DNA of 62,810 nucleotides from Candidatus Peribacteraceae bacterium (GTDB taxonomy: Bacteria > Patescibacteriota > Gracilibacteria > Peribacterales > Peribacteraceae): positions 47,203 through 110,012 of the forward strand of contig JASMHZ010000001.1 of the NCBI GenBank assembly GCA_030750465.1, in the 5' to 3' direction. Shown here one piece after another: positions 1 through 62,810 of the stretch. Below the pieces are notes generated by a model. The model made no database searches. It saw only the letters and a program-made list of their open reading frames with translations, and was not told the DNA's origin. A program made the position numbers and the translations under genes. The number at the start of each line of letters is the position of its first letter. Positions within the stretch are counted from its first letter, which is position 1.

Positions 1-167
1 ACTGGAAGACGACCCCGGAAAGGGTCATCACGCTGGGCGAAGAAGCGAAACGTTTCACGAGGGAGTACCTGGCCAAACCGTTCAACGTTCACACGCGCCG
101 CGTCGACGCGCGTGGGCGGAGTGACCGCAAGCGTTTCTTTGCCATGAAGAGGCCCGCGAACACCTGA
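1..167 (+). CDS. 3' end of an unidentified CDS entering from the left edge (partial)
   Basis: Frame 3 is open from the window edge to TGA 165-167 (..RVITLGEEAKRFTREYLAKPFNVHTRRVDARG..). Third codon positions are almost all G/C. Composition drops to host-like AT-rich immediately after the stop. Confidence 0.35.
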   Translation, partial: WKTTPERVITLGEEAKRFTREYLAKPFNVHTRRVDARGRSDRKRFFAMKRPANT

Positions 168-439
168 ATTTTCTGCCTGTCCTGAGCTCTGTCGAAGGGA
201 TTCTTGTTCCGAATCTGAATCATTTAATTCCTCTTCAGAAGCCTCACCGGGCTTATTTTCGGGCTCCTCAGAATCTGCCGGCGGTTTCTTTTTCCCTTTA
301 GGCATGTTTCTTGAAAAGTTTAGCGGAATTTCTAATTTTTGGAAGAGATATTAAAACAAATTCGCACCCGAACCCGAACCCGAATCCCTAGCCCTAGCCC
401 TAACCCTTCAAGTAAGTGTACGCTGTTATTGACTAAACT

Positions 440-1111
440 ATGCTCTCCATCGTCTCCACCCCCATAGGAAATCTGACCGATATAACCCTTCGAGCAATTG
501 CAACTCTGACCAAGGCAAATGCAATCATTTGTGAGGATACCCGCGTTACCGGAAACCTGATAAAGCAACTTCAGATTCCCAAAAAGGAGCTGATTTCTAT
601 GCACAGTTATACGAGCGATAATAAGATTTATGAGGTGATCAAAAGATTGAAGAAGGGGGAACACATGGCAGTTGTCAGCGACGCTGGAACTCCTGCAATT
701 TCGGATCCCGGATTTAAACTCATCAGCCAAGCACGTGAGAAAGGTATTTCAATTGAAGTAATACCCGGACCTTCAGCTTTTCTCGCAGCACTGAGTGTAA
801 GTGGACTACCCGCCAACCGTTTCGTTTACCTCGGCTTCCCTCCTCTAAAGAAAGGCAGGAAGAAATTCTTCGAATCGATAGCAGATGATGATCGAACCAT
901 CGTTTATTACGAGTCAGTTCACCGTATCGAAAAGTCTTTGGATGAACTAGCTAAGGTATTGAATGATCAACCTGATCGAAGAGTCTCTGTTGCCAGAGAA
1001 CTTACAAAGATTCATGAAGAGGTTATCGATACAACTGTCAGCGAACTTCCAGAAGTTGCAGAAAGAATTACAAAGAAAGGAGAGTTCGTGGTTGTCGTTG
1101 GAGCAATATAA
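440..1111 (+). CDS. rsmI: 16S rRNA (cytidine1402-2'-O)-methyltransferase RsmI
   Basis: 223 aa. LSIVSTPIGNLTDITLRA, CEDTR and SDAGTPAISDPG blocks match the tetrapyrrole-methylase-fold RsmI family. Confidence 0.9.
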   Translation: MLSIVSTPIGNLTDITLRAIATLTKANAIICEDTRVTGNLIKQLQIPKKELISMHSYTSDNKIYEVIKRLKKGEHMAVVSDAGTPAISDPGFKLISQAREKGISIEVIPGPSAFLAALSVSGLPANRFVYLGFPPLKKGRKKFFESIADDDRTIVYYESVHRIEKSLDELAKVLNDQPDRRVSVARELTKIHEEVIDTTVSELPEVAERITKKGEFVVVVGAI

Positions 1112-1115
1112 AGAT

Positions 1116-2072
1116 CTACTTCCTAAGCGGTCCTACCTCCATAAGCCTGGAAGGTACAATTCTCCACTTTGTAAGAGGCACGTTAATAAAGAGGACTCCG
1201 AAGACCACGCATGTGATACTAAGTATATGAATTGAGGTCAGCTCCTCGCCAAGCAAAGTACTTGCCGCAATAACTGCAAAAGTTCTGCCTGCCGCCGCAA
1301 CAACTCCCGCTTCCGTAACTTTTGTATGTTTGAGGGAGCCGAAATATAGGAAGAATGGGAAGATGAAACCAAGAACCGGTACCAATAGGAGTAACCAAAT
1401 GTTTTGCGGAGTCTTTAGCATCTCCAGGCTTTCAAAATCGAATAGGTGAATCCAAACACCAATTATTAACATACTAAGAATTGTCCTTGTCATAATAATA
1501 GAGTCTAAGTGGCGGTGCTTTATGTACTTCTTATGAATAACCGTAGTAAGTGCACTCAGAATCGGTGAACAAAGAAGGAATGGAATACCGGGATTAAATT
1601 CGACCGAGGTAACATTCGGCCAGATTAAAATCAGTATTGCTGATATAAGGAGTACGCTTCCCACTCCCATTTGCATCGTAAACCGCTCGCGAAAGAAAAT
1701 TACTCCAAAAAGTACCACCCAGAACGGAAGCAAACTTGTAAACAGCACTGTTTCAGAAGCCGAAACGTATTGAAGTCCTGTAAAGAACAGGATCGGACTT
1801 CCCACTCCTCCGGTAAGAGTAGAAAGTAATGTTCCGAAAAGATCCTTTCGCGTCATTCCCCATCTTGCACCTCTCTCCAGCGCCATCATCTCATGCGCGA
1901 TTAGGATAATGCTCATTATTACAAGCGTCATGAAGTAAAGACCCAAGGGAGTCCAGCCTCTGGCATAAAGAACCTTCGAAAATACCGGCGTCATGTTCGC
2001 CAAAATCACCGCAACCATCATTTGTGCGAGTGCAAACTGTCTTACCGATGGGCGCGAAGCAAAAAACATCAC
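1116..2072 (-). CDS. EamA/DMT-superfamily permease
   Basis: 318 aa with about 10 hydrophobic helices in two similar halves, which is the typical EamA pattern. Confidence 0.75.
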   Translation of the reverse strand: MMFFASRPSVRQFALAQMMVAVILANMTPVFSKVLYARGWTPLGLYFMTLVIMSIILIAHEMMALERGARWGMTRKDLFGTLLSTLTGGVGSPILFFTGLQYVSASETVLFTSLLPFWVVLFGVIFFRERFTMQMGVGSVLLISAILILIWPNVTSVEFNPGIPFLLCSPILSALTTVIHKKYIKHRHLDSIIMTRTILSMLIIGVWIHLFDFESLEMLKTPQNIWLLLLVPVLGFIFPFFLYFGSLKHTKVTEAGVVAAAGRTFAVIAASTLLGEELTSIHILSITCVVFGVLFINVPLTKWRIVPSRLMEVGPLRK

Positions 2073-2122
2073 CCGAATGATACAGGCGACTTTTAATTAC
2101 GGAAAATATTTAGATAAATAAA

Positions 2123-2746
2123 TTATTTCCCACCTTTCTCTTGCTTCCTCCTAAACTCTTCCGCTAACCGATCTCTTAGTGTTCTTTTTATCGTCCATTC
2201 TTGTTGGGGTCTTGGGTCCTGCTCGCTTTTTCTTTCCAGATAAGCTTCCAAATCCTCCTCTACCGGTTGCGGCGGTGGAGTCTTGTCAGGAACAGCATCG
2301 GCTTCTCCACCTCCATTCGGATCCTTAGCATTTGCGAGCCTTAGATAACCTTCAACACCATGGGAAACGACTTTTAATATCACTCCGTAAGCATTTCTGA
2401 ATATCTCATCAAATTTCTCCTCCAATTCTCCCGCTCCATCGGGCAACTTGGCCTTGAGTGCTCTACGAGCCACCTCTTTTGCTTCTTGATTATTAACTCC
2501 GCCTTTCTCAAGTAATGGAGTTAGAACACATAGCTTACAAACTCTGTCTAACCACATGTGACGCTCTCCTGCGTACTGGTCAGAACCATCAAAATGCTCT
2601 TCCAACCCGAAATGGACAAGTTCTTTTTCATATTTTTGTTTTAAGTCTCGCAATAATTGATTCGTTTCGTTGTTTGACTCGATATCTATACATATAGCTC
2701 TGGGGCTTTCTTGATCAGGGCCGTCTCTGCGTGATTCAGATGTCAT
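2123..2746 (-). CDS. hypothetical protein
   Basis: 207 aa ORF. Its ATG lies 2 nt after the stop of the upstream ORF, so it appears to be the last gene of a minus-strand operon starting with the M23 peptidase. Confidence 0.55.
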   Translation of the reverse strand: MTSESRRDGPDQESPRAICIDIESNNETNQLLRDLKQKYEKELVHFGLEEHFDGSDQYAGERHMWLDRVCKLCVLTPLLEKGGVNNQEAKEVARRALKAKLPDGAGELEEKFDEIFRNAYGVILKVVSHGVEGYLRLANAKDPNGGGEADAVPDKTPPPQPVEEDLEAYLERKSEQDPRPQQEWTIKRTLRDRLAEEFRRKQEKGGK

Positions 2747-2748
2747 AA

Positions 2749-3339
2749 TTATGCAGCTCTTGGTAATTTAAAATCCTGAGGCTCCGGCTCTTCTTCCAAT
2801 CCTGAGTAATCCGGTTCCCCTTTTCTCTGCAAAAACCTCTGCTTCACTTCTTTGTCTGACATTGCAAAAAGTTTTGGCCAATTTTTAATTCGATCCACAT
2901 CAATCTTTTCCGCATATGTATATCCTCGATGATGCGACGACAACTTTTTCCATTTATGCTTTTTTTCATCTATTACATCCTGCACAACTTGCCTTGTAGC
3001 ATTCCTGATGAGACCTGGTTCTTTGGAGCCACCTGCCTCTTCTGCATTTTTCTTTGCAATTGCAAGGATTTTCTCTTTGTAGATTGCTACAAACTTAGCA
3101 GCAATCTCCTTGTCTTCATCTTTCATAGTGTCCCCTGCAAATATTTTTTGAAGCCCGCGCAGCCCGCCCAATTGCCTGTGAATCTTTTGAAGTTTTTCTA
3201 ACAACAATTCTCTATCTGCAATATTCCCCTCTGTCTGAGGATAACCAGTCGGAAATAAAACATCTTTTCCTTCATCACCTTCCTCATCCAAAACTTTGTA
3301 TAACAATCTTCGACCCAAAAATCCAAAAAATTCATCCAC
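2749..3339 (-). CDS. hypothetical protein, probable downstream half of a frame-split gene
   Basis: 196 aa from GTG 3339. This frame is actually open up to 3414 and overlaps the 3' part of ORF 3198-3668. Confidence 0.5.
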   Translation of the reverse strand: MDEFFGFLGRRLLYKVLDEEGDEGKDVLFPTGYPQTEGNIADRELLLEKLQKIHRQLGGLRGLQKIFAGDTMKDEDKEIAAKFVAIYKEKILAIAKKNAEEAGGSKEPGLIRNATRQVVQDVIDEKKHKWKKLSSHHRGYTYAEKIDVDRIKNWPKLFAMSDKEVKQRFLQRKGEPDYSGLEEEPEPQDFKLPRAA

Positions 3340-3668
3340 TCTTTTATCCCTTCGATCGGGACGGTCTCTCTCTCTCTGTAAAAATGGGCCATCTCTTCTC
3401 CCGTCACAACACCATCAGCTAAATCATTTAAACCCGAGACTACAATAATGTTACCTTGCCCCTCATTTACAGCTCTATCTGATGCATAAAATGCTTTGTG
3501 CCCCGGAACATCAGCAAAAACTACCATTGGTAATTCTTGCTGTCCTACATGCATACCAAGATGCTGATCAAACATGCTGTTTACCTCTTGAACAAGCAAC
3601 TGAGCATTGACCCAATCTGGATCGTTTTCAATTCCATCTGGCGCTATATCTACTTCAATATCTTGCAT
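3198..3668 (-). CDS. hypothetical protein, probable upstream half of a frame-split gene
   Basis: ATG 3668 lies 4 nt after the M23 gene stop. The last ~45 codons (..FWVEDCYTKFWMRKVMKEKMFYF..) look non-protein-like and overlap ORF 2749-3339. Confidence 0.45.
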   Translation of the reverse strand: MQDIEVDIAPDGIENDPDWVNAQLLVQEVNSMFDQHLGMHVGQQELPMVVFADVPGHKAFYASDRAVNEGQGNIIVVSGLNDLADGVVTGEEMAHFYRERETVPIEGIKEWMNFLDFWVEDCYTKFWMRKVMKEKMFYFRLVILRQRGILQIENCC

Positions 3669-3672
3669 AATA

Positions 3673-4896
3673 TTAATTAAGTACAGACTTAGGATTAACA
3701 TGCACTCCACCCTTTATCACTTCAAAGTGAAGATGCGGGCCGGTTGTAGTTGGGCCTGCACCATAAGATCCGGGTCTGCCGCCGCTTAAGCCTATCACCT
3801 GACCCGCTCTTATGTCTTGCCCCGTGCTGACGCTGATTGAGCTTAAGTGCCCGTAAAGCGTCGCATACCCTCCGCGGTGTCCGATCAATACATATGAATA
3901 ACCTCTCTGACCTCCATCACGTGCAAGGAACACAACTCCATCTGCGCTTGCAACTATCGGACTCCCCTGCGCTATCGCGATGTCCATTCCCCTGTGCGGA
4001 ATTCCAAATACTTGGAAATAACTCGGCTGCATAAAGGTCGCAGTAACCGGACCGTAAGCAGGACGCACAAAAGAAGGTGTAAATGGAACGACCCCGCTCG
4101 TGCCATCCGAAGGTTTTGGAGCAATCAATCCTTTTTCAATTAACTTTCGTTCGGCCTTAGCTCTCATTTTTGCATCAATCCGAGCAAGTTCACCCTGCAT
4201 TCGCATAACTTGGTTATGAACTTCTTCAAATACTCGTTTTATCTCTGCTCGCCTCTCATCATCAACCTGATCTGCACTTATGCGTCCGCTTGCAACAAGT
4301 TCAAGTTTGGATATTTCCTTATTTGCACTTCTTAATTCTTTCTCCTGATCTGGTAATTCAAGCGCACTGACTCTGGCGCTGGCAAGAAGGTCGTGTAGAG
4401 CGATGTATGACGAACGCAGAGCTGAGCTTTTGACAGTTTTTCCGGTTATTAAATCTAATGCACTTACAAACGCTGATGATCCGAATACAGAATCAGATTT
4501 TTTAATTACTGGTAGCTCAACCGAAGCAGAAGGAACTGATCCCCTGCCCCCTCCGGCTCCATGTAAAAGCATGGTAATTCCATAACGTTCCTCAAGTTCA
4601 TTAAGTACTTGGTTATTAAGATTAACTGTCTCCTCCAAATCGTTTTTACGCGCATTCAAAGCTTCCAGTTTGCTTTTAGCTTCTGTCATCTCCTCATCAC
4701 TCGCTCTCACTAAGCGTCCTGACCTGTACTTGGAAGTTGCATTATTAAGAGCCTGATCCAGATTATCCACCGCCTTTTGTCTTTCCGTAGGACTAATTAG
4801 TGCAAGAATATCTGAACGCACCAACGCATGCGTCGTGATAGTCAGCGGTATAATTATAGCCACCAAAAGCGCTGATATTTTGACTCGATTATTCAT
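3673..4896 (-). CDS. M23-family metallopeptidase with N-terminal signal/TM and long coiled coil
   Basis: 407 aa. The C-terminal LytM/M23 block is HRGMDIA..GDGVVF..GYATLYGHLS..GPHLHFEV. Confidence 0.85.
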   Translation of the reverse strand: MNNRVKISALLVAIIIPLTITTHALVRSDILALISPTERQKAVDNLDQALNNATSKYRSGRLVRASDEEMTEAKSKLEALNARKNDLEETVNLNNQVLNELEERYGITMLLHGAGGGRGSVPSASVELPVIKKSDSVFGSSAFVSALDLITGKTVKSSALRSSYIALHDLLASARVSALELPDQEKELRSANKEISKLELVASGRISADQVDDERRAEIKRVFEEVHNQVMRMQGELARIDAKMRAKAERKLIEKGLIAPKPSDGTSGVVPFTPSFVRPAYGPVTATFMQPSYFQVFGIPHRGMDIAIAQGSPIVASADGVVFLARDGGQRGYSYVLIGHRGGYATLYGHLSSISVSTGQDIRAGQVIGLSGGRPGSYGAGPTTTGPHLHFEVIKGGVHVNPKSVLN

Positions 4897-5009
4897 ATTA
4901 GTTTCCTATTATTATAGCGCAAAACGCCATTTAAAGGAAATCCTCTGTTTCCTCTGTTTCCTCTGATTCCTCTGCTTCCTTATCAAAATTTCTGCTACAA
5001 TAGCGTCTC

Positions 5010-5594
5010 ATGATTTCTCTGCTTAGGGGCAAAGTCCTAAAAGGCCAACCAAACGAGATCACCATTGACGTCCAAGGGATTGGATACATGGTGCATGTGC
5101 CTATTGATGTCTGGGATGATGTAAAAGGAGGAGAAGAAGCCGAGATTCTGATATCAAGCTATATAAGAGAAGACCGTTTCGATTTGTTCGGATTTAAAGA
5201 CAGCGCAAGTAAATTACTTTTTGAAGAAGCTATCAATCTGCCGGGCATCGGACCAAAGACAGCGCTTGAAATCTGTTCGGTACCACGCAATATGCTTTTA
5301 ACTGCAGTCGAACAACAGGATATGAAACTTCTAAACTCAATAAAGGGTATTGGGAAGAAGACTGCGGAGAAACTTCTCGTTGATCTTAAGTCGCTGACCG
5401 AAAAACATCCTGAGATTTTCGCTAAAGAGATGACAGAAAAATCCGATAGGACAGCTGAGTATGATCAAGATGCAATTGAGGCCCTGACTACCCTTGGTTA
5501 CCCCGCCGCAACCGCTCTCAAAGTTCTTAAAGAAATCCCGAGTGAATGCAAAACTTCCGAGGAGCGAGTTGCAGCTGCACTACGTTCACTATAA
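5010..5594 (+). CDS. ruvA: Holliday junction DNA helicase subunit RuvA
   Basis: 194 aa. It has an N-terminal OB fold, two helix-hairpin-helix motifs (GIGPKTA, GIGKKTA) and a C-terminal domain III. Confidence 0.9.
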   Translation: MISLLRGKVLKGQPNEITIDVQGIGYMVHVPIDVWDDVKGGEEAEILISSYIREDRFDLFGFKDSASKLLFEEAINLPGIGPKTALEICSVPRNMLLTAVEQQDMKLLNSIKGIGKKTAEKLLVDLKSLTEKHPEIFAKEMTEKSDRTAEYDQDAIEALTTLGYPAATALKVLKEIPSECKTSEERVAAALRSL

Positions 5595-5596
5595 AT

Positions 5597-6868
5597 ATGT
5601 TAACTCTAGACATCACTAACGCGCTTGGCAAAACTATTACTCCGTCTCACGGAATTCCCGAGCAGGATTTGGACTCAATGCGCACAACTATGAAGCGATA
5701 TATGGAGAATTTTCTAAGCGAGCGCAAGAACGCAGAGCATGCCTGGTCCATGGATCCGTACAATAAGATTACAATCGACGCTGTTAAAGACGTAGCGGCC
5801 CAAGCAAAATCACAAAAAATCAAGAGTGTTGTCTGGATAGGAATAGGAGGTTCCGGACTTGGGCCGAAGGTGATAAGAGAAGTATTTGAAGGTCCGGATA
5901 CAATCGAGTTTCATTTACTAGATATGTTGGATCCGGCGATTGTCGATATGACCATGAAGCTTGTTGATTGGAAGAAGACAATGGTAGTTATTGCCAGCAA
6001 ATCCGGAGGAACTCTGGAACCTATGAGCCTATTTTTCTTGTGCTGGGAGAAACTTAAAGCTGTAATGAAGGATAAAGCTAACGAACGAGTTATAGGACTT
6101 ACTGACCCAACTTCTGGAATACTTAGAAAGTTTTGTCAGGAGCACGGAATAAGAATGCTTACGATCCCTTCTGATGTTGGAGGTCGTTATTCAATCTTTA
6201 CGCCAATCGGACTGCTTCCAATTGCTCTTTTGGAAGGCAATGTCGATGATTTCGTTAGAGGAGCAAAAGAGATGGATACTGCTTGCCAGAATACAGATCT
6301 GGATGCTAATCCGGCAGCACTACTTGCTTCTGTACAATTTCTTCTTGATACGAAGAGAGGTTATCCCATCCGTGTAATAATGCCGTATTCACAAAGGCTT
6401 GAATCTATCGCAAGGTGGAATCAGCAATTGATTGCAGAAAGCCTGGGCAAAACCGAAACTGCAAATCCGATTCCTTTGGCAGCAATTGGGACTCAAGACC
6501 AGCACTCACTCCTTCAACAATGGATGGCAGGGCCCCGCAAATGCTGGCATCTATTTATTCGTGAAGACAAAAAGGTAAGTATAAAATTGCCCGATGATAT
6601 GGGAGAAAACTTTGCTTACGTTGAAGGAAAAGAGCTTGGAGAGCTTTTGGATGCTTGTCACTTGGGTACAAGCCAGGCTTTAACCAAAGCAAACAGGCCC
6701 AATGTGACTATTACTCTCCCTGCATTGCACGAGAGATTCCTGGGGCAACTGTTTTTCTTGCTTCTGACTGAAGTAGTGCTTCTTGGCAAACTTTATCGAA
6801 TTGATCCTTACGGACAACCGGCAGTGGAAGTCGGTAAAAAAATAACTAAGGAGATTCTGATGAATTGA
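5597..6868 (+). CDS. pgi: glucose-6-phosphate isomerase
   Basis: ATG 5597 (MLTLDIT..) is preferred over the ORF-track start that overlaps ruvA. PGI blocks are VWIGIGGSGLGP, ASKSGGTLE and DVGGRYS. Confidence 0.85.
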   Translation: MLTLDITNALGKTITPSHGIPEQDLDSMRTTMKRYMENFLSERKNAEHAWSMDPYNKITIDAVKDVAAQAKSQKIKSVVWIGIGGSGLGPKVIREVFEGPDTIEFHLLDMLDPAIVDMTMKLVDWKKTMVVIASKSGGTLEPMSLFFLCWEKLKAVMKDKANERVIGLTDPTSGILRKFCQEHGIRMLTIPSDVGGRYSIFTPIGLLPIALLEGNVDDFVRGAKEMDTACQNTDLDANPAALLASVQFLLDTKRGYPIRVIMPYSQRLESIARWNQQLIAESLGKTETANPIPLAAIGTQDQHSLLQQWMAGPRKCWHLFIREDKKVSIKLPDDMGENFAYVEGKELGELLDACHLGTSQALTKANRPNVTITLPALHERFLGQLFFLLLTEVVLLGKLYRIDPYGQPAVEVGKKITKEILMN

Positions 6869-6948
6869 CAATGAACAATGAACAATTGACAATTAATTTC
6901 ATAAAACTGTGATCCAGTTATCAATTGTCAATTGTCAATTGTCAATTT
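6863..6948. repeat. inverted arrays of the heptamer CAATTGT/ACAATTG family
   Basis: ATTGACAATGAACAATGAACAATTGACAATT ... ATCAATTGTCAATTGTCAATTGTCAATT. The pgi stop codon is embedded in the left arm. Confidence 0.8.
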
Positions 6949-7008
6949 CGCTAGAACTTTATAGGCGAAATCCATATAATCGAAGCCTATCATTTCCAAC
7001 TATTTATT

Positions 7009-7326
7009 ATGGCAAAAGAAGCTACAGATGCAGATTTTGAAGCCGAAGTGCTTAAATCCGATATTCCAGTCCTTGTAGATTTCTGGGCACCGTGGTGCGG
7101 ACCATGCAAATCCATGCTTCCTATTGTCGATGAGCTGACAACGGAGTACGAAGGCAAAGTTAAGATTGTTAAAGTTAATGTTGATGAAAGTGCAGAAGTG
7201 GCAGGTAAGTTCTCGGTAATGAGTATCCCCACATTCATCATGTTCAAAAACGGAGAAGCAGTCTCAACATTTGTTGGAGCTAAGTCCAAAGAAGACCTTA
7301 TAAAGGAGCTTGATGCTGTCGCCTGA
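7009..7326 (+). CDS. trxA: thioredoxin
   Basis: 105 aa with the WAPWCGPCK active site. Confidence 0.93.
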   Translation: MAKEATDADFEAEVLKSDIPVLVDFWAPWCGPCKSMLPIVDELTTEYEGKVKIVKVNVDESAEVAGKFSVMSIPTFIMFKNGEAVSTFVGAKSKEDLIKELDAVA

Positions 7327-7350
7327 TAATTTAGATTCATTACATAAATC

Positions 7351-7495
7351 GGAGCAATATTAAACCTCACCCCCTACCCCTCTCCTTTTAGGAGAGGGGA
7401 GCTACTTCATTGATGACAATAACTTAGTTCATACACAGAAGTAGTTCCCTTCTCCCCTGGGAGAAGGGCCAGGGATGAGGGTTAATATTGCTCTA
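7351..7495. repeat. compound nested palindromic element (GGAGAGGGG / GGAGAAGGG hairpin family)
   Basis: Outer inverted repeat GAGCAATATTAAACCTCACCCC...AGGGATGAGGGTTAATATTGCTC encloses hairpins CCCCTCTCCT-TTT-AGGAGAGGGG and CCCTTCTCCC-CTG-GGAGAAGGG. Confidence 0.8.
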
Positions 7496-7524
7496 ACCAA
7501 GACAACAACCTACAATATAAAGCA

Positions 7525-7770
7525 ATGGGACAAACTCTTATTGGTTTTTTGGGCCTCGCAGTAGCTATTGTTTTTATACGCTACAGACGCATTGTCGGCG
7601 ATATGGTTGGAAACGCACAATGGATGCTAAAGGTCGGAGGTGTTCATAACATTATAATTATCGTAGCAATACTTCTCACTTTGTGGAGCCTTCTTATGAT
7701 TTTTCATCTAGAAGAAGTCTTCTTCATTCCTCTTTTGGCTCCGTTTAAGTTGTTTATGATTCGGGGGTAA
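7525..7770 (+). CDS. small membrane protein (hypothetical)
   Basis: 81 aa with two or three hydrophobic helices. Confidence 0.45.
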   Translation: MGQTLIGFLGLAVAIVFIRYRRIVGDMVGNAQWMLKVGGVHNIIIIVAILLTLWSLLMIFHLEEVFFIPLLAPFKLFMIRG

Positions 7771-7808
7771 GTTTTTGGTGGAGCTTATCAGTTGAAAGTT
7801 GAACCCGA

Positions 7809-8030
7809 TTAACTACTCCTTTCCAGATATTGCATCAAATCAGCTGGTTTTGTAAAAATACTAACCACACCACTGTAACGAAATTTGAAACCTACTGCTG
7901 TATTTTCAATTACTTCAATTCTCTCCCCTCGCTCCAAGGTCAGGATTCTCCCACCAGCATCTTTATGCATATCTACGCCACTGTAATCATGGATTACTTC
8001 GTATTCGCCACACGATAGACAGATGTCCAT
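7809..8030 (-). CDS. hypothetical protein
   Basis: 73 aa ORF with no recognisable motif. Confidence 0.35.
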   Translation of the reverse strand: MDICLSCGEYEVIHDYSGVDMHKDAGGRILTLERGERIEVIENTAVGFKFRYSGVVSIFTKPADLMQYLERSS

Positions 8031-8275
8031 AAGGTATGCGGTAAAGTATGCGGTTGGTGAGAGACTCTATTATTTTGGACTAATATGTCAAGAAGATGAT
8101 GGACCGAAACAGGGGTGAGCAATTAAAAAGACTGTGCTCTAGCCAACGTCATAATCTTTTGTCATAATAGATACACAGGGGGGCTGTAGCTCCCCACTTC
8201 GTCCGCCTCAGGCGGACTACGAGGGGCAGGTCAGTATCTTGCGCTTGTTGTTAATTTCCTTATCATACAGACATT

Positions 8276-8352
8276 GGGGCTGTAGCTCAGTTGGCTAGAG
8301 CACCGCGTTTGCAACGCGGGGGTCAAGGGTTCGAATCCCTTCAGCTCCACCA
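8276..8352 (+). tRNA. tRNA-Ala (anticodon TGC), CCA encoded
   Basis: Cloverleaf folds by hand. Acceptor is GGGGCTG/CAGCTCC with the G3:U70 Ala identity pair, anticodon loop TTTGCAA, T-arm GGGTTCGAATCCC. A TTGCGC-16-TATCAT promoter lies 8239-8266. Confidence 0.93.
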
Positions 8353-8783
8353 CTACGGGCGCGTCTAAAGCGACCCGAAACCTAGACCAAGAGGGGCACC
8401 CGTGCGGTGCGACCCGCTTGGTTATATGCTCATATTGCAAAATATGTTGGTTGCGTGGATGCCTTATTGATGTTAATGAAGTAATATTATATGCATTTTG
8501 TCGTTGGTGAAGAAGATCCCGAAATATTTGTATCAATCTCTGATGTATCAATCGTCATGCCAACACCCGTCAGCATCACGAATATGAGAATCGTTCTTAC
8601 TCCACCAGAAAGCTGCAACTTTGTTTTCTGCTCTACAAAGCGATAAAGAGGAGGAAGAGTAATTGCTGCTCCAAGAAGGAAAATAAGCCCTGAAAGTGGC
8701 TGCGAAAATAGAAGCTACCAGAAGTGCTAAGCCGAGCTGTTGGAAGTGTTTTAGATTGATGGTTGGAGTGTAGCGTATACGAC

Positions 8784-8816
8784 AAAAAACCGCTGCCCCT
8801 TCCTTGGGGCAACGGT
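8784..8816 (-). terminator. rho-independent terminator of nhaA
   Basis: Minus-strand ACCGTTGCCCC-AAGGAA-GGGGCAGCGGT followed by TTTTTT, about 30 nt after the nhaA stop. Confidence 0.6.
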
Positions 8817-8846
8817 GAGTCTTCGACTACAAGTACATCCTTGATG

Positions 8847-10088
8847 CTACGGTTTCATTCGCAACAACTTAGCCACGAGTAAAGCGAGTGGAGCCGCTCC
8901 GAAGCTCAGCAGAGCACCCATCTTCACCTGATCTTGAATGGAACCAGGTTCAATGAACGCCGCAGCTGCTACGAAGAGGGCAACTGTGAATCCAAGGCCC
9001 GCTATCACACCAACGATGATTAGATGTCGATGCGTCATGCCATCAGGCAGCTTGAGCCCGAAGCACTTTTCACCCAGCAGTGTCATTCCAACGATACCGA
9101 GCGGTTTCCCGATCAGCAAACTCGCAAGGACAACCCATGTTCCAGTTCCAACGCTCGACATCACAACTCCCGCATTCATCAGTCCAAACAAACCGAGGAA
9201 AAGTTCCACTGGACGTTTCCACCAGTGCTCGAACTCGCTAAGAGTGTCATGACGATTGCGCTCCTCCATCGCAAAGATGCCGATGTCCGTCTTGGTATGA
9301 GGAAGGAACGGGATGATCGGGCACAGACCCAACGCCGCGTGAATGCCAGCCTCGTTGAAGCTGTACCAACACATGGCGCCTGGAATGCAGATGTACCACC
9401 AGAAGCTGTGAAGCTTCAGGACTTTATGGAACACCAGAGCCGTGATCATCGAGGTCGCTGTCAGTAAGAACCAAATTGGCTCGAGGGGTTTCTGCGGATA
9501 TCCCACCGCGAGAATTCCGAGGCCTCCAGCATCATCTAAAATTGCCAGAGTAAGTAGGAATGCTATTGCCACGTGTTTAGGATTCTTGAAGATGATCTTG
9601 GCAACCATGTACGAGAACGCAATGTCCGTCGCACAGGGAACCGCCCATCCACGCGAGAAGTCGTCCCACATACCAAGTGATCCTACGAGGAGTAGGTACA
9701 TTCCAGCAGGACCTGCCATCCCTCCAACTGTTGCCAGCGCAGGAAGTGGCCACTTCTTCCGTCCGTGTAATGCGCCACCCGGCAACAACGATTCGAAGAC
9801 TTCCTTCATCGCAATCGCAAAGAAGAAAGCCATTAACAAGTCGTTCACCAGAAAATGTAAATCGATTCCGTGGTGGCCACTACTCTCTACCGTCTCCGTT
9901 GCGTGCCCTTCTTCTGTATCCGAAGCGTGTTCTCCGATGAGGGGAATATGCACAAAATCGTGATAGGTATGATGATCAATATTCGCCCATACCAGAGCCA
10001 CGACTGCACCCGCGATGAGAAAGATCGAGTTCTCAAAGAGAAACCGAATCGTCCCGTTTCCATTCTTCTGCAGTCCACTGTCATTCAT
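8847..10088 (-). CDS. nhaA: Na+/H+ antiporter NhaA
   Basis: 413 aa polytopic protein. NhaA blocks include CATDIAFS and LAILDDAGG (the paired Asp). It is clearly more GC-rich than its neighbours, as shown by several long spurious antisense ORFs. Confidence 0.9.
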   Translation of the reverse strand: MNDSGLQKNGNGTIRFLFENSIFLIAGAVVALVWANIDHHTYHDFVHIPLIGEHASDTEEGHATETVESSGHHGIDLHFLVNDLLMAFFFAIAMKEVFESLLPGGALHGRKKWPLPALATVGGMAGPAGMYLLLVGSLGMWDDFSRGWAVPCATDIAFSYMVAKIIFKNPKHVAIAFLLTLAILDDAGGLGILAVGYPQKPLEPIWFLLTATSMITALVFHKVLKLHSFWWYICIPGAMCWYSFNEAGIHAALGLCPIIPFLPHTKTDIGIFAMEERNRHDTLSEFEHWWKRPVELFLGLFGLMNAGVVMSSVGTGTWVVLASLLIGKPLGIVGMTLLGEKCFGLKLPDGMTHRHLIIVGVIAGLGFTVALFVAAAAFIEPGSIQDQVKMGALLSFGAAPLALLVAKLLRMKP

Positions 10089-10710
10089 TTCTGTCGCTCT
10101 CTCATAGTTGAGGATTGAGCGTCTCGCAGACGCCCATTTGTACTTGAATTGTCAAAGACCAAGCTCCCTCTAGCAACAAGCTAAAAGAAGAGGCTTAAAT
10201 ACCATATTTGCAACCAAATATCAAGGCTCTAAGACCCCACTTTCACCTCTTCTCCTATAGGCAAATCCTTGGCATTTTTATCGAATTCTGGGTCTACAGA
10301 GAGTCTGCTTTCTTCCGGTAATACCTGCCCCTGATACTTTGACTTGAGAGAAATTGGTCGTAATCGGTTCCAGCCCATTCAACAGCAAGTTTTTGTGGGT
10401 GAAGTGCTTGGAGAGCATTCATCGTTCTTTCGTATCCATTAGGATCGTTATGCAAGACTCCGATTAAGTGCAAATTTTTCATGGAAGAGGGAATTGTATT
10501 TGTTAAGTTAAATTAACACAAGACTTTATCTTCGATATTTTGTGCCTCAATGAAAATGGTTTCACCAAAAATTTCAAGCAAAAGCACAGCTGCACATCGT
10601 CACGAATCCGCCGCGGCGGCTGGTTTTTACTGCGCCCGCCCGCAGCCGCCGCGCCGCACTTTTTTCGCAACCGCGGTTCTGATAATTTCGTATCCGCGCC
10701 ACCATGAACA

Positions 10711-11874
10711 TTAAGTAACAATCTCTTCAACCTTGCCTGACTTCACAGCTGACGCAATCTCCATCGCCACTCTTTCTCCAACACTTATTGAATCACCGTA
10801 CAAGTAACGCGTATAAGGAGTTGCGACTGTACCGGGTGAACCAGGGATTCTCATGGAAACATCAAATATTACAATATCCTCGCTTCCTTCTTCGGCTGTT
10901 ACAGCACCCTGAAGTGCGAACGGTCCTATCATTCCTTTGGTAGAAGGATCTACCTCTGGAGTCAGATTTTTGACGGCTGATACGAACTTTTCTCCCAGAT
11001 CAAATGCCTTTTCCAGTATCGATTCTTTGACCGTAACTGCGATGTGTCCCGTCTCTATCATCTTTGGACTGATGCCGAATTCAAGAGCATGTTTTTGTTG
11101 AGGCGCCAACATTCTGAAGAATCCATCTAAGTTTGTCTGTCTCCTCATATCCGTTCCCATCAATTCCAGTTCACCTGATAGTGGTGAATAGAAAAAGTTG
11201 AAGTTCACATGAGCGCCCACTATAAACTCTTCGATAGTTGCATCGCGCCAATTTGATGCAACTTTGCCTTCTTTCTCGAGTTTAGCTCCTTCCTTTCCCC
11301 ATGATTTCTTATCGTTTGCGATAAAAAATGCACGTTCATAAGTTCGTTCTGCTTCATTTGCCTTAACAAGAACCGGACAATCGATCTCATCAGGCGACTT
11401 GAAGATCTTGGGAATTCTAATACCTGCAAGATTAAGCAAATCATACTGGGTAAAGTGCTGATCGCGCTCTTCAACTCTGAGTAAGTATCGTGATCCGAAT
11501 ATCGGAACCATGAAATTATTCTCGACCTGAGCAAAGTCATCAAAGTAAACCCAGAAGTATCTGTTGTGAATGAATATGGTATTTAAGTCTCTTAAGTTTC
11601 TCTGCACATCCTCATTCAAAATGTCTTGGAACTGATCAACAACAATTAATTCATCAATACAACCAATATCATCCGACCTGTGACCTGTAACCTGTGACCT
11701 GCGACTCTTATAATACTTCTCATAAGTCTTCTCCCTCCCCTTCCTCGCAACACAAACAGTTTTAAATCCGTGTTTCTTGGCTCCGTGGCAGACGTCAAGT
11801 GCTGAATGTCCGCCAAGAACACCTATTGTTAGGTTCTTTAAGTCGTAGCCTTTGAGTAATTCATCGGTATTCAT
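10711..11874 (-). CDS. purP: archaeal-type FAICAR synthetase (PurP-like ATP-grasp), paralogue 1
   Basis: 387 aa. IGVLGGHSALDVCHGAKKHGFKTV..KGREKTY aligns with paralogue 2 and the PurP family (DUF1246/DUF1297). It carries an in-frame insert encoded by an ACCTGTR microsatellite. Confidence 0.75.
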   Translation of the reverse strand: MNTDELLKGYDLKNLTIGVLGGHSALDVCHGAKKHGFKTVCVARKGREKTYEKYYKSRRSQVTGHRSDDIGCIDELIVVDQFQDILNEDVQRNLRDLNTIFIHNRYFWVYFDDFAQVENNFMVPIFGSRYLLRVEERDQHFTQYDLLNLAGIRIPKIFKSPDEIDCPVLVKANEAERTYERAFFIANDKKSWGKEGAKLEKEGKVASNWRDATIEEFIVGAHVNFNFFYSPLSGELELMGTDMRRQTNLDGFFRMLAPQQKHALEFGISPKMIETGHIAVTVKESILEKAFDLGEKFVSAVKNLTPEVDPSTKGMIGPFALQGAVTAEEGSEDIVIFDVSMRIPGSPGTVATPYTRYLYGDSISVGERVAMEIASAVKSGKVEEIVT

Positions 11875-11920
11875 TTGGCTTGTCGCTAATTGTTAATTGT
11901 TAATTGTTAATTGTCAATTG

Positions 11921-12979
11921 TCATCCTAATACATCCTCCAATCTCCCCTGCTCAATTGCCTGCTTAATATCTCTAGAAAGCCTCCGCCCCGTACTCATAG
12001 GCTCGGAGTATCTGAGAGCTGTGTAAGGAGAACCTTCAACGAACGGATTTGTACCCGCAACAATCCTTGCGCTTATCTCGAATACGAAAATTTCAAGCTT
12101 TCTTGTAACAATTGTCTCTAAACAGAACGGGCCGAATAAACCTTTCCCTCCACAAAGTTCCTGACTCGTTTTTATCACCCTCTCACCCATATCGAACATT
12201 TCGGGAAGCAATGACTCTCTGACCACAACAGGGATGTTGCCTACAATCGTGTAGCTGGTGTGAATTTTGGCTACTAATTGATCTTCCGCCTTTATTCGCC
12301 CAATTGAATCTGCATTGGACTCGTATCTCTTATCAAAACTCATGATTTCAAGCTCTTCTGTAACGGGCGAATAGAAGTAATGGATATAAAGTGGAACCCC
12401 AACAATGTATTCCTGTATTGCGAAGTCATTCTGATCCGGATATTTGCGGTTTTTAACTTCATAGAATTGCTCGGGAGTCTTTGCAACGAAATATCCAAAT
12501 CCCCCACCTGCTCCATGGAATTTAATAATTACAGGCTTGTCTATATCTTCAGGTTTTGGATAAAGTCTTGGAAGTTTAAGGCCCGATTTCTCCATCCATA
12601 CCCTCTCTTTGTTTCTGTCCGATTCCCATTCCAGAATATCCTTTGTGCCATAGTACATTGCCTGGAGTTTTTGTACTCTGTCATGGCCCATGTAGGAGAT
12701 AAATGATCCGTGAGGAATTACAATTGCATTTCTTTTAATGAGCTCCTCCTCCAGCTTTTCGTCCCAGTCCGCGAATTTATTTAATGTGAGTATTTCATCT
12801 GCAACAGGGTAATTTTCTGTATAAAGCTTCTCGCGCCCTTTCTCGCAAATCGCAAGCGTTTTCATTCCTTCGTCTTTGGCTCCTTTAAGGATTTGGAGTG
12901 CGCTGTGGCTGCCAAGAGTCGCGATCACGAAGTCCTTCGGATCTGTAGATGCCGGCAATATGGGATGCGGAGTTGCCAT
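11921..12979 (-). CDS. purP: archaeal-type FAICAR synthetase (PurP-like ATP-grasp), paralogue 2
   Basis: 352 aa. IATLGSHSALQILKGAKDEGMKTLAI..KGREKLY is the PurP N-terminal signature, followed by an ATP-grasp C-terminal half. Confidence 0.8.
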   Translation of the reverse strand: MATPHPILPASTDPKDFVIATLGSHSALQILKGAKDEGMKTLAICEKGREKLYTENYPVADEILTLNKFADWDEKLEEELIKRNAIVIPHGSFISYMGHDRVQKLQAMYYGTKDILEWESDRNKERVWMEKSGLKLPRLYPKPEDIDKPVIIKFHGAGGGFGYFVAKTPEQFYEVKNRKYPDQNDFAIQEYIVGVPLYIHYFYSPVTEELEIMSFDKRYESNADSIGRIKAEDQLVAKIHTSYTIVGNIPVVVRESLLPEMFDMGERVIKTSQELCGGKGLFGPFCLETIVTRKLEIFVFEISARIVAGTNPFVEGSPYTALRYSEPMSTGRRLSRDIKQAIEQGRLEDVLG

Positions 12980-13053
12980 AAAAATTGGGTTTCGGTCATT
13001 TTACTAAAAATCACCAAGAAATCAAGGTATAATTGGGAGAATTACAATTGGGC

Positions 13054-13674
13054 CTACACCGCTGATACTCCTTGAAAAGGGACTTCGGACTCAAAACAGA
13101 CACTTGGAGTCATTCCAGCAACAGCTTTTATTAACTTTGGATTACTTTCATATTCCGGCGGTCTCCCATATTGCCTTTTTACAAATAATTCGGGTTTATA
13201 TACAACCGGAAACTCGACAGCAACATCTGCAGCATTCGGAACATGTGTAGTTGGATCAGAGATAAGATGAGCAACACGAGCTTGAAACAATTGCCCAACT
13301 GCAACCCATCCTGGATCGTCACCAATCTGTTCACCCAATAAATGTTTATCAAGATCCAGATAATGCAAAACCTCATCTTGCATTTTCATGAGTTCTCTTT
13401 CCAGAGCTTCGAAATCAACCGGATGTCCATTGCACATATCTCTGACAAATTTAGCAAAGATGGCTCCCCACACTGATACGAGTTCTGACTCACTTAATTT
13501 CCATTTGTCTGCTTCTAAATTTGGTTTCCAAAGACTTATGACCCTTCCTTGCATCAATATGATGTCTCCTTTAGTAACCTGACTCCCATCAGAATGGCGA
13601 GCAAGAGTATCCATCTGCGAAAAATCTACTCTTTCTTTTTTATAATGCAAGACCATTGTTCCGTACCGTTGCAA
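13054..13674 (-). CDS. hypothetical protein
   Basis: 206 aa ORF with no recognisable motif. Confidence 0.5.
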   Translation of the reverse strand: MQRYGTMVLHYKKERVDFSQMDTLARHSDGSQVTKGDIILMQGRVISLWKPNLEADKWKLSESELVSVWGAIFAKFVRDMCNGHPVDFEALERELMKMQDEVLHYLDLDKHLLGEQIGDDPGWVAVGQLFQARVAHLISDPTTHVPNAADVAVEFPVVYKPELFVKRQYGRPPEYESNPKLIKAVAGMTPSVCFESEVPFQGVSAV

Positions 13675-13748
13675 CGGGGCGACTTTGGCTTGTAGAAAAG
13701 CAAACCTTTCATTGCAATCAATATAAAACCCTATAGAATATTTTGGCT

Positions 13749-14990
13749 ATGAATAAGCGTTTAGTTGTATTTTTGAGTCTTGCCTTCGTCCCGATACTAA
13801 TCATCGGGGCCTTGTTCCCGAATCGAATTCTTAATAGAAGAGATTCAGCTTTCGAGTCTGTTAAGGGGTCCGACATTGTTGTATTTGCGAGTGCAGACTG
13901 TCCTCACTGTGCTGAATTCAAGGAGTATGCGACTCTTCAAAATTGGGAAGTGGAATATCTGGAGATTTCTGAAGTGGAGAGCCAGAGGCTTTATGCCAAA
14001 TTAAAAGATAGAGCTCCTCTGCTCCAACAGGCAGTCCCCATCATCTACGTGAACGGGAATGTAGTTCAGGGATACAAAGACAACCAATCCACTGGGCAAA
14101 TGATCTCTCTTATGTTGCATCAATGCAGAGATTCGAATAAGGAATGCCAACCGTTCAGAGACTTTCTAAAAAGTCCGATTCACATAGAAATTCAGACAGC
14201 GGAAGGAATCTGCACGGAAGAGTGTGAATTGAATCTGGATAAATATGTGTTTGATCTGCGCGTGTTTGGAAAAGTGGATCTGACTACCCTTTCTCTGCCA
14301 GCTCTATCGCTACTTCTGGGATTCTTGGATGGATTTAATCCGTGCGCAATGTGGGTCTTGATTACGCTTTTGACGCTGCTGCTTGCAACCAATGATATGA
14401 AGAAGATATGGACTATTGGAGGAATATTCCTGTTTGTAAGTGGAGCAGTTTATTACTTCTTCATCGCAGCATGGCTTAATGCATTCCTGTTAGTTGGATT
14501 TAATGTGTGGGTTCAGAAAATCATAGGGTTAGTTGCAATTGGAGGCGGAGGTTTCTATTTGTATGAAGCAATAGGAAAAGATCCCAATGAATGCAAAGTT
14601 GGAAATCTAAGCCAAAAGCAAAAGACGATAAATAAAATGAAGGACGTGATTAATAGAACCTACTGGCCCGCGATGATTATTGGAGTCGCGATACTCGCCT
14701 TCTCTGTAAATTTGATCGAGCTTGTATGCACTGCAGGACTGCCCGCAGTCTTTACTCAAATACTTGCGTTTAATGACGTTGGAAACTTAGCCCGTTACGG
14801 CTACATGCTCCTCTTCATCATTATGTACATGATTGATGATCTTGTAATCTTCACAATCGCCGTTTACACATTGCACGCAACGGGACTGACTAAAAAATAC
14901 GCCAGGTTCACTCTAATATTCGGAGGAGTGCTTATGTATGGACTAGGAATGTTGATGTTGTTTGCACCGGAGTTGCTGACGTTTTCTTAG
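13749..14990 (+). CDS. thioredoxin-fold (CPHC) domain fused to a CcdA/DsbD-like membrane domain
   Basis: N-terminal TM helix, FASADCPHCAEF redox motif, then a six-helix domain with the GFNPCAMWVL motif typical of disulfide-reductant transporters. Confidence 0.7.
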   Translation: MNKRLVVFLSLAFVPILIIGALFPNRILNRRDSAFESVKGSDIVVFASADCPHCAEFKEYATLQNWEVEYLEISEVESQRLYAKLKDRAPLLQQAVPIIYVNGNVVQGYKDNQSTGQMISLMLHQCRDSNKECQPFRDFLKSPIHIEIQTAEGICTEECELNLDKYVFDLRVFGKVDLTTLSLPALSLLLGFLDGFNPCAMWVLITLLTLLLATNDMKKIWTIGGIFLFVSGAVYYFFIAAWLNAFLLVGFNVWVQKIIGLVAIGGGGFYLYEAIGKDPNECKVGNLSQKQKTINKMKDVINRTYWPAMIIGVAILAFSVNLIELVCTAGLPAVFTQILAFNDVGNLARYGYMLLFIIMYMIDDLVIFTIAVYTLHATGLTKKYARFTLIFGGVLMYGLGMLMLFAPELLTFS

Positions 14991-15120
14991 GACAATCAAC
15001 ACGCTCGGCCTTCGGCCTCGCTTTCAACACATTATATTCTCAACAATCAACTTTTGTTGACTGTTGATTGTTGACAGTCCGCCGCAGGCGGACGTGTCGA
15101 TTGTTGATTGTCGATTGTCA
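14991..15120. repeat. REP-like compound repeat (CAATCRAC arrays around GC hairpins)
   Basis: GACAATCAACACGCTCGGCCTTCGGCCTCGCTTTCAAC..CAACAATCAAC..GTTGACTGTTGATTGTTGACA-GTCCGCC-GCA-GGCGGAC-GTGTCGATTGTTGATTGTCGATTG. Confidence 0.8.
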
Positions 15121-15834
15121 TCTAAGCATCTCATATCTCCTAGTCTGCCTTCCAATATACCTCTGCCCCTCGCGCTGAGCTACTATGCATCTGGTGTAGC
15201 GCTGGGTAGTTATACCGTATTTATTGCAATCATTGTTAACTCCCGTATTTGTATTCTGAACGTTGTATTGAACTTGATCTGGCTGTCTGCGCTTGGGAGC
15301 AACTCCGGTTTTTGACATGCTTCTTTTTACCTTCACCTGATTTAGCTGAACAGATGATGGACCACGCTGATCGTATATTTTTTGTCTGTATGCCTGGCAA
15401 GAAACCGCCGCATCATCAAGAACTGCAATAACCCTTCGTCTTATATCCATATCCGAGTGGTTCGCTGGGATTGATCTTTTAAGGACTTCTCTTATTTGCG
15501 AAATTACTCTGAGTCTTTCCGCACATTTCTTCCCTACTGCTTGAGTCTTGACTTCTGATGCTGCAACTCTATTTGGTGTACGCGGATATCTGGGATCATT
15601 AACAACTTGAGACTCGCTGTAAGTGGTATCTTCTCGAGCTGCAATATTACGCCTGTTGTAGGCTCTGGTGTCTATGCCGGACATATCAAGTCCTCGGAAA
15701 GCTATTGAATTATTCAATATTGAACCCGCTAAATGAGCTGTCATTGAGTAATCTTGCGTATAAAGGATGGTTCCTGCGCCTAGGATTACTCCTACGACGA
15801 CTCCGCAAATGCCTATGCTTGCATTATTTGCCAT
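15118..15834 (-). CDS. hypothetical membrane-anchored protein
   Basis: 238 aa with an N-terminal hydrophobic helix (GICGVVVGVILGAGTILY). The rest is polar and basic. Confidence 0.5.
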   Translation of the reverse strand: MANNASIGICGVVVGVILGAGTILYTQDYSMTAHLAGSILNNSIAFRGLDMSGIDTRAYNRRNIAAREDTTYSESQVVNDPRYPRTPNRVAASEVKTQAVGKKCAERLRVISQIREVLKRSIPANHSDMDIRRRVIAVLDDAAVSCQAYRQKIYDQRGPSSVQLNQVKVKRSMSKTGVAPKRRQPDQVQYNVQNTNTGVNNDCNKYGITTQRYTRCIVAQREGQRYIGRQTRRYEMLR

Positions 15835-16067
15835 GGCGAAAGTTGGGTATGTGTTATGTATATTATACTATAAATTACCATTTTAATCAAATATGTAAAT
15901 CTGACATGTATATCATAGGAAATAGAGGATTCATCCCAAACCAGATCTGGAGGCTGTACGGTGAGCCCCTCTCCCTAGGGGAGAGGGGAATCGCCAAAGA
16001 ATTCTACAACCACATAGATCTTCATTCTTCTAATTTTTTCAGGCATACTTGCCTGCGATTATTACGT

Positions 16068-16142
16068 GGTGCCGTAGCCAAGTAGTAAGGCAGCGGTCTG
16101 CAAAACCGCTATACGCGGGTGCAATTCCCGCCGGCACCTCCA
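16068..16142 (+). tRNA. tRNA-Cys (anticodon GCA), CCA encoded
   Basis: Acceptor GGTGCCG/CGGCACC, anticodon stem-loop GCGGT-CTGCAAA-ACCGC, T-arm GCGGG-TGCAATT-CCCGC, discriminator T, CCA. Confidence 0.9.
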
Positions 16143-16170
16143 TTGACAATAGCCAAGCGCGATGTACATT
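16143..16170 (+). promoter_or_regulatory. sigma70-type promoter abutting the tRNA-Cys CCA end
   Basis: TTGACA (16143-16148), 16 nt spacer, TACATT (16165-16170). ATG 16177 follows 6 nt after the -10, so the transcript is predicted to be leaderless. Confidence 0.55.
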
Positions 16171-16176
16171 AGTCTT

Positions 16177-16677
16177 ATGAAAAACCGAGAGACATCTTAT
16201 TCTGGCTTAATATTTGTATTGCTGATAATGGGGATAATGTTCCTATTGGTAGGAATTGATGAGGTAAGAAATAGTAATTACAACACAGGAATACTTGGTG
16301 TGTTGCTTGGAACCACTATGTTGATGCTGTCTGTCGTATTTTTTGATTATTCTAGAAAAAGGAAGGAGGCACAAGAAAATTTAAAAAATAGTGGAGTAAC
16401 AGTAAAAGGAGTTGTTATTAAAATAAAAGAAACAGGAGGATGGCCACTAATCCCCATAAGACGTGTAACAGATTACCGCATTATATTCGAATATAAAGAT
16501 CCCATTAGCCATGAAACAAAGAGGGGCACTAGTGGCTCATTAAGATTTAAGCCTTCGATAAATAAGGGGGATCAAATAGATATTGTTGTGAATCCAAACA
16601 AAAAAAATTGCTACATGATAAAAAGCGAGGAAATACCATTTAATAAAAATTCTTGGTTTAAATTTAAATGGTATTAG
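16177..16677 (+). CDS. cassette 1: small 2-TM protein with C-terminal beta-rich domain (DUF3592-like, tentative)
   Basis: 166 aa from ATG 16177. Two N-terminal TM helices are followed by a soluble domain. The unit is visibly more AT-rich than its flanks. Confidence 0.55.
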   Translation: MKNRETSYSGLIFVLLIMGIMFLLVGIDEVRNSNYNTGILGVLLGTTMLMLSVVFFDYSRKRKEAQENLKNSGVTVKGVVIKIKETGGWPLIPIRRVTDYRIIFEYKDPISHETKRGTSGSLRFKPSINKGDQIDIVVNPNKKNCYMIKSEEIPFNKNSWFKFKWY

Positions 16678-16705
16678 TCTGATGTAAATCCAACCTAATA
16701 AGATA

Positions 16706-16761
16706 ACAACCTGTAACTCCGGCACCTCCAAGTTTACATAAAAACAACAAAGTGGTACAAT
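16706..16761 (+). repeat. R1: copy of the tRNA-Cys 3' end fused to a promoter
   Basis: AACAACCTGTAACTCCGGCACCTCCAAGTTTACA. The core CCGGCACCTCCA (16719-16730) is identical to tRNA positions 16131-16142. TTTACA-17-TACAAT lies at 16733-16761, with ATG 16769 located 7 nt after the -10. Confidence 0.8.
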
Positions 16762-16800
16762 GATCAACTATGGGGGAAAAAGCGAAGTGCAGGCGTTTTA

Positions 16801-17310
16801 GTGACCATTGATCATGGTGGAGAAAAGAAGGCGATTCTACAAATTAGAGATAGCTCTGATTCATATCCCGGGTGCGCACAAGTTACATTTCATGGAAAAA
16901 TGGAGAGAGATCATTACGGTGAATTGGAACAATTCGTAGATGGATTACGTCGTGAATTATACGAAGAAGCACATGAATTGTTTAAGCGTGCGAGTCTAAT
17001 GCCTAATTCAGCATTATTTAGCAGATTTCGAGATTTTCCCGAAATGCAAATTGCATCTTGTATTAGAAATAAGAAGCAGCAAGTGGTGACATTACTATGT
17101 CACATTAATGATCCAGAATTATATGATCAGATAAAGCCTCTATTTGATGCGGGTGTATTGAGACTAGTCGGCGAAGATGATTTAGATAATTTATGTGCTA
17201 TTGAAAAAGGTAATGCTGCTCAAAAGCAGTATGGCATGGGTGACGGGCTCATAGGAATGCACGCTGACGAATTCGAAGTTGTTCAGTCTGTTTTAACCGA
17301 GCAGGAGTAG
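16801..17310 (+). CDS. cassette 2: hypothetical protein with degenerate Nudix-like box
   Basis: 169 aa from GTG 16801 (the alternative ATG is 16900). ..E-x7-RELYEE.. resembles the core of the Nudix box. A 13-codon leaderless uORF (16769-16810) overlaps the GTG. Confidence 0.45.
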   Translation: MTIDHGGEKKAILQIRDSSDSYPGCAQVTFHGKMERDHYGELEQFVDGLRRELYEEAHELFKRASLMPNSALFSRFRDFPEMQIASCIRNKKQQVVTLLCHINDPELYDQIKPLFDAGVLRLVGEDDLDNLCAIEKGNAAQKQYGMGDGLIGMHADEFEVVQSVLTEQE

Positions 17311-17332
17311 CTAAATCTATCTGTATAAAGTA

Positions 17333-17387
17333 GTAACCTGTAACCCCGGCACCTCCAAATTTACAGGCAGCAAAAAAGTGTTAATAT
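17333..17387 (+). repeat. R2: copy of the tRNA-Cys 3' end fused to a promoter
   Basis: AGTAACCTGTAACCCCGGCACCTCCAAATTTACA with core at 17346-17357. TTTACA-16-TAATAT lies at 17360-17387, with ATG 17394 located 6 nt after the -10. Confidence 0.8.
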
Positions 17388-17393
17388 CGAGGC

Positions 17394-17567
17394 ATGAATG
17401 GAATAAACTGGAGTAACCTTGCCGCAGTATGCTCAAAGTACAATAGCCAGGATGAGGTCTTTGATTCGGCAGATATCCAAGATGCAAAGCAACGGGAATT
17501 TCCGAAATTACGTACAATAATCGAATCTCGACTCAATCAAATAACAGCACAAGGACGATTTAAATGA
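17394..17567 (+). CDS. cassette 3a: small hypothetical ORF (57 aa)
   Basis: MNGINWSNLAAVCSKYNSQDEVF..AQGRFK, below the ORF-track length cut-off. It starts at the predicted leaderless position and ends at a TGA that is in frame with ORF 17709-18035. Confidence 0.3.
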   Translation: MNGINWSNLAAVCSKYNSQDEVFDSADIQDAKQREFPKLRTIIESRLNQITAQGRFK

Positions 17568-17708
17568 TGGATAGCACTGTATCAACCTGCAACTCCAGGA
17601 GTTCAGAGAGTTCAGTCAGTTATCACCCGGGAAGAAGCTGAACCGCACTGTGAACGTTGCGAAGAACTCCTTTCATCTGCAATTGATTTTGCACATCAAG
17701 AGATTGAG

Positions 17709-18035
17709 ATGTCTCCAGATTGGAATGAGGCATTAAGTAGAAAACTTGCTTACAAAATTAATAATCCAGATTCTTGGGAGAAAGCTAAAGTTGGAACAAC
17801 ACTGCAGGCATTACTGAAATACCAACGGGAGTTCCTTGTCGAAGTAATTCCAGATTGGTACATCCAACATGGTGGAGATTTGCGAAGTCACGAAGGACTC
17901 AATATTGCGCAAATGTTACAAACTGGAAGAACTGCATCTGAGGCTGCTGATGATTGGCTCGGACCAAATTTTGGGGGTCTGCTTGATGATTTAGATGGTG
18001 GTTACGATCTTGGGATTGACCCTGAATTCGATTGA
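17709..18035 (+). CDS. cassette 3b: acidic hypothetical protein
   Basis: 108 aa ORF. The same frame is open back to 17568. Confidence 0.45.
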   Translation: MSPDWNEALSRKLAYKINNPDSWEKAKVGTTLQALLKYQREFLVEVIPDWYIQHGGDLRSHEGLNIAQMLQTGRTASEAADDWLGPNFGGLLDDLDGGYDLGIDPEFD

Positions 18036-18044
18036 TATTGAGTA

Positions 18045-18071
18045 GTAACCTGAAAACCCGGCACCTCCAAG
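18045..18071 (+). repeat. R3: terminal copy of the tRNA-Cys 3' end (no promoter)
   Basis: AGTAACCTGAAAACCCGGCACCTCCAAG with core at 18058-18069. It closes the array against the convergent gene 18086-18691. Confidence 0.8.
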
Positions 18072-18085
18072 ATCACTTACTGAAC

Positions 18086-18691
18086 TTAAGTTACGACGTT
18101 TCGAACGCCAGCAGAAAAAGTTAGCTCTGGCCATTTATCAGCTAGTTCTGCAACAAGCTTTTGCTGTGAATCCTGCAAGTCGCTATGAGCGTTGGTAATA
18201 TCTATTCGAACATTCGAAGTCCTTTGATAGTTGCAATGTTTCTTCCAAAGCATGGCAAACTCAGGAACACATTTGCCCACTGCTTCTCCTCCTACTTCTA
18301 TATCTACGTTGGCCGGATCAATGATGAAGTTTCGCTCTGCGGCTTCTGCGTTCGCAGCATCAATTTGACGGCAGGTTGTTTTTGTATCTGCCCCAGTGAA
18401 TCCCCACACATCATCCTGCTCCAACAAAAACGGTCCCAAAATATCACACATCATCCGTCTGCCCTTGCAGTAAGAATCTACCCTGTTTTCTCTGTCATTG
18501 TAATGACCAAAAAGAAACAGCAGATGTGCCCTGCATTCTGCCTGGAGTCTTTGGTTGTTATCTGCAATTTCTCTAGCTAGTTCAGCGTATCGCAACCAAT
18601 CGCTACTTCCAAACGCAAATCCCATGCTTTCTCCATGGCAAGGATGGATGAGACCAGTGGCTTTTTCTACATATAACTCATCTGCGCTCAT
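18086..18691 (-). CDS. hypothetical protein
   Basis: 201 aa, Cys-containing soluble protein with no recognisable motif. Confidence 0.5.
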   Translation of the reverse strand: MSADELYVEKATGLIHPCHGESMGFAFGSSDWLRYAELAREIADNNQRLQAECRAHLLFLFGHYNDRENRVDSYCKGRRMMCDILGPFLLEQDDVWGFTGADTKTTCRQIDAANAEAAERNFIIDPANVDIEVGGEAVGKCVPEFAMLWKKHCNYQRTSNVRIDITNAHSDLQDSQQKLVAELADKWPELTFSAGVRNVVT

Positions 18692-18734
18692 ATATGTATA
18701 TATAATACATAATGTGAGTTAAGTCAATAATTCA

Positions 18735-19358
18735 CTAACCCTTTTCCTTATCTTTATCCTTCTTCTTTTTCTTATCCTCTGTTTCTTCTGCTTCTTCTGA
18801 TTCCTCTGCCTCCTTCTCAAAAGAGATACTCATAACAATAGACTCAATCTGTTTCTCTATAGATGACTCTATAAATAGAGGGGACGCAGCAGTGATTGTA
18901 TATCCATCATTTTCTTTAACAGTACTGATTTGGTAGAACTTCCTGGCAGGCTCATCTGATATCGGCTGTGCTGTGAAGACATGCATTGATACGTCCTCTC
19001 CATCAATCCTGACTTCCTTTGTATCTGTGAGTGTATACCCAGGCAAAGTTGAAACTGATCTGATACCTGCTTCACTGTAATCAAGAGGCGATACTTCTCT
19101 CTTCATAGTTTCCCTAGTAACAGTTACTGCCGGGAATTGACCTGATATTGCTTCTTCGAAACGAATAGCAACGATTGTTTCATCGGGGATTCCTCTCTGT
19201 CTTCTAGTTTCTCTGTCCATCACAATCCATTTATCGGGCAAGCATAGGCTGAGAGTGGAATCGCTGTACTCATTATCGCAATCAGAACCCCCGCCTCCTC
19301 CTCCGCAAGCGGTAAGAAGTATGGCAAGGGCAAAAAGTGGCAGTAAAAAGCGAGTCAT
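18735..19358 (-). CDS. lipoprotein with acidic/Lys-rich C-terminal tail
   Basis: 207 aa. The signal peptide has a lipobox (LLTAC-GGGGGG). The tail EAEESEEAEETEDKKKKKDKDKEKG is encoded by the CCTCTGYTTC repeat motif. Confidence 0.7.
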   Translation of the reverse strand: MTRFLLPLFALAILLTACGGGGGGSDCDNEYSDSTLSLCLPDKWIVMDRETRRQRGIPDETIVAIRFEEAISGQFPAVTVTRETMKREVSPLDYSEAGIRSVSTLPGYTLTDTKEVRIDGEDVSMHVFTAQPISDEPARKFYQISTVKENDGYTITAASPLFIESSIEKQIESIVMSISFEKEAEESEEAEETEDKKKKKDKDKEKG

Positions 19359-19503
19359 TGCCAGGCATTCTACCTGATTTAAGTTTTATCATCTGATCTA
19401 TACATATAGACATTACTTTTAATTTATGTTCTCGCTATACGCTCTGAATTGAGAGAATCCCCTTTTTCTGCTAACATATAAGGATTACTTGAAATAAAAA
19501 TCC

Positions 19504-22032
19504 ATGAAGAATCTTGCACGAACTATCGCATTAACAATAAGTTTGGGCTTACCGCTCCCTGCAGCAGCATCTGTGCAAATAAATGCACAGGACACAGTTG
19601 CAGGACTTGGAACTGTTATCGAAGTTAAAGGTATGACATCCGGCGAAGTCGTGGTTGTTCCACCTTTCGGAGCCGAGATTATCGAGAAGATTGGTACTGA
19701 TAACACAGTTGAGATTGCTGGCAAAGATGCAGAAGCTATTGGAACCTATGAGGTCGAAGCATATGAAGAAGATAAACTGATGGCTTCTGGATTTTTCGAG
19801 GTTCTTCCTGAATCCATGGAGCCTACAGCGAGCTCGATTCAATCAGATTATCCAGCAATGGATCCTAACGGAGAAGATACTGTCCAAATTACTGTGATAT
19901 TGAGAGATAGATATGCAAACCCTTTGTCCGGAAGACCTGTAGAACTTATTTCAAGCAGATCTGAAGACTCAATAACTTCACTTTCAAGCGAAACTGACTC
20001 AAACGGAGCGCAAGTTTTTGAAGTATCAACTCGTGAACCTGGGAATATTACTCTCAGAGCCATGGATCTTGTAAGCGGGAAACTGGTTGATGATACGCTT
20101 GAACTTTCAGCAGGAGCATCATCACAGGCAGTTGGAGGATATTATCCCGCGCCTCAGTACAATCAGCCTTATTACCAGCCACCTGCATACAATTATCAGA
20201 CTTACGGTCCTTCTGCTCCTGCTTATTCAAACCCACAGCCCAACTTTGGCGCCCCGGTTCCATCCAAACCTGCCGGATACAATGTAATCGGTTCAGTAAT
20301 GGGTCGAGCGTTATACGGGCAGGCAAATGGATTCGATGTAATAAGTAAATTCAAAATAGATGTTCCTCCAAAAATGAAAGTTAATGACGATGCTACGATG
20401 AAGATCACTGCAATCGACCAAAATGGTAAGCGCGTAGAAGATTACACCGGAACTGCACTTCTATCCTCAACTGATCCTACAGCACTTTTGCCTCTTGAAG
20501 GGAAAATACAATTTCAACCTCAAAATCTTGGCGAGAAAGTTCTTACACTTGGACTTAGATTTAGAACACCCGGCGAGCATTTTTTGCATATAGAAGACAG
20601 CTCGGATAAAGAAGTAAACGCGCAAGCATCAATCATGGTTTCTGGCGGAAACGATTCTCTTGCTCCAACTCTAAAAATCACTTCACACTCAAACAATTCA
20701 ACAATAAGTTCCGCAGAGATTAAGTTAAAAGGAGAAGGCCCTCCGTTTATTAACCTTTTGGCAACCGGAGGAAAGAAGGATGTAAGCGGAGAAACAGATC
20801 AAGATGGCGAATTTTCCATAAAGATTAAACTTAACGATGAACAGACCGATCATACTTTGCGAGTCCGCGATGAAAGCGGAAGATTTGATTCTGGTAATAT
20901 TCATTTGGTACTAGATACGGAGCCTCCGGAAATACAAACTATTATCTTCGATCCGGTTGCACCTGAGGCAGGAGACACCGTGACCATTACTGTCAAAACA
21001 GCAAAAGATGCAAAGAAGGTATTATTGAAACTGGATGATGAAGAATTGGAACTGCAGGAAAGTGAAACTGAGAGTGGAAGTTTTACAATCGAGTTTGTAA
21101 CACCTGACGCTGGCACTTATCAACCCGTCGTCAGAGCTGAAGATGATGCAGGTAATGAAATAGAAATGATAGCCAATATAATTGTGAAAGAAGCTGGCCT
21201 GCCACAAATAGAAAATGTAATAGCAAAAGAAAAATCACCAGGAACCGTTGAACTAATATGGGATGCCGTTGAAGGAGACCGCGTTGATGCGTACCGTATA
21301 TATGTTGGCGAAAAACCAAACGACTTCCTGTATACATTAGATACCAAAAAGGCTACTTCAAAGGCTACAATTGCAGGACTTGAAGCAAGCAAATCTTACT
21401 ACTTTTCGGTAACCGCATTGCAAGGAAACCGCGAGAGCGAAGAAAAGAGTGAAATTATCGAATACACAACGCAAGGGCTTGGACTTAAGGTGAGTGAACA
21501 ATCAAATACACTTATGTTGGAATGGAATGATCCGCCTGCGGGCACAACTCTTTCTGCATATCTTCTTGAATACGGAGCAGCAGAAGGCTCATATTCAGAA
21601 CAGAGGACTATAAGCGGAGAATTAAGAAAATTCGCCCTGCGCGATATAATCAACGGTGTAACTTATTACCTTCGAGTAACACCTGTATCAACTACCGGCG
21701 AAGTTTTGCGGGGAATAGCAGACAAAATATCTGGAACTCCCAAAGGATCTGCCTCTGCTTTCACTCCTACTCCTGCTCAACAGGCACCTCCGGGCACCTT
21801 TGCCAAGAGGCCAACAACTACTCCCACACCAAGAGCAAGTGCATCTACTCAAGGTTCCACCCAATATCACGGAGGTGCACCGTCAACCCCATCAACAGGA
21901 CTCCCCCTCCCTGTCTGGATTGCAATTGCAATTTCCGGTTTCTTTCTTTATCTGCACTGGCATCGTAGAAAGACTATGAAGATGACATTGGATTTTATGA
22001 AACAGATGGAGTCCCAATATAGGAATGAATAG
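19504..22032 (+). CDS. large cell-surface protein (Big_1-like Ig domain, FN3 repeats, C-terminal TM anchor)
   Basis: 842 aa. It has a signal peptide, an invasin-like Ig block (VQITVILRDRYANPLSGRPVEL..), a Q/N/Y/P-rich linker, FN3-like repeats (VELIWDAV..YRIYV..YYFSVTAL) and a C-terminal helix followed by HWHRRK. Confidence 0.75.
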   Translation: MKNLARTIALTISLGLPLPAAASVQINAQDTVAGLGTVIEVKGMTSGEVVVVPPFGAEIIEKIGTDNTVEIAGKDAEAIGTYEVEAYEEDKLMASGFFEVLPESMEPTASSIQSDYPAMDPNGEDTVQITVILRDRYANPLSGRPVELISSRSEDSITSLSSETDSNGAQVFEVSTREPGNITLRAMDLVSGKLVDDTLELSAGASSQAVGGYYPAPQYNQPYYQPPAYNYQTYGPSAPAYSNPQPNFGAPVPSKPAGYNVIGSVMGRALYGQANGFDVISKFKIDVPPKMKVNDDATMKITAIDQNGKRVEDYTGTALLSSTDPTALLPLEGKIQFQPQNLGEKVLTLGLRFRTPGEHFLHIEDSSDKEVNAQASIMVSGGNDSLAPTLKITSHSNNSTISSAEIKLKGEGPPFINLLATGGKKDVSGETDQDGEFSIKIKLNDEQTDHTLRVRDESGRFDSGNIHLVLDTEPPEIQTIIFDPVAPEAGDTVTITVKTAKDAKKVLLKLDDEELELQESETESGSFTIEFVTPDAGTYQPVVRAEDDAGNEIEMIANIIVKEAGLPQIENVIAKEKSPGTVELIWDAVEGDRVDAYRIYVGEKPNDFLYTLDTKKATSKATIAGLEASKSYYFSVTALQGNRESEEKSEIIEYTTQGLGLKVSEQSNTLMLEWNDPPAGTTLSAYLLEYGAAEGSYSEQRTISGELRKFALRDIINGVTYYLRVTPVSTTGEVLRGIADKISGTPKGSASAFTPTPAQQAPPGTFAKRPTTTPTPRASASTQGSTQYHGGAPSTPSTGLPLPVWIAIAISGFFLYLHWHRRKTMKMTLDFMKQMESQYRNE

Positions 22033-22064
22033 GTATAAACTATATAAGGTGAACTCACTGAATT

Positions 22065-23057
22065 ATGAATAAAACAATGTCAATCGGAGGCGCAACTTAT
22101 GACCTGTTTGTAAGAACAAGTACTGACCTTATTCATGAATGTGGCGAAGGCAAATCGATTGCGCTTCCGCTCGGTGATAAAATAAAAGTTGAGGATGTAA
22201 TCGAGACTTGCGGAGGCGGCGCTTCTAATTCTTCCGTCGGACTTTCGAGGCTTGGATGTTCTGCGTGCTTCTGTGGTGTAATTGGATCTGATCAATGGGG
22301 AGAAAAGTTAATTGAAAATCTAAAGAAGGAAGGAGTGAATACAGATTGCATTACAGTTGTGGATAATGAAGTATCCAGCTTTTCAATTATTCTGTCCGCT
22401 TCTAGAGGTGAACGCGTTATCCTTTACACGCCTGGGACCAATGTTCATCTGCATGATTCAAACTTTCATAAAGAAGAGGCAAAGAATGTTGATTGGGTCT
22501 ATTTGAACCATATTCAAGAACAAAACTGCGTAATCCAGGATGATATTGTCGATGTGCTCGCTGACGATAATGGGTCAAAGTTCACTTGGAACCCAGGTGG
22601 GTGCCAGTTGGACAAAGGAACTGATGAACCGAATAACAAGAGGCTTCTTGAGCACACGGACTTGTTGTTGGTAAACGCAACGGAAGCAAAGAAATTTACA
22701 AAAACTGAATCTAAGGAGGACGCCATGAAAGCTCTCATCGGGACCGGAGTCTCTAACGTTTTTATTACCGAAGGCAAGGAAGGTACTATCGCATCCGACG
22801 GCACAAATACATTCTACTGTCCATGCCTTTCGGAAATTGAGGTAATAGATACAACCGGAGCAGGAGATGCATTTGGAACAGGAATTACATGGGCACTTTT
22901 AAACGGGCTTTCCTTGCCAGAAGCCCTGAAAGCAGGTACTATTAATGCTGCAAGCGTCGTTTCAAAGATCGGCGCCCAGACAGGACTGATCACAGACATA
23001 GAGATGAAAAAACGGCTAGCTGATACAAACCTGTCTATTACAACTATTAACAATTGA
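22065..23057 (+). CDS. PfkB-family carbohydrate/nucleoside kinase
   Basis: 330 aa with the ribokinase-fold signature DTTGAGDAFGTG near the C-terminus. Confidence 0.85.
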   Translation: MNKTMSIGGATYDLFVRTSTDLIHECGEGKSIALPLGDKIKVEDVIETCGGGASNSSVGLSRLGCSACFCGVIGSDQWGEKLIENLKKEGVNTDCITVVDNEVSSFSIILSASRGERVILYTPGTNVHLHDSNFHKEEAKNVDWVYLNHIQEQNCVIQDDIVDVLADDNGSKFTWNPGGCQLDKGTDEPNNKRLLEHTDLLLVNATEAKKFTKTESKEDAMKALIGTGVSNVFITEGKEGTIASDGTNTFYCPCLSEIEVIDTTGAGDAFGTGITWALLNGLSLPEALKAGTINAASVVSKIGAQTGLITDIEMKKRLADTNLSITTINN

Positions 23058-23131
23058 CACGCTCGCTGCGCTCGCTCTTAACAATCAACCTACCTGACCT
23101 ACCTGACCTACCTTACCTACCTGACCTAAAC

Positions 23132-23749
23132 ATGAGTGACGATAAGTTAGTCCAAATACAGGAACTAGTAGACAGCGCAATGTCTTCGCTCAAGACCGCA
23201 TACGCTCTGCTTAGAGATGCAACAGGTGTTTCTGATATTGAAAAGGAACGTATTGTAACCAAAGCCGAAGAGATGCCTTCTTCAGGATCCGCAAATGGCA
23301 AAGTTGTTGAGGGAATTTTTGACGGACAGAACATGATGGACGGCGAAGGGCAGACATATCCGGTTCCTGCAAACTATGCTTCAAAGAGCAAACTTGTGGA
23401 AGGCGACGGAATGAAACTTACGATTTCAGATGAAGGAAAATTCATCTACAAACAAATTTCTCCAATCGAGAGAAAGGTTCTTGTAGGAGTGCTAATTCAG
23501 GAAGACGGCCAGTACAAAGTTCTTGCCGAAGGAAAGGCTTACCGAGTTCTCTTGGCTTCAGTAACTTTCTATAGAGCCGAAGTAGGAGATCAGGTAACAA
23601 TCCTTCTGCCTGATGATGACAATGCTGTGTGGGGAGCTGTGGAGAATGTTTTGCCAAAGCAAATGGCAGAAGCCGCAGCTAAATCTACCATTGAAGACAT
23701 GTCGACCGAGGAAGATGAAGATGGCGAGTTGACGCCGTCAGTAGACTAA
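23132..23749 (+). CDS. hypothetical protein
   Basis: ATG 23132 (MSDDKLVQ..) is preferred. The upstream part of the ORF-track call is the CTACCTGAC microsatellite. Confidence 0.5.
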   Translation: MSDDKLVQIQELVDSAMSSLKTAYALLRDATGVSDIEKERIVTKAEEMPSSGSANGKVVEGIFDGQNMMDGEGQTYPVPANYASKSKLVEGDGMKLTISDEGKFIYKQISPIERKVLVGVLIQEDGQYKVLAEGKAYRVLLASVTFYRAEVGDQVTILLPDDDNAVWGAVENVLPKQMAEAAAKSTIEDMSTEEDEDGELTPSVD

Positions 23750-23784
23750 ATGAATCAGAAGAAAAATCATTGGAACAATTAGTA

Positions 23785-23925
23785 AAAGAATGAAAGGAAG
23801 AAAGGCAACAAGAGAAAAAGGAAGATAAAAGATTAAAAGAGAAAAAGCTTTCATTCTTCCCTTCTTTCGTTCTTTTATTCTTTCTCTTATTCTTCCGTTC
23901 GTTCTTTCTTTCCCCCAAACTTTGC
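23785..23925. repeat. purine-arm/pyrimidine-arm low-complexity palindrome
   Basis: GAAAGGAAGAAAGGCAACAAGAGAAAAAGGAAGATAAAAG..AAGCTT..CTTCCCTTCTTTCGTTCTTTTATTCTTTCTCTTATTCTTCC. Confidence 0.7.
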
Positions 23926-23996
23926 AATTCGGCGAATCGAAACCCCTTGAATAGAACATTGAGGAAATTCTATCTTTGCTGTACTCTCTCCATCCG

Positions 23997-25307
23997 ATGG
24001 GGATTCCAGCCAGAATCGTAGTGCCAGTTGCTCTTGCCGCATTTCTTTCGGGGCTTTTGGTGGCGTTTGTATGGTGGCAAATAGGCAAGTCGACGAATAT
24101 TTTGGAGGATCCTCTGTCTTTCTTAAGGCCGACAATTGAATCGCCAACGACTATCATTCCGGATGCACCCATAGACCCACGCGACAAAGCTCTTCTCCAT
24201 ATGCGGCAGGGTGATTTGTTCTCGATTAGAGGTGAATGGAAAGAAGCTCAGGAAGAATATGAAAAAGCTGTTAAGGCCAAGGGAGGACTTCCCGCTCTTA
24301 GGAAACTTGCGCAAGCGCAGTTGCAACGTCGAGAGATATCCGGGGTTCGATCTACAATTACAAAGATGCGATCGGCCGGGGCGCGCAATGAAGATCTACT
24401 CTTGATTGAAAGCATTGTTGAACTTAGAGCTGGTGAGTTTGTTAAAGCTCAGAAGATTCTGGATGAAGCTCTGGATTCGCCACAGAAACATTACGGCCTG
24501 GCACTTCTTTCCATCGTTCAAGGAAATCACAACAATGCGTTTCAAGAACTGGATCGTGTTATAAACGGCTGGGATCCCGTACTCAGATCTTACGCACGAA
24601 CTCTCAAATCAGCCTATGATGAATACGCACTATTTCCAGAAGGGTCAAATCTTCATCTGATAACTCTAATAGCAAGAGCACTAGCTCAGTCGCAAGAGTG
24701 TGAGCTGGCTCTTCCGCTTCTTGTGCAAGTAACAAATTCTATGCCCGATTATCGTGACGCGTGGATTGTTCAGGGATATTGCGAGCTTATTACAGAACGT
24801 TTTGAAGGCGCACTTTCATCACTTGAATCTGCTTACAATATCGATCCACAAAAACCGGAGATTCAATACTTCCTTGCTCGAGTTTATGCAGCTCTCGACC
24901 AACATTCAAACGCAATTACTTTCTTTGAGTATGCATTAACAAACGGTTTCAGCCCGGAAATCGAGATTCGCAGACTAATTGCAGAAGAAGCACTTGCAAG
25001 TAGCAACTTAGAGTTAGCTCTTAAGCAATATGAGGAACTAACAAGCCACAATGACGCTCCATTCGAGACTTATGACGGTTACATCACAGCCAGTCTGGCT
25101 CTTGGAAATGGCGAAGAGGCATACATCAAAGCGAAGGAGGCTACCAAGCGATGGCCTCAACATGCTCGTGCCTGGGAACTGCTCGGATGGACAAGTATGG
25201 AAACGAATAGGGATGCCGAAGCAAGAGACGCATTCCAAAGAGCCTTGAGTATAAATCCGGATATGAAGAGTGTTGAAGAGAAATTGGTAGAGCTTAAGCC
25301 CTCATGA
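23997..25307 (+). CDS. TPR-repeat protein with N-terminal TM anchor
   Basis: About 436 aa from ATG 23997, with multiple 34-residue TPR-like repeats (..AWIVQGYCELITERFEGALSSLESAYNIDP..). Confidence 0.7.
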   Translation: MGIPARIVVPVALAAFLSGLLVAFVWWQIGKSTNILEDPLSFLRPTIESPTTIIPDAPIDPRDKALLHMRQGDLFSIRGEWKEAQEEYEKAVKAKGGLPALRKLAQAQLQRREISGVRSTITKMRSAGARNEDLLLIESIVELRAGEFVKAQKILDEALDSPQKHYGLALLSIVQGNHNNAFQELDRVINGWDPVLRSYARTLKSAYDEYALFPEGSNLHLITLIARALAQSQECELALPLLVQVTNSMPDYRDAWIVQGYCELITERFEGALSSLESAYNIDPQKPEIQYFLARVYAALDQHSNAITFFEYALTNGFSPEIEIRRLIAEEALASSNLELALKQYEELTSHNDAPFETYDGYITASLALGNGEEAYIKAKEATKRWPQHARAWELLGWTSMETNRDAEARDAFQRALSINPDMKSVEEKLVELKPS

Positions 25308-26365
25308 TAAGACCAATACTCGCCGGCAGTGCCTCGATAGCAGCATCGCTGATGCTTCTGGCAGTCTTAATCACGGCAACAAATATGGTTACGGAGATTG
25401 AAGAAGAAAACTTAAGCGAATCTGAAGTACAAATTGAAATTGAATCGGATGATAACTGCATACAATCAAAGAAAATATCTCTGTACTCCTTCTTACCAAC
25501 AGGGACAGGATGCATTGTTGATTTAGATAGCAATGTAATTCAAATTCGATTCAAAGAACCATCTTCAATTCCGGACTTTTCACTTTCTCCTACTATCAAA
25601 TCCTCTTTTTCCGGATCGTTCCTGACACTCAGACTCGCAGATGGTGCAAGATCATGGAATTTCCTAATAAACAAAATGGATAATGAACAAAGAAGCTTTG
25701 CAGAAGGAAGACTTAATTATTTAGTTGAAGAAATATTCGGTACAGAAATGAGCCTGAGCCAATCCATTACTTCTATGCTTAGTCGCCCATCGACTCTTTA
25801 CATTGGAAGAAACTCGTCGGGTACTTTGATTGTGGCACTGAAAGGAATGATGGAGCGATCAAAAACTTTGGAAAATAAATTAGAAGACCTTCATAGCAAA
25901 TTCATATCAAATGTTTCTAAGGCAGGTATTAAGGAAATAGATCTGAAAGGAAGATTTAATTCTCGTGATGTGCGCGTTTCTTATGATAACTTTGTTGAAG
26001 AAGAATCTAACTACAAACAGTGGAAAATATTTCTGATCTCATCCGGTTCAAGAACGTTTGTAACCGCCCAACGCGGAGCAATGTTTGTAATGTCTAATGA
26101 TGAGAATGCGCTTCGCGAAGTTCTGGATCAAAACGTTTCAATAACTCCCCCGTCAGTTTCGTCTATGACGACTTCGCTGAGGATTGCAGATGGAGCTTTT
26201 GACTTAAATAAAATTAAAAGCATGCTCGAAGACACTCCTTTTGTAGGGATATTCGAACCCTTCGACTCAGCTCAGGATAAATATTCGAATATTCGTAGCA
26301 ATAGACTGCTTTGGTCTTTGGAGAAAGGCAGAGATAAGGGCACGATTTCCATTAAAACTGACTAA
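25304..26365 (+). CDS. hypothetical membrane-anchored protein
   Basis: 353 aa. The start overlaps the TPR gene stop (ATGA). It has an N-terminal hydrophobic helix. Confidence 0.5.
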   Translation: MIRPILAGSASIAASLMLLAVLITATNMVTEIEEENLSESEVQIEIESDDNCIQSKKISLYSFLPTGTGCIVDLDSNVIQIRFKEPSSIPDFSLSPTIKSSFSGSFLTLRLADGARSWNFLINKMDNEQRSFAEGRLNYLVEEIFGTEMSLSQSITSMLSRPSTLYIGRNSSGTLIVALKGMMERSKTLENKLEDLHSKFISNVSKAGIKEIDLKGRFNSRDVRVSYDNFVEEESNYKQWKIFLISSGSRTFVTAQRGAMFVMSNDENALREVLDQNVSITPPSVSSMTTSLRIADGAFDLNKIKSMLEDTPFVGIFEPFDSAQDKYSNIRSNRLLWSLEKGRDKGTISIKTD

Positions 26366-26427
26366 ATTACAGATATTTGGATACACCCGCACAAATTTTT
26401 ATGGCTCATATTTATTTGATGATGGTT

Positions 26428-26586
26428 CCCGCCCCCCGGGGTGGGGTATGAGCTCAGGGTGGGCGGGTCGTAAGTATTGTGTCAGCCCGGAATACCCCGT
26501 CAATACCATCTTTTGTAAAAACTATTTATTCAATCGACTTTTCCGCATCCACTAGCCCCATAAGACGTTCCGCTCCCAAGCGGAAC
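26428..26586 (+). repeat. ~160-nt conserved structured element, copy A
   Basis: It starts with CCCGCCCCCCGGGGTGGGGTAT..GGGTGGGCGGG and ends with AAGAC-GTTCCGCT-CCCA-AGCGGAAC. It aligns block-wise with the reverse complement of 42400-42558. Confidence 0.7.
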
Positions 26587-26684
26587 AGGTTGGCTTATTC
26601 ACAAGAAAAAGCTCTCTGAATCTAGCATTAAGCTCGCAAAACCGCTAATCTCTGACCTCGAATCACTTAAATAACCATTTTTCC

Positions 26685-27605
26685 ATGAAATTCTCCTTTA
26701 TACGCCCCGCAAAATACTTTCTGATGCTTTCCGCAGCTTTGGTTGGAGTAAGCATAGTGCTTCTAATCTACCCAGGTCCTGACTTGTCGATCGACTTCAC
26801 AGGAGGAACCATGATGGAAATACGAATTCCAAGTTCCGCGACCAAGGATGATCTCGCAAATGCATTAAGCTCACTCGAATTCACTCAGGAAGAGGAAGAA
26901 GCCAAGGCTTCTATAGGCAACTTCTCAATTTCCGCAACCAAGGGGAACACTATGTTAATTAGAATGAGAGACCTAAGTAATCCTGAGCACTTGCAACTTC
27001 AAGCGCATATGAATGAAACTCTGGGAGAAACTGAGGAGCTTCAGTTTACAACTATCGGGCCCACCGTTGGAGCAAGTTTGAAGAAGAGATCTCTGTGGGC
27101 ACTTACAATTGCCTCGATAGCAATCGTGCTATACATAGCATTCGCATTTAGAAAAGTTCCAAGGAAACTAAGTCCTTGGAGGTTTGGACTAATCGCTGTA
27201 ATTACTCTTTTGCACGATGTTCTGATTACAGTTGGCATCTTTATAATCCTAAGCCAATTCACATCCTTCGAATTCGATACGTTGTTTGTAACAGCGCTTC
27301 TGACCATTCTCGGTTACTCGGTAAATGACACAATCGTTATCTTTGATCGTATTCGAGATAACCTTTTAACTCAGAATAGAGGTGAAGAGTTTTATATTGT
27401 TGCCGACCGAAGCCTAAAACAAAGCGTCACACGTTCAATCAACACTTCAGTCTCAACTTTAATAATGCTTTCGGCACTATTCATCCTTGGATCCGAAAGT
27501 ATTAAGTGGTTTGTTCTTACGCTGATGGTTGGAGCTATTATTGGAACATACTCATCGTTGTTTCTGGCAACACCATTGCTTGTTTACTGGAAAAAGAAGA
27601 ATTAA
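26685..27605 (+). CDS. secF: protein translocase subunit SecF
   Basis: 306 aa. DFTGGT near the N-terminus, a six-TM SecF pattern, and the LHDVLITVG.. / DTIVIFDRIRD blocks. Confidence 0.88.
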   Translation: MKFSFIRPAKYFLMLSAALVGVSIVLLIYPGPDLSIDFTGGTMMEIRIPSSATKDDLANALSSLEFTQEEEEAKASIGNFSISATKGNTMLIRMRDLSNPEHLQLQAHMNETLGETEELQFTTIGPTVGASLKKRSLWALTIASIAIVLYIAFAFRKVPRKLSPWRFGLIAVITLLHDVLITVGIFIILSQFTSFEFDTLFVTALLTILGYSVNDTIVIFDRIRDNLLTQNRGEEFYIVADRSLKQSVTRSINTSVSTLIMLSALFILGSESIKWFVLTLMVGAIIGTYSSLFLATPLLVYWKKKN

Positions 27606-27620
27606 TTTCCCCTCAAGACT

Positions 27621-28901
27621 ATGCCCAAAGATTCCACCCTCCCAAAGAAGGACAAAGCCGGCCGAATTACCTTCTCCGTTTCTTTTACAGAAGATCAAGT
27701 AAAGCCTGCTGAAGAGAAAGCGCTCAAGAAACTCAGCTCTAACGTTAAAATTGAAGGATTCCGTCCGGGCAATGCGCCAGCGGATATGCTTAAGGATAAG
27801 GTAAGTCCTGACCAATTAATGGAAGAAATCATCAGAGAACTTTTGCCGGAGACTATTAATAAACTTGCGAAAGAGAATGATTTGAAGCCTATTATTCCGC
27901 CAAAGATCGAAGCCGAATCACGTGAACCTCTTACTCTGTCACTGACTTTTGTTGAGCATCCCGAAGTAAGCATTAAAGGAGCCGACAAGATCAAGATTGA
28001 AAAGAAGGATGTAAAGATCGATGATAAGGAAATGGATCGAGCTATTGGTTACATTCTTGATCAACATAAGAAAACTACGGAAGTAGATCGAGAAGCCAAG
28101 GAGGGTGATCAAGTTACTATGGACTTCCGAGGCGAGGATGAGAACAAGAAGGAAGTAGAAGGTACGAAAACCGAAGGCCACCAGGTTGTTATCGGATCAA
28201 AGATGCTTATTCCCGGGTTTGAAGATGAGCTTAAGGGGCTAAAGAAGGGCCAGGATAAATCATTCACTCTTAAGTTCCCGGAAAAGTACCATGCCGAGCA
28301 TCTTCAGAACAAACCTGTTACGTTTCATGTAAAGATCAAACAAGTTGATGAAGTGGACAAGCCGGAGCTTGACGACAAATTTGCCAAAGAGCACATGGAC
28401 GCCGAGTCGGCAGATGACTTGAAGAAGAAAATAAAAGAATCAATGGAAGCAGAAGAAAATAGAATAGATCGCCAGCGAAGAGAAACGGAGCTTTTTGAAA
28501 AAATTAGGGAAGCAACCAAGGTCGAGCTTGCACCGGAGCTGATTGAGGAAGAAGCTCGGGATCTTTTTGAGAACTTTGCACAACAATTAAAACAGCAGAA
28601 TCTAGATTTTGGAGAATGGCTAAAGAAAGCCGGTAAAAAACCAGAAGAACTTAAAAGCGAATTCGACAATCAGGCAAAAGACAGACTGACTTTGAGGATG
28701 GGAATCCAACAAATTGCCGAATCTAAGGAAATTGATCTGACCGATAAAGAAGTCGAGGAGGCTGTCACAACTTTTCTAGCTCCCCTTCCTCCGGAAGAAC
28801 AAGAAAGAATTAAACCTATGTACAAAAAGGGCATGCAGGGATGGGAACAGATTAAATGGCAAAAGAAAGTTGAGAAGTTGATCGAGATGATGCTGAGCTG
28901 A
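27621..28901 (+). CDS. tig: trigger factor
   Basis: 426 aa. It has an N-terminal ribosome-binding region (FRPGNAP), an FKBP-type PPIase middle (GDQVTMDF..IPGFEDEL) and a helical C-terminal arm domain. Confidence 0.88.
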   Translation: MPKDSTLPKKDKAGRITFSVSFTEDQVKPAEEKALKKLSSNVKIEGFRPGNAPADMLKDKVSPDQLMEEIIRELLPETINKLAKENDLKPIIPPKIEAESREPLTLSLTFVEHPEVSIKGADKIKIEKKDVKIDDKEMDRAIGYILDQHKKTTEVDREAKEGDQVTMDFRGEDENKKEVEGTKTEGHQVVIGSKMLIPGFEDELKGLKKGQDKSFTLKFPEKYHAEHLQNKPVTFHVKIKQVDEVDKPELDDKFAKEHMDAESADDLKKKIKESMEAEENRIDRQRRETELFEKIREATKVELAPELIEEEARDLFENFAQQLKQQNLDFGEWLKKAGKKPEELKSEFDNQAKDRLTLRMGIQQIAESKEIDLTDKEVEEAVTTFLAPLPPEEQERIKPMYKKGMQGWEQIKWQKKVEKLIEMMLS

Positions 28902-29117
28902 CGACCTCATCCCCCCGTCCCCCTTCTCCTGCTACACAATTGGTAACTGTATGTTTTGTTATGCAATTGAATTATTGATTAACAGGAGAAGGGGGGCTAT
29001 GCCATAGGCGTAGTTCCCCCTCTCCTCCTCAATTTATATTGTCACTACAACAGAAACATCTGTTGCTCATAAACGTATGAGGAGAGGGGGCTAGGGGGCG
29101 AGGTCGGGATGAGGTCG
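28902..29117. repeat. compound nested palindromic element filling the tig/relA convergent spacer
   Basis: Outer repeat is CGACCTCATCCCC...GGGATGAGGTCG. Inner long-loop hairpins are CCCCCTTCTCCTG..CAGGAGAAGGGGG and CCCCCTCTCCTC..GAGGAGAGGGGG. Confidence 0.85.
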
Positions 29118-31052
29118 TTATTTCCACCAAGCTTTTATCATCTTGCCTGGATTTGCCTGCCCGACAACTTTGCATCCATCTTTGTGGATAACAACCTCGC
29201 CGGATCTGTTAATGATTCCAATAATATCAACCTTTGCCCCTTCATCCGGAGAACACCCTTTCGCAAATCTGACAGGCATCGGAAGACCACCCTCCAACTC
29301 AACTTTTTTACCCTTAAGCGCTTGTTTGGGAGGAGTCTTGCGGAGTTCGTTCTTTTCAAACAACTTTTCTTTTCCTTTTAGCGCCTCCAGATACGGAAGT
29401 ACGGATGCAGCATTCTGCGAACCTTGTCCAACTTTCACCAAAATGTCTTCGCGCCTGGTCAAAGGCAGAACTTCGCCGTTATATATTCTGAGTAAACTCA
29501 AATCGCTATCCAAAATCGGAAGGCGGCGCTTTTGCAGATCCGAATTCATTAACTCGCGTCCCTTGGTAATAAATTCTCCCCTTCTTTGCAAATGAAGATG
29601 GCGCCTGAGCTTCGATCTGGAAGAAGACATTTTTAGCATTTGCATCCATTGAGGAGATGGACGAGGTGTTTTGTGTTTAGCAACTTCAACTACGTCACCG
29701 TTCTCCAACTCATGGTCAAGAGGGACTATCGAACCATTTATCTTGGCTGAATGAAATGCAAGCCCAAGATCAGTATGAACCTGGAAAGCGAAATCCAAAG
29801 GTGTAGCCCCCTCAGGAAGTTCTACAACTCCTCCTTTTGGAGTAAGAACATAAATGTGATCAACTAATGTCGAACTTTCCTCCTCCTCGCCGATTGATTC
29901 CTGCATGGAGAGCATCTTTTTAAACTGAGCTCGTTCAAGCGCATGGCGAGTTGCACCATATTCTTTATAACTCCAATGCGCTGCAATACCAAACTTCGCT
30001 TCGCGATGCATCCTCTTGTTTCTTATCTGTACTTCGATAAAAGTATCTTGCGGAGTCCCCGGCAATTGCGCCAAAGTTGTGTGAAGACTTTGGTATCCAT
30101 TCGGTTTGGGGAAAGATATGAAATCTTTGAATCTATTAGGAAGAGGCCTCGCCAACTTGTGCATATAACCAAGAGCTTTGTAACAGTCTTCTGTTGAATT
30201 AACAACAACTCTGATTGCATATAAATCATAAACATCCTGAACAGAAGAGAGTCCCTTGGAAGTCATTTTTCGGAAAATACTATATGGCTGTTTTTCTCTG
30301 TGCTCTATAAGAACTTCAATGTCATTCGAGTTCAAAGAATTTTGAAGATATTCAGTAGTTTCCCATAAAAAGTCTCCATTCTGTTCGCGAATTTGCTGTA
30401 ACTGCTCTTCAATTCGCTGAGCATCAGAAGGGTAACAAATCGGAAAAGCCCTTCTTTCGAGTTCATGCTTAAGATTATAAATACCAAGTCGAGCCGCAAC
30501 AGGTGCATAAAGCCTGAGTACCTCATTCGATATCGTGCGTGCCAGATCCTTTCCCAATCCATGATGATGATCCAATAAGTGGCATCTGTCGCACAATGTG
30601 ATCAAAATCGTTCGCACGTCATCAGAAACACTCAGAAGAACCAAACGAAGATCGTCAATTGAACCTTTACTCTGATTCATTTCGATGCTGGATAACAAAT
30701 GCACTCCGCTAATAAGCGACCTTACAGTGGGGCCAAAACGCTCCTCCAGTTCCGTAAGAGTTAGGCCATCTTTGAAGACTGCATGATGCAAGATACAAGC
30801 AATGATTGTGTCTTCGTCAGGCTCAAAAGGAAGAAGGATATTAAGTACACCGATAGAGTGATCCAAATAAGTAAGACCGGTTCTATGCATTTCCTCTCCG
30901 TACAACTCTTTTGCAAACTCAAAAGCCTCCGCCACTCGCGTGTGATTGAATTCTTTATTCTCTTTTCTAATTCGATCGAGAACGGACGTTATGTCTATGA
31001 CATCAGTTACCATTGGACTTAAGATTCTAGTGTCTGAGTTGGGATTTGGCAA
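29118..31052 (-). CDS. bifunctional (p)ppGpp synthetase/hydrolase, RelA/SpoT family
   Basis: 644 aa with HD hydrolase, RelA_SpoT synthetase (..YAIRVVV..GYQSLHTT..), TGS and a C-terminal ACT-like domain. The start is either TTG 31052 or ATG 31013. Confidence 0.88.
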   Translation of the reverse strand: MPNPNSDTRILSPMVTDVIDITSVLDRIRKENKEFNHTRVAEAFEFAKELYGEEMHRTGLTYLDHSIGVLNILLPFEPDEDTIIACILHHAVFKDGLTLTELEERFGPTVRSLISGVHLLSSIEMNQSKGSIDDLRLVLLSVSDDVRTILITLCDRCHLLDHHHGLGKDLARTISNEVLRLYAPVAARLGIYNLKHELERRAFPICYPSDAQRIEEQLQQIREQNGDFLWETTEYLQNSLNSNDIEVLIEHREKQPYSIFRKMTSKGLSSVQDVYDLYAIRVVVNSTEDCYKALGYMHKLARPLPNRFKDFISFPKPNGYQSLHTTLAQLPGTPQDTFIEVQIRNKRMHREAKFGIAAHWSYKEYGATRHALERAQFKKMLSMQESIGEEEESSTLVDHIYVLTPKGGVVELPEGATPLDFAFQVHTDLGLAFHSAKINGSIVPLDHELENGDVVEVAKHKTPRPSPQWMQMLKMSSSRSKLRRHLHLQRRGEFITKGRELMNSDLQKRRLPILDSDLSLLRIYNGEVLPLTRREDILVKVGQGSQNAASVLPYLEALKGKEKLFEKNELRKTPPKQALKGKKVELEGGLPMPVRFAKGCSPDEGAKVDIIGIINRSGEVVIHKDGCKVVGQANPGKMIKAWWK

Positions 31053-31165
31053 GGATTTTCCTTATAAAAGGGCACAAAGGAAACAAAGGAGATAAAAGAG
31101 TTAAAGGATTAATAAAATATCTTTTGTCCCCTTTGCACCCTTTATCTCTTTTGTACCTTTTCTAA

Positions 31166-31609
31166 TTATTTTTCGAGCCATAATGTAACTGGCCCATCGT
31201 TCGTTAACGACACCTGCATGTAAGCTCCAAACTCCCCTGCTTCAACTTTTTTAACTCCAAGTGATTTTAATTTTTCTATGAAGTACTCGTATAACTTTTT
31301 GGCTGAAGCCGAATCCGCCGCCGCTGTGTAGTCTGGCCTGTTTCCTTTTTTTAAGTCCCCCGCCAAAGTGAATTGAGAGACGACTAATGCTTCGCCGCTG
31401 ATGTCCAAAAGTGATCGATCATTGATCTTCCCATTATCACCATCGAAAAGTCTTAAGTTGACTGCCTTTTCAGCTAACTTGTCCGCCTGACTCTCGGAGT
31501 CCCCCTCCATAACTCCAAGGAATAGGAGGTAACCTTGTCCAATTTCTCCGACGACTGAATCGGAAACTGATACCGAAGCGGAGGTAACTTTTTGGAGAAG
31601 GAGGCGCAT
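31166..31609 (-). CDS. dtd: D-aminoacyl-tRNA deacylase
   Basis: ATG 31609 (MRLLLQKV..). GYLLFLGV and SQFTL(A)GD motifs are present. The ORF-track N-terminal extension lies in repeat sequence. Confidence 0.88.
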   Translation of the reverse strand: MRLLLQKVTSASVSVSDSVVGEIGQGYLLFLGVMEGDSESQADKLAEKAVNLRLFDGDNGKINDRSLLDISGEALVVSQFTLAGDLKKGNRPDYTAAADSASAKKLYEYFIEKLKSLGVKKVEAGEFGAYMQVSLTNDGPVTLWLEK

Positions 31610-31623
31610 GGATAGATTGTAAC

Positions 31624-31863
31624 ACGACCTCGCCCCCAAACCCCCTCTCCTCCCTGTCCTGAGCTTGTCGTACTTCGACTTTGCTCAGTACGACCCAAAT
31701 ACCAAATATCAACCTTATCTCTGATAGACCCTGAGTTGATCGAATGGGTCGAAGGGTGCGGAGGAGAGGAGGGAACTATTCTAAAATTATGTAGCTCCCC
31801 TCTCCTGCTCACAGGAGAGGGGCCGGGGGTGAGGTCAGTTGAGAAGGTCCGGGGGTGAGGTCA
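31624..31863. repeat. compound nested palindromic element
   Basis: ACGACCTCGCCCCC..CCCCCTCTCCTCC...CTCCCCTCTCCTG-CTCA-CAGGAGAGGGGCCGGGGGTGAGGTC..GGTCCGGGGGTGAGGTC. This is the same family as 28902 and 60750. Confidence 0.8.
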
Positions 31864-31915
31864 CAACAGATTTCCAATTATCCGCAAGTTTTTAACGAAC
31901 AGAAAAATTGACACC

Positions 31916-32097
31916 TTGGGTTTCTTAAGTAAACTTCATCTCCGACCGAAGACCGAGGGCAGTTGGACGCAGTCCTTCTGTAAGCCCCTCCGAGGCCCAC
32001 AGCATCGACCGTTTGGCTCCGGCTTAATGTTTCGTGCCGTGCGCCTCGCTGGTCTCCCGGTCGTAAGGAACCAGCGATTTTTTATTCTGATAATTCT
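31916..32097 (+). promoter_or_regulatory. candidate L10 (rplJ) leader with transcription attenuator
   Basis: GC-rich structured 5' region directly upstream of rplJ. Hairpin TCGCTGGT..ACCAGCGA (32046-32077) is followed by TTTTTTATT and ends 12 nt before the ATG. Confidence 0.5.
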
Positions 32098-32799
32098 ATG
32101 GCGCTCACAAAGGATCAAAAGAAGGCACAAATAAAAGACCTGACGGACAAGTTCCAGTCAGCAGAGTCTGTAATGTTCGCACATTATATTGGAATGAGCG
32201 TTGCCGAGGTGAGCGAGCTTAGATCCAAACTAAAGGAGGAAGAAGCTGAAATGAAGGTTGCGAAAAAGACTTTGCTCAAACTTGCAGCAAAAGATACAAA
32301 AATACCCGAGTTGGATGATAGCCTGCTCGATGGTCCTGTTTCTTTGATATTCAGCTATTCAGATCCCCTTTCCGGAGCTCAGGTTGCATTCAAGTTTGGA
32401 AAAGACCACAGCCAAGTAGAACTTCTTGGCGGGATTTTTGATGGAAAAGTTTTAACAAAGGAAGAAGCAGTAGAACTTGCAAAGATGCCAGGGCGCGAAC
32501 AGCTGCTTGCAACATTCGCCAGCATGATCAGATCGCCTCTGACTACTTTTGCAGGAATGTGCGGGTCGCCATTGGGAGGATTCGCGCGTGCACTCGGTGA
32601 ACTAGCCTCGAAAAAAGAAACAGAGGTTTCAGAAGAAACAGAGGAAACAGAAGAGAAAGAAAAGGAGGGAAATAAGGAGGAAGAAGCCAAAACTGATGAT
32701 AAAACAGCAGAAACCAGTGAAGAAGAATCCTCTGATTCTTCTGTTTCTTCTGATTCTTCTGTTTCCTCATCGGAAGAGCCCGAACCCCAATCAGAATAA
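32098..32799 (+). CDS. rplJ: 50S ribosomal protein L10 with ~60-aa acidic/Ser-rich C-terminal extension
   Basis: 233 aa. The canonical L10 ends near ..ALGELASKK, followed by the tail [41 protein letters not shown]. Confidence 0.9.
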
Positions 32800-32846
32800 C
32801 TTTTAACTTTTCACTTTTAACTTTTCACTTTTTACCCCCTACTAAC

Positions 32847-33272
32847 ATGGCTGACGATGCAGCAGCAACAAAGGACGCAGTGTCCCTCTCCAAAGAAGAG
32901 AAGGCAGTAATCGATGCCCTCGAAAAACTTAACGTGGTACAGCTAAATAACGTCGTAAAATTCATGGAGCAAGAGTACGGCATCTCAGCCGCTGCTCCTG
33001 TTGCAGTAGCTGCTGCTCCTGGAGCCACAGGCGGAGGAGATGAAGGCGGTGCAGAAGAGAAAGCCGCTTACAACGTCGAGCTTACCGAATCAGGAGATCA
33101 AAAGATCGGTGTGATCAAGGTTGTACGCGAAATTACCGGACTTGCTCTCGGTGAAGCAAAGGCAATGGTCGACGGAGCACCTAAGGTAATTAAGGAGGCT
33201 GTCCCAACAGCAGAAGCCGAGGAAATGAAGAAGAAACTGGAAGGAGCCGGAGCAAAGGTTACTTTGAAGTAA
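32847..33272 (+). CDS. rplL: 50S ribosomal protein L7/L12
   Basis: 141 aa with an N-terminal dimerisation helix, an Ala/Gly hinge and the C-terminal domain ..[23 protein letters not shown].. Confidence 0.92.
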
Positions 33273-33297
33273 GTCTTTTTCTGCTAAACTACCCCTA

Positions 33298-34827
33298 ATG
33301 TCCTTCACGGTCCGCAAAATTGACGATAAGAAAAGGCGGCGCAAAGGGTTTCCTTGGAAATCCGTTGCCCTGAATACTCTGGAATTCGGCCGTCCCCTAT
33401 TACACTGGTATGAGGACTGGAAGAAGCGTTCTACGAAATCCAAAAAAGCCAAGAAGCGCGTTCAGTTTATGAAAAAGCTGTTGCTGATTCTAATCTCTGT
33501 ATTAGTCGCCCTCTTTATTCTGAATCTATTGGGAAGCGCACTTTTCTCTGTGCGAATTCTAAGTTTTTCACAATTAACGTCGATGGCAGGTACTCCACCT
33601 CCTGTTGACCGAAATGGATTCACAAATATTCTGCTGATGGGACAGGGCACCGTGGAGCATGACGGGAAGGATTTGACTGATTCAATAATGGTCGCAAGCG
33701 TCGACCCTCTTAATACAAAGAGTGTAGTTCTTCTGTCATTCCCAAGAGATTTGTATTTTCTGAATACAGAGAAAATGGGTAAAGGGAAGCTGAATACTTT
33801 CTATCGGGATTACAAAGGATATCTAAGGTATATGAAGGAACTGAGCAGAGATGATTCATCGCTTGAAGCTCTTAAGGAACTTGGTGCCGAGATTGGCAGG
33901 GTTCTGGAAATGCCGATTCATGGAGTCATAAAAGTAGACTTTACTGCCTTCGAACAAGCAGTAGATGAACTTGGAGGTTTGGATATAGAAGTTCCGTACG
34001 ACATTATCGATAATGAATACCCTGATGAAAACTTTGGATATGAACCATTCGAAATCCGAAAGGGTCCGAATCATTTGGATGGTAAAACTGCGCTTAAGTA
34101 CGCAAGAAGCAGATCCACAACAAGCGACTTCGGTCGATCGGCTCGACAACAACAACTTATAAAAGCAATGGGGACCAAAGCGAAGGAGACTGGATTCCAC
34201 AAGAAGTCCGGTACGATTGTGAATTTTATGAAGATTTATGCGAATAACGTGGAAACTACATTCGCTCTAAGGGAATTGGTTGGATTACTTTCATATGCGA
34301 CTGATATGGACCCTAATAATGTGATCACAATGCAATTAAGCGATCGTAATGCGCTTTATGATAGTTTCATTGAACCGGGAGGTTTCCTTTACACTCCACC
34401 TCGCAATCTTTTTGATGGAGCAGCAGTTCTTCTGCCTGTATCCATTCCCGAGTTCCCAGTTACATGGAAACAGATTCGAGGCTTAAGGAAGCTTTTGTTT
34501 GAATCACGAGATATTTATCTGGCAAAGCCAACCGTATCCATTCTTAATGCAGGAGCACCATCGGGCCACGCACGAAAACTGGCTACAGAGCTGACCAGAT
34601 TCGGATTCCCTGTTGATGTTATTGCTAATGCCTCGATGCCAAAACAAGAACAATCGATTGCAAGTTCTTCCGACGAAAAAACCAAGAGCTTCTTTGCCAG
34701 CTTGCTCAATATGAATCCAAGCGATATCCCTACCGAGCTTCCGACCGATGAAGTTAGGGAACTAACGATCGTAATTGGCAAAGATTATTCATATAAATCT
34801 CTTCAATCCTACATATTCACTGAATGA
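33298..34827 (+). CDS. LytR-CpsA-Psr (LCP) family cell-envelope transferase
   Basis: 509 aa with a basic N-terminal tail, a TM helix, LCP blocks NILLMGQG..DSIMVASVDP..LLSFPRDLY and a LytR_C-like end. An alternative start is ATG 33469. Confidence 0.8.
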   Translation: MSFTVRKIDDKKRRRKGFPWKSVALNTLEFGRPLLHWYEDWKKRSTKSKKAKKRVQFMKKLLLILISVLVALFILNLLGSALFSVRILSFSQLTSMAGTPPPVDRNGFTNILLMGQGTVEHDGKDLTDSIMVASVDPLNTKSVVLLSFPRDLYFLNTEKMGKGKLNTFYRDYKGYLRYMKELSRDDSSLEALKELGAEIGRVLEMPIHGVIKVDFTAFEQAVDELGGLDIEVPYDIIDNEYPDENFGYEPFEIRKGPNHLDGKTALKYARSRSTTSDFGRSARQQQLIKAMGTKAKETGFHKKSGTIVNFMKIYANNVETTFALRELVGLLSYATDMDPNNVITMQLSDRNALYDSFIEPGGFLYTPPRNLFDGAAVLLPVSIPEFPVTWKQIRGLRKLLFESRDIYLAKPTVSILNAGAPSGHARKLATELTRFGFPVDVIANASMPKQEQSIASSSDEKTKSFFASLLNMNPSDIPTELPTDEVRELTIVIGKDYSYKSLQSYIFTE

Positions 34828-35732
34828 CACCACGTGAAATAATTGCTAAGGCCTGGGCCATTACCAAGCAGGAGAGCCAGATTCGCCGCTGGGGATATGC
34901 CGCCGCGGTTGCAGAAACACTTTTGAATATAAAGCTTTTGATCTATCAGGTTTGGTTTTTAATATCGTATCTTCAAGGCGATCCTATCGGCTTCTTCACT
35001 GTTGAAGCTACTTTGATGAAACACATTCCAATGTGGCTCTTTATTACATTTATGGTCACACTTGTAATACTGCTAACTATTGAATGGCTTTTCCCGCATC
35101 TTTCACGTGGAGCAATAATCGGCTTGGCTGCAAAGAAACATAAGGGAGAAGAGGTTAAAGGAGGCTTGGTTCTAGCTATCTATAACTTCTTCCCAATTTT
35201 TGCGATACATGAGATCTTCTTTCTGGGAAGAGTAACAGTTGTTATAACGATAATTTCATTGCTTCTTAGGTATGCAGGTGCGATAGCTCCAATAGCAATA
35301 GGAATGCTCCTCCTGTTTTATTTCTGCTCGCTTTTGATCCACTTCTTCTGCATATTTGCGGAGGAGGCTGTAGTTATCAAGAAACTAGGGATTGGCGGAG
35401 CATTAAAAAATAGTTTCAAGTTGGTTATAAGCTATCTTGGACAAGTAATCTTCCTCTTGCTCTTATTCTTTGTAATTGTACTTAGAGTTATTCTGAACTT
35501 GATAATGGTGATCTTGATACCTGGAATTGTTATTGGAATCGGATTCCTACTCACGCTATTCTTGCCCATTACTATCAGCTACGTAACAGCCACAATTCTT
35601 GGATTGATACTAGTTGGCATCGCAAGCTACTTCTTTGCTTACCTTGCTGTATTCAAACAAACCATCTGGACAATTACTTACATGGAACTTAGTAAATTGA
35701 AGGAATTGGATATTATTGAGATTGAAGAATAA
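34824..35732 (+). CDS. polytopic membrane protein (hypothetical)
   Basis: 302 aa with about 7 TM helices. The start overlaps the LCP stop. Confidence 0.5.
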   Translation: MTPREIIAKAWAITKQESQIRRWGYAAAVAETLLNIKLLIYQVWFLISYLQGDPIGFFTVEATLMKHIPMWLFITFMVTLVILLTIEWLFPHLSRGAIIGLAAKKHKGEEVKGGLVLAIYNFFPIFAIHEIFFLGRVTVVITIISLLLRYAGAIAPIAIGMLLLFYFCSLLIHFFCIFAEEAVVIKKLGIGGALKNSFKLVISYLGQVIFLLLLFFVIVLRVILNLIMVILIPGIVIGIGFLLTLFLPITISYVTATILGLILVGIASYFFAYLAVFKQTIWTITYMELSKLKELDIIEIEE

Positions 35733-35850
35733 CAATCAGCACGCTTCGCTCTCAACAATCAACACAGCGCCTATGGCGCCTTTCAATTATTTACTAAGTT
35801 GTTGATTGTCGATTGTTGAAAGTGAGCGCAGCGAACGTGTCGATTGTTAA
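35731..35850. repeat. REP-like compound repeat (CAATCRAC family)
   Basis: AACAATCAGCACGCTTCGCTCTCAACAATCAACACAGCGCCTATGGCGCC ... GTTGATTGTCGATTGTTGAAAGTGAGCGCAGCGAACGTGTCGATTGTT. Confidence 0.8.
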
Positions 35851-35902
35851 GCATAAATTGTATCAATAACATCAAACCCAATATTTAACACACCATCCTC
35901 TA

Positions 35903-35931
35903 TTGACTGTGCACGTTCGTACACCTAAGAT
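35903..35931 (+). promoter_or_regulatory. candidate lexA promoter with operator-like dyad in the spacer
   Basis: TTGACT, then the 17 nt spacer GTGCACGTTCGTACACC, then TAAGAT. The spacer holds the imperfect dyad GTGCAC-GTTC-GTACAC. Confidence 0.4.
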
Positions 35932-35959
35932 GGTTAACAGAAGTTTCCCACCTGCCACT

Positions 35960-36577
35960 ATGCCCACCGCCACCCTTACTCCGCATCAGCGGACAGTACT
36001 TAATTACATAAAGGAATTTCAAACAAAGAGAGGATACTCCCCTTCTTTGTCTGATCTTGCTCTCGCATTTGGCGTTCGATCAAAGAACGCTGTTGCAAAA
36101 GTTGTGAACGCTTTGGTCCGCGAAGGGCAGATAGAGAAAGATCCAAAAGGAAGAATCAAGATAATTGATCTGGTTCCAATGGAAGACAGACCGGAACCTA
36201 TGATCCTTCCTCTTTTCGGGCCTATCTCTGCTGGATTTGCCGCGCCTGTCGAGGAGCAAGCAGAGGAAATGGTTACACTTGATGACTATATCGTTGGCAG
36301 TAAGAAATCATCGACGTTTTTACTTAGAGTTAAGGGCGACAGCATGGTTGAAGCCGGAATTTTTGAAGGAGATTTGGTTGTTGTCGAACGCGGAGTTGAG
36401 CCCAAAGCAAACGATATTGTTGTTGCTGTTCTGGATGGGGAGTTCACACTCAAAAGGCTTAAGAAAAGCAAAGGCAAATTCTATCTGCAAGCAGAAAATT
36501 CGGCATATTCGGACATGTATGCACTTGATGAGCTGACTGTGGCTGGAGTTGTGAGGGGGGCTATTAGAAAATACTGA
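35960..36577 (+). CDS. lexA: LexA repressor (S24 peptidase)
   Basis: Winged-helix N-terminus (RGYSPSLSDLALAFG) and S24 catalytic Ser/Lys (VKGDSM .. FTLKRL). ATG 35960 is preferred over the TTG 35903 of the ORF track. Confidence 0.85.
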   Translation: MPTATLTPHQRTVLNYIKEFQTKRGYSPSLSDLALAFGVRSKNAVAKVVNALVREGQIEKDPKGRIKIIDLVPMEDRPEPMILPLFGPISAGFAAPVEEQAEEMVTLDDYIVGSKKSSTFLLRVKGDSMVEAGIFEGDLVVVERGVEPKANDIVVAVLDGEFTLKRLKKSKGKFYLQAENSAYSDMYALDELTVAGVVRGAIRKY

Positions 36578-36580
36578 TAT

Positions 36581-36856
36581 ATGAGCATTTCATCAGATGA
36601 AAAAAGGCGATATCAATTGATTAAAAAAGAAGATATCAAAATCCTTGAGTTAGTTCATGAGCTTGAGCAAATTGAGAACTTGGATGAAAATGAGAAATTC
36701 CTTCTACAATTCTTACGAACACAACTGGAGGATGACTGGCGAACACCATGTCTGGATATATTGAATGCATTTAAAAAACATGCAGATCTTGAACCAGGAG
36801 AAAGATGGAAACAAATGAAACACGTGTATAATAAGTGGTGGATGCCAAATAAATGA
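36581..36856 (+). CDS. hypothetical protein
   Basis: 91 aa helical, charged ORF that starts 3 nt after the lexA stop. Confidence 0.45.
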   Translation: MSISSDEKRRYQLIKKEDIKILELVHELEQIENLDENEKFLLQFLRTQLEDDWRTPCLDILNAFKKHADLEPGERWKQMKHVYNKWWMPNK

Positions 36857-36928
36857 TTTTATTCCTTGAAATTAACGTCATTCTACGTTTTAAATAAACC
36901 AACCCGCCAGGTTTCCTTAAATTACATA

Positions 36929-37561
36929 ATGTTGTACAAGGGAAAATATCGGGCTGAATCCACGCGCCTCAATGGACACTATTACACCGAAGATGGATGG
37001 TATTTTATTACAATATGCACCAGGGATATGGAGTGCGCGTTTGGGAAAATCCAGAATGGAATTATGGGATTATCGGAAATTGGGTGTGTTGTTGCACGCG
37101 AATTGTATCGAACGGAAAAATTGCGATATTACGTTACATTGGATCGATGGATAATAATGCCGAATCACATACATGTAATCATTAAAATTGAACGCAACGC
37201 TGTTATTGATCACATGCACAATCAATTTCGACAACAAATAAATCAAACGCCCGTCGTAGAGACGTCCCGCCGGGACGTCTCTACCACACGGGCCATGTTG
37301 TTGTTTAACGATGTAAATGGTCGCATACAAAAAAACCCACCACGTTTACGCCCTCATTCAATCGGATCAATCGTCGGCCAATTCAAAACCTCATGCACCA
37401 AACAAATACGCAAAATGGGGCATCACAATTTTGCATGGCAAACGCGATTTTACGACCGGATTATTTGGAATGGCGATACACTAAATACAATACGAAAATA
37501 CATCCGTTTGAATCCTGTAAAATGGGAACGTGATAGAAATAATCCTGAATCCCTTAATTAA
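36929..37561 (+). CDS. REP-associated tyrosine transposase (RAYT; IS200/IS605 TnpA-like Y1 HUH enzyme)
   Basis: About 210 aa from ATG 36929. It has the HUH motif MPNHIHVII, the N-terminal YKGKYRAESTRL..YFITICT block and the catalytic-Tyr region WQTRFYDRII. Confidence 0.8.
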   Translation: MLYKGKYRAESTRLNGHYYTEDGWYFITICTRDMECAFGKIQNGIMGLSEIGCVVARELYRTEKLRYYVTLDRWIIMPNHIHVIIKIERNAVIDHMHNQFRQQINQTPVVETSRRDVSTTRAMLLFNDVNGRIQKNPPRLRPHSIGSIVGQFKTSCTKQIRKMGHHNFAWQTRFYDRIIWNGDTLNTIRKYIRLNPVKWERDRNNPESLN

Positions 37562-37856
37562 ACAAACTCTACGGAAGAACAGATACTTCCATATGCTCGC
37601 TGGTGCTTTGGGAGAGCCCATGAGGCAAATAGGAATAGCTCTAATGGGCCTTAAGCAGCCGGGAAATACACAATATTCGTTGTTTGATGGGCCGAATAGC
37701 AATAATCGATCAGAGAATGTGCAAAAGTCATTGGATAAAATCCGGCATCGTTACGGAAGAGATTCGATTTTCCGTGGCAGAGGTCTTTCAATTCCTCGTA
37801 AAAAGAAATCACGCACGCCGGATTTGTACGGAGGGATAAAGGAAATATCGAAGTAG
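37562..37856 (+). pseudogene. dinB: 3' remnant of a Y-family DNA polymerase (DinB-like little-finger C-terminus)
   Basis: ..EPMRQIGIALMGLKQPGNTQYSLFDG....VQKSLDKIRHRYGRDSIFRG matches the conserved DinB C-terminal pattern (RLLGV.LS.L...Q..LF...AID.IR.RFG). The N-terminal ~260 aa are missing. Confidence 0.55.
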
Positions 37857-37886
37857 AGGAGTGTATGTACAATGTACATACAGTGG

Positions 37887-40592
37887 TTATTTTAGTGTTT
37901 TTAACCTCTCTTCAATCTTATTTAGTTTGTTCTGAGCATTCTTAAGTTTATCCTTTTCCGTCTCCACAACTTCCTCAGGAGCATTATCTACGAATTTCTT
38001 ATTGTTGAGCTTACTTTCGATCGCTTTTGCGAATGACTCTAGCTTTTCTTTTTCTTTACCAAGCTTTCCCCGCTCTTTATCGAAATCTATTACTCCCTCC
38101 AGAGGAATATGAACCTCTATGTCCTTTAGGAATGTACTCGCCGCGTTCTCGTGCTTAGTCGGAGACGAATCGATTGTTAATTCACTAAGCCTTGCGAGTC
38201 TTTCTATGTGCTCTTGCTGTGATTCCAGAAGTTTCTGATGCTTTTTTGTGTGGACAATGGCTTTAAGTTTAAGCCCCGGCTCTACACCTTGGTCTGCACG
38301 TATACTTCTGATTGAAGTAATAACATCAATGATGATTTGGAAGTCTCTTTCTGCATCCTTGTCTTGTTTTTTGGGATCAGAGTGCACAGGCCATGGTTGA
38401 GCGATAAGCATTCCTTCTGATTTTTCAAATTTGAAATGCTCCCACAGTTCCTCTGTTACAAACGGGCAGTAAGGATGAAGTAAAACGAGAAAAGTTCTGA
38501 GTGTTCCAACCAACATATTTATATTAGTCTCTTCTTTGCTTAACTCCAGATACCAATCGCAGAAGTAATCCCATATAAAGCTATATAGCTTCTCCCCTAC
38601 TTCGCTGAGTCTATATTCATCTAATCCTTTAGTAACATCTGCTATCAAAGTATCTAATGATGACTGCAGAGCTCTATCAGCTAATGATAAATTCTCCGAA
38701 CCCGAACCCGAACCCGCAACAGTATGCGGATCCACCCCCTCATCCTCACACTTCATCTGAACGAATCTCGATGCATTCCATAATTTATTGACGAAGTTCC
38801 TATATCCTCCGATCTTTTCTTCATAAAGCTGGAAATCGTTACCCGGCATTTGTCCTACAATCATAGAAAGCCTGAGTGCATCGGCACCGTACTTAGGAAT
38901 AATCTCCAAAGGATCTATGCACGTCTCCGGATCAGACTTACTCATCTTCCTACCATCACGAGTTCGAACTAAACCGTGCAAGTAAACCGTATCAAATGGA
39001 ATCTGGCCTGTTGCGTACGTAGTCATTAAAATCATTCTGGCTACCCAGAAGAAAAGAATGTCGTAAGCAGTCTCCAGCACTTGCGTTGGATGGAATTTTT
39101 GGAAGTCAGGACTATTTTTAAGTAAATCCTCTAGTGAAAGTGACGAATCTTTAGCAACTTCCGGATCAATAAGCGTGCTCCATGTCCAAAGACCGGAACT
39201 GAACCACGTATCTAATGTATCTGAGTCTTGAGTCCAACCATTACCCTCCGGAGGATTAATGCCAACATAAACTTCACGCTCCTCTTCCCCTTTTCCTTTA
39301 TACCAAACAGGAATTCTATGACCCCACCATATCTGTCTGCTAACGCACCAGTCCCGAAGGTTATCGATCCAATGGAAATAAGTTTTATCAAATCTTTCCG
39401 GAATTATTTTTATATCTCCAGATTTTACAACATCCTGCATGATCCCTTTTAAACTCATTTTCTTATTCTTCCAATCAACAACCTCCTTGTTTACATCAAT
39501 AAACCACTGTTCCATTATCTGAGGTTCTAAAATTCCTTTTCCACGATAATTTACTGAGACGTTATGAATGTTATTTTCATCCGTTTCAATCAAAAGACCC
39601 TTTGCCTCCAGAATCTCTAAAACTTTTGGTCTGGCTTCATCTATATGCATACCTGCCAAATCGCCTGCTATCGGCAACAATTTGCCATCAAAATCAATTA
39701 CTTGTTCTTTTTCCAATTCATGCCTCTCGGCAAGATCAAAGTCTGCCTTGTCATGCCATGGTGTAACAGTCATACAACCTGTCCCCTGCTCCATATCAAT
39801 AATTTCTGCGTCTTTGATAACTGTTGCAGTGATCTTTCCATTAATCCATTCACATTCGAATTGATCTCCGTGTTTAAATTTTTTATATCTTGGATCGTCT
39901 GGATGGACCACAACATACTTATCACCAAACTTTGTTTCCGGTCTGGAAGTACTGATCTGGAAAGGTCCATACTGAAAAGTCCAATATGGTTCTGCTTTTT
40001 CTACATGTTCAACTTCATCGTCAGCAACAGTAGTCTGCATCTTCGGATCCCAACTGACTATTCTATGTCCCCTATAAATGAGCCCATCGTCATACATTCT
40101 TTTGAATACCTCATTAACGCACCTGCTCAAACTCGGATCCATAGTGTACTTTTCACGCGACCAATCGCAACTTGCACCCATTTTTCTGATCTGACCACGC
40201 ATTGTCTTTTTACTATCCTCTACAAAATTACGAACGCGCTTAAGAAACTCATCGCGTCCGACATCATGCTTTGTAAGCCCTTCTTCTGCTAACTTACGTT
40301 CCATAATAGAATTAGTTGCTATCGCCGCATGATCAGTTCCCGGTAACCACAAGGCCTCCTTTCCTTTCATTCTATTGAAGCGAATGAAGATATCTTCAAG
40401 TGCAAGCATCACAGAGTGGCCTAAGTGGAGTTGTCCCGTGGCATTCGGCGGCGGCATGCTGACTGTAAATGACTCCTTATCGCTCTTTGCATCTGCAATA
40501 AATGCACCTGATTCCTCCCATAATTTATAGATTCTATCTTCAACGGCCTTTGGATCGTAAGCTTTATCGAGCACTTGAGGGAAGTTTACCAC
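37887..40592 (-). CDS. valS: valyl-tRNA synthetase
   Basis: 901 aa with class I HIGH (PNATGQLHLGH) and KMSKS motifs, an editing domain and a C-terminal coiled coil. The start is GTG. Confidence 0.95.
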   Translation of the reverse strand: MVNFPQVLDKAYDPKAVEDRIYKLWEESGAFIADAKSDKESFTVSMPPPNATGQLHLGHSVMLALEDIFIRFNRMKGKEALWLPGTDHAAIATNSIMERKLAEEGLTKHDVGRDEFLKRVRNFVEDSKKTMRGQIRKMGASCDWSREKYTMDPSLSRCVNEVFKRMYDDGLIYRGHRIVSWDPKMQTTVADDEVEHVEKAEPYWTFQYGPFQISTSRPETKFGDKYVVVHPDDPRYKKFKHGDQFECEWINGKITATVIKDAEIIDMEQGTGCMTVTPWHDKADFDLAERHELEKEQVIDFDGKLLPIAGDLAGMHIDEARPKVLEILEAKGLLIETDENNIHNVSVNYRGKGILEPQIMEQWFIDVNKEVVDWKNKKMSLKGIMQDVVKSGDIKIIPERFDKTYFHWIDNLRDWCVSRQIWWGHRIPVWYKGKGEEEREVYVGINPPEGNGWTQDSDTLDTWFSSGLWTWSTLIDPEVAKDSSLSLEDLLKNSPDFQKFHPTQVLETAYDILFFWVARMILMTTYATGQIPFDTVYLHGLVRTRDGRKMSKSDPETCIDPLEIIPKYGADALRLSMIVGQMPGNDFQLYEEKIGGYRNFVNKLWNASRFVQMKCEDEGVDPHTVAGSGSGSENLSLADRALQSSLDTLIADVTKGLDEYRLSEVGEKLYSFIWDYFCDWYLELSKEETNINMLVGTLRTFLVLLHPYCPFVTEELWEHFKFEKSEGMLIAQPWPVHSDPKKQDKDAERDFQIIIDVITSIRSIRADQGVEPGLKLKAIVHTKKHQKLLESQQEHIERLARLSELTIDSSPTKHENAASTFLKDIEVHIPLEGVIDFDKERGKLGKEKEKLESFAKAIESKLNNKKFVDNAPEEVVETEKDKLKNAQNKLNKIEERLKTLK

Positions 40593-40913
40593 AGCAACCT
40601 AATAGACACAGAAGAATATTAAAAGTTGTTGGTTGCCGTGGTTTACAAGAAAACGCGGATTCTTCCAGAAAAAATAGATCACAGATTACGCAGATTTTAA
40701 GGGATTACACAGATTTCTAGAATCCAGATTTGTTGCATCTAGAGTAACAACCAGTGAAATCTGTGTTTAAATCTGTGCAATCTGTGGTATGAATGTTTGA
40801 CTACATTGCTTTTTTAGTTAAAATGCATTCAATTGGTGGGCGATTTGTCAGCATTGTCGTTGATGGACGCCCTTTACCTCCTCACTTGGTGCATTTTTAG
40901 AAAGGGCATTACC

Positions 40914-41087
40914 ATGCTCAAGCACCTCCTGAACCGCGCGTTCCAGAGTCAGGCCATCGCGAATCCGCTGGCAACCGAGATCGTCGATCCGAAGAAGCCG
41001 AACCGGATCAGCAGCGGCACCGTCATGAACGCGACGAATTGCCTGGCCGGCGTCAACCACGCATGGAACGCCAAGTTCGGCACCTAG
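40914..41087 (+). CDS. small ORF (57 aa) inside a high-GC foreign-looking patch
   Basis: MLKHLLNRAFQSQAIANPLATEIVDPKKPNRISSGTVMNATNCLAGVNHAWNAKFGT. About 90% G/C at third codon positions in this frame only. Function is unknown. Confidence 0.35.
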   Translation: MLKHLLNRAFQSQAIANPLATEIVDPKKPNRISSGTVMNATNCLAGVNHAWNAKFGT

Positions 41088-41432
41088 CGCGGGACGAGCC
41101 CTAACGGGCGCCAATTAGGGTTACTCCCTTCCGGCCTTGGTCTATGACCATAATTTTCGTGATTAAAAGATTTTCTTGATTACAAAGAATTAACTTCAAG
41201 TTCTACAAATAGCTTACGAAGAACTAATTCTCCGTAATCCTGTTTATCAAATAAATCCTATTAATCATGGTTAAAAAATGACCGCCATTGCGGGCGGTCA
41301 CTCAAAGATAGAAAGAGCGAAAACTTCAATTAAGAAGCCGATACTTTATACAGACGCTATAAAAGAATTGCAAGAAAGTGTAAGGAATTTCACTGGACAA
41401 GATGGTGCTTAAAGTATAGAATTCTTTGCCTA

Positions 41433-41954
41433 ATGGTAGGATTGAATACGAAATCAATGGGTGCGGATGGGGCCTCCGCAATGGGAGGAGCTCAGGTTGT
41501 AGCCGAAGGAGGACGTACCGCAATTGGTTGGAAGAACATACAGTTTCATAGTACTGATAGACTGACTCCTAATTCTGATCCTGTTGATTGGTGCGAGGCA
41601 GGCGTTCGTGCAGCTGCCTATGGAGTACTTGAAGCAGCACCAATGCTACTTGGAATGTTCAGCAGTAAGCGATATCAACTGCAAGCAACTCAGCATGCAA
41701 TATTCCGTGAACCTGTTGAGGGAGTTAAAGATTTTGTCGGAAATGCTACACGTTTAAATTTGCCAGGAGTTGCAAGCAATGTCTTTTTTGAACTCCCGGA
41801 TCGATTTGGACTCAAGCCAGCTGCTAGCTTATTTCCCGGCAATCCAAACTATGGAGGTGCACATGGAGTTGTAGTCCCTATGAGCGAACCTACGAGAAGC
41901 ACTAGAAACAACGTTCAAAGAACACTTTCAAAAGATTACGAACTAGCAGCATAA
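41433..41954 (+). CDS. hypothetical protein
   Basis: 173 aa. A plausible promoter TGGACA-17-TAGAAT lies just upstream. Confidence 0.5.
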   Translation: MVGLNTKSMGADGASAMGGAQVVAEGGRTAIGWKNIQFHSTDRLTPNSDPVDWCEAGVRAAAYGVLEAAPMLLGMFSSKRYQLQATQHAIFREPVEGVKDFVGNATRLNLPGVASNVFFELPDRFGLKPAASLFPGNPNYGGAHGVVVPMSEPTRSTRNNVQRTLSKDYELAA

Positions 41955-41956
41955 CA

Positions 41957-42091
41957 ATGGAATCTGAATCACACGCACTCGCCCTCCCCGAACCAAACTC
42001 TCTTGTTACCATTGGAGCATGGGTAGTAGTGGGATTAGTCGCTTTTGCAGTTCTTAAGAAGATGTACAATAGTCTCGTAAAAAGTAATTAG
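41957..42091 (+). CDS. small single-TM ORF (44 aa)
   Basis: MESESHALALPEPNSLVTIGAWVVVGLVAFAVLKKMYNSLVKSN. It starts 3 nt after the previous stop and is below the ORF-track cut-off. Confidence 0.25.
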   Translation: MESESHALALPEPNSLVTIGAWVVVGLVAFAVLKKMYNSLVKSN

Positions 42092-42098
42092 AGAATTC

Positions 42099-42410
42099 AT
42101 GCCCCGCTATGACTTTCAATGCCGGCAGTGTTCATATACTTTCGAATCCGAGCTTCCCTTCGGATCAGATGAAGAACCGTCATGCCCTGAGTGTGGAAAA
42201 GATACCAATAGACTGATATCACCTCCGGCAATTCATTTTAAGGGGGCAGGATTTTATAACTCTGATAATCGTAAACCAGCACCAAAACCTAAGGAATCTG
42301 ATGTAGGGGCACAGCGTACTGTGCCCGAGGAGGCAAAATCCGACGAGGGCACAAATAAGGACGCGAAGAAAAAGGAGAAAAAGAGCAAAAAAGACGACTG
42401 TTCCGCTTGA
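42099..42410 (+). CDS. FmdB-family zinc-ribbon protein
   Basis: MPRYDFQCRQCSYTFE...CPECG double CxxC N-terminus with a basic, low-complexity tail. Confidence 0.75.
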   Translation: MPRYDFQCRQCSYTFESELPFGSDEEPSCPECGKDTNRLISPPAIHFKGAGFYNSDNRKPAPKPKESDVGAQRTVPEEAKSDEGTNKDAKKKEKKSKKDDCSA

Positions 42411-42558
42411 GAGCGGAACGTCTTACGGGGCTAAAGGAAGCTGAGAAGTCTAAGTTGGTGAAAGTTTTTTTTGAGGAGGTATTGACTCAATTTCTGCCCT
42501 GACACATTATGAACTGCCGGCCCACCCACCCAAGGATAACCCACCCCGAGGGGGCGGG
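42400..42558 (-). repeat. ~160-nt conserved structured element, copy B (inverted)
   Basis: The reverse complement reads CCCGCCCCCTCGGGGTGGGTTAT..GGGTGGGTGGG..TGTGTCAG..GTCAATACC..TAGCCCCGTAAGAC-GTTCCGCT-CTCA-AGCGGAAC. The terminal hairpin overlaps the FmdB stop codon. Confidence 0.7.
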
Positions 42559-42661
42559 TGCATCTTTACGCAGAAAAGGACCTAATCTAGCCTCTAGTAA
42601 CCCATATCCCCCAAATTCCCCATATTCCATTAATCCCCAAAATATGTTATAATTATACGGA

Positions 42662-43540
42662 ATGGAGGCAAACACCCAAAATACACCTAAGCACAAACGA
42701 AATCTCCTTTTATTCGTCCAAATAACGAAGCTCTCCTACAAAGCTCTATTCCTCCTATGGCTGGGACTTGCATTAGGATTTGCTTTCGCATATTTCTTGC
42801 TGGAAACATTTGCCCCAGCTCATGCTCCAACTGAACTTGATAATCTCCCTGCCTTATATAGATTCTTAAACGCACTTTATTACTCAATAATTACAGCTAC
42901 TTCTACAGGATATGGCGACATTACTCCTGTAGGTTTCTCGAAGGCCCTGGCCAGTATCCAAAGCATCTCAGCTTTGTTCATTTTCGCAGTATTTGTGACG
43001 AAACTCGTCTCCCAAAGGCAAGACATGGCCCTTAAAGAAGTCCACAGGCTAACCTATGAGGATATCTTTCACAATATGCGCGGAGACCTGTTTAATATCA
43101 GGAAAGATCTGGATGCCATAATACTCGAAGCTAAAGGTAATAGTAATCTTTCCGAGGAATCCTGGGAAAACCTAATGATCGGATATCAGCAATGCCAAAG
43201 TTTGTTCGTGGAAATTCCTGAGCTTTATGACGGAGGAAACACTTACTACACCCTTGATCCAAAACGCGAGGAGCTTCTACTGGAAGCAGTGCATCGAACC
43301 ATCCATAGGATAAACAAAACTCTTGATGTGCTTAGTAAGGCCGGAATTGAATGGTCCGAGCATGAGGCAAGCATGACCGAGCTTGTTGAACTGATGAATG
43401 TTACTGATCGCATTACTCCCCTCTGGCAGAAACGAAGTCCATACCAAAAGAGGGAAGCATTTGAGGATATTATTAAGGTTAAGAATCAGACGCATAGCTG
43501 GGTGGAGAAATCGCTTCCAACTAACAACACGTCCGCTTAA
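42662..43540 (+). CDS. two-TM potassium channel with cytoplasmic C-terminal domain
   Basis: 292 aa with the selectivity filter TATSTGYGD. An extended -10 TGTTATAAT ends 8 nt before the ATG. Confidence 0.8.
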   Translation: MEANTQNTPKHKRNLLLFVQITKLSYKALFLLWLGLALGFAFAYFLLETFAPAHAPTELDNLPALYRFLNALYYSIITATSTGYGDITPVGFSKALASIQSISALFIFAVFVTKLVSQRQDMALKEVHRLTYEDIFHNMRGDLFNIRKDLDAIILEAKGNSNLSEESWENLMIGYQQCQSLFVEIPELYDGGNTYYTLDPKREELLLEAVHRTIHRINKTLDVLSKAGIEWSEHEASMTELVELMNVTDRITPLWQKRSPYQKREAFEDIIKVKNQTHSWVEKSLPTNNTSA

Positions 43541-43606
43541 GGCGGACTCTCAACAATCAACCCTCAACACTTTATTGTTGATTGTTGACTGTTGATTGTT
43601 GATAGT
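43524..43606. repeat. REP-like compound repeat (CAATCRAC family)
   Basis: ACAACAC-GTCCGC-TTAAG-GCGGAC-TCTCAACAATCAACCCTCAAC..GTTGATTGTTGACTGTTGATTGTTGA. The K+ channel stop codon sits in the hairpin loop. Confidence 0.8.
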
Positions 43607-43612
43607 TATTAA

Positions 43613-45853
43613 TTATCTCCTAGGCGGCCTTCCGCCCCCATGCCTCGGTGGCCCCCCTTTTCCTCTTGGTGGTCCACTTCTTTCAGCTCCAGGAGGCGGC
43701 TCGGTCATTTGCTTAACAGACATTCTGGTTTTGCCATCACGCGAATCGTATTCAACACACTTGGCTTTCACCTCATCTCCGACATTCAAAATATCTTCAA
43801 CATTTTCCGTCCTCTTCCATTGAAGCTCGGAAATATGGATCATCGCATCTTTGCCTTTTAGGAATTCTACTATTGCACCAACACCGTCGATGATTCGGAC
43901 TACCTTGCAGTCATAAACTGTTCCTACTTCCGGCTTTGCGACTATCCCCTCAATCCATTCCCTGGCTTTTTGCATCATTTCTCCATCCGGAGCGGTAACG
44001 AACACAAGTCCGCTGTCTTCGATGTCGATTTCTACTCCCAAGTCACCGGTAATCTTCTGAATTGTCTCTCCTCCCTTTCCAATAACTAGTCTGATGTCAT
44101 CCGGATTAATAGTAATTGTCTCGATTCTCGGTGCACGAGGACTGAGCTCCTTACGTACTTCTGGAATTGCAGCAAGCATGGCTTTTAGAATTTCTAATCT
44201 TCCAACTCTTGCTTTCTCAAGAGCTTCATCAAATACTTGGTCCGGTATTCCTTTGATCTTTATATCCATCTGGATAGCTGTAACTCCTTTTTCTGTTCCT
44301 GTTACTTTGAAGTCCATGTCTCCTCCAAAGTCTTCCTCATCCTGAAGATCAGAAAGAACCACGTATTGTCCTTTTTCTTCGTCTGAAATAAGACCCAATG
44401 CAATTCCGGATACGGGAGCACTTATCGGAACTCCGGCAGCCATAAGAGCTAATGTTGAACCGCAGGTTGCCGCCATGGAAGAAGATCCATTGCTAGCAAG
44501 GATTTCTGTAACAGTTCGAATTGTGTACGGGAAATCTTTTTCTGATGGAAGCACGGGCTCAATTCCTCTTTGTGCCAAGCTTCCATGCCCTATTTCACGA
44601 TTGCCTACGAAAAGCCTGTTTGAAGTCTCTCCGACAGAGAATGGTGGAAAGTTGTAATGGTGGAAATATCTAAGCTCAACCTCTCCCTCCATTCCTTCAA
44701 CCAGTTGTTTGTTGCCGGGCGAACCAAGTGTGCAGGTTGTTAAACCCTGAGTTTCTCCTCTTTGAAATAATGCAGATCCGTGCACAAAGTCTGGAAGTAT
44801 ATCGACAATTGAAGTGATTTTTCTAATCTCATCTACTTTGCGACTGCTCATCCTGAGCCCCTCTTCCAGAATCAAGCGTCTGACTTCTGATTTTACAATT
44901 TTGTCGGCGAGCATCGATGCGTTTGCATATAGTTTTTCGAGTTCTTCATCCCCTTCTGCAGGAACTTTGCCAAATTTCTCCTCCAGTTTTTCTTGAGCTC
45001 CATCCAAGAACCCTGTCATGATTGCTCTGCGCTCAAGTTTCTCTAGCTTGTCCTTTATAGCCTTGTTAACAGTTGGAAGCATCCACTCTTTAAGGCAGTC
45101 ATAAGCCTCCTGATGCATGAAGGCTTCAGGTGCTTCGAATTTATCCTTGCCAATTTCCTTTTGGATATCTGCAAAGAACTTTGCAATCTTCTGTGCCCAC
45201 TTCTTTCCAAATTCAATTGCCTTCTGTATCTCTGCTTCTGGCAATTGGTTTGCGCCAGCTTCGATCATAACAATACGATCAAGCGATGCAGTTACAAACA
45301 TATCTAAATCTGACTTGGTCCTGGCTTCTCTGGAAGGATTTAAAACCAGTTCGCCGTCGATCAACCCCACTCTGACTGTTCCAAGCGGTCCTTCGGAAGG
45401 AGCGTCGCTTATTGCGACGGCTAAGTTGGCTGCATTGGCAGAAGTGATGTCGTGCTCGCTTTCAAAATCGTAACTGAGTACGGTGCAGAACATCTGTAGA
45501 TCGTTATGAATTGTCTTTGGGAACATCGGACGAAGTCCGCGGTCGATAACACGTGCGAGTAAAACATAACTGTCTGCCGGTCTTCCCTCGCGTTTTCTGA
45601 ATCTGGAACCCGCGATCCTGCCTCCGGCATAAAACTTCTCTTGATAAACGACTTGAAGAGGTAAGAAATCAACTCCCTCACGAGCTCTTTTGCTTACGGT
45701 GAAGTTGCCCATGCTTACAGTCTCGCCCATCTGGCAGAGCACAGTGGCATTTGCCTGGTCTGCGATCGCTCCGGTTTTTACAACCAAAGGCTGATCACCA
45801 AGCTCCATAGTATATTCGCGCTGGCCTTCCAGCGTAGATGTCTTTGCTGACAT
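43613..45853 (-). CDS. pnp: polynucleotide phosphorylase with Gly/Pro/Arg-rich C-terminal tail
   Basis: 746 aa with two RNase PH domains, KH and S1 domains, and the tail PPPGAERSGPPRGKGGPPRHGGGRPPRR. Confidence 0.95.
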   Translation of the reverse strand: MSAKTSTLEGQREYTMELGDQPLVVKTGAIADQANATVLCQMGETVSMGNFTVSKRAREGVDFLPLQVVYQEKFYAGGRIAGSRFRKREGRPADSYVLLARVIDRGLRPMFPKTIHNDLQMFCTVLSYDFESEHDITSANAANLAVAISDAPSEGPLGTVRVGLIDGELVLNPSREARTKSDLDMFVTASLDRIVMIEAGANQLPEAEIQKAIEFGKKWAQKIAKFFADIQKEIGKDKFEAPEAFMHQEAYDCLKEWMLPTVNKAIKDKLEKLERRAIMTGFLDGAQEKLEEKFGKVPAEGDEELEKLYANASMLADKIVKSEVRRLILEEGLRMSSRKVDEIRKITSIVDILPDFVHGSALFQRGETQGLTTCTLGSPGNKQLVEGMEGEVELRYFHHYNFPPFSVGETSNRLFVGNREIGHGSLAQRGIEPVLPSEKDFPYTIRTVTEILASNGSSSMAATCGSTLALMAAGVPISAPVSGIALGLISDEEKGQYVVLSDLQDEEDFGGDMDFKVTGTEKGVTAIQMDIKIKGIPDQVFDEALEKARVGRLEILKAMLAAIPEVRKELSPRAPRIETITINPDDIRLVIGKGGETIQKITGDLGVEIDIEDSGLVFVTAPDGEMMQKAREWIEGIVAKPEVGTVYDCKVVRIIDGVGAIVEFLKGKDAMIHISELQWKRTENVEDILNVGDEVKAKCVEYDSRDGKTRMSVKQMTEPPPGAERSGPPRGKGGPPRHGGGRPPRR

Positions 45854-46101
45854 AATAGAATTAAGGAAAGGAATACAATATCCCTTCCTCCGACAAGCTT
45901 TCCTTTAGTTCTTCTGTATATGTGGATTCACGCTCGAATCAGCTCTAAGCAAACTCAAGTGTAAACCCGCAACAGAAGATAAAGCAGAGGAAGGAAGGAA
46001 CTGGGACGAGTATATCTTATTTAACTTGAAATAAAAGAGTAATCATCTAATTATTATCAACGTAATCTGCATTTTAAAAAAAGCTTGCCTAAGCCAAATG
46101 C

Positions 46102-48000
46102 TCAAGATTTCATCAAATCTTCCAAAGTATCTCCAAACAGCTTAAATCCATCCGTAGAAAAAATCGAATCTGCATGGAACTGGAAGCTTGCAAAGTGCGA
46201 ATTCCTCATTGCATGCACTTCTCCGGAGTTTTGATCGTAAGCCATCTCGACATCAGCAATTTCTTCGTACTGGGCAGCAAATGAGTTGTAGAAACCAACT
46301 CTCTGTTTTTCTCCATCAAAGTAATCGATTACCTTCTGAACACCCTGTGAAGGATCATCTTTCTTATTTATCTTCAAACCAAGCTCTCTGCAAAGCATTT
46401 GATGACTTAAACATTCTGCAAAGAACTTTTTGCCTGATGATTTCAGTTCGCTGACAATTCGACTTAAGCGTGCCATCTTAGGATTATTCATATCATTCGG
46501 ATCTCCCGGACCCGGGCCTACTATCACAAGATCTGAATTGTCACCCGCAACCTCGTAATCTGAATATTTAACGACTTCCGCGGTAACGCCAAGGCTTTTG
46601 ACCATGTGCTTGAGCGTGTATGCAAAATCATCTCCATTATTGATGATTGTAATCTTCTTTTCCTTTAGAGCATCCCTCGTATTATCAACATGCTCCTGAT
46701 TTTCCATCAGGTATCTATTAAAGAGCTCGTTTCTTTCCGCAAGAATTCGCTGAATCTCTGGATCCTCAAGAAGCTTAGCAATCGAAGACTGCGGCTTTGT
46801 GCCGTTCTTATTCTTTAAGCACTTAAGCAGTGCACCAGCTTTTGCCTGAGTCTCTTTAACTTCTTCTGCAGGGACAGAGTCTCTGACCAATGTGGCTCCA
46901 GCTGGGATGCTTATCTCTCCATCTTCCGCATTAATAGTCGCTGTTCTGATTGTGATTGCACTATCCAACACATTTTCCCCATCTCCGTCGCGCCCCATCA
47001 TAACAAGCGCACTTGCATAGTAGCCTCTGGATGCCTGCTCGTACTTATAAATAATTTCGCTAACTGCGTGCCCCATCGGACTACCTGTGACAGTAGGTGC
47101 AAACATGGATCTGCGAAGAAGATCAATGATGTCTTTGTCGCTCATTCCTTCAAGCATGTATTCCGAATGTCCCACATTGCTCATTTCCCTGATGCTCGGA
47201 CCTATGGACTCTCCCCCCTTTTCACACATTCTCGACACCATCTTGAACTCTTCATCCCAAACCATCGCAAGCTCCATTATCTCTTTGTTATCCCGGAGGA
47301 ACGCAATTAATTGATCTCTGGTTACAGGTTTTCCGTTCTTTCTGACGGTTCCACTGATTGGAACCATCTGCACTTGTTTCTTTTTAACTGATAAATGCTT
47401 CTCCGGTGAAGCACCAACTATGTATCTTTCACCGTCATACATTACATAAGACATATAGCTTCCATACTCCGTTTCAAGAATTGTTCTAAGGACGCTAAGA
47501 ACCACTTCGCGAGAAATATTCAAAATCTTTCCCTTATAAACGTTTGGAATTACAAAGTTTGCTCCTTCTCCGTTTCCAATCTCATCTTCCAACACTTTTC
47601 TGATTAACTCCTCATATTCATCAAGAGGAATTGTCGGTTCAAGTTCGTTTCCGCCTTCAAGCTCCAGATCTTCCCTTGGAATTCTTGCACAAACTTTCGC
47701 CACAGACATTCTTGTCTGTCTTTGTATTTCAATTGTAGAAATTTTCTCACCACCATCATGCACTCTATATCCTTTTTCTTTTACCTGGCTAAACGGAAGT
47801 ACGCTGATCGTGTCGAATTCTTCATCACCATTATCAGTTTTCCCCGTTTTTCTGGGAATCTGTTCAAGAAGATCATGCTGACTCGTCTCACCTTCCAAAA
47901 GCATCACTTCATCTTCCCCCTCGCGCATAACCATTGCGAATGGCTGGTCGCCACCTATGATTCTGTCTAATGCCGCTGATGGTGATTTAGATAAAGACAT
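46102..48000 (-). CDS. fused chorismate-utilising enzyme + class I glutamine amidotransferase (TrpE(G)/PhzE-like anthranilate synthase family)
   Basis: 632 aa. The N-terminal chorismate-binding domain has ..TVTGSPMGHA..RGYYASAL..ITIRTA..AGATLVRDSVPAEEVKETQAK. The C-terminal GATase has CLSHQ (the Cys nucleophile) and FQFHADS. Confidence 0.85.
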   Translation of the reverse strand: MSLSKSPSAALDRIIGGDQPFAMVMREGEDEVMLLEGETSQHDLLEQIPRKTGKTDNGDEEFDTISVLPFSQVKEKGYRVHDGGEKISTIEIQRQTRMSVAKVCARIPREDLELEGGNELEPTIPLDEYEELIRKVLEDEIGNGEGANFVIPNVYKGKILNISREVVLSVLRTILETEYGSYMSYVMYDGERYIVGASPEKHLSVKKKQVQMVPISGTVRKNGKPVTRDQLIAFLRDNKEIMELAMVWDEEFKMVSRMCEKGGESIGPSIREMSNVGHSEYMLEGMSDKDIIDLLRRSMFAPTVTGSPMGHAVSEIIYKYEQASRGYYASALVMMGRDGDGENVLDSAITIRTATINAEDGEISIPAGATLVRDSVPAEEVKETQAKAGALLKCLKNKNGTKPQSSIAKLLEDPEIQRILAERNELFNRYLMENQEHVDNTRDALKEKKITIINNGDDFAYTLKHMVKSLGVTAEVVKYSDYEVAGDNSDLVIVGPGPGDPNDMNNPKMARLSRIVSELKSSGKKFFAECLSHQMLCRELGLKINKKDDPSQGVQKVIDYFDGEKQRVGFYNSFAAQYEEIADVEMAYDQNSGEVHAMRNSHFASFQFHADSIFSTDGFKLFGDTLEDLMKS

Positions 48001-48012
48001 AATTAATTAAGT

Positions 48013-48047
48013 AAAAAAACACTTAGAATTGAACAATGCTCAATTCT
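48013..48047 (-). terminator. intrinsic terminator 12 nt upstream of the trpE(G)-like start
   Basis: Minus strand AGAATTGA-GCATTGT-TCAATTCT, then AAGTG and TTTTTTT. Confidence 0.55.
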
Positions 48048-48052
48048 TTAAA

Positions 48053-48127
48053 TTAGTTCCACCAGCTACTACCCATTGATGCTAACAACGTGTTGCTTAC
48101 AGCCGGTTCTGACAAGGTAGTAATCAT
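48053..48127 (-). CDS. candidate Trp leader peptide (24 aa)
   Basis: ATG ATT ACT ACC TTG TCA GAA CCG GCT GTA AGC AAC ACG TTG TTA GCA TCA ATG GGT AGT AGC TGG TGG AAC TAA translates to MITTLSEPAVSNTLLASMGSSWWN. Confidence 0.55.
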   Translation of the reverse strand: MITTLSEPAVSNTLLASMGSSWWN

Positions 48128-48185
48128 GTACTGTTACATCATTACATGACTTTTACGTTAAATCAAGTATTTTCTATAAAAATAT

Positions 48186-48470
48186 CTAATTTTTGCCCAA
48201 TTTCTTTAAGAAATGCTTAAATCCCCCTCCACCATACTGCAGCATTCTGGATCCTCTGGTGATTTTACTTATTGATATTCCAAGATCCTCCGAAATCTTT
48301 CTTTGAGGCACCCCTTTTGAAAGTTTTTGTACAAGTTGCCACCTTTCGGCAATAGAAGCGAGTTCCTGCGGAGTTAAGATATCCTTAAGAAGCTTTTCCG
48401 CTTCACGTTCTGTGTCTACAGAGGCAAAGAGTTTATATAGATCAGCCAAATGAGAAGGTGGAACAGACAT
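48186..48470 (-). CDS. TrpR-like YerC/YecD family DNA-binding protein
   Basis: 94 aa. ..LLKDILTPQELASIAERWQLVQKL..GVPQRKISEDLGISISKITRGSR.. is the YerC/YecD Trp-repressor-fold signature. Confidence 0.8.
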   Translation of the reverse strand: MSVPPSHLADLYKLFASVDTEREAEKLLKDILTPQELASIAERWQLVQKLSKGVPQRKISEDLGISISKITRGSRMLQYGGGGFKHFLKKLGKN

Positions 48471-48543
48471 TCAACTGAGGAGTCTACATTACCCGAAACA
48501 TGTGATAAATAGATTTTCTACTTTATATATCTGACCACCTACT

Positions 48544-49179
48544 TTACAGCTTGCAGATACACGCAAGTGCATTCACAAGTTGTGATGAAAAGTCTGTATC
48601 CATATTAAAATAATCAAAACCGAACTTCTCTGAATCTTCCCTTGTTGCTTTCCCATGCAATGCTGTTATATGTGCATACTTCTTTTGTGTCTCCTTATTG
48701 GAATCTTTCAACAGCCAATCATTATTAGGAGCACCTTCTTCCCAGCCTGCTACAATGGACCTTTCGTCTTCTTTTAAAAGGAATACTGCTCTTACAGACA
48801 TAGAATTTTCTTCGTTTAGGAGTTCGTTGAGAAAATTAGGAGTGATCTGATAACCCTCAATAACTATGTTATCTCTCAATGAGATTCCATAATTGACCAT
48901 AGCTTTGATACTCTCCCATGTTGATCTTCCTTGATCAACATACGCTGCAACAATTTGCTCTGCACTATATTTCTGTACTAGGACTGCATTGTCTCGGTTG
49001 GTTTCATTTCTCATATGTGAAAATGGCCTCATGGCTTTCTCCTTTTCCGTTGGATAAAACTCTGTAATTGCAGCTTCAACGAAGTCCATCGGCAGTATTC
49101 GAGCTCCTACCTTTTCAGCTACCATTGATGCGAGCATTGTTTTTCCCGATCGTGATGGCCCTCCTATGAGATAGATCAT
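48544..49179 (-). CDS. P-loop NTPase/kinase-like protein (2-phosphoglycerate-kinase/zeta-like, tentative)
   Basis: 211 aa with Walker A GGPSRSGKT at the N-terminus. Confidence 0.55.
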   Translation of the reverse strand: MIYLIGGPSRSGKTMLASMVAEKVGARILPMDFVEAAITEFYPTEKEKAMRPFSHMRNETNRDNAVLVQKYSAEQIVAAYVDQGRSTWESIKAMVNYGISLRDNIVIEGYQITPNFLNELLNEENSMSVRAVFLLKEDERSIVAGWEEGAPNNDWLLKDSNKETQKKYAHITALHGKATREDSEKFGFDYFNMDTDFSSQLVNALACICKL

Positions 49180-49191
49180 GCATGTATGATA

Positions 49192-49458
49192 CTACTTCTT
49201 CAACTTATTCGCTTCCACAACATTCTGATACTCATTCGGATCATGCATCTTTAAGTATGTAAGGAGCCTTCTCCTCTGTGCAACTTTGCCGAGTAGTCCC
49301 CTTCTTGCTGATTGATCTTTCTTGTGATCCTTCAAATGCTTTGTAAGTTCCAAAATTTCCTTTGTGAGGATCGCAATTTGTACCTGAGGCGAACCTGTAT
49401 CTTTTTCGTGCATTCGATGTTTGGTAATCACTCTCTTTTTGATCGTTCTCTTTAACAT
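49192..49458 (-). CDS. rpsO: 30S ribosomal protein S15
   Basis: 88 aa. ..DTGSPQVQIAILTKEILELTKHLKDHKKDQSARRGLL..RRRLLTYL. Confidence 0.93.
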   Translation of the reverse strand: MLKRTIKKRVITKHRMHEKDTGSPQVQIAILTKEILELTKHLKDHKKDQSARRGLLGKVAQRRRLLTYLKMHDPNEYQNVVEANKLKK

Positions 49459-49725
49459 ATTCTATGGGGGCAAGGCAAAAAAATTCGCGCCGGGCTCTTC
49501 GGTGGGTTAAACCAATCGGAGAGCGAGGACAGTTGTAAAGTCTAGTAATAACGCAGATTTATGCAAGTCTTTTGCTGAGTTTTATAAGGAAACAGAAGAA
49601 CCAGAAGAGTCAGAGGAACCAGAGGAGATCCTCTGTTTCTTCTGTTTCATCTGACTCCTCTGTTTCTTTGAGTGGACTTATGTCCACCCTATGCTAACAT
49701 AGGTTCCTCTATTACCAATTCTCAT

Positions 49726-50886
49726 ATGACCGGTGTCTACATTCTCTTGGGACTCATTCTAATTACTTCCGCTTTTGCCGCCTGGATCTCATTTAGTTCA
49801 AAAACTGACGGTGATCCGAGGCTGAAAGCTGAACTTGATAGAAGAATGGAAGAAATAGGAGAACTTAAGAAAGCAATCCAGCAGATGCAATCGGAGAAAG
49901 ATGAGATGTCTGGCAAAGGGAAACAACTTTATGACAATTACAAAAATTTGGAGGCTGACCTTAAGGCGCTTACTAAAGAAAGAGACGGACTGGAGAAGCA
50001 ACTTGCCAAATATGAAGCTCACGAAGAACAGCTTGAACAGAAGCAAGAAGATAAAATGGCCAAGCTGGAGTCCGCAGAGAAGGCATTGCTGGATGAGAAA
50101 GCTCGAATCAGAAGCGAGGATGAAGAGAGACTGGAAGAAGAAGAGGCTGAACGAGATAGAATGTGGGCCGAACATGAGATAAGCGTCGTTTCATACCTGA
50201 CTGACCTTTGTAAGAAGCCTCAATATGCATTCACTTCGTATGACAACACGACTCTTCCCGAGGAAGAAGGCTTCAAAGGCCACTTCAAACCGGACTTCGT
50301 GATTTCATTTCTGGAACAGTTCGTTATTTTTGATGCGAAAGTCTCTAAGTCTGAGAATATTTCTAAATATATTCAGGACAATGTGAAATTAACTGCAAAG
50401 AAAGTTAAAGGAAAAGATAATATTTACCCAACTGTGTTCTTTGTTATACCGGCTGAAGCCATGAAGGAGTTGAAACAGACTGCGTACTACGAAGACGGCT
50501 TCACTTTCTATGCCGTATCACCGGAATCACTTGCTCCCATCCTCGCAATCTTCAAAAAACTGGAAACTTATGAGTTCGCACAAGAAATGGATCCTCAGGA
50601 ACGTGAAAATATCATCGAACTGCTCGCACAACTGGACTTCCACATCTCCACCCGCAATGCTGTGGACTTTCATCTGATGCAACATGGCCTTGCAACCATG
50701 TCCAAGGCAAACGATCTGGATCCGGAACTGAATAAGGAGGTCGCGATCAAGAAAGCAAAGATCAGACACTTGAACTTGACGGGTTCTGAGCATAAACAGC
50801 TGACTGATAATCCGGAGCTTGTTAAAGAGAGGCTTCTGGAGCTTACTGAACCGAAGGCTAAGCTTAAGAAGGATGAGCTAAGGTAG
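49726..50886 (+). CDS. rmuC: RmuC-family DNA recombination protein
   Basis: N-terminal TM helix, a long coiled coil, and a C-terminal nuclease-like core with PDFVISF..FVIFDAKVS. ATG 49726 is preferred. Confidence 0.7.
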   Translation: MTGVYILLGLILITSAFAAWISFSSKTDGDPRLKAELDRRMEEIGELKKAIQQMQSEKDEMSGKGKQLYDNYKNLEADLKALTKERDGLEKQLAKYEAHEEQLEQKQEDKMAKLESAEKALLDEKARIRSEDEERLEEEEAERDRMWAEHEISVVSYLTDLCKKPQYAFTSYDNTTLPEEEGFKGHFKPDFVISFLEQFVIFDAKVSKSENISKYIQDNVKLTAKKVKGKDNIYPTVFFVIPAEAMKELKQTAYYEDGFTFYAVSPESLAPILAIFKKLETYEFAQEMDPQERENIIELLAQLDFHISTRNAVDFHLMQHGLATMSKANDLDPELNKEVAIKKAKIRHLNLTGSEHKQLTDNPELVKERLLELTEPKAKLKKDELR

Positions 50887-50940
50887 ACGATCGATTTTAT
50901 CGAATAAATTTCACCACAACGTTGCGACAATTGATAAGAT

Positions 50941-53217
50941 ATGCCCGTGCCAAAATCAGATCCCATCTTCTCGCCCCTAAACGAACCTCAAAAGAAGGCG
51001 GTCGAGCATACAAATGGGCCGCTTCTGATACTTGCAGGTGCTGGGAGTGGGAAAACAAGGGCTCTGACGCATAGGATTGCAAGACTGATGCAGGACGGGG
51101 TGAAGCCTTGGCAGATTTTGGGCGTTACATTTACAAACAAAGCCGCGAACGAAATGAAAGAGCGCATAAAAAACCTTCTTCACATCACTCAAGGAGAAGA
51201 TCTAAGTGAAGTTGGAAAGAAATCCGCGAAGTTACCTGTGATGGGAACGTTCCACTCGGTATGTGCAAGAATTCTTAGACGTGATTATGAACATTTGGGA
51301 CGCGATAGGAACTTTGTTATCTATGATCAAAGCGATCAGGAAAGAATGATGAAAGAAACTATGAGAGAAATGGGAATAGATGTTAAGGAGCTTAAGCCCA
51401 GAGCAGTACTTGGCTACGTTGGACGATTTAAATGCGAAGCTGTGTACCCAAAAGAGGCACAAAGAGACGCAACATCGGATCGAATGCAGAAAGTTATCGA
51501 TTGTTATGCCAAGTATCAGGGCAAACTAAAGGAGGCTAACGCTTTGGACTTCGATGATTTGATATTGGAAGCTGTCAGACTGTTCCACGAAGTGCCGGAG
51601 GTGCTGGATAGATATCAGGAAATGTGGAGGTACTTGCATGTTGATGAGTATCAGGACACTAATCACTCTCAATACCTGTTTGTGACACTGCTTGCAAAGA
51701 AGTACAGGAACTTATGTGTGATAGGAGATCCGGATCAGTCGATATACGCTTTCCGAGGTGCAGACATCAGAAACATTCTGGAATTCGAGAAAGACTACAA
51801 AGAAGCTGAGCACATCAAGCTCGAACAGAACTACCGTTCGACACAATTGATATTAACTGCGGCAGACGGTGTTATTGAACCTAATCCCAATAGACCCAAA
51901 AAGAAAATGTGGACTGAGCAGAAGGAAGGACCGAAAGTAACAGTGCATGAAGTGGAAGATCAGAAAGCGGAAGCAATGGAAGCTATCAAAAAAGCTGAGG
52001 AACTTAAGAAGGAAGGCTTGAGCTTGAATGATCAAGTGATTTTGTATAGGACGAATGCACAATCTAGACTTTTTGAAGAAGCATGCATGCGTGCGGGACT
52101 CCCCTACCGCATTGTCGGAGGTGTAAAGTTCTATCAGCGCAAAGAAGTTAAGGATGTTCTCGCCTATCTTTATGTAATTTTGAATCCTTACGACACAATT
52201 TCACTTCTGAGGATTATTAATGTCCCTTCACGCAAGATTGGTAAGACTACCATTGCAAAAATTCAAGCTTTTGGAGCTAATGAAGGTATGCCTTTGTGGG
52301 ACTGCTTAAGTAATGTGGAGAAAATTCCGGATTTGAACGAAGCAACTGCAAACAGACTCTATAAATTCGTGGAGTTGATAGAAAAACTCAAGGAAGTCAG
52401 CCAACATGAGAACGTTTCTCATCTGACCTCCCAGCTTTTGGAAGCTGTGGATATGGAAGGATGGCTACGCGACGATACTGAAGAGGGTGAAACACGATGG
52501 GAGAACGTTAAGGAACTCACAACCGTAATGAAGAAGTACGACACTCTTGATCCGGAGACATCACTGACTAGTTTCTTGGAAGAAGTCGCTCTTGTTTCCG
52601 AAGTTGATAAGCTAAATGATGCCACTGACGATGCTTTAACTCTGATGACTCTGCATTTATGCAAAGGACTTGAGTTCGAACACGTGATGGTAGTCGGATG
52701 CGAGGAAGGATTGTTCCCTCATGCAAACAGTTCGTTCGATCGAGAGCAATTGGAAGAGGAGCGCAGGCTGATGTATGTGGGAATGACGCGAGCAAAGAAG
52801 CACTTGGACATTATGTTCGCTCGCGAGAGAATGCTTTGGGGTGAAACTCAAGCAAATGCACCCAGCAGGTTCCTCGATGACTTGCCGGAGGATGTAATTG
52901 AAAGGAGATCTGACGATATGCTCTCTGTATTTGCATGGGTTTCGGAAAAAGGAAGACAGAAAGCTGTTAAAGGAGAAGTGGAAGAAATAAAAAACCGCCA
53001 GCATTTGAATGTTGAGTTCAATCAAGACGTCGGTGCAGACGAGCTTGATGTGAATCAGGACATCGGACATGAACTCGAGGAAGACATGCGCATAGAACAT
53101 CCCGTATTTGGCACGGGAATCATCACCAAAAAGCGTGGAGACATAGTGGATGTGCGGTTTGATAATGGAGAGAGGAAGAGTTTCGCACTTAGCATAGCTC
53201 CTCTGAAGCCACTTTAG
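50941..53217 (+). CDS. pcrA: ATP-dependent DNA helicase PcrA/UvrD
   Basis: 758 aa with SF1 motifs AGAGSGKT, TFTNKAA, DEYQDTN, GDPDQSIYAFRGA, YRS and VGMTRAK. Confidence 0.92.
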   Translation: MPVPKSDPIFSPLNEPQKKAVEHTNGPLLILAGAGSGKTRALTHRIARLMQDGVKPWQILGVTFTNKAANEMKERIKNLLHITQGEDLSEVGKKSAKLPVMGTFHSVCARILRRDYEHLGRDRNFVIYDQSDQERMMKETMREMGIDVKELKPRAVLGYVGRFKCEAVYPKEAQRDATSDRMQKVIDCYAKYQGKLKEANALDFDDLILEAVRLFHEVPEVLDRYQEMWRYLHVDEYQDTNHSQYLFVTLLAKKYRNLCVIGDPDQSIYAFRGADIRNILEFEKDYKEAEHIKLEQNYRSTQLILTAADGVIEPNPNRPKKKMWTEQKEGPKVTVHEVEDQKAEAMEAIKKAEELKKEGLSLNDQVILYRTNAQSRLFEEACMRAGLPYRIVGGVKFYQRKEVKDVLAYLYVILNPYDTISLLRIINVPSRKIGKTTIAKIQAFGANEGMPLWDCLSNVEKIPDLNEATANRLYKFVELIEKLKEVSQHENVSHLTSQLLEAVDMEGWLRDDTEEGETRWENVKELTTVMKKYDTLDPETSLTSFLEEVALVSEVDKLNDATDDALTLMTLHLCKGLEFEHVMVVGCEEGLFPHANSSFDREQLEEERRLMYVGMTRAKKHLDIMFARERMLWGETQANAPSRFLDDLPEDVIERRSDDMLSVFAWVSEKGRQKAVKGEVEEIKNRQHLNVEFNQDVGADELDVNQDIGHELEEDMRIEHPVFGTGIITKKRGDIVDVRFDNGERKSFALSIAPLKPL

Positions 53218-53225
53218 GGAGGGGT

Positions 53226-53284
53226 CGCCCGCCACGGGGGGTGAAGGGGCTAGCGAGTGGGGATTGGCGGGCGTTGATTTTTTC
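53226..53284 (+). terminator. G-rich long-loop hairpin terminator after pcrA
   Basis: CGCCCGCC (53226-53233) .. GGCGGGCG (53267-53274) followed by TTGATTTTTT. It is about 90% identical to 62679-62738. Confidence 0.55.
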
Positions 53285-53342
53285 TTTGCTTCTTTCTTTT
53301 GTATTAAGACAAAAGAAAGAAGAATAAAGAATTTAAATTAAA

Positions 53343-55052
53343 CTACCAAGAATAGTATGTACCTCTTACGACAGGAGAACTAAACGGAACCCATTGGAAT
53401 GTACTAGTTCCATCTGTCCAAGTAATGTCTCCGGCTGATCCGATTCTTCCAGGATTGCTTATAACCACCTGAAGACTGGGGCGCTGAGCTCCATTCGGAA
53501 TCGTAACATCTCCGTAAAGCACCAAAGTTCTGGGAGAACCTTTGAAGGTACCAAAGTTCGCGGGTATTGATGAACAAGTGACGGAAGTTCCAGCAGTTAC
53601 ACAACTCAAACGATCAGTTGATCCGGGCGTACTCATCTCCACATTAGAAACTGTTACGCCGTCTCCAAGGCCAAGGGTGAATACAATATCAGTTACACGC
53701 AAGTCCGATGTACCACCCGAAGTCACCCCTGCAAATTTAAATGATCCTATTGGAATATCGGTACCGGCAACCAGAAGTTCTTTAGCTGACCCGGCATTAG
53801 AAACACCCCCGACCACGGATTGGCTTGTTTCATGCTCAGGGGAATCGTCTGAGGACCCTTGATTGTATGAACGATTGCTCCAATAGCCGTCTCCTTCAAT
53901 ATTTATTCCCTGAACTTCAACGTCTTCTCCGCTTACTCCTCCGCTTTTGTGCCCGCTGACTATGGCACGAACATACACATGACGTGTTTCCTGCTTTTGA
54001 ATTACAAGAGAACCATTTTTCACGTTCAAAACATAATGCCGATTACCCGCTGTCGCATCTTTATTTGCTCTACCCAGATATTTCCCATTCTCATTGTAAA
54101 CTTTCACGGCCTCGATCGAAGTAATACTGCTTGCCGCCGTAAAAATTACTGTGATCTTTGTGACATCCAAAGGCTCTGCTTCAGGAAATATGGATACAGC
54201 CGCAAGTGCGGGAGAATCTTCACCCAAAAGAATGAATCCCGGCTTCCTTGTGGCATCAGGATCGGAATCATATATAGAGGAAACAGAAGAATCAGAGGAA
54301 CCAGAAGAAACAGATGATTCGTCTTCATCGATGCTAGTAGAATTATCTTCTTGCACCTCTTCTGTTTCTTCTGTTTCTTTTGCTTCCTCTGTTTCCTTTT
54401 CATGCAATCCTAATTCAGCATCAATTAACTTCTGAAGCTCCCCTTGATCAAGCGCCACAAACCGCGCAACCAGTCGGCCAACCTGTCCGCGAGTAAGTTT
54501 GTGTCCGGGAACTAAGTTCAAATCTAAATTACGGCCTTTCGCTGCACGAATATATGGTTCATACCATTCCTCTCTGCATTCAATACAAAGATCTGGTTGG
54601 ATATCATAAATATTAATTAGAACCTTGAGCGCTTCCTCGTATTGAACTGACCTTGATGGCTCAAAAAACCAAAACTGCGGATCAACCCCTTCCCTAGAAT
54701 TACCATGGACTATTCCATACTGCTTAGCTCTGCAAATCGGCTCTGCAAACCATGCGTCGGAAGCAACGTCTGGAAAACATGAAAGAATAATTACTTCATC
54801 GATAAAGGAACGACCTTGCAAACCTTGATGCAAAAGCATCGTTATCTTCATGAACTCGGCACGATTAAGGAGTTTGTTGAATCTAAACGACCCATCCGGA
54901 TTGCCATCCAGTATTCCTTCTTCTGTAAGAGCGCCGACTGAAACTTTCGTAGCGAGATCTGGAGCAGAGTCTGTGTAAGGAAGCTCAGTATCGTACGAAA
55001 GTGCAAAAGCAACAGAGGGTATTAGGCCGATGATGAGGATCAAGAGTCGCAT
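53343..55052 (-). CDS. secreted surface protein with SLH-like N-terminal repeats and beta-rich C-terminal region
   Basis: 569 aa with a signal peptide, SLH-like segments (..FPDVASDAWFAEPICRAKQYGIVHGN..), an acidic/Ser-rich linker ([28 protein letters not shown]) and a Thr/Gly/Ser-rich beta region. Confidence 0.65.
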   Translation of the reverse strand: MRLLILIIGLIPSVAFALSYDTELPYTDSAPDLATKVSVGALTEEGILDGNPDGSFRFNKLLNRAEFMKITMLLHQGLQGRSFIDEVIILSCFPDVASDAWFAEPICRAKQYGIVHGNSREGVDPQFWFFEPSRSVQYEEALKVLINIYDIQPDLCIECREEWYEPYIRAAKGRNLDLNLVPGHKLTRGQVGRLVARFVALDQGELQKLIDAELGLHEKETEEAKETEETEEVQEDNSTSIDEDESSVSSGSSDSSVSSIYDSDPDATRKPGFILLGEDSPALAAVSIFPEAEPLDVTKITVIFTAASSITSIEAVKVYNENGKYLGRANKDATAGNRHYVLNVKNGSLVIQKQETRHVYVRAIVSGHKSGGVSGEDVEVQGINIEGDGYWSNRSYNQGSSDDSPEHETSQSVVGGVSNAGSAKELLVAGTDIPIGSFKFAGVTSGGTSDLRVTDIVFTLGLGDGVTVSNVEMSTPGSTDRLSCVTAGTSVTCSSIPANFGTFKGSPRTLVLYGDVTIPNGAQRPSLQVVISNPGRIGSAGDITWTDGTSTFQWVPFSSPVVRGTYYSW

Positions 55053-55267
55053 GAGGCCGGGAGTATAGCAGTCTCATGATTCACCTGCATCCCCAGAAGC
55101 TACATCTAGCGCCCAACGGGGCCATTCTCTCGTAATATTGTAATGTCTCATACAATCCGCAGCTGATATTTGACTGTGGACTAATTCCAAAGCTGGCCCC
55201 CTTCTGGCCTCATCTAAAATTGATGAACGCGCTTTACTCGTGCTCAAGCAGATGTCAATATTTCATT

Positions 55268-56101
55268 ATGGAATCTCTGTCCGATCGAGTCCGGCAATTC
55301 TGCTCTGACCATAATCTGAAACTAAATAAACACTTAGGTCAGCATTTTTTAATTGATCAATCTATACTGGATCAGATTATTGAATCAGCCGAGATTGAGG
55401 AGACTGACCATATCGTTGAAATCGGACCTGGCATTGGGATTCTTACCGCTGAATTGCTCAAAAAAACCGGAAAAGTGACTGCTATTGAGCTCGACAAGCG
55501 AATGATTCCACTACTCCAAGAATTTACCAACCGACAACCTAAACCTAACAACCGATTGACGATTATTAATCAGAACGCCCTCCAAACTCCATTTCCTGAC
55601 GAAAGATACAAGATTGTGGCGAACATTCCCTATCACATAACCTCCCCATTGCTAAGACATGCCTTTATGGAATCAGAGCGTGCACCTGAGTCTTTGACCC
55701 TTCTGATCCAACGCGAAGTTGCCGAGAAGATTTGTGATGAGAAAAGCGCCGGATTGCTTACAATCCTTGTAAACCTCTTTGGTAAGCCAAAAATTGTGAC
55801 TAAGGTACCTCAGGAAGCATTTTTGCCTCCTCCAAAAGTAGACTCCGCAGTTTTGCATATTGAGTGTTTCGATAAACCTTTGGCCGAAAAGCCTATCTGT
55901 GAAGAAATTTTCAAGTTGACGAAAATCGCATTTAGCCAGAAACGTAAAATGCTTAGGAAAACATTGGGAGTGTTCCGCTTTGGAGCGGAACGTCTTTCTG
56001 CGCTAGGGATAGACGAAAAACGCAGACCCCAAGAACTTTCTACTCGCGAGTGGGTTGATTTGGCTACTAAATGGCATGAGGATGATATGAATGAAACCTG
56101 A
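55268..56101 (+). CDS. rsmA: 16S rRNA (adenine1518/1519-N6)-dimethyltransferase RsmA/KsgA
   Basis: ATG 55268. LGQHFLID, VEIGPGIG and NIPYHITSP motifs are present. Confidence 0.9.
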   Translation: MESLSDRVRQFCSDHNLKLNKHLGQHFLIDQSILDQIIESAEIEETDHIVEIGPGIGILTAELLKKTGKVTAIELDKRMIPLLQEFTNRQPKPNNRLTIINQNALQTPFPDERYKIVANIPYHITSPLLRHAFMESERAPESLTLLIQREVAEKICDEKSAGLLTILVNLFGKPKIVTKVPQEAFLPPPKVDSAVLHIECFDKPLAEKPICEEIFKLTKIAFSQKRKMLRKTLGVFRFGAERLSALGIDEKRRPQELSTREWVDLATKWHEDDMNET

Positions 56102-57581
56102 ACGTATTGCCTATATTTTCCTTGGCTCATTTCTGACCTCGGTTTTTGTGCTTAGGTGGTGGCAAGAATCTTCTTATCCCCTGACCTTGTGGCTGATAAT
56201 CTTGTTTGTTTTTTTGAATTTAATAATCTTCAAACAAACACGACAAATAATAATTCCAATAACTCTTGGACTTCTTATTGCATTACTGACTGTACAACGA
56301 ACAGCTCATACCAGTTCTCCGGAAACAATAGATTGGTATGCGAACGGATCTAAAGTAATTATAAGAGGAATAATTTCTGACGAACCTGACCGTCGTCCTC
56401 TTCAAACCAAATATACAGTCGAAGTTTATAAATTTACAAATTCTTCCGGAACATTGATGCCAGTCGAAGGCAAAGTACTCGCAACTGACCATAGTCAGTG
56501 GCCGGAATTTAATTACGGAGATGAAGTTGAGGTTTCAGGACAGCTTGAACGTCCCGGAACTATCGAAAAATTCAGTTACAAAAACTATTTAAGTCGTTTT
56601 GGAATCTTCAGTGTCATGTATCGAGCCAAGTTAGACAAAATTACCGACGGAAACGGTAACTTTATCTTCTCCAATCTGTTTACAACCAAGAAAACATTCG
56701 AAAATCAGATCAATAAGCTTTATGCAGAACCACATGCATCATTTTTGGCAGGATTACTGACCGGATCACGCAAAGGTATACCCGAACATCTGATGGAAAG
56801 CTTCAATACAACGGGACTGACACACATAATTGCGATTTCCGGTTACAACATTACAATTATTATTGCAGTAATTGGTGGAATGCTCTTTTGGTTACCACTT
56901 AAGTGGAGGTTCGCACCTGCAGTCACCGCAATAATTGCGTTCACCTTCTTTGTTGGAGCAAGTGCAGCAGTAGTTAGAGCAAGCATAATGGGAATATTGG
57001 GGCTGATAGCACTTCAAACTGAACGATTGGCACACACAAGACTCGCAGTACTCTGGACTTTGTTCTTTATGCTTGTTTGGAATCCTAAATACCTCTGGTA
57101 TGACGCGGGGTTTCAGCTTAGCTTCCTTGCAGTGATAGGTCTGATGGAGATTTCACCTCATATAGAGAAGTATTTTAAGAAGATTCCTCCAAACTTTGGA
57201 ATAAGAGAGGCTCTTATGATGACAATCTCTGCACAAATCTCTGCAGTCCCTCTTATTGTTCTGCTTTTCGGAAGACTTTCGCTTATTGCACCTATCGCTA
57301 ACGTACTTTCAGCCCCTGCAATCCCCTTCGCAATGCTTTTTGGCTTTGTTGGTACTGTTCTAAGTTTCATTTGCTTCCCACTTGGACAACTCTTCGCATA
57401 CATTGGCTGGGCTTTTCTGGAATGGATGGTTATAACTGCAACTTGGCTGAGTAAGATTCCATTTGCATCGGTTGAAATTCCAAAAGTCGGAGTAGTAATC
57501 ATAATAATCTACTATCTGGCTCTGACTTTGTGGCTGATTAGGAAAAACAAAACGTGTCATGGTTCTTTTAGCTCACCATGA
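56091..57581 (+). CDS. comEC: ComEC/Rec2-family DNA internalisation channel (competence domain only)
   Basis: 496 aa polytopic protein with an N-terminal OB-like DUF4131 segment and the competence block ..TGLTHIIAISGYNITII.. Confidence 0.85.
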   Translation: MKPERIAYIFLGSFLTSVFVLRWWQESSYPLTLWLIILFVFLNLIIFKQTRQIIIPITLGLLIALLTVQRTAHTSSPETIDWYANGSKVIIRGIISDEPDRRPLQTKYTVEVYKFTNSSGTLMPVEGKVLATDHSQWPEFNYGDEVEVSGQLERPGTIEKFSYKNYLSRFGIFSVMYRAKLDKITDGNGNFIFSNLFTTKKTFENQINKLYAEPHASFLAGLLTGSRKGIPEHLMESFNTTGLTHIIAISGYNITIIIAVIGGMLFWLPLKWRFAPAVTAIIAFTFFVGASAAVVRASIMGILGLIALQTERLAHTRLAVLWTLFFMLVWNPKYLWYDAGFQLSFLAVIGLMEISPHIEKYFKKIPPNFGIREALMMTISAQISAVPLIVLLFGRLSLIAPIANVLSAPAIPFAMLFGFVGTVLSFICFPLGQLFAYIGWAFLEWMVITATWLSKIPFASVEIPKVGVVIIIIYYLALTLWLIRKNKTCHGSFSSP

Positions 57582-57607
57582 CACGCTTGTAATCTTTGAT
57601 TTTTTTA

Positions 57608-58621
57608 TTAAGCCGATATTAAAGTCGCTCCAAGCTCAGGCTGTAGCGGATTGTGCACGATGATTGGGACTTTATTTTCCCTTGCAAGTTCAACAGCTGA
57701 CGGGTGAACCACGCCTGCTGAATAACCTTTCTCACCACAAGCCCTATGCGCCTGCTCATACGATAATGAAACCACTGTCTCACCTTGCGACTCAGAACCA
57801 TTCGGATCTGCGAGCATTATCGGAAAATCTTTTTCTATTGAGCATATTGCTTCTCTGCTTCTTGCTGATCTGGTAGAAACTGTGACTTCTACTGCCGTGT
57901 CATCCGAGTATCCCCTGCTATTTCCATTATGAGGGAGATAGCCGGGGAAAATTGGTGCACCACCTGTGCCATTCGAACGACAACCTCGAAGAAATTCAGA
58001 AATTGCTCCTCGTGTATAACCCCTCATAGCTTCTGTGCCATCTAATCCTCTTATTTCCTCTTCATGTTGCCTTAGGTCAAATAGCCTAAAAGGAGAATCA
58101 TCATTAAACATCTCACGAGCACGATTACAATAATTGTTAGCTGTATCTAATTCACCGACTCCGGTAATTGAACTGGGAGGCCTGTCATCCATATGAAGCA
58201 AACTGTCACATCCCGAATTAACAACATTATAACCAGTACCTCTTTGAAAAATTCGCCCTACTGCTAGATCCAGATCCTCTAACGGACCAATTGGTTTGGC
58301 AATACTTGTATAAGGACGATGAGTTCTACTTCCTTGTAAAAGCTGTTTAACAGAACGCCTCAACTCATTAATCATTGCAACTGCGTTTTCAACTTCCTGT
58401 CTACCAAGTAAGTTGCCAACAGAAATCAAATCACCTGTCATCATGCAACCCTCCCGTTTGAATGCCGAGAGAACTACCGGGTTAAATCTTGTTTCAGAAT
58501 CCTCCCGTAATCGATTAATGTGCGCTTCCACCTTACACGTCTGGCTCCCACCAATCTTTGATACAACAGGAGTATCTGGCTGTAATCCAAGAGCCTCTAT
58601 ATGTTCATCGAATGTAATCAT
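57608..58621 (-). CDS. amino-acid-kinase family protein, aspartokinase-like catalytic domain without ACT domains
   Basis: 337 aa. N-terminal VVSKIGGS, the C-terminal block RGYSDDTA..EKDFPIMLADPN..LSYEQAHRACGEKGYSAGVVHPSAVELARENKVPIIVHN, and the end ..GATLI. Confidence 0.7.
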   Translation of the reverse strand: MITFDEHIEALGLQPDTPVVSKIGGSQTCKVEAHINRLREDSETRFNPVVLSAFKREGCMMTGDLISVGNLLGRQEVENAVAMINELRRSVKQLLQGSRTHRPYTSIAKPIGPLEDLDLAVGRIFQRGTGYNVVNSGCDSLLHMDDRPPSSITGVGELDTANNYCNRAREMFNDDSPFRLFDLRQHEEEIRGLDGTEAMRGYTRGAISEFLRGCRSNGTGGAPIFPGYLPHNGNSRGYSDDTAVEVTVSTRSARSREAICSIEKDFPIMLADPNGSESQGETVVSLSYEQAHRACGEKGYSAGVVHPSAVELARENKVPIIVHNPLQPELGATLISA

Positions 58622-58630
58622 TATTAAGTT

Positions 58631-58666
58631 AAATAAAAAAATAAAAAGCCTCCCTATTTGGAAGGC
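58631..58666 (-). terminator. attenuator terminator 2
   Basis: Minus strand GCCTTCC-AAATA-GGGAGGC followed by TTTTTATTTTTTTATTT. Confidence 0.65.
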
Positions 58667-58673
58667 GCAAGCT

Positions 58674-58760
58674 TTAAGTATGGAGTCGCTTCCTCCTTCC
58701 CGGGGGGAAAGTCTTCTTTGTCTTCTTTACCAAGCCGATAGTGGATAAACAAGAAAGCAT
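58674..58760 (-). CDS. candidate Lys/Thr leader peptide 2 (28 aa)
   Basis: MLSCLSTIGLVKKTKKTFPPGRRKRLHT. The KKTKK block is encoded by AAGAAGACAAAGAAG, and GAAGGGG lies 9 nt upstream as a possible SD. Confidence 0.5.
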   Translation of the reverse strand: MLSCLSTIGLVKKTKKTFPPGRRKRLHT

Positions 58761-58787
58761 AAAATAAAACCCCTTCTCGGGAAGGGG
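58761..58787 (-). terminator. attenuator terminator 1
   Basis: Minus strand CCCCTTC-CCGA-GAAGGGG followed by TTTTATTTT. Confidence 0.7.
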
Positions 58788-58810
58788 CGCGTGTGATCTA
58801 AATTTAGGCA

Positions 58811-58879
58811 TCAACAGCAGTCCTTCCCTAGGTGGGAGGTCTTCTTTGCCTTCTTCTGGCTTGGAAGTGCTGAATGCAT
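58811..58879 (-). CDS. candidate Lys/Thr leader peptide 1 (22 aa)
   Basis: MHSALPSQKKAKKTSHLGKDCC. The KKAKK block is encoded by AAGAAGGCAAAGAAG. Confidence 0.5.
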   Translation of the reverse strand: MHSALPSQKKAKKTSHLGKDCC

Positions 58880-58888
58880 AACGAGGCG

Positions 58889-58916
58889 ACTATAACTGAT
58901 AAAATGCGGGAGTCAA
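58889..58916 (-). promoter_or_regulatory. sigma70-type promoter of the attenuator/aspartokinase-like unit
   Basis: Minus strand TTGACT (58916-58911), 16 nt spacer, TATAGT (58894-58889). The leader-1 ATG follows 9 nt downstream. Confidence 0.55.
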
Positions 58917-58920
58917 ATAT

Positions 58921-59427
58921 TTACCACTCATAAACATAAATCCTATCAGTCCCTCCAAAATGAGCGGGTACTTCCACTTCTTTAACAGGAGTTTTATCCC
59001 AAAATTGGAAGGCATGTGATATCACTTTGGTTCCGGGCTTCAATTCTTTATCAAATTTCTTACCAAGTTTTACCATAAGGCTCGTGATCATGTAGAGAAA
59101 TACACAATCTGCATCAGAAATGTCTGCCTTGAATGCATCTCCGAAACGCAAATCAACATCTGACCTCAAAAATAATTTTCTTATGCGTCCCAAGAACCAA
59201 ACTACCGGAACTATCTCGTACCCGACAGCACGAATTCCCGGATACTTTTTTTTGGCCCTGATAAGCATCCTTCCATCCCCTGACCCCAAATCATATATAA
59301 CTTCATTTCCCTTAAGCCCCGCAGCTTCAATCATCGCCATATTGGTTCTCTTTGGAGTTGGCACAAACGGAACTTTTGCCCATATCGTTCCAATTACAGT
59401 TGAAACAAATGCAAACACTATGAGCAA
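58921..59427 (-). CDS. class I SAM-dependent methyltransferase with N-terminal TM helix
   Basis: 168 aa with the SAM motif I VIYDLGSGDGRMLI. Confidence 0.75.
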   Translation of the reverse strand: MLIVFAFVSTVIGTIWAKVPFVPTPKRTNMAMIEAAGLKGNEVIYDLGSGDGRMLIRAKKKYPGIRAVGYEIVPVVWFLGRIRKLFLRSDVDLRFGDAFKADISDADCVFLYMITSLMVKLGKKFDKELKPGTKVISHAFQFWDKTPVKEVEVPAHFGGTDRIYVYEW

Positions 59428-59480
59428 GACGATGCCGTAAGTGATGTAGAGAATTATGATGGAGCTACTTTAGACTATTA

Positions 59481-59948
59481 TTAGTAACGATAATAGTATC
59501 CGGCTTTTGGTACATAAATCCTGTCATCGTAGTTTGGATAGTACCAATCATCCCGGTAATAGGAACTTCTGGAAGGACGCCTATTATTACCGTAGTAAGT
59601 ATTATTATAGTTGTACCTATTATCGTTTCTGCTGTCGTAATAATACTGATTGTTGTAGTTACGATTATTGTAATTATTGTAATTGTAACCGCAGTTTCTA
59701 TTACTGTTACTGTTGTAACGATATTGATTGCGAAGTCCTAAACCATACCCGCAGTTATTTCTGTAATTACTTCCATAGTTATTTCCGTATCCATAATTGC
59801 TCCCAAAGCAAGTATAATTGGTACACGCACCAGAGCTATCGTATGAATGGCATACGCGATCTCCGCAATACGGAGAGGCTGCAGATGCAGCAAGAGGAAT
59901 CGTTGTCAGTACCGTCGCTAGGCCGGTGATTAAGCTTAACTTGTTCAT
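59481..59948 (-). CDS. secreted Asn/Tyr/Gly/Arg-rich low-complexity protein
   Basis: 155 aa. A signal peptide (..TIPLAASAA) and a short Cys-containing segment are followed by about 110 aa dominated by N, Y, G and R. Confidence 0.6.
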   Translation of the reverse strand: MNKLSLITGLATVLTTIPLAASAASPYCGDRVCHSYDSSGACTNYTCFGSNYGYGNNYGSNYRNNCGYGLGLRNQYRYNSNSNRNCGYNYNNYNNRNYNNQYYYDSRNDNRYNYNNTYYGNNRRPSRSSYYRDDWYYPNYDDRIYVPKAGYYYRY

Positions 59949-60104
59949 AGGAGGAAAAAGGTAGTCCTGACTGTATTTAGTATCAAGCAGGGTGAATAGA
60001 CAGAGGACTTGGGTGTATGTGTGGTGTGATTATTAGAAAATTAAGCAGATATTTGTAAACAGAAAGAGGCTCATCTAGAATACTTACGAATTTCCCCCTT
60101 TTTC

Positions 60105-60749
60105 ATGAATAAAGAGTGTTCTCTTCGTCTTCACATCCTATTTGGCCTGTTTGTAGGCCTTCTGGTAGGAATGAACCTTCTTGGAAACAAGATAACAACG
60201 CTATTTGGCGTTTCTGTGTCGGTTGGAATCTTTATGGTACCTCTGACATTCCTAATTACCGACATAATTGAGGAAGTATACGGAAAAGAAGTGGTCAAGC
60301 ACTTCATAATTGCAGGGGTTCTTACGATTATATTAATGTTCCTTTTCACCGGTCTTTGCATTTGGCTTCCGCCCAACGAGAGATTTGCAAATAATGAGGA
60401 ATACAAACTCATTTTTGGATCTTCGATGAGAATTATGGTCGCAAGCGTTATCGCATTTGCACTCGCACAGCTTCATGACATGTGGTCGTTCGCTTATTGG
60501 AAAAACAAGACTCATGGAAAATTTCTATGGTTAAGAAACAATCTATCAACGTGGGTTTCGCAAGCAATCGATACATTCGTATTTATGATGATCGCGTTTT
60601 ATCACATTACAGATAAGTTTACTCTCGAGTTTATCATTCAACTTTCGATCCCCTACTACTTGTTCAAGGTTTCGTTCGCAATTTTGGATACGCCTTTCGT
60701 TTATCTAGGGGTGGCATGGCTTAAGGGCAACAAAAACAAGTCCTCTTAA
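60105..60749 (+). CDS. yhhQ: queuosine-precursor transporter (YhhQ/VUT family)
   Basis: 214 aa with six TM helices and the blocks ..PLTFLITDIIEEVYGK.. and ..DTFVFMMIAF.. Confidence 0.85.
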   Translation: MNKECSLRLHILFGLFVGLLVGMNLLGNKITTLFGVSVSVGIFMVPLTFLITDIIEEVYGKEVVKHFIIAGVLTIILMFLFTGLCIWLPPNERFANNEEYKLIFGSSMRIMVASVIAFALAQLHDMWSFAYWKNKTHGKFLWLRNNLSTWVSQAIDTFVFMMIAFYHITDKFTLEFIIQLSIPYYLFKVSFAILDTPFVYLGVAWLKGNKNKSS

Positions 60750-61000
60750 CCCTCACCCCTAACTCCTCTCGACCTCATCCCCCCGACCCCCTTCTCCTGA
60801 TCTACAATTGATCACCTAAGATTTTTCCATTTATCTGAAAAATTGATAAACAGGAGAAGGGGGAGCTATGCAGTTAAATACATTTAGCATAGTTCCCCCT
60901 CTCCTCTACTTTGTAATTACATAGACGAAGAACATTTTGTTGTTCAAAGAAGTCGGAGGAGAGGGGGCCAGGGGGTGAGGTCGGACAAAGGGGGTGAGGT
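60750..61000. repeat. compound nested palindromic element filling the yhhQ/Nramp convergent spacer
   Basis: CCCTCACCCC..CGACCTCATCCCCCCGACCCCCTTCTCCTG..CAGGAGAAGGGGG..CCCCCTCTCCTC..GAGGAGAGGGGGCCAGGGGGTGAGGTCGG..GGGGGTGAGGT. The architecture is the same as 28902-29117. Confidence 0.85.
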
Positions 61001-61026
61001 TGTAAAGCTCACTTAATTAGCCAACT

Positions 61027-62424
61027 CTAACCAAACAATTTCTCGGAGATAGTCATAAAAGAGAACACTCCAAAGAACACAAACGTCAAAGCCATCACAA
61101 CATTGCGCCATATGGCAGGGCGAAGGGCCTTGGAGAACATTTTGTTATTAAGGAGTATAAGAAGCCCCGAATATACAAACATCGCGAACGCATTCAACAC
61201 TGCACCAAGCACAATCAGCGTCAACGGCTGGTCAAATCCTATGCTAAAGACTGTGATTCCAAACAATATCTGAATCCAAAGAATCGTATAATAGACTTTG
61301 GAAACTTGAAATTCCTCTCCTCTGGTTAGCAAAAGGAAATTCTCCGTCATTATCCTGCTCGTGGAATCGAGCACAGTCAGTTGAGTTGCACAAAGCATGA
61401 TGCCTGTGACAATAAGAAATATAATTCCAAGCTGAGGGAATGTTTTCATACCGATTGTGCTGGCCTCGGTTATTACAAACATTATTCCCTCCGTATCTCC
61501 ACCCTGTCCGTACGATGTTACGTATGCAAGGAGCGCCAAAGTGAGCATTGTTATAAGCCCCAGACACCAAAAAACTATAAAGTGCTCTGCGTTTATTACT
61601 TTCCACCATTTTTTGTAATTAGCTAAGTTCTGTGGGGTTTCAGGAAATTTGTTTCCCGTTATTTTAAACTTCTGTTTCCCCTCTTTTCGGAACAATCCTG
61701 AAATTTTATCAGCATATTTGCCCATCCCGTATCCTTTATCGCGAATATAGCATGACTGAGCTAAATTCAGATTCCCTCCAGCGCCTGAATATGCAAGCGC
61801 TCCCAAAAAAGCTGCAATTGCAATGCCCATAGGCAGAAATGTGAAGCCTTCTCCTTGTCCAACAACTCCTTGAGCAAGTACTACGAAGTCGGATGCGTCA
61901 GCCAGATAAAAAGTTAGTAATAAAATGAACGGAACGCCTATACCAATTAAAACCATCTGCATTCTCTCGACGGTTTTGTATATCGTTTTGCCAAAAGTTA
62001 GTATTACACCAATGAGTAAAAAAATGACTATGCCGATGATCTGAACATTTTCAATATTAAACGCACTCCCAAGCAGAGTTGCACCTCCTAACCCGATACC
62101 CGGCCATCCAAATCCCAGAAATGTGGAGAGTATGAACCATGCTGGAAGAAGTTTCGCGAGTCTTGCGAAGCCTACAAATACACTTTCTCCGAAAGCCAGA
62201 GCATATCGCTCCACCTCCATATTAATAAAGAACTGCATCGTAAGGCCGATAACTATTGCCCATGCAATCCCCAGACCATAATTGCTAGCTAAATACGGCC
62301 AAAGAATTACTTCACCACTTCCAAGACCTAGGCCGAGGAGTATGAAGCTGGGACCTATGAGTTTCCTTAAAGGAAGCGGTTTGGGGAGATCTTGCTCTCC
62401 CAGTGGTAATTTAGTCATGTGCAC
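61027..62424 (-). CDS. Nramp-related divalent-metal transporter (non-canonical first motif)
   Basis: 465 aa with about 11 TM helices. GPSFILLGLGLGSGEVILWPYLASNYGLGIAW aligns with the Nramp TM1 region but has SGE where canonical MntH has DPGN. Confidence 0.7.
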   Translation of the reverse strand: MHMTKLPLGEQDLPKPLPLRKLIGPSFILLGLGLGSGEVILWPYLASNYGLGIAWAIVIGLTMQFFINMEVERYALAFGESVFVGFARLAKLLPAWFILSTFLGFGWPGIGLGGATLLGSAFNIENVQIIGIVIFLLIGVILTFGKTIYKTVERMQMVLIGIGVPFILLLTFYLADASDFVVLAQGVVGQGEGFTFLPMGIAIAAFLGALAYSGAGGNLNLAQSCYIRDKGYGMGKYADKISGLFRKEGKQKFKITGNKFPETPQNLANYKKWWKVINAEHFIVFWCLGLITMLTLALLAYVTSYGQGGDTEGIMFVITEASTIGMKTFPQLGIIFLIVTGIMLCATQLTVLDSTSRIMTENFLLLTRGEEFQVSKVYYTILWIQILFGITVFSIGFDQPLTLIVLGAVLNAFAMFVYSGLLILLNNKMFSKALRPAIWRNVVMALTFVFFGVFSFMTISEKLFG

Positions 62425-62484
62425 ATAGTATTACTTTCTCCTTTCTTTTGTCGATACAAAAGAAAGGAGACAAAGAAAAAATCA

Positions 62485-62652
62485 AGACAAACACAAACTC
62501 GCTCGAAAGCATTATTTGAGAAACAAAGGTGTGCAGAACGAATTGGATGCACTCGGAATTAGAGGCCTTTAGATGTAGAGCCTCATCCAATTCGTTCTTG
62601 CGTTAAGGAGTTAGTGATATGAAGCTTTCGAGCTCAAACATGTGTTTGTCTT
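62485..62652 (+). ncRNA. candidate structured sRNA with 6S-like architecture
   Basis: Closing stem AAGACAAACACA..CTCGAAAGC / GCTTTCGAG..TGTGTTTGTCTT, an internal bubble of about 22 x 22 nt, a 17-bp apical stem GCAGAACGAATTGGATG / CATCCAATTCGTTCTTGC, and a + strand terminator immediately downstream. Confidence 0.3.
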
Positions 62653-62678
62653 TCTAATTGTTATAAGAGTGGAGGGGT

Positions 62679-62738
62679 CGCCCGCCACGGGGGGTGTGAG
62701 GGGCAAGTGGGTGGGGATTGGCGGGCGTTGATTTTTTT
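62679..62738 (+). terminator. G-rich long-loop hairpin terminator (second copy)
   Basis: CGCCCGCC .. GGCGGGCG followed by TTGATTTTTTT. No + strand protein gene lies upstream of it. Confidence 0.5.
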
Positions 62739-62810
62739 ATTTCCCTCTTTATTTTTGTATCAAGACAAAAATAAAGAGGCTAGAAAATTATCTTTTTCCA
62801 TAAAACTCCC

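Follow-up and report, generated by a model that had tools for sequence, protein, structure and literature searches.

A genome of marine Peregrinibacteria carries, immediately downstream of its tRNA-Cys gene, an array of small repeat-bounded units. We consider it reasonably likely, though by no means settled, that these are three miniature integrase-less cassettes that were inserted site-specifically at the 3' end of the tRNA gene and mobilised in trans. Each unit presents the same order of parts: a promoter abutting a core sequence copied from the tRNA, a start codon, one gene, a conserved left arm of ~15 nt, and a further copy of the core. The analysis covered a 62,810-nt stretch of DNA (the window), and the features of the array are collected in the table.

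Coordinates of the tRNA-Cys array and its chromosomal flank (window positions)
Feature	Position	Strand	Remarks
tRNA-Cys(GCA), encoded CCA	16068-16142	+	ARAGORN; Rfam 66 bits; exact-repeat search for core
Cassette 1	16143-16730	+	588 bp, 34% GC
Cassette 1, promoter	16143-16170	+	
Cassette 1, ATG	16177	+	
Cassette 1, ORF end	16677	+	
Cassette 1, left arm	16704-16718	+	
R1	16719-16730	+	
Cassette 2	16731-17357	+	627 bp, 39% GC
Cassette 2, promoter	16733-16761	+	
Cassette 2, left arm	17331-17345	+	
R2	17346-17357	+	
Cassette 3	17358-18069	+	712 bp, 42% GC
Cassette 3, promoter	17360-17387	+	
Cassette 3, ATG	17394	+	
Cassette 3, gene end	18035	+	
Cassette 3, left arm	18043-18057	+	2 mismatches
R3 core	18058-18069	+	attR-type junction
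Conserved chromosomal flank (B')	18070-18691	-	3' end and body of 201-aa gene, unknown function

Repeats, promoters and genes of the array

The putative attachment core, CCGGCACCTCCA, is the last 12 nt of tRNA-Cys (16131-16142), where it forms an attL-type junction. Exact copies were observed four times in the 62.8 kb, all on the plus strand, at 16131, 16719, 17346 and 18058. The chance expectation is 0.12 matches, and four copies were reached in none of 100 shuffles; positions and shuffles thus confirm the three downstream recurrences in the same orientation that the initial annotation had reported. The block consists of the last T-stem base, the 3' strand of the acceptor, the discriminator and CCA, and the tRNA-Cys gene stays intact. 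The generic feature of integrative elements at tRNA 3' ends, an identity block in the 3' part of an intact tRNA, is therefore present. In a control with 17 tRNAs, copies of tRNA ends were found downstream only, never upstream.

The three downstream copies (R1-R3) are preceded by a common left arm, AACCTG[T/A]AA[C/A][T/C] (three matches against none expected), which is not derived from the tRNA, as had been stated for the 5' part of the longer repeat. A short inverted repeat, CCTGTAA/TTACAGG (5-7 bp), flanks the core. A left arm common to R1-R3, and a promoter-type right arm common to the tRNA, R1 and R2, were observed. Judged from sequence, this pattern fits the succession attL, attP-like, attP-like, attR that would be expected for tandem insertions. 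A degenerate fifth copy at 17583-17596 had been suggested as a possible subdivision of the third unit; it falls within invariant LYQPA codons conserved in the cassette 3 homologues, and this coding context rules it out as a cassette boundary.

Wide scattering of the repeat had been named in advance as grounds for refutation, and the left-arm motif does not constitute a window-wide repeat family: exact copies of the left-arm 10-mer are confined to the array, with one further copy in the window at 47321. The motif shows no dispersal in the window, and assignment to a REP/RAYT or ACCTGTR microsatellite family was therefore rejected. Single-stranded DNA folding of the repeat regions was at background (-1.4 to -6.1 kcal/mol, z +0.3 to -1.7), and a reading as attC-like hairpins was rejected on the ground that this folding is no better than background. 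The sequence TTATGTAAACT, in the reverse complement of the R1 right arm, resembles an XerD arm; a dif/Xer reading was rejected by inspection, there being no XerC arm or central region and no such match at R2.

Measured from core to core, the units are 588, 627 and 712 bp long, almost wholly taken up by promoter, ORF and arm, and mutually unrelated in sequence. Their GC contents are 34.2%, 39.4% and 42.1% against 43.0% for the window, bearing out the earlier remark that the first unit is AT-rich. A promoter scan recovered all three promoters that had been proposed: TTGACA-16-TACATT at 16143 (10/12), TTTACA-17-TACAAT at 16733 (10/12) and TTTACA-16-TAATAT at 17360 (9/12). The ATG follows the -10 box at 6, 8 and 6 nt, a spacing of 6-8 nt and not the 6-7 nt originally given, and leaderless or near-leaderless mRNAs are therefore predicted. 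Promoter-like sites show no overall excess in the region (11 versus 8.5 +/- 2.8 in shuffles); what stands out is not their number but that all three promoters lie at a fixed place beside the core. Promoter activity is inferred from consensus matches alone. The scan found no intrinsic terminators on the plus strand of the cassettes. R3 has no promoter and ends the array, as first described; it abuts the 201-aa gene, which converges on the array from outside the cassettes and is absent in one sister locus (L026).

Cassette 1 has an intact ORF for a predicted membrane protein of 166 aa, without a family match in Pfam, PHROGs, PADLOC, NCBIfam or PDB profile searches and with only six weak relatives among 1.84 billion representative proteins. 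In cassette 2 a 1-nt shift in a G5A5 run now separates the ancestral ATG (16770) from the reading frame, which is open from 16732 and has its stop at 17310; annotation starts the gene at a GTG (16801). The product is a divergent NUDIX-like protein (PF00293 matched three of four family members) with three homologues among 5.8 billion proteins, P0122 (56%) and P0123 and P0124 (30-32%). The gene for the distant homologue P0124 is the first after a partial copy of tRNA-Ala, in an array with three such copies.

Cassette 3 consists of one gene of ~213 codons with a premature in-frame TGA at 17565-17567. One or two ORFs per unit had been annotated; in unit 3 the pair resolves into this single interrupted gene. 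Five homologues (P0125-P0129) were found among 5.8 billion proteins, and they span 99-100% of the read-through, with the TGA aligned to an invariant Gly. Recoding of TGA as Gly in the host was rejected because 10 of 30 Pfam-supported host genes terminate in TGA.

Sister species and other tRNA genes

Sister species, in which a neighbour gene is 83-96% identical, lack all three cassettes. Insertion relative to these sisters is shown by comparison: in L022/L023, L026/L027, L049 and L051 the tRNA-Cys gene and its neighbours are kept and the cassettes are absent, and tRNA-Cys is 100% identical in the loci L022, L024, L026 and L049. Homology between the window and L022 (80% over 1,330 nt) resumes exactly at 18058, the R3 core, as would be expected for an attR junction. 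An identical array in all related genomes, which the initial annotation had listed as a refutation, is thus not what was found, and its interpretation of the repeats as integration scars at a tRNA attachment site is supported by the cassette-free sisters, the restart of homology at the last core and the arm-core-arm structure of the inner junctions. The sisters carry a scar of their own: the core recurs 71 or 127 nt downstream of the tRNA, there accompanied by a different left arm; the site has therefore been used by more than one element type.

Within the species, exact-protein look-up of both flanking genes yielded 17 array-spanning contigs (TARA, JGI, Logan, NCBI), which are 100% identical over 2,251 nt and therefore uninformative on mobility. 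Neither an empty site nor cassette reshuffling was seen among these 17 contigs, and no circular form was seen.

The cassette 3 module was also observed at other tRNA genes. Homologues lie just 3' of tRNA-Leu(CAG), tRNA-Leu(TAA) and tRNA-Gly(TCC), in the same orientation, in other genomes. At three of these loci (L055-L057) the gene is followed by TAGTAACCTGTAACCCC, identical at 17/17 positions to the R2 arm of the window, after which the local tRNA-Leu end is repeated with 10/12 positions matching. L053 and L055 keep the promoter layout as well: behind the core stand TTTACA, a spacer of 16-17 nt, a -10 box and, 6 nt further on, an ATG. Homology of the tRNA-Leu modules stops at the core on both sides. 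The core copies match the local tRNA, not tRNA-Cys, and are degenerate; the module downstream of tRNA-Gly (L058) lacks both arms. The left arm is conserved at 17/17 positions whereas the ORF is 69% identical at the protein level, suggesting that the arm is still under selection. No recombinase was found within 7-10 kb of these modules. The tRNA-Ala array (L046) has bigger units of 2.4-2.8 kb. The proposal of small units that bring their own promoter and are mobilised in trans gains support from recurrence of the module after three other tRNAs with no recombinase near, mobility itself being inferred by comparison.

A model for insertion and its competitors

No tyrosine or serine recombinase was found among window ORFs of at least 150 aa, in agreement with the initial annotation, which had seen no integrase nearby; shorter ORFs outside the array were excluded, and the window covers ~63 kb of a ~1-Mb genome. 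The one-ORF units contain no recombinase domain. A wider search for the 30-nt repeat had been recommended, and the left arm plus core was not found in the other genomes, metagenomes or viral contigs searched beyond matches resembling chance: none in viral contigs, three single matches in GTDB species genomes (unrelated phyla, no tRNA nearby, about the chance number) and 17 single matches in JGI metagenomes, all chance-like and on GC-rich soil contigs. Viral scans with the right-arm junction, the sister 'X' arm or the left arm alone gave no matches, and the viral, genome and metagenome scans for the arms, which did not cover complete genomes of the lineage, revealed no integrase-bearing relative. 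The window contains a Y1_Tnp gene at 36866-37561. Mobilisation of the IS200/IS605 (Y1 HUH) or REP/RAYT kind was rejected, since 12-nt direct repeats, and no hairpins, mark the cassette ends and the left arm is not dispersed. The Y1 transposase of L024 was also rejected as an orthologue of the window copy, the two sharing only a 36-aa stretch around the HUH motif.

In the model that we favour, the cassettes would have been inserted successively into the tRNA-Cys 3' end by conservative site-specific recombination, a chemistry that is inferred. The circular cassette, whose excision is likewise an inference, would have a right arm in which a -35 hexamer (TTTACA or TTGACA) adjoins the core and a -10 box comes next; the start codon, a single gene, ~15 nt of left arm of the TAGTAACCTGTAAC type and the 12-nt core would complete it. 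Recombination between cassette and tRNA within the core would regenerate the tRNA and leave a core copy at the distal end, and repeated tRNA-proximal insertion would push older cassettes outward. Read outward from the tRNA core, the array would then consist of cassettes 1, 2 and 3, with left arm-core-right arm at each of the two inner junctions and left arm-core between cassette 3 and the chromosome. The recombinase would act in trans, encoded elsewhere in the genome or brought in by a transient element; both its catalysis and trans mobilisation are inferred, and a tyrosine-type integrase is inferred because the junctions share a 12-nt identity block. The newest cassette would be the one nearest the tRNA, an insertion order inferred from the outward gradient, which runs from 34 through 39 to 42% GC and from an intact gene through a 5' frameshift to a nonsense codon, with the outermost left arm more degenerate. 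In this clonal population the array seems by now to be fixed and in part decaying. Lesions in two of the three genes mean that it may be an inactive relic and, together with the identity of the 17 contigs, leave current activity unproven.

Alternatively, the units could be decayed remnants of three larger integrase-bearing elements (prophage, IME/ICE or tycheposon-like), that is, CIME-type relics that were never mobile as 0.6-kb units. We regard this as possible but rather unlikely. CPR genomes are streamlined, and a deletion bias is plausible; two of the cassette genes are already damaged, the 71- and 127-nt scars of the sisters mean that decay to almost nothing occurs at this site, and the larger L046 units would suit such an origin. 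There are also precedents, as tandem tycheposon integrations split by partial tRNA copies, with degenerate remnants, are documented (bioRxiv 10.1101/2020.12.28.424599), and similar cases are provided by CIMEs and by ssrA islands, 15 of them without an integration module (PMC5704250, PMC3146451). However, both ends are kept around exactly one gene with little spare DNA, and decay would have needed three independent precise deletions. Nor does it sit easily with the identical minimal module at tRNA-Leu(CAG) and tRNA-Leu(TAA), where the cores bound the homology and integrase fragments are absent, or with the apparent selection on the left arm.

A more doubtful explanation is that cassette 3 is an autonomous element of ~0.7 kb, with the left arm and tRNA 3' ends as the targets of its orphan ~213-aa protein, a new site-specific recombinase or transposase, and that cassettes 1 and 2 are passengers borrowing the arms; the TGA would then have disabled the system in this lineage. 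Its gene stands alone in the module at both tRNA-Leu sites, and in L058 it follows closely on tRNA-Gly; these genomes have no integrase within 7-10 kb, and the module boundaries coincide with the cores. A one-ORF element of ~0.7 kb would be comparable in size to IS200, the smallest of the insertion sequences. Many charged or polar residues of the protein are invariant, including S-R-K-x-A-Y, but it shows no similarity to Pfam, PHROG, NCBIfam or PADLOC families or to solved structures, including all solved recombinases, and its family's AlphaFold model is of low confidence (pLDDT 49). No RHRY, serine-recombinase, HUH or DDE pattern is recognisable in it by eye, and protein-level searches of viral contigs and plasmids returned nothing. 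The family is rare and has a single copy at each locus examined, which does not suit a successful transposable element, and transposases do not typically have a strong, constitutive promoter of the leaderless kind.

That the repeats are instead tRNA-end copies with a signal function in RNA or DNA (for example 3'-processing or termination) or local duplications, and not recombination scars, can practically be set aside: each repeat does lie 20-40 nt after a stop codon, the place of a 3'-end signal, in cassettes without plus-strand terminators, but the partner strand GGTGCCG for an acceptor-like helix is absent, hairpins are at background (z -0.5 to -1.7), Rfam matches nothing apart from the tRNA, whole units are present or absent exactly at the cores in sister species, cores elsewhere match the local tRNA as recombination and not a fixed signal predicts, and local duplication is ruled out because the three units are unrelated in sequence.

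Relation to known systems and significance

On our best reading, the array is not an integron and stands nearest to CIMEs, tandem accretion and tycheposon remnants. CIMEs and tandem accretion are exemplified by the ICESt1-related islands of Streptococcus thermophilus and by the Dehalococcoides ssrA islands that lack an integration module (PMC5704250, PMC3146451). Like CIMEs, the array has attL/attR-type direct repeats from the 3' end of the target gene, no integrase or transfer genes, and a tandem arrangement at one site; like the ssrA islands, it has a conserved non-target motif just upstream of each direct repeat. CIMEs, however, are by definition relics descended from an ICE or IME and are of kilobase scale, whereas the units here are single genes of 0.6-0.7 kb whose arm contains a promoter; they have no known homology to an ICE or IME and no known cognate element with an integrase, and one minimal module occurs at several tRNAs. 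Integration at tRNA genes, partial tRNA copies, tandem arrays and occurrence in marine streamlined genomes are shared with the tycheposons of Prochlorococcus, but these bring replication genes and a recombinase of the tyrosine or large serine type, measure several kb or more and have att sites of ~40 nt (bioRxiv 10.1101/2020.12.28.424599). In the array, a recombinase and replication module are absent (from the cassettes and from window ORFs of at least 150 aa), the identity block measures only 12 nt, and each unit is one gene with a promoter.

The initial description as integron-like holds as an analogy. As in integrons and CALINs, the latter being attC clusters without an integrase, small and mostly single-gene cassettes lie in one orientation at a fixed platform, with a 3' recombination site and the recombinase outside the cassette, and insertion at the platform-proximal position would be a further likeness to integrons. 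Integrons are nevertheless built on intI, attI, attC sites that are imperfect palindromes of ~57-141 nt, and mostly promoterless cassettes driven by Pc. All of these were tested for and are absent: the array has no intI (among window ORFs of at least 150 aa) or attI, no hairpin attC, and cassettes with promoters of their own (9-10 of 12), and its platform is a tRNA 3' end that is copied as the core.

Mobile insertion cassettes, MITE-like elements and the pdif modules of Acinetobacter plasmids are also small passenger modules whose enzyme is encoded elsewhere. Mobile insertion cassettes and MITEs use the terminal inverted repeats of a transposase and target-site duplications, and pdif modules use XerC/D sites, whereas the frame of the array is a 12-nt direct repeat of a tRNA end with a short inverted repeat.

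CPR/Patescibacteria have tiny genomes, and their acquisition of genes is little understood. Even conservatively, tRNA-anchored islands can be built from units of ~0.6 kb, which island finders keyed to integrases or to size would miss. Should the enzyme be found, its att sites would be very small and portable (~15 nt of arm and 12 nt of core); should it prove to be the cassette 3 protein, it would be a new recombinase, and the module the smallest integrative element known and a self-contained, integron-like capture system in CPR. If the favoured reading of trans-mobilised cassettes is true, the stacking of promoter-equipped genes without a recombinase would represent a minimal, integron-like gene-capture platform made from the parts of tRNA integration, and it would explain the hypervariable spots beside tRNAs in CPR genomes.

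Repeats, junctions and predicted promoters at tRNA-Cys

The core, CCGGCACCTCCA, spans the last T-stem base, the 3' acceptor strand, the discriminator and the encoded CCA of tRNA-Cys. The initial annotation had described three downstream copies of this tRNA end (R1 to R3), and a count over the window agrees: the 12-nt sequence occurs exactly four times in 62,810 nt, always on the plus strand, where 0.12 copies would be expected by chance, and none of 100 shuffles reached four. R1, R2 and R3 also have in common a left arm of non-tRNA origin, AACCTG[T/A]AA[C/A][T/C] (0 expected; sequence type TAGTAACCTGTAAC). The copies delimit three core-to-core units (cassettes 1-3; see table) with GC contents of 34.2, 39.4 and 42.1% against 43.0% for the window, so the first unit is AT-rich as claimed. 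In a control set of 17 tRNAs from ten loci, same-orientation copies of the last 11 nt lay within 4 kb only downstream of the tRNA and never upstream; those downstream copies belonged to tRNA-Cys (three lineages) and to the tRNA-Ala of L046, a contig carrying a cassette 2 homologue.

The junctions read tRNA-core-right arm at the tRNA itself, left arm-core-right arm at R1 and R2, and left arm-core-unrelated sequence at R3, the right arm being the promoter side. This putative attL, attP-like, attP-like, attR series is the pattern expected for successive insertion of related circular elements at one att core. A short inverted repeat surrounds the core, with CCTGTAA in the left arm and TTACAGG (R2) or TTACA (R1) in the right arm. 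Single-stranded folding of the repeat regions was at background (z from +0.3 to -1.7), and the repeat sites are therefore not attC-like hairpins.

A promoter scan of the array region recovered all three promoters that had been predicted from the sequence. The start codons lie close behind the -10 boxes, at spacings of 6, 8 and 6 nt (ATGs at 16177, 16770 and 17394) rather than the 6-7 nt first proposed. Promoter-like sites were not in excess over the region as a whole (11 observed, 8.5 +/- 2.8 expected); what is non-random is the position of the three promoters, each starting 0-2 nt after a core. This arrangement predicts a promoter inside the att arm and leaderless mRNAs, with promoter activity being inferred.

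Features of the tRNA-Cys array and tRNA genes upstream of cassette 3 homologues
Feature	Locus	Position	Strand	Details
tRNA-Cys(GCA)	window	16068-16142	+	ARAGORN, Rfam
Core in tRNA-Cys	window	starts 16131	+	
Core copy R1	window	starts 16719	+	
Core copy R2	window	starts 17346	+	
Core copy R3	window	starts 18058	+	
Cassette 1	window	16143-16730		588 bp
Cassette 2	window	16731-17357		627 bp
Cassette 3	window	17358-18069		712 bp
Promoter, cassette 1	window	16143	+	TTGACA-16-TACATT, 10/12
Promoter, cassette 2	window	16733	+	TTTACA-17-TACAAT, 10/12
Promoter, cassette 3	window	17360	+	TTTACA-16-TAATAT, 9/12
Cassette 1 ORF	window	16177-16677	+	intact, 166 aa, predicted membrane protein
Cassette 3 homologue	L053/L054			tRNA-Leu(CAG) 37 nt upstream
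Cassette 3 homologue	L055-L057			tRNA-Leu(TAA) 168 nt upstream
Cassette 3 homologue	L058			tRNA-Gly(TCC) ~430 nt upstream

Cassette genes, recombinases and conspecific contigs

The cassette 1 protein could not be assigned to a family, and 1.84 billion representative proteins yielded just six weak relatives. The product of cassette 2 is a divergent NUDIX-like protein: three of the four members of its family match PF00293 (best E-value 2e-6), and weak PDB matches are also NUDIX enzymes. Its homology with the related protein P0122 extends upstream of the annotated GTG start, and the ancestral ATG at 16770 has been shifted 1 nt out of frame at a G5A5 run. The offset (16770-16803, in the run ATGGGGGAAAAAG) is the same in 17/17 conspecific contigs; such a homopolymer indel could be an on/off switch or plain decay.

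Cassette 3 had been thought to hold two ORFs and is instead a single gene, in which ORFs of 57 and 108 aa lie in frame with one TGA between them (17565-17567). Five homologues of 213-230 aa span 99-100% of the read-through, and the TGA aligns with a glycine invariant in all five. Because TGA is an ordinary stop in this host, ending 10 of 30 Pfam-supported genes, we regard this codon as a premature stop. Related Gracilibacteria and Absconditabacteria reassign TGA to glycine (code 25); one GGA-to-TGA mutation is the simpler reading, and a code-25 donor is not excluded. The degenerate fifth repeat copy suggested as a further boundary within this unit sits in the codons of an invariant LYQPA motif, conserved as coding sequence in the homologues, and does not stand as a boundary.

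The reported absence of a recombinase nearby held up: no tyrosine or serine recombinase was detected by Pfam among window ORFs of at least 150 aa or in the precomputed annotations of matching contigs. The sole DNA-breaking enzyme found in the window is an IS200-like Y1 (HUH) protein (36866-37561), whose transposase-family gene lies 19 kb from the array. No recombinase gene was found within 7-10 kb in the examined loci of P0122, P0124 (a second cassette 2 relative) and the cassette 3 homologues. A search of two large DNA collections for the arm-plus-core pattern returned matches at chance level only.

Homologues of a neighbouring glutaredoxin-domain membrane protein place the host among marine Peregrinibacteria/Peribacteraceae (CPR). 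Seventeen array-spanning contigs (TARA, JGI, Logan and NCBI MAGs), chosen because they encode the exact flanking proteins, all matched the window at 100% across the 2,251 nt that separate the flanking genes (15835-18085). At this locus the population sampled is thus clonal and uninformative about current mobility. Zero substitutions separate these contigs (L001-L017), whose marine source data sets are geographically separate; the CPR population is unusually clonal as well as widely distributed. A further 58-kb MAG contig (L018, GCA_030752995.1) ends at window position 16179, 37 nt past tRNA-Cys and inside the cassette 1 promoter; the assembly may have broken there because the population is heterogeneous or because coverage drops at the AT-rich cassette.

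Sister species and related modules at other tRNAs

Sister loci came from relatives with a neighbour protein of 96, 88, 87, 83 and 76% identity. tRNA-Cys is present in all of them, 100% identical in four lineages and 96% identical in L051, and the three cassettes are absent from every sister locus examined. In L022/L023 a second core copy lies 71 nt after the tRNA, preceded by another left arm, GTCATGAGCCCGTCGAATGG, and followed directly by a homologue of the 201-aa gene. BLASTN aligned the window with L022 at 80% over 1,330 nt, with homology resuming exactly at 18058, the first base of R3, the counterpart of the second core of L022. The DNA at 16143-18057 is therefore an insertion, and at R3 an element genuinely meets the chromosome. 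L026/L027 carry a scar like that of L022 127 nt after the tRNA and lack the 201-aa gene. In L049, the closest relative (96%), the L022-type scar is decayed (CCAGCACCCACA) with a truncated reverse-transcriptase gene beyond it, and L051 has no second core after tRNA-Cys. Two or more types of element have used the tRNA-Cys site.

In the window the 201-aa gene (18070-18744) directly follows R3; it is present in the window and L022 and absent from L026/L027, where 77 nt separate the core copy from a lipoprotein gene. The indel that carries it begins exactly at a core copy, and its far end shows no second repeat. The L049 gene (4904-5371, truncated RVT_1, E = 3.8e-6) lies ~330 nt downstream of tRNA-Cys and is a further kind of insertion at this hot spot. 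L024/L025 carry tRNA-Cys in inverted orientation among other neighbours, one of them a Y1 transposase gene that is not related to the window's own; this different, at most distantly related gene (L024, 12349-13026) adjoins the hot spot there. Every sister locus conserves two tandem PurP paralogues (archaeal-type purine enzyme, DUF1246/DUF1297; window 10711-12979), which lie 3-5 kb upstream of tRNA-Cys.

A co-oriented tRNA gene stands shortly upstream of every cassette 3 homologue with fetched context (see table); L056 derives from a groundwater metagenome. By rough reasoning this adjacency is far from chance, because no more than a few per cent of genes have a tRNA on the same strand within the preceding 0.5 kb. 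In L055-L057, TAGTAACCTGTAACCCC comes after the gene; it matches the R2 arm of the window at 17/17 positions, two of them the first bases of the core, and runs into CCGTCGTCACCA, which agrees with the local tRNA-Leu end CCGGCGGCACCA at 10/12. L053 has a degenerate arm and core behind the gene. In both L053 and L055 a core or degenerate core leads into TTTACA, 16-17 nt, a -10 box, 6 nt and an ATG, a promoter layout thus common to five junctions with the three in the window. In a three-way alignment, module homology ran from the -35 hexamer to the arm and core, with nothing common outside. The 15-nt arm is fully conserved next to an ORF with only 69% protein identity, which makes a function for the arm probable. 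In L058 both arms are lost and a 9-nt partial tRNA-end copy remains downstream.

P0124, a NUDIX-like relative of cassette 2 with 30% identity, is encoded by the first gene after one of three extra tRNA-Ala(CGC) 3'-end copies in L046/L047. Behind P0122, which is more closely related, lies an arm of weak similarity (z ~2.4). The L046/L047 array (5037-10315) has direct copies at 7852-7867, 10220-10231 and 10300-10315, plus a degenerate one at ~7690, giving units of ~2.8 kb, ~2.4 kb and 84 nt with an Mrr-type nuclease gene and several small ORFs; no integrase was found in 16 kb.

The window tRNA-Ala locus (8276-8352) seems to bear scars too. The 3' end of this tRNA recurs as an inverted 11/12 copy, TAAGCTCCACCA, on the minus strand (7787-7776), ~20 nt past the stop of a 73-aa minus-strand ORF (8030-7809), and fragments of the tRNA 5' half occur at ~8180-8195 (+) and 8147-8130 (-). 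The gene beside this tRNA varies among sister species (NhaA in the window, an HTH_5 gene in L022 and L024).

Models for the array and comparison with known systems

The most economical reading is that the units are miniature circularisable cassettes that recombine through the 12-nt core with tRNA 3' ends, excision being inferred. Each circle would carry, in order, the right arm with its promoter, the gene, the left arm and the core. Recombination with a tRNA 3' end would regenerate the tRNA and leave a distal core copy, and the enzyme would be supplied in trans; the 12-nt identity block suggests, by inference, a tyrosine recombinase. Circle junctions would read ...AACCTGTAACT-CCGGCACCTCCA-TTGACAATAGCC for cassette 1, ...TAACCTGTAACC-CCGGCACCTCCA-AGTTTACATAAAAAC for cassette 2 and ...TAACCTGAAAAC-CCGGCACCTCCA-AATTTACAGGCAGC for cassette 3, and the empty site AATTCCCG-CCGGCACCTCCA-AGATCACTTACTG. 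Insertion would occur at the tRNA-proximal core, leaving the oldest cassette outermost, the order described for stacks of tycheposons, tRNA-seeded elements of Prochlorococcus (bioRxiv 10.1101/2020.12.28.424599). Gradients running outward from the tRNA fit this order: GC rises from 34 to 39 to 42%, the gene passes from intact to a 5' frameshift to nonsense, and degeneracy of the left arm is greatest in the outermost unit.

The main rival, that three larger integrase-bearing elements decayed into relics of the cis-mobilizable element (CIME) type, is not excluded; it has to contend with the compactness of units that keep both ends, and with the recurrence of the same minimal module at other tRNAs. 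A bolder idea makes the orphan cassette 3 protein itself the recombinase, since its gene is the only one that always travels with the arms, but nothing detected backs a catalytic assignment. The repeats are unlikely to have a role outside recombination, because at other tRNAs it is the local tRNA that the copies match.

Read as mobile cassettes, the units resemble integrons in that single-gene cassettes are stacked at a platform with the enzyme encoded elsewhere. However, the array has no intI, attI or hairpin attC and its cassettes own their promoters, and integron membership fails on these counts. Like CIMEs, the array shows tandem accretion, and being att-flanked without an integrase it meets their structural criteria; unlike tycheposons, it has none of the tycheposon hallmark genes. 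As judged from sequence, the distinctive features of the array are the 0.6-0.7 kb units, a predicted promoter built into the att arm and conservation of that arm across genomes, together with putative targets at tRNA 3' ends, where the core matches whichever tRNA is occupied.

Follow-up and report, generated by a model that had tools for sequence, protein, structure and literature searches.

The 185-nt spacer between a gene for a TrpR-like regulator and a gene for a PhzE-like enzyme in Candidatus Peribacteria bacterium, a CPR organism, is proposed to govern a transcription unit of one gene through tryptophan at two levels: TrpR-type repression of the promoter, and a leader that would permit read-through of a terminator under tryptophan starvation. 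We put the probability of this explanation as a whole at roughly 0.5. Operator and Trp-codon leader together would tie a lone chorismate-using enzyme gene to tryptophan starvation.

All features lie on the minus strand of the 62,810-nt stretch of DNA that was analyzed (the window). The spacer occupies positions 48001-48185. Upstream of it lies the regulator gene (48186-48470, 94 aa), which matches Pfam Trp_repressor, and downstream the gene for a fused chorismate-binding / glutamine amidotransferase protein (46102-48000, 632 aa; Pfam Chorismate_bind and GATase), the stop of which is followed by a terminator-like site (46106-46088). As the initial annotation of this DNA had noted, no other trp genes are present in the window: when E. 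coli TrpA, TrpB, TrpC and TrpD were compared with all ORFs of the window and of 86 loci, only amidotransferase parts matched. The bacterium probably lacks tryptophan synthesis of its own, and a related species is reported to lack most amino-acid biosynthesis (PMC4736985).

A conserved leader ORF ends in tandem Trp codons

The spacer contains a leader ORF of 24 codons plus stop, MITTLSEPAVSNTLLASMGSSWWN (48053-48127, minus strand; ATG ATT ACT ACC ... AGC TGG TGG AAC TAA). This ORF, already proposed in the initial annotation, was found to be conserved in the close relatives L001/L003, L004 and L002/L088, whose enzymes share 89 %, 81 % and 82-83 % identity, respectively, with that of the window. 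Codons 22-23 are tandem Trp codons, UGG UGG (48059-48064, minus strand), which are invariant in four close relatives. They had been placed two codons before the stop; the tandem pair stands and the distance is corrected, as AAC alone separates the second UGG from the stop codon (48055-48053). The comparison with related spacers suggested earlier showed that both the WW codons and the position of the stop are retained: L001/L003, L004 and L002/L088 share an ORF of 24 codons in which WW occupies 22-23 and one codon precedes the stop, and L002 does so despite a peptide identity of about 43 %. Between the window and L001, three synonymous changes were counted vs one non-synonymous change, and both termini of the peptide are conserved in the close relatives (MI(T/I)T... 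and G-x-WW). No SD motif precedes the leader ORF; such a motif was seen in 2 of 40 long ORFs of the window. The ATG directly follows the candidate operator described below, so that a 5'UTR of only ~5 nt, making the mRNA nearly leaderless, is predicted.

Folding of the aligned leaders with RNAalifold gave a consensus long-range stem (48066-48123, minus strand) in which UUACUACC (codons 2-4, 48123-48116) pairs with GGUAGUAG (48073-48066), and which extends so that the AUG (48127-48125) pairs with the UGG codons. The stem is kept in all four close leaders, in L002 through UACCUC:GAGGUA. The covariation term (+0.81) is not supportive, and four distinct close sequences carry little statistical weight. 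The stem may be a pause or default-off structure.

The terminator stem is predicted to reach back to the leader stop codon

An 8-bp hairpin had been described 5 nt after the leader stop. It was found at 48047-48025 (minus strand) and can be written AGAAUUGA(GC)-AUU-(GU)UCAAUUCU, that is AGAAUUGAGC-AUU-GUUCAAUUCU, a stem of 10 bp if its G-U and C-G pairs are included, with a predicted energy of -10.1 kcal/mol. Between the U7 tract (48013-48019, minus strand; U4-U8 in the relatives) and the ATG of the enzyme (48000) lie 12 nt, as had been described; the tract does not adjoin this inner hairpin as had been supposed, and lies 5 nt downstream of it, separated by AAGUG (48024-48020, minus strand). 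When the U-run was included, the minimum-energy fold was a composite stem (48020-48053, minus strand), favoured over the isolated inner hairpin by only 0.2 kcal/mol, in which an outer helix of four A-U/G-U pairs joins AUUU (48053-48050) to AAGU (48024-48021). The first base of this helix is the third of the stop codon; an AA bulge (48049-48048) separates the helix from the inner hairpin, and only G48020 remains before the U-run. Structure prediction, one of the checks proposed at the outset, recovered the hairpin and added a composite stem.

Equivalent outer helices were found in L001 (AAUUUA:UAAGUU, 6 bp), in L004 (AUUU:AAGU) and, with different bases, in L002 (UUAGG:CCUUAA). In each of the four window-clade sequences the composite stem extends to the U-run and has its base 0-4 nt from the stop codon, and outer pairing would explain the conservation of UAAGUG. 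The inner hairpin is kept in L004 and weakened in L001, whose inner stem lacks one base pair and whose U-run is degraded to UUUU-A-UUC; in L002 its place is taken by a hairpin of other sequence, CACGCA...UGUGUG. The terminator of the window is AU-rich and weak, and the inner hairpin leaves the 5-nt gap to the U-run.

A promoter scan revealed no promoter-like site between the hairpin and the enzyme ATG, and a promoter would not fit into the 12 nt that follow the U-run, which agrees with the earlier view that expression needs read-through. Thermodynamic folds contained no antiterminator in the window clade, in line with the failure to find a strong one by eye. The weak candidate pairing that had been put forward, GCAUCAAU/AUUGAGC, is absent from all predicted folds; it lies under a ribosome stalled at WW, within ~12 nt behind it, and for this reason cannot form in the stalled state. 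Sequestration of the enzyme AUG by the 3' arm of the hairpin, for which no more than four A-U pairs are possible, was also rejected, by eye and from the folds. Searches of the window against Rfam at the gathering score gave no match to Trp_leader (RF00513), T-box or any other family except tRNA, and at E up to 10 the segment 47900-48600 gave only chance snoRNA matches.

The initial annotation supposed that a ribosome paused at the Trp codons would cover the 5' arm of the terminator. With the front edge of the ribosome taken as about +15/16 nt from the P site, this does not hold for the 8-bp hairpin: a ribosome stalled at the UGG codons falls 2-5 nt short of it and could cover the weak outer helix alone. 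The base of the hairpin lies at +12 from the P site for a ribosome at the stop, at +18 for W23 and at +21 for W22. At the first UGG the ribosome covers one base of the outer helix, and in L002 occlusion by a stalled ribosome would be no more than partial. In a ribosome-mask model, the probability of the inner hairpin was 0.98-0.99 with or without a ribosome stalled at WW, and the only state that disturbed it was a ribosome at the stop codon (0.47).

A predicted promoter is overlapped by a TrpR-type palindrome

No promoter had been located for this gene. A scan with the sigma-70 consensus did not pick up a promoter in the spacer because its -10 element is non-canonical; it was recognized by comparison of the loci. 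A -35-like box, TTGATT (48161-48166, minus strand), is followed after 15 nt by an 18-bp palindrome, GTAATGATGTAACAGTAC (48128-48145, minus strand), which overlaps the -10 element (TAATGA/AATGAT) and the predicted transcription start and ends exactly at the leader ATG. Each of the 15 aligned loci has a TTGAyt box (variants are TTGCTT in L093 and TTGCAT in L033), and its distance from the palindrome is always 15-16 nt. The family consensus of the palindrome is GTACCGTTGTAACGGTAC, with 11 of 18 positions invariant across the 15 loci and a shortened form in L009; operator and promoter are the best-conserved part of the spacer. A GTA-N12-TAC palindrome within 700 nt upstream of the enzyme gene was confined to loci in which the TrpR-like gene is present or in which the sequence ends too early to reveal it; ~70 other loci had none. 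Its 18-bp length and outer GTAC...GTAC arms correspond to those of the E. coli trp operator, GTACTAGTTAACTAGTAC.

The palindrome is a candidate TrpR-type operator, presumably bound by the protein encoded next to it. The regulator belongs to the TrpR-fold DNA-binding family by Pfam (Trp_repressor PF01371, 7e-22). It had been called a TrpR-like YerC protein; the TrpR fold stands and the YerC identity does not, since the sequence lies between TrpR and YerC and scores under both cut-offs (57.7 bits against 67.25 for TIGR01321 TrpR; 36.4 bits against 42 for the YerC/YecD model). Its PDB matches are YerC-like proteins (~30 bits) and E. coli TrpR (~27 bits). Inspected by eye, the protein has what we take to be the counterparts of E. 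coli Thr44, Arg54, Arg84 and Gly85 (in LTP, ERW and ITRGS), and presumably lacks those of Ser88 and Thr81. The co-repressor is probably L-tryptophan. Since the -10 element lies inside a TrpR-type palindrome, the enzyme gene is probably under repressor control besides leader control.

The operator consensus can be used to find the rest of the regulon in Peribacteria genomes, Trp transporters for example. A second operator-like palindrome is present in the window at 13663-13680, without a convincing promoter; the 200-aa ORF downstream of it contains no known domain.

The module recurs in sister lineages with very different leaders

The same order of elements (TrpR-like gene, TTGAyt, 18-bp palindrome over the -10, leader ORF and enzyme gene) was found in 16 Peribacteria-type loci, the TrpR-like gene not being visible in two that are truncated. 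This gene is directly upstream of the enzyme gene in every Peribacteria locus with enough upstream sequence. The leader ORF starts directly after the palindrome in most of the 16 loci, and a hairpin with a U-run is present in nearly all. A metagenome scan added no close relatives to the WW clade, the best match being 50 % identical.

With lengths between 22 and 176 codons, the leader ORFs form seven families of unrelated sequence. Their Trp codons lie within the last 2-6 codons, the exception being W12/W13 of the 22-codon L009 leader. Every leader family has a Trp in its last six codons, for which the chance is ~7 % per family. The five long families have no Trp among ~593 residues outside the last six, where ~7 would be expected at the Trp frequency of the window (1.18 %; P ~1e-3). 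Pfam gave no matches for the long leader ORFs. On a more speculative reading, a leader "peptide" could be a fast-evolving ORF of 70-176 codons, and the long leaders would be constrained solely at their start by the operator and at one or two Trp codons, usually one, just before the stop.

Five of these loci are predicted to be classical attenuators in which the antiterminator overlaps the stop codon. The predicted probability of the terminator with a ribosome stalled at Trp vs one at the stop was 0.00 vs 0.85 in L009, 0.00 vs 0.91 in L008, 0.10 vs 0.61 in L006, 0.00 vs 0.56 in L012 and 0.00 vs 0.49 in L092. In these lineages the 5' arm of the antiterminator would be destroyed by a terminating ribosome and spared by one stalled at Trp. 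Terminators in the relatives were picked with a length limit, as antiterminators were chosen when none was set, and L005, L007, L089, L091 and L093 stayed ambiguous, showing no clean switch in this crude model. The general idea of the initial annotation, that a Trp-codon leader governs read-through, is thus borne out by the folds of L006, L008, L009, L012 and L092, and the mechanism specific to the window would be a separate one. The set of elements is conserved across Peribacteria, with the window as its compact version.

The regulated enzyme is closest to PhzE

The enzyme consists of an N-terminal chorismate-utilising domain and a C-terminal class-I amidotransferase, an architecture closest to that of PhzE. 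It matches Burkholderia PhzE (PDB 3r74) over its full length (399 bits, residues 10-627) and TrpE/PabB with at most 62 bits. All NCBIfam equivalog cut-offs are missed, including, by far, those of TIGR01815 (140.8 bits, cut-off 739) and PRK13566 (167.3 bits, cut-off 645). Of the label "trpE(G)/PhzE-like" given at first, the second half is retained and the first is dropped, together with the parallel to rhizobial-type fused TrpE(G): by sequence, the enzyme is of PhzE type and not a rhizobial TrpE(G). Its neighbours in Peribacteria are rpsO, the TrpR-like gene and pnp. Stand-alone PhzE-like enzymes are also present in SAR324, Jacksonbacteria, Margulisbacteria and Altiarchaeum, and no phz or trp genes were seen among the neighbours checked in other lineages.

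A joint reading of regulation and enzyme, which we consider rather unlikely, is that in a symbiotic CPR bacterium without tryptophan synthesis two independent Trp sensors, repressor and leader, turn the enzyme gene on, and that the enzyme product, anthranilate or ADIC, is handed to the host or partner. If so, the enzyme would convert imported or scavenged chorismate and would not serve the cell's own tryptophan; the product would bypass the feedback-inhibited first step of the partner or act as a signal, and more tryptophan would be supplied.

A model for the two layers and other readings of the spacer

In the proposed mechanism, transcription would begin ~5 nt before the leader AUG at a sigma-70-type promoter formed by TTGATT, 16-17 nt and then TAATGA/AATGAT. 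The TrpR-like protein from the adjacent upstream gene would bind the 18-bp palindrome over this promoter and, with its co-repressor (probably L-tryptophan), block the promoter. Transcripts that escape would have their 24-codon leader translated without a Shine-Dalgarno site, as appears usual in this host. When charged tRNA-Trp is scarce, the ribosome would stall at UGG22/UGG23. If UGG23 occupies the A site, the leading edge of the ribosome, at about +15/16, would lie over the stop codon and the AUUU at the base of the composite stem; the inner hairpin, left alone 5 nt from the U-run, would be a poor terminator, and the polymerase would enter the PhzE-like gene. With plentiful tryptophan the ribosome would finish and leave, and the full stem would form beside U7, as it would when no ribosome loads and the 5' stem hides the AUG; either way, a terminated transcript of ~120 nt would result. 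This model would need fast release of the ribosome at the stop, because a ribosome in termination would mask the stem no less effectively than one that is stalled.

The same folds can be read in the opposite direction, with a ribosome at the stop preventing termination, so that the gene would be on with tryptophan, and a stall at WW leading to termination, in the manner of pyrBI or tna. This is suggested by the ribosome at the stop being the sole state that lowers the hairpin probability (0.98 to 0.47) and by the distances of the hairpin base (+12 at the stop vs +18 and +21). We judge it improbable nonetheless: a ribosome stalled at W23 covers the outer helix, the direction is the classical one in sister lineages that share regulator, operator and enzyme, and induction by tryptophan would oppose a TrpR-type repressor if tryptophan is its co-repressor. 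It is doubtful, too, that the repressor alone controls the gene and that the ORF with its hairpin and U-run is the relic of a shrunken attenuator, acting at most as a constitutive partial terminator. Such a relic would fit an AU-rich, weak stem with a 5-nt gap to the U-run, the lack of an antiterminator, a hairpin that forms regardless of stalling, the partial loss of stem and U-run in L001, and a spacer whose best-conserved part is the operator and promoter. However, a relic would be expected to lose its reading frame or its UGG codons first, and four genomes have kept 24 codons, WW at 22-23 followed by one codon and the stop, and a stem that starts 0-4 nt past the stop, a layout that L002 maintains although its peptide and hairpin sequences differ.

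Conservation of these features in four genomes, the family-wide bias in Trp-codon position and the fixed relation of the ORF start to the operator also effectively refute the notion that ORF and hairpin arose by chance in an AT-rich spacer, to which the shortness of the ORF, the AU-rich stem and the lack of an Rfam match had lent some colour. A role of the small transcript or peptide mainly in trans has precedent in rnTrpL and peTrpL of Sinorhizobium (PMC6614838, PMC7298713), and the conserved N- and C-termini of the peptide and the conserved 5' stem that pairs the AUG with the UGG codons would suit it, or a structure that controls translation or mRNA stability. Both are very unlikely in our estimate: the leaders of the relatives are unrelated in sequence and vary from 22 to 176 codons, which speaks against a conserved peptide function, and the enzyme AUG is not predicted to be sequestered.

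Significance and comparison with known systems

The predicted control linked to tryptophan or tRNA-Trp status provides a functional clue for the widespread stand-alone PhzE-like enzymes, and it is odd in a lineage reported to be without most amino-acid biosynthesis (PMC4736985). Our literature search found no report of ribosome-mediated attenuation or TrpR-type repression in Patescibacteria, and nothing relevant on Peribacteria/Peregrinibacteria with tryptophan, chorismate or anthranilate. For the CPR, a group without genetics, the module is a compact and testable cis-regulatory system. The family forms a natural series, from classical terminator/antiterminator pairs and leaders of up to 176 codons to a 24-codon version without an antiterminator, and this series could show how attenuators get built, simplified or lost.

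What is new is a variant of the already known dual control by tryptophan, TrpR operator plus attenuator. Like the E. coli trp operon, the locus combines a TrpR-fold regulator and an 18-bp palindromic candidate operator over the -10 with a leader ORF that, as in trpL, has tandem UGG codons shortly before its stop and, after it, a putative terminator, and the Peribacteria relatives share the terminator/antiterminator logic of the E. coli attenuator. Unlike in E. coli, the leader ATG adjoins the operator, a nearly leaderless transcript is predicted, the leaders are devoid of SD motifs and reach 176 codons in the relatives, the window clade has neither an antiterminator nor an Rfam Trp_leader match, the regulator gene adjoins its target, a single PhzE-type enzyme is regulated rather than a trp operon, and the host is a CPR bacterium. 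In E. coli pyrBI/pyrE, a ribosome that occupies or abuts the terminator stem prevents termination without any antiterminator helix, as in the model proposed for the window. The pyrBI leader ORF, however, runs through the terminator, and its signal is UTP-dependent pausing of the polymerase, not codon-specific stalling.

The Sinorhizobium meliloti trpL-trpE(G) locus (PMC6614838) has a Trp-codon leader and a terminator before a stand-alone fused chorismate-binding/amidotransferase gene, an arrangement that the window is predicted to share. The enzyme studied here belongs to a different clade; in S. meliloti, all four segments of the attenuator are present, TrpR plays no part, and the other trp genes lie elsewhere in the genome. 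PhzE, the 2-amino-2-deoxyisochorismate synthase of phenazine biosynthesis (3r74), shares the fused architecture over its full length, whereas here no phz genes lie nearby and the predicted control is linked to Trp. In the trpRBA operon of Chlamydia trachomatis (PMC7755916, PMC6504234), the intergenic region after trpR likewise contains regulatory elements and a leader with Trp codons (TrpL), in a host-dependent organism with a partial set of Trp-pathway genes and an incomplete pathway. The operator is upstream of trpR there, and the candidate operator lies between regulator and enzyme here; the iron-dependent repressor YtgR is also involved in C. trachomatis, and the regulated genes are trpBA for indole salvage rather than an enzyme at the chorismate end of the pathway.

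The spacer as a control region

The spacer between the TrpR-like regulator gene and the PhzE-like enzyme gene reads as a genuine, conserved control region that would respond to tryptophan, made up of a putative operator/promoter of the TrpR type, a Trp-codon leader and a terminator. The spacer spans 185 nt of the minus strand (48001-48185), between a gene with a Pfam match to the Trp_repressor fold (48186-48470, minus) and a gene whose Pfam matches define a fused Chorismate_bind/GATase enzyme (46102-48000, minus). The sequence contains a leader ORF of 24 codons, MITTLSEPAVSNTLLASMGSSWWN plus stop (48127-48053, minus), with UGG UGG at 48064-48059 (minus), a 10-bp hairpin of -10.1 kcal/mol beginning 5 nt past the leader stop (48047-48025, minus) and, after AAGUG, a U7 tract (48019-48013, minus) lying 12 nt from the enzyme ATG. 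The tandem Trp codons, hairpin and U-run described in the initial annotation were all present. The entire spacer folds more stably than shuffled sequence (z = -2.6), and an Rfam search of the window and the spacer gave no match to the leader region. A terminator-like hairpin with a U-run is also found immediately past the enzyme stop codon (46088-46106, minus), consistent with a monocistronic leader-enzyme unit.

The spacer was compared with those of close relatives, whose enzymes are 89% (L001/L003), 81% (L004) and 82-83% (L002/L088) identical to that of the window. ORF length, Trp codons and stop position were kept: each carries a 24-codon ORF with WW at codons 22-23, followed by one more codon and the stop. 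The L002 leader peptide, MIITSLEPVVYNKSLSLLRGIWWR, is only ~43% identical to that of the window, and conservation of the hairpin extends to its presence downstream of the L002 leader but not to its sequence.

Enzyme and genomic neighbourhood

The enzyme aligned end to end with Burkholderia PhzE (PDB 3r74; 399 bits), compared with at most 62 bits for TrpE/PabB structures. It scored far under every NCBIfam equivalog cut-off, including those of the rhizobial TrpE(G) models; the enzyme is of PhzE type rather than a rhizobial TrpE(G). Homologues are common across lineages under mixed names (phzE, 2-amino-4-deoxychorismate synthase, anthranilate synthase family). In three loci outside Peribacteria (L028, L044, L064), a separate trpG/pabA-like amidotransferase gene and a pabB-like chorismate-binding gene of 300-320 aa lie 3' of the PhzE-like gene, which, for these lineages, suggests a connection with the metabolism of folate or aminobenzoate.

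The nearest genomic loci to the window belong to Candidatus Peribacter / Peribacteria MAGs (CPR). As initially noted, the window has no other trp genes: trpA, trpB, trpC and trpD were found neither there nor, across 86 related loci, in the 2-6 kb around the enzyme. In complete Ca. Peribacter riflensis genomes, predicted synthesis is limited to Ala, Ser and Gly (PMC4736985). The host of this enzyme is probably an auxotroph, and the product and purpose of the enzyme are the most interesting question posed by the module.

In the Peribacteria loci examined, the enzyme gene constantly lies between rpsO and pnp, downstream of the TrpR-like gene; in most of them (window 43613-49458; L003-L006, L089-L093) the regulator/enzyme module is inserted between these two genes, which are usually neighbours. 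Between rpsO and the regulator, the window carries a P-loop kinase-like ORF (48544-49179), weakly 2-phosphoglycerate-kinase-like, L005 an unannotated 220-aa ORF in its place, and L003 and L004 no such ORF. Elsewhere in the window, an ORF at 11921-12979 (minus) carries DUF1246 and DUF1297, domains typically seen in PurP, a purine enzyme of the archaeal type; such an ORF would be unusual in a bacterium.

Candidate operator and promoter, and the regulator

A palindrome, GTACCGTTGTAACGGTAC, is found directly 5' of the leader ORF in all Peribacteria-type loci. The window's variant, GTAATGATGTAACAGTAC (48145-48128), recurs identically in the distant locus L012, and L009 has a shortened form, GTACCGGTAC. 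The palindrome agrees with the E. coli trp operator in length, symmetry and outer GTAC arms. A GTA-N12-TAC palindrome 5' of the enzyme is confined to loci that have a TrpR-like gene or are too short to reveal one; it was found in 0 of ~70 other loci. The regulator itself scores intermediate between TrpR and YerC. In the aligned Peribacteria-type loci a TTGAyt box lies 15-16 nt 5' of the palindrome, whose left half supplies a TAnnnT-type -10 at a spacing of 16-17 nt. The initial annotation had located no promoter; the comparison of loci places a promoter candidate and the operator palindrome within the spacer. The leader ATG abuts the final base of the palindrome in 11/15 loci, so that transcription is predicted to start ~5 nt 5' of the leader AUG.

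Other repeats were observed. In L001 (816-860) and L003 (3718-3760), the stretch from the end of the TrpR-like gene to the -35 box contains four tandem AGCTTAG-like heptamers followed by T8, which are missing from the window. A second operator-like palindrome in the window, GCCCCGTTGCAACGGTAC (13663-13680, minus), agrees with the Peribacteria operator consensus at 15/18 positions and ends 6 nt 5' of the ATG of a 200-aa ORF without a Pfam domain (13054-13656, minus), opposite a glutaredoxin-domain gene (13743-14990); no convincing -10 box was found there. In L033/L034 (about 1868-1885 and about 2350), which are more distantly related, the palindrome GTAACGGTGTACCGTTAC precedes the TrpR-like gene and may reflect autoregulation, and an operator-like GTACTGTTGTAGCGGTGC 5' of the enzyme is followed by a possible GTG-start ORF of 22 codons with one Trp.

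Leader ORFs of the wider family

Leader ORFs between operator and enzyme fall into seven families, the window's type included, with no detectable similarity between them. That of L009 has 22 codons, with W12, W13 and W21. The others, at least five mutually unrelated families, are unusually long: 70 codons in L093, 92-95 in L008/L090/L091, 140-141 in L005-L007, 144-145 in L012/L089 and 176 in L092. Divergence within such a family can be fast (L005 and L007 are 53% identical). No Pfam domains were found in the long ORFs. Each contains only one Trp, or in L093 an adjacent pair, 4-6 codons ahead of the stop. Outside these tails, ~593 residues contain 0 Trp, where ~7 are expected from the W frequency of the window (1.18%). 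Past the leader ORF, nearly all relatives carry a hairpin together with a U5-U8 tract and the conserved motif GUAUUUC; no clear terminator was found after that of L093. An SD-like motif precedes only 2/40 window ORFs of at least 200 aa, and this organism seems to start translation largely independently of SD sites.

Folding of the leader transcripts

Transcripts were folded with a crude model in which a 28-nt mask (-12 to +15 of the P site) represents the ribosome. In L006, L008, L009, L012 and L092, the 5' arm of an antiterminator overlaps or abuts the stop codon; terminator probability was 0.00-0.10 both in the absence of a ribosome and when one was stalled at W, and rose to 0.49-0.91 with the ribosome at the stop. 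As modelled, this switching is the logic of classical attenuation. Five other loci gave ambiguous folding.

In the window's clade, masked folding found no antiterminator, and the attenuator is, by this model, a reduced form. The probability of the inner hairpin is 0.98-0.99 whether or not a ribosome is stalled, and 0.47 when the ribosome is at the stop. RNAalifold recovered a conserved 5' stem in which the ORF start, AUG included, pairs with GGUAGUAG-C-UGGUGG. It had been proposed that a ribosome paused at the Trp codons covers the 5' arm of the terminator. Counted from the P site, the first base of the hairpin is at +18 for a stall with UGG23 in the A site and at +21 for UGG22, outside the ribosome edge (roughly +15/16) in either case, so this does not hold as written. 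The inner hairpin also ends 5 nt ahead of the U-run, a poor geometry for intrinsic terminators. Once the U-run is part of the folded sequence, an outer helix joins the minimum-energy fold: AUUU (48053-48050, its first base being the last of the stop codon) pairs with AAGU (48024-48021). This leaves 1 nt between the stem and U7, for a gain of only 0.2 kcal/mol. Equivalents exist in L001 (6 bp), L004 and L002 (other bases), and this pairing would account for the conserved UAAGUG. When UGG23 occupies the A site of the stalled ribosome, the outer 5' arm is fully covered for the window, L001 and L004, and in part for L002; a stall at UGG22 covers one base. In the model, coverage of the outer helix rescues occlusion in a weaker, refined form.

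We give a probability of about one half to read-through upon starvation by occlusion of the terminator base in this clade. Control by the repressor only is unlikely, and inverted logic is more doubtful still. Read-through by terminator-base occlusion remains our preferred reading for the window and its close relatives. The control region would work similarly to the E. coli trp control region; by sequence it falls outside the known Trp_leader family.

Follow-up and report, generated by a model that had tools for sequence, protein, structure and literature searches.

Predicted tandem leader-peptide attenuators upstream of an ACT-less aspartokinase-like gene in a Peribacteria bacterium

Introduction

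How might a bacterium match the first enzyme of the aspartate pathway to its end products when the protein concerned carries no allosteric ACT domain? The question is raised by a 62.8-kb stretch of DNA from a Peribacteria (CPR) bacterium (hereafter the window), in which an ACT-less aspartokinase-like gene on the minus strand is preceded, at 58916-58631, by a promoter and two similar units, each with a small open reading frame (ORF) and a terminator-like hairpin. A preliminary description, made from the sequence, interpreted these units as ribosome-mediated four-segment attenuators. Cis-regulatory RNA is almost uncharted in uncultured, reduced-genome CPR lineages, and the region would be a clear and conserved example of classical ribosome-coupled attenuation in CPR. 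Here we document the anatomy, conservation, codon pattern and thermodynamic geometry of the region and weigh attenuation against other explanations.

Results

Architecture of the leader and its promoter

Every sequence feature listed in the preliminary description was found at its assigned coordinates (Table 1). The proposed near-consensus promoter, TTGACT-16-TATAGT, is the sole 10/12 match in a 2.2-kb scan, and a co-oriented methyltransferase gene (59427-58921) ends just ahead of the element. The promoter is also a feature of the homologous leaders described below: TTGAC[ATC] forms the -35 element in the 11 leaders that were inspected, nine of which have a 16-nt spacer, and TANNNT stands exactly 9 nt 5' of the ORF1 start in 10 of 12 leaders. 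The L105 promoter has TTGACA but a poor -10 box. Eleven leaders have a readable -10 box, and in nine of these the predicted start position is a G. On folding, the whole leader is more stable than its shuffles (z = -3.45).

ORF1 has no Shine-Dalgarno (SD) site and starts 9 nt past the -10 box. Even a weak SD motif is present in only 7 of 47 window genes, and TANNNT is enriched 8-10 nt before the starts of ordinary window genes (nine genes). ORF1 is thus predicted to be near-leaderless, although not strictly leaderless given its 3-nt 5' UTR, which fits the SD-less, near-leaderless starts of this genome.

Table 1. Positions of the predicted elements in the 62.8-kb window
Feature	Position	Strand	Basis and details
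-35 hexamer TTGACT	58911..58916 (58916-58911)	-	Promoter scan
-10 hexamer TATAGT	58889..58894 (58894-58889)	-	Promoter scan; 16-nt spacer from -35
Predicted transcription start, G (7th nt past -10 box)	58882	-	Placed by conserved spacing; 3-nt 5' UTR before ORF1
Leader ORF1, MHSALPSQKKAKKTSHLGKDCC then stop	58811..58879	-	ORF list; start, frame and stop conserved in 11 homologous leaders
Unit 1 regulatory codons AAG AAG GCA AAG AAG ACC (K9 K10 A11 K12 K13 T14)	58838..58855	-	
Segment 1, unit 1 (ACCTCCC), 5' arm of 1:2 hairpin	58834..58840	-	Folding
Segment 2, unit 1 (GGGAAGG) with extension ACTGC; pairs with segment 1 or segment 3	58817..58828	-	
Segment 3, unit 1 (GCG-CC-CCTTCCC), 5' arm of terminator 1 and antiterminator partner of segment 2	58779..58790	-	
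Terminator 1	58761..58788	-	Stem-loop 58788-58769 (GCCCCTTC CCGA GAAGGGGT, -12.7 kcal/mol); U-run 58768-58761
Leader ORF2, MLSCLSTIGLVKKTKKTFPPGRRKRLHT then stop	58674..58760	-	ATG 9 nt past 3' arm of terminator 1; homologous second ORF in L004
Unit 2 regulatory codons AAG AAG ACA AAG AAG ACT (K12 K13 T14 K15 K16 T17)	58710..58727	-	
Unit 2 hairpin	58695..58711	-	Segment 1' CTTTCCC (58711-58705), loop CCC, segment 2' GGGAAGG (58701-58695); -8.3 kcal/mol
Terminator 2	58631..58666	-	Stem-loop 58666-58648 (GCCTTCC AAATA GGGAGGC, -10.7 kcal/mol); U-run 58647-58631
ACT-less aspartokinase-like protein, 337 aa	57608..58621 (58621-57608)	-	Profile, domain and structure comparison

The putatively regulated gene has an aspartokinase-type catalytic domain

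The downstream gene had been described as an orphan, aspartokinase-like and ACT-less, and our comparisons bear out all three. Pfam gives only a weak AA_kinase match for the 337-residue protein and no match to an ACT domain; the chain ends with the catalytic domain at residue 337. Positions 17-322 of a family profile align to residues 3-289 of Escherichia coli LysC and to an Arabidopsis aspartokinase, covering the whole catalytic domain. Among NCBIfam models only those for aspartate kinase match, all far under their cut-offs, and the protein shares 28% identity with the catalytic domain of an ACT-bearing Peribacteria aspartokinase (E = 9e-19). A Foldseek search of the PDB with a predicted model (pLDDT 71) returned aspartokinases for all of the top 42 matches, at TM scores of no more than 0.55. 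The regulated gene thus has an aspartokinase-type catalytic domain, and its product is a predicted enzyme. Its family is very small (among the 1.8 billion searched, four representatives reach E < 1e-30), and one homolog lies directly 3' of dapA. A scan of 46 window ORFs revealed no further aspartate-pathway gene; the next gene, on the opposite strand, encodes ComEC.

Two homologous units share an in-frame codon block

The two homologous units are present as claimed, each with a small ORF, a KKxKKT block, a hairpin and a terminator. The window has two and only two copies of the shared block, AAGAAGRCAAAGAAGAC, which lie at 58855-58839 and 58727-58711, and any other match needs three mismatches; at least four matches were seen in 0 of 100 shuffles. 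Both copies are read in the same frame as K-K-x-K-K-T, as had been noted. A covariance model built from the unit-1 leaders of the family matches unit 2 at 58727-58692 (E = 0.017). An ATG overlapping the ORF1 stop (TGATG) and in frame with ORF2 is shared only with L015 and was treated as incidental.

Alternative pairings respond to the position of a modelled ribosome

Folding of both units confirmed that segments 1-4 pair as the preliminary description had it. In unit 1, hairpin 1:2 is worth -7.5 kcal/mol and duplex 2:3 -14.2 kcal/mol; across the leaders the corresponding ranges are -7 to -9 and -13 to -16 kcal/mol. In unit 2, the 5' arm of terminator 2 also pairs with segment 2', and the fold of segment 2' to segment 3' reaches -15.3 kcal/mol. 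The ORF1 stop lies 8 nt past segment 2. An additional helix, here termed P0, forms between the start-codon region and the sequence immediately 5' of the stop. A scan for terminator-like sites observed seven, against 1.5 expected from shuffles.

To follow the effect of translation on these pairings, the ribosome footprint was masked codon by codon in six leaders and the remaining RNA was folded at equilibrium. In all six, terminator probability is at its minimum with the A-site in the Lys/Thr/Met block. The unit 1 value is 0.00-0.18 with the A-site on codons 10-12, and the unit 2 value 0.04 with the A-site on codons 14-15. A few codons past the block it climbs to 0.8-1.0 and is held to the stop, except in unit 2, in which the last two codons give 0.99 and 0.15 at the default footprint edge, as these codons are near terminator 2 and the modelled ribosome overlaps its 5' arm. 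The proposed geometry is thereby reproduced: segment 2 is free while the ribosome occupies the Lys block, and the terminator returns once the ribosome has moved on or reached the stop. With no ribosome on the RNA, the unit-1 leaders of the window, L004 and L010 give terminator probabilities of 0.86-0.95; in L104, the equilibrium fold disfavours the terminator even in this state. The terminator is also disfavoured at equilibrium with a ribosome on early, non-regulatory codons, so that discrimination would depend on kinetics.

Comparison across the leaders supports the antiterminator. The CCTTCCC core of segment 3 is invariant in 10 of 12 leaders, including L014 and L019, in which the register of the terminator stem is shifted. 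In the 3-bp antiterminator extension, the N of GAC-N-GC covaries with the N of the GC-N 5' of the core, with the pair types U.G, A-U, G-C, G.U and U-A; this is a single pair, read by eye from RNAduplex output. For P0 and hairpin 1:2, 39 of 500 shuffles reach the observed score, and covariation is not significant because both helices are almost invariant. Selection in the hairpin appears to act on the RNA rather than on the peptide: the loop between segments 1 and 2 and the residues that follow are free to vary in amino acid (H/R/L, L/P/T/S, C/S/G), and RNA pairing is kept.

Elsewhere in the window, a second attenuator-like leader was observed before a TrpE/G-like gene, with an ORF ending in WW and a terminator; folding simulation gave no antiterminator for it.

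Homologous leaders are found in Peribacteria and Peregrinibacteria

Eleven further homologous leaders were identified, all in Peribacteria/Peregrinibacteria. L004 and L010 were found via the kinase, seven loci via a DNA pattern, and two by running the covariance model upstream of aspartokinase genes. A search of genome contigs with the single kinase protein gave no related loci. The unit-2 DNA pattern matched only two Croceicoccus loci in genome contigs, and the one inspected is an unrelated hairpin with an SD site before an apparent thiC.

Nine of the 11 leaders precede aspartokinase genes, making 10 of 12 with the window included (aspartokinase or ACT-less relative). As in the window, the downstream gene of L004 and L010 encodes an ACT-less aspartokinase relative. 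The other seven aspartokinases have ACT domains of their own or fall within the ACT-bearing clade: those of L015, L017, L018 and L020 have AA_kinase and ACT matches in Pfam, and those of L019, L104 and L105 are relatives of the ACT-bearing clade by tblastn only. The remaining two leaders do not precede aspartokinase genes, with a PurN-like protein downstream of L014 and an unknown protein downstream of L016. Tandem units occur in the window and in L004, the second unit of L004 having no Lys codons and no clear terminator; most relatives have a single unit before an ordinary ACT-bearing aspartokinase, so that the leader is not specific to the ACT-less gene. No leader was found, by eye or with the covariance model, before the dapA-aspartokinase operons of L001/L013 and L106.

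The small ORF, its frame and an in-frame Lys/Thr/Met block are kept in all 11 other loci, and the covariance model finds one copy per locus, plus unit 2 in the 62.8-kb window, which argues against a generic dispersed repeat. The ORF starts with ATG in 11 leaders and GTG in one; 11 of the unit-1 ORFs are 21-22 codons long, and that of L105 has 25. Indels within the ORF (L010, L020, L104, L105) are of 3 nt, the sole exception being a 1-nt insertion in L105 that abolishes the UGA and is followed by an in-frame UAA two codons on. Ten leaders end the ORF with UGA; L104 has UAG in its place, and L105 has UAA. A hairpin and then a U-run follow the unit-1 ORF in 11/11 other loci, weakly in L018.

The conserved codons point to Lys, Thr and Met

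In the eight codons before segment 1 (12 units, 96 codons), we counted 37 Lys, 29 Thr, 10 Met, 2 Asn and 1 Ile. These five make up 79 of 96 codons (82%) against 25.8% in the window's own genes, a comparison to be read with the fact that the aspartate family is encoded by ANN codons, so that an A-rich RNA motif in this frame would look alike; frame +2 of the block is also mostly stop-free. Glu, Arg and Gly codons are absent from the block, though a single transition turns AAG into GAG or AGG. Each of the 37 Lys codons is AAG, and window genes use AAA for 57% of Lys. The family-wide sensed set predicted from these codons is Lys, Thr and Met, with Asn also in one locus, and not Lys alone.

The pattern also bears on whether a ribosome is the sensor. 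P0, a purine-rich internal loop and hairpin 1:2 could instead form a small riboswitch, an aptamer for lysine or a related metabolite whose ligand favours the terminator, the ORF being incidental. The closing helix and the hairpin are indeed conserved, the RNA begins right at P0, the 3' strand competes with the terminator as in OFF riboswitches, and the exclusive use of AAG may reflect a constraint at the nucleotide level. However, the would-be ligand loop is a 33-nt one-sided bulge whose 5' half is unconserved and whose 3' half changes codon-wise (AAG to ACG, ATG or AAT), keeping to aspartate-family amino acids and never giving GAG or AGG. Such an aptamer would also leave aside the conserved start codon and promoter spacing, the indels in multiples of three with a new in-frame stop after the one exception, and the stop position kept through UGA to UAG in L104. 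Rfam, searched over the whole window at the gathering threshold and over 58300-59300 at E <= 10, returned only chance miRNA/U6atac matches and two tRNAs; neither the Thr_leader (RF00506) nor other leader families matched in the window or in 58300-59300, and the lysine riboswitch (RF00168) gave no match at either threshold. We therefore regard a riboswitch as very unlikely.

A TRAP- or PyrR-like RNA-binding protein that reads the hairpin or the repeated AAG/ATG/ACG triplets, and so selects terminator or antiterminator, has a similarly slim chance. Back-to-back A-N-G triplets are present in all leaders, and terminator and antiterminator alternatives exist whichever the sensor. Yet the triplets vary (AAT, ACC, GCA) in ways that pathway-codon logic tolerates and a sequence-specific binder would not, no candidate RNA-binding regulator adjoins the element in any locus, and such a protein gives no reason for a conserved ORF start, frame and stop. 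Slimmer still is the chance that the polybasic K-K-x-K-K (+X+) peptide arrests the ribosome alone or with a macrolide-type compound and so reports translation stress. Runs of Lys do slow ribosomes, but relatives swap Lys for Thr, Met and Asn (for example TKKTTNNT and MKKMMKT), losing +X+ and keeping aspartate-family codons, and the regulated gene is an aspartokinase rather than a resistance gene. Least probable of all, despite the co-oriented gene that ends just before the element, is that the hairpins and U-runs are ordinary terminators or insulators of the methyltransferase gene and the promoter and ORFs arose by chance, given that the promoter-ORF-hairpin-terminator cassette is conserved in 11 other loci with differing upstream genes, that leader DNA is more conserved than the kinase (33-34% protein identity) and that segment 3 is conserved beyond the terminator's needs.

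Discussion

The comparative tests support the interpretation first proposed, and we put the probability at about 0.8 that the region consists of tandem classical ribosome-mediated leader-peptide transcription attenuators of the aspartokinase gene, a reading in which translation, stalling and regulated termination are inferred from sequence. Since relatives carry the same switch, the element would belong to a previously undescribed family of amino-acid-sensing transcription attenuators, with a mechanism that appears classical and multivalent.

In the proposed mechanism, transcription would start about 3 nt before the ORF1 AUG, and a ribosome would load on the near-leaderless 5' end. When charged Lys-tRNA and Thr-tRNA are plentiful, the ribosome would pass KKAKKT to the stop and mask segment 2, so that the 3:4 terminator forms and the polymerase stops at the U-run. 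A shortage of Lys or Thr would instead halt the ribosome on the block, where it covers segment 1 and leaves segment 2 free; segment 2 (GGGAAGG and its 3-nt extension) would then pair with segment 3 (CCTTCCC and GCN), blocking the terminator and allowing read-through. If no ribosome loads, P0 and hairpin 1:2 would sequester segment 2 and termination would be the default. Unit 2 would repeat the test, and full-length mRNA would therefore need two successive stalls. Such a two-unit series should tighten the response for an enzyme without allosteric ACT domains. As the block of the family holds Lys, Thr, Met and occasionally Asn codons, shortage of any aspartate-pathway end product would turn on the first enzyme. 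This would be a different input logic, tying the pathway's three end products Lys, Thr and Met to its single committed enzyme.

A broader synthesis is more tentative, and we consider it somewhat less likely than not: that Peribacteria possess an undescribed Lys/Thr/Met attenuator family of their own, that its sensing ORF is essentially leaderless, and that the attenuator was duplicated where ACT was lost, leaving serial transcriptional control, in place of allosteric feedback, as the sole end-product check on the first enzyme. With an essentially leaderless sensing ORF, the first ribosome would load directly behind the polymerase, which would couple transcription to translation in a minimal way in a CPR lineage. 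The leader peptide is apparently initiated from a near-leaderless transcript in a genome without SD sites. The contrast of ACT-less with ACT-bearing aspartokinases, and of two units with one, offers a natural comparison of allosteric and transcriptional feedback. The leaders suggest that Peribacteria make and regulate aspartate-family amino acids, and the covariance model together with the codon signature provides a means to annotate such leaders in Peribacteria genomes.

Comparison with known systems

Among the closest known systems is E. coli thrL, with a short ORF rich in end-product codons, a four-segment terminator/antiterminator and multivalent sensing of Thr and Ile. The leaders described here resemble it in having an end-product-codon ORF and four segments, in being multivalent as predicted, and in that the first regulated gene is an aspartokinase. 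They differ in codons, Lys/Thr/Met(/Asn) here and Thr/Ile in thrL; in ORF1, which is SD-less and about 3 nt from the predicted 5' end; in the extra P0 helix linking the start and stop regions; in the tandem units of the window and L004; and in their host, a CPR bacterium. They show no sequence or structure match to RF00506. The thrL leader (Thr_leader) is paired with thrA, which encodes aspartokinase I-homoserine dehydrogenase I (PMC2659441). The novelty claimed in the preliminary description needs a correction: leader-peptide control of aspartokinase is itself textbook, as in E. coli thrL-thrA. In the literature searched, we found neither Lys/Thr/Met leaders upstream of aspartokinase nor attenuation in Peribacteria described.

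Control of aspartokinase by lysine supply is also achieved by the L-box (RF00168) upstream of lysC, often via an intrinsic terminator (PMC2659441). The L-box aptamer, about 180 nt long, binds a metabolite and contains no ORF, whereas the sensor here would be a ribosome reading Lys, Thr and Met codons. Lys-codon attenuation would itself have a precedent in the lysine (alpha-aminoadipate) cluster of Thermus thermophilus, for which Tsubouchi et al. reportedly described in 2005, in J Biol Chem, a leader peptide with tandem Lys codons and a terminator. That leader is said to belong to another pathway and phylum, to be unrelated in sequence, and to be neither before an aspartokinase, nor Thr/Met-multivalent, nor tandem.

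The serial arrangement has its counterpart in tandem riboswitches and T-boxes, in which two sensor-terminator modules lie in series, read-through needs both to be on, and the response is sharper. Those modules are ligand- or tRNA-binding RNAs, whereas the modules upstream of the ACT-less aspartokinase-like gene are predicted leader-peptide attenuators.

Architecture of the leader and its gene

On the minus strand of the window, a promoter is followed by two tandem units and by the gene for a 337-aa aspartokinase-like protein. Each unit holds a small ORF and four pairing segments, of which 1:2 would form a hairpin, 3:4 a terminator and 2:3 an antiterminator. The 17-nt block AAGAAGRCAAAGAAGAC occurs in exactly two copies in 62.8 kb, a match count reached by 0 of 100 shuffles, and the whole leader folds more stably than its shuffled versions (z = -3.45). 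The preliminary description of promoter, ORFs, shared block and terminators is thus accurate in every detail at this locus. The stop of ORF1 overlaps an ATG (TGATG) that opens a 45-codon frame through terminator 1, in frame with ORF2; this overlap is probably incidental, since L015 alone among the remaining leaders shares it.

Positions of features in the window and in loci from other genomes (L-handles)
Sequence	Feature	Position	Strand	Remark
Window	-35 box TTGACT	58916-58911	minus	16-nt spacer to -10 box
Window	-10 box TATAGT	58894-58889	minus	9 nt, then ORF1
Window	ORF1, MHSALPSQKKAKKTSHLGKDCC and stop	58879-58811	minus	
Window	TGATG overlap	58816-58812	minus	
Window	Terminator 1 stem-loop	58788-58769	minus	then run UUUAUUUU
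Window	ORF2, MLSCLSTIGLVKKTKKTFPPGRRKRLHT and stop	58760-58674	minus	
Window	Terminator 2 stem-loop	58666-58648	minus	then 17-nt U-rich run
Window	337-aa gene	start 58621	minus	
Window	155-aa protein gene	59948-59481	minus	
Window	Trp-codon leader	48127-48025	minus	
Window	Trp-codon ORF, MITTLSEPAVSNTLLASMGSSWWN and stop	48127-48053	minus	24 codons
Window	Hairpin and U-run	48047-48025	minus	10 bp
Window	TrpE/TrpG-like gene	48000-46102		
Window	TrpR-like ORF	48470-48195		
Window	DUF1246 + DUF1297 paralogs	10711-12979	minus	two, adjacent
L004	Second unit	1378-1488		
L014	Leader	1605-1526	minus	
L014	PurN-like gene	1483-557		308 aa
L016	Leader copy	4474-4395	minus	
L016	136-aa ORF	4325-3915		
L016	K+ channel gene	3601-2951		TMEM175-type
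L001	dapA and aspartokinase	3041-4957		
L106	Kinase locus	~850-1200		

The 337-aa protein has a single sub-threshold AA_kinase match in Pfam, and its family is tiny: 5.8 billion clusters contain four homologs, and an exhaustive HMMER search gave four representatives at E < 1e-30. The catalytic domains of both E. coli LysC (2j0w) and Arabidopsis aspartokinase (2cdq) align over their full length with the family profile, the NCBIfam matches of the protein are aspartate kinase models only (all far under their cut-offs), and the 42 best PDB matches of its AlphaFold model (pLDDT 71) are all aspartokinases. It is 28% identical to the catalytic part of Peribacteria ACT-bearing aspartokinases (E = 9e-19), one homolog lies 21 nt 3' of dapA, and the protein ends where ACT domains would start, the next gene being ComEC on the opposite strand. 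These predicted similarities justify the label 'ACT-less aspartokinase-like'. A scan of 46 window ORFs gave no further gene of the aspartate pathway. The ValRS of the window shares 82% identity with its counterpart in Candidatus Peribacter sp. UBA2144, and about 70 of the best 80 matches to the window ValRS come from Peribacteria or Peregrinibacteria, which places the window in a Peribacteria (CPR) genome. Two genes upstream of the leader lies a gene for a predicted secreted 155-aa protein with an extreme content of Asn, Tyr, Gly and Arg and no Pfam match.

Homologous leaders and their downstream genes

The same cassette precedes the kinase homologs of L004 and L010. A search of 185,579 species genomes for a degenerate DNA pattern comprising segment 1, segment 2 and the stop gave seven sites, every one of them in Peribacteria/Peregrinibacteria MAGs, and a covariance model built on ten leaders added two more, L104 and L105, upstream of aspartokinase genes. 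A generic dispersed repeat is ruled out, since this model matches nothing in the window besides unit 1 except unit 2 (E = 0.017).

Unit-1 peptides, downstream genes and covarying antiterminator pair of the 12 leader-bearing loci, window included
Locus	Peptide	Downstream gene	Pair
Window	MHSALPSQKKAKKTSHLGKDCC	ACT-less kinase	U.G
L004	MQIARLTKKTTNNTYHAGRGIC	ACT-less kinase	
L010	MQLALLMKKMMKTSRPGKDSC	ACT-less kinase	A-U
L014	MQLSLLKQKKAKKTSHTGKDSC	PurN-like protein	A-U
L015	MQHCSSMKKTTKMTSLPGKDGC	AA_kinase + ACT aspartokinase (Pfam)	G-C
L016	MQFFPVTSTKWQKTSLTGMGRC	136-aa protein	
L017	MQRVPSMKKMTKTTSLTGKDGC	AA_kinase + ACT aspartokinase (Pfam)	G-C
L018	MQLFATSKKMTKKTSLTGKDCC	AA_kinase + ACT aspartokinase (Pfam)	U-A
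L019	MQHVASMKKTTKKTSRTGKDGC	relative of ACT-bearing clade (tblastn); ORF truncated, low-coverage MAG	G-C
L020	MQLVSSMKKTTKTSRSGKDGC	AA_kinase + ACT aspartokinase (Pfam)	G.U
L104	MQRFVTMKKMTKTSLSGKDGC	relative of ACT-bearing aspartokinase clade (tblastn)	G-C
L105	(GTG)QHIVSTMKKATKKTTPRGTDGCSM, GTG start	relative of ACT-bearing aspartokinase clade (tblastn)	G-C

The aspartokinase loci L001/L013 and L106, from Peribacteria/Peregrinibacteria, are without a leader of the window type. In L001 and L013 an ACT-less aspartokinase follows dapA (Pfam) almost without a gap; in L106 a kinase of the ACT-bearing clade is likewise almost gapless with an upstream gene whose C-terminus is DapA-like by eye only.

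The leader closest to that of the window, with its terminator, is found in L014, a Peregrinibacteria MAG. The gene that follows encodes no kinase; its product has a weak PurN/formyltransferase-like domain. The copy in L016 is degenerate, with segment 2 reading GGGATGG and a weaker antiterminator; it precedes the 136-aa ORF and the K+ channel gene, and may be a decaying or re-purposed element. In L004, L010, L015, L017, L019, L020, L104 and L105, the stretch from the terminator to the aspartokinase ATG contains long C/U-rich tracts without a Shine–Dalgarno (SD) sequence (examples CCCCTCCTTCCCCACCTCCCCATG and TTCCTCCCCCTGACTTCCTCTTCATTTCCCCTCCCTCTCATG), 20-60 nt before the start. Their sequence complements that of segments 2 and 4, both of them purine-rich.

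Selection on codons and on RNA structure

All 12 unit-1 leaders keep the small ORF and, in frame just before segment 1, a block rich in Lys, Thr and Met codons, extending the Lys-codon block of the preliminary description. In ten unit-1 leaders and two second units, the eight codons before segment 1 comprise 37 Lys, 29 Thr, 10 Met, 2 Asn and 1 Ile (82%, versus 25.8% in the window's own genes); L104 and L105, counted separately, add 8 of 8 and 7 of 8 such codons. AAG is replaced by ACG, ATG or AAT, which keeps to aspartate-family amino acids, and never by GAG or AGG. Over the hairpin loop and the segment 2 extension, amino acids change freely and RNA pairing is kept. Selection thus acts on codon identity within the block and on RNA structure downstream of it, the signature of a leader-peptide attenuator.

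Caution is needed, as ANN codons encode the aspartate family and part of this pattern would also arise from an A-rich motif in the right frame. Such a motif is disfavoured by the transversion-only changes, by indels of 3 nt within the leader ORF, and by the behaviour of starts and stops: the sole indel exception, a 1-nt insertion in L105, removes the UGA and is followed by an in-frame UAA two codons on, and the stop of L104 is a UAG in the place of UGA elsewhere. The spacer 3' of the stop is freely variable in sequence.

RNAalifold predicts a helix P0, pairing GCAGC of codons 1-3 with GCUGC just 5' of the stop, and hairpin 1:2, pairing CCUCCC with GGGAAGG. Both are almost invariant (97.7% of cells paired, one compensatory change), and covariation in these near-invariant helices is not significant. 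Ten of 12 leaders have an unchanged segment 3 core, CCTTCCC. The 3' arms of the terminators differ among leaders with shifts of register, and in L014 and L019 the terminator loop contains part of the core; conservation of the core therefore serves pairing with segment 2. A 3-bp extension of the antiterminator contains one covarying pair with five pair types. Calculated energies are -13 to -16 kcal/mol for the 2:3 duplex, -6 to -9 kcal/mol for hairpin 1:2 and mostly -7.5 to -18 kcal/mol for the terminators, the weak L018 terminator having about -5.

Ribosome position and terminator folding

In an equilibrium model, we masked a ribosome at successive codon positions and folded only the RNA 3' of its footprint. 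In unit 1 of the window, terminator probability is lowest with A-site codons 10-12 (0.00-0.18) and at least 0.94 from codon 14; in unit 2 it is lowest at codons 14-15 (0.04), at least 0.99 from codon 17, and drops once more at the final two codons owing to overlap of the modelled ribosome with the 5' arm of terminator 2. It is low through the TKKTTNNT block of L004 and about 0.8 thereafter, at most 0.25 up to codon 12 and 0.90 from codon 13 in L010, and 0.00 through the Lys/Thr/Met block of L104 and L105, reaching 0.63-0.84 from codon 16 and 0.99 from codon 15, respectively. Ribosome-free probabilities are 0.86-0.95 for unit 1 in the window, L004 and L010. At equilibrium, the terminator is disfavoured in some leaders also with the ribosome on early codons, and in L104 even without a ribosome; discrimination between codon positions would have to come from kinetics.

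Translation initiation

No leader ORF has an SD sequence, and the genome is essentially SD-less, with a weak motif at best in 7 of 47 window genes (start regions of the 47 longest ORFs). Ten of 12 leaders have the -10 box exactly 9 nt from the ATG, and of the 11 whose -10 box is readable, 9 have a G, likely the transcription start, at the seventh position after it. TANNNT lies 8-10 nt before the start codon of nine window genes, versus roughly 1.2 expected per position, including ruvA (5010), rplJ (32098), 42662 and 53343-55052, an indication that this Peribacteria genome has many near-leaderless mRNAs. Given the SD absence, the 9-nt spacing and the same layout at ordinary genes, we infer for ORF1 that its translation most likely starts on a near-leaderless mRNA, as seems to hold for many genes here. 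In the window and in L004 alike, 9 nt separate the purine-rich 3' arm of terminator 1 from the ATG of ORF2.

Tandem arrangement

Two units are found in the window and L004 only, both with ACT-less kinases; L010 also has an ACT-less kinase, yet one unit. The second-unit hairpin region is nearly identical between the window and L004 (ACTTTCCCYCCGGGAARGAGGAAGCG), although the identity of the kinases is only 34%. In L004 the second unit still has the hairpin and the ORF (MPDVRSITDCTQQTFPPGKRKRRT); its Lys codons are lost and no clear U-run terminator is seen. The kinase start codon there is directly preceded by a segment-3-like tract, CCUCCUUCCCC, and control by this unit may be translational rather than transcriptional. 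That duplication of the unit might compensate for lost allostery is an attractive idea, drawn from two or three lineages only.

Other observations in the window

A second attenuator-like leader contains an ORF ending in two Trp codons, then a hairpin and U-run, directly before a gene for a fused TrpE/TrpG-like (anthranilate synthase-like) protein; a TrpR-family ORF lies just upstream. The folding simulation gave no antiterminator for this leader. Elsewhere, two adjacent paralogs carry DUF1246 and DUF1297, the domains of PurP-type, archaeal-style FAICAR synthetases, which would be unusual for a bacterium.

Comparison with known attenuators

Comparative evidence from 12 leaders and thermodynamic folding support the four-segment, ribosome-mediated attenuation proposed in the preliminary description, to which we assign a probability of about 80%. 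The Rfam thr leader family and lysine riboswitch do not match this leader, and our literature search returned no report of a Lys/Thr/Met leader before an aspartokinase or of attenuation in Peribacteria. A Lys-codon leader is reportedly present in the Thermus lysine cluster. Novel features are the sequence family, its set of input codons, a near-leaderless ORF as sensor, helix P0 and the tandem form in a CPR lineage. The regulatory finding is solid and can be extended, in a phylum of which little is known, and brings no new principle. The proposed mechanism is classical, the same as in the trp, thr, his, leu and ilv attenuators, and the nearest functional analogue is E. coli thrL-thrA, in which an aspartokinase lies behind a Thr/Ile leader.
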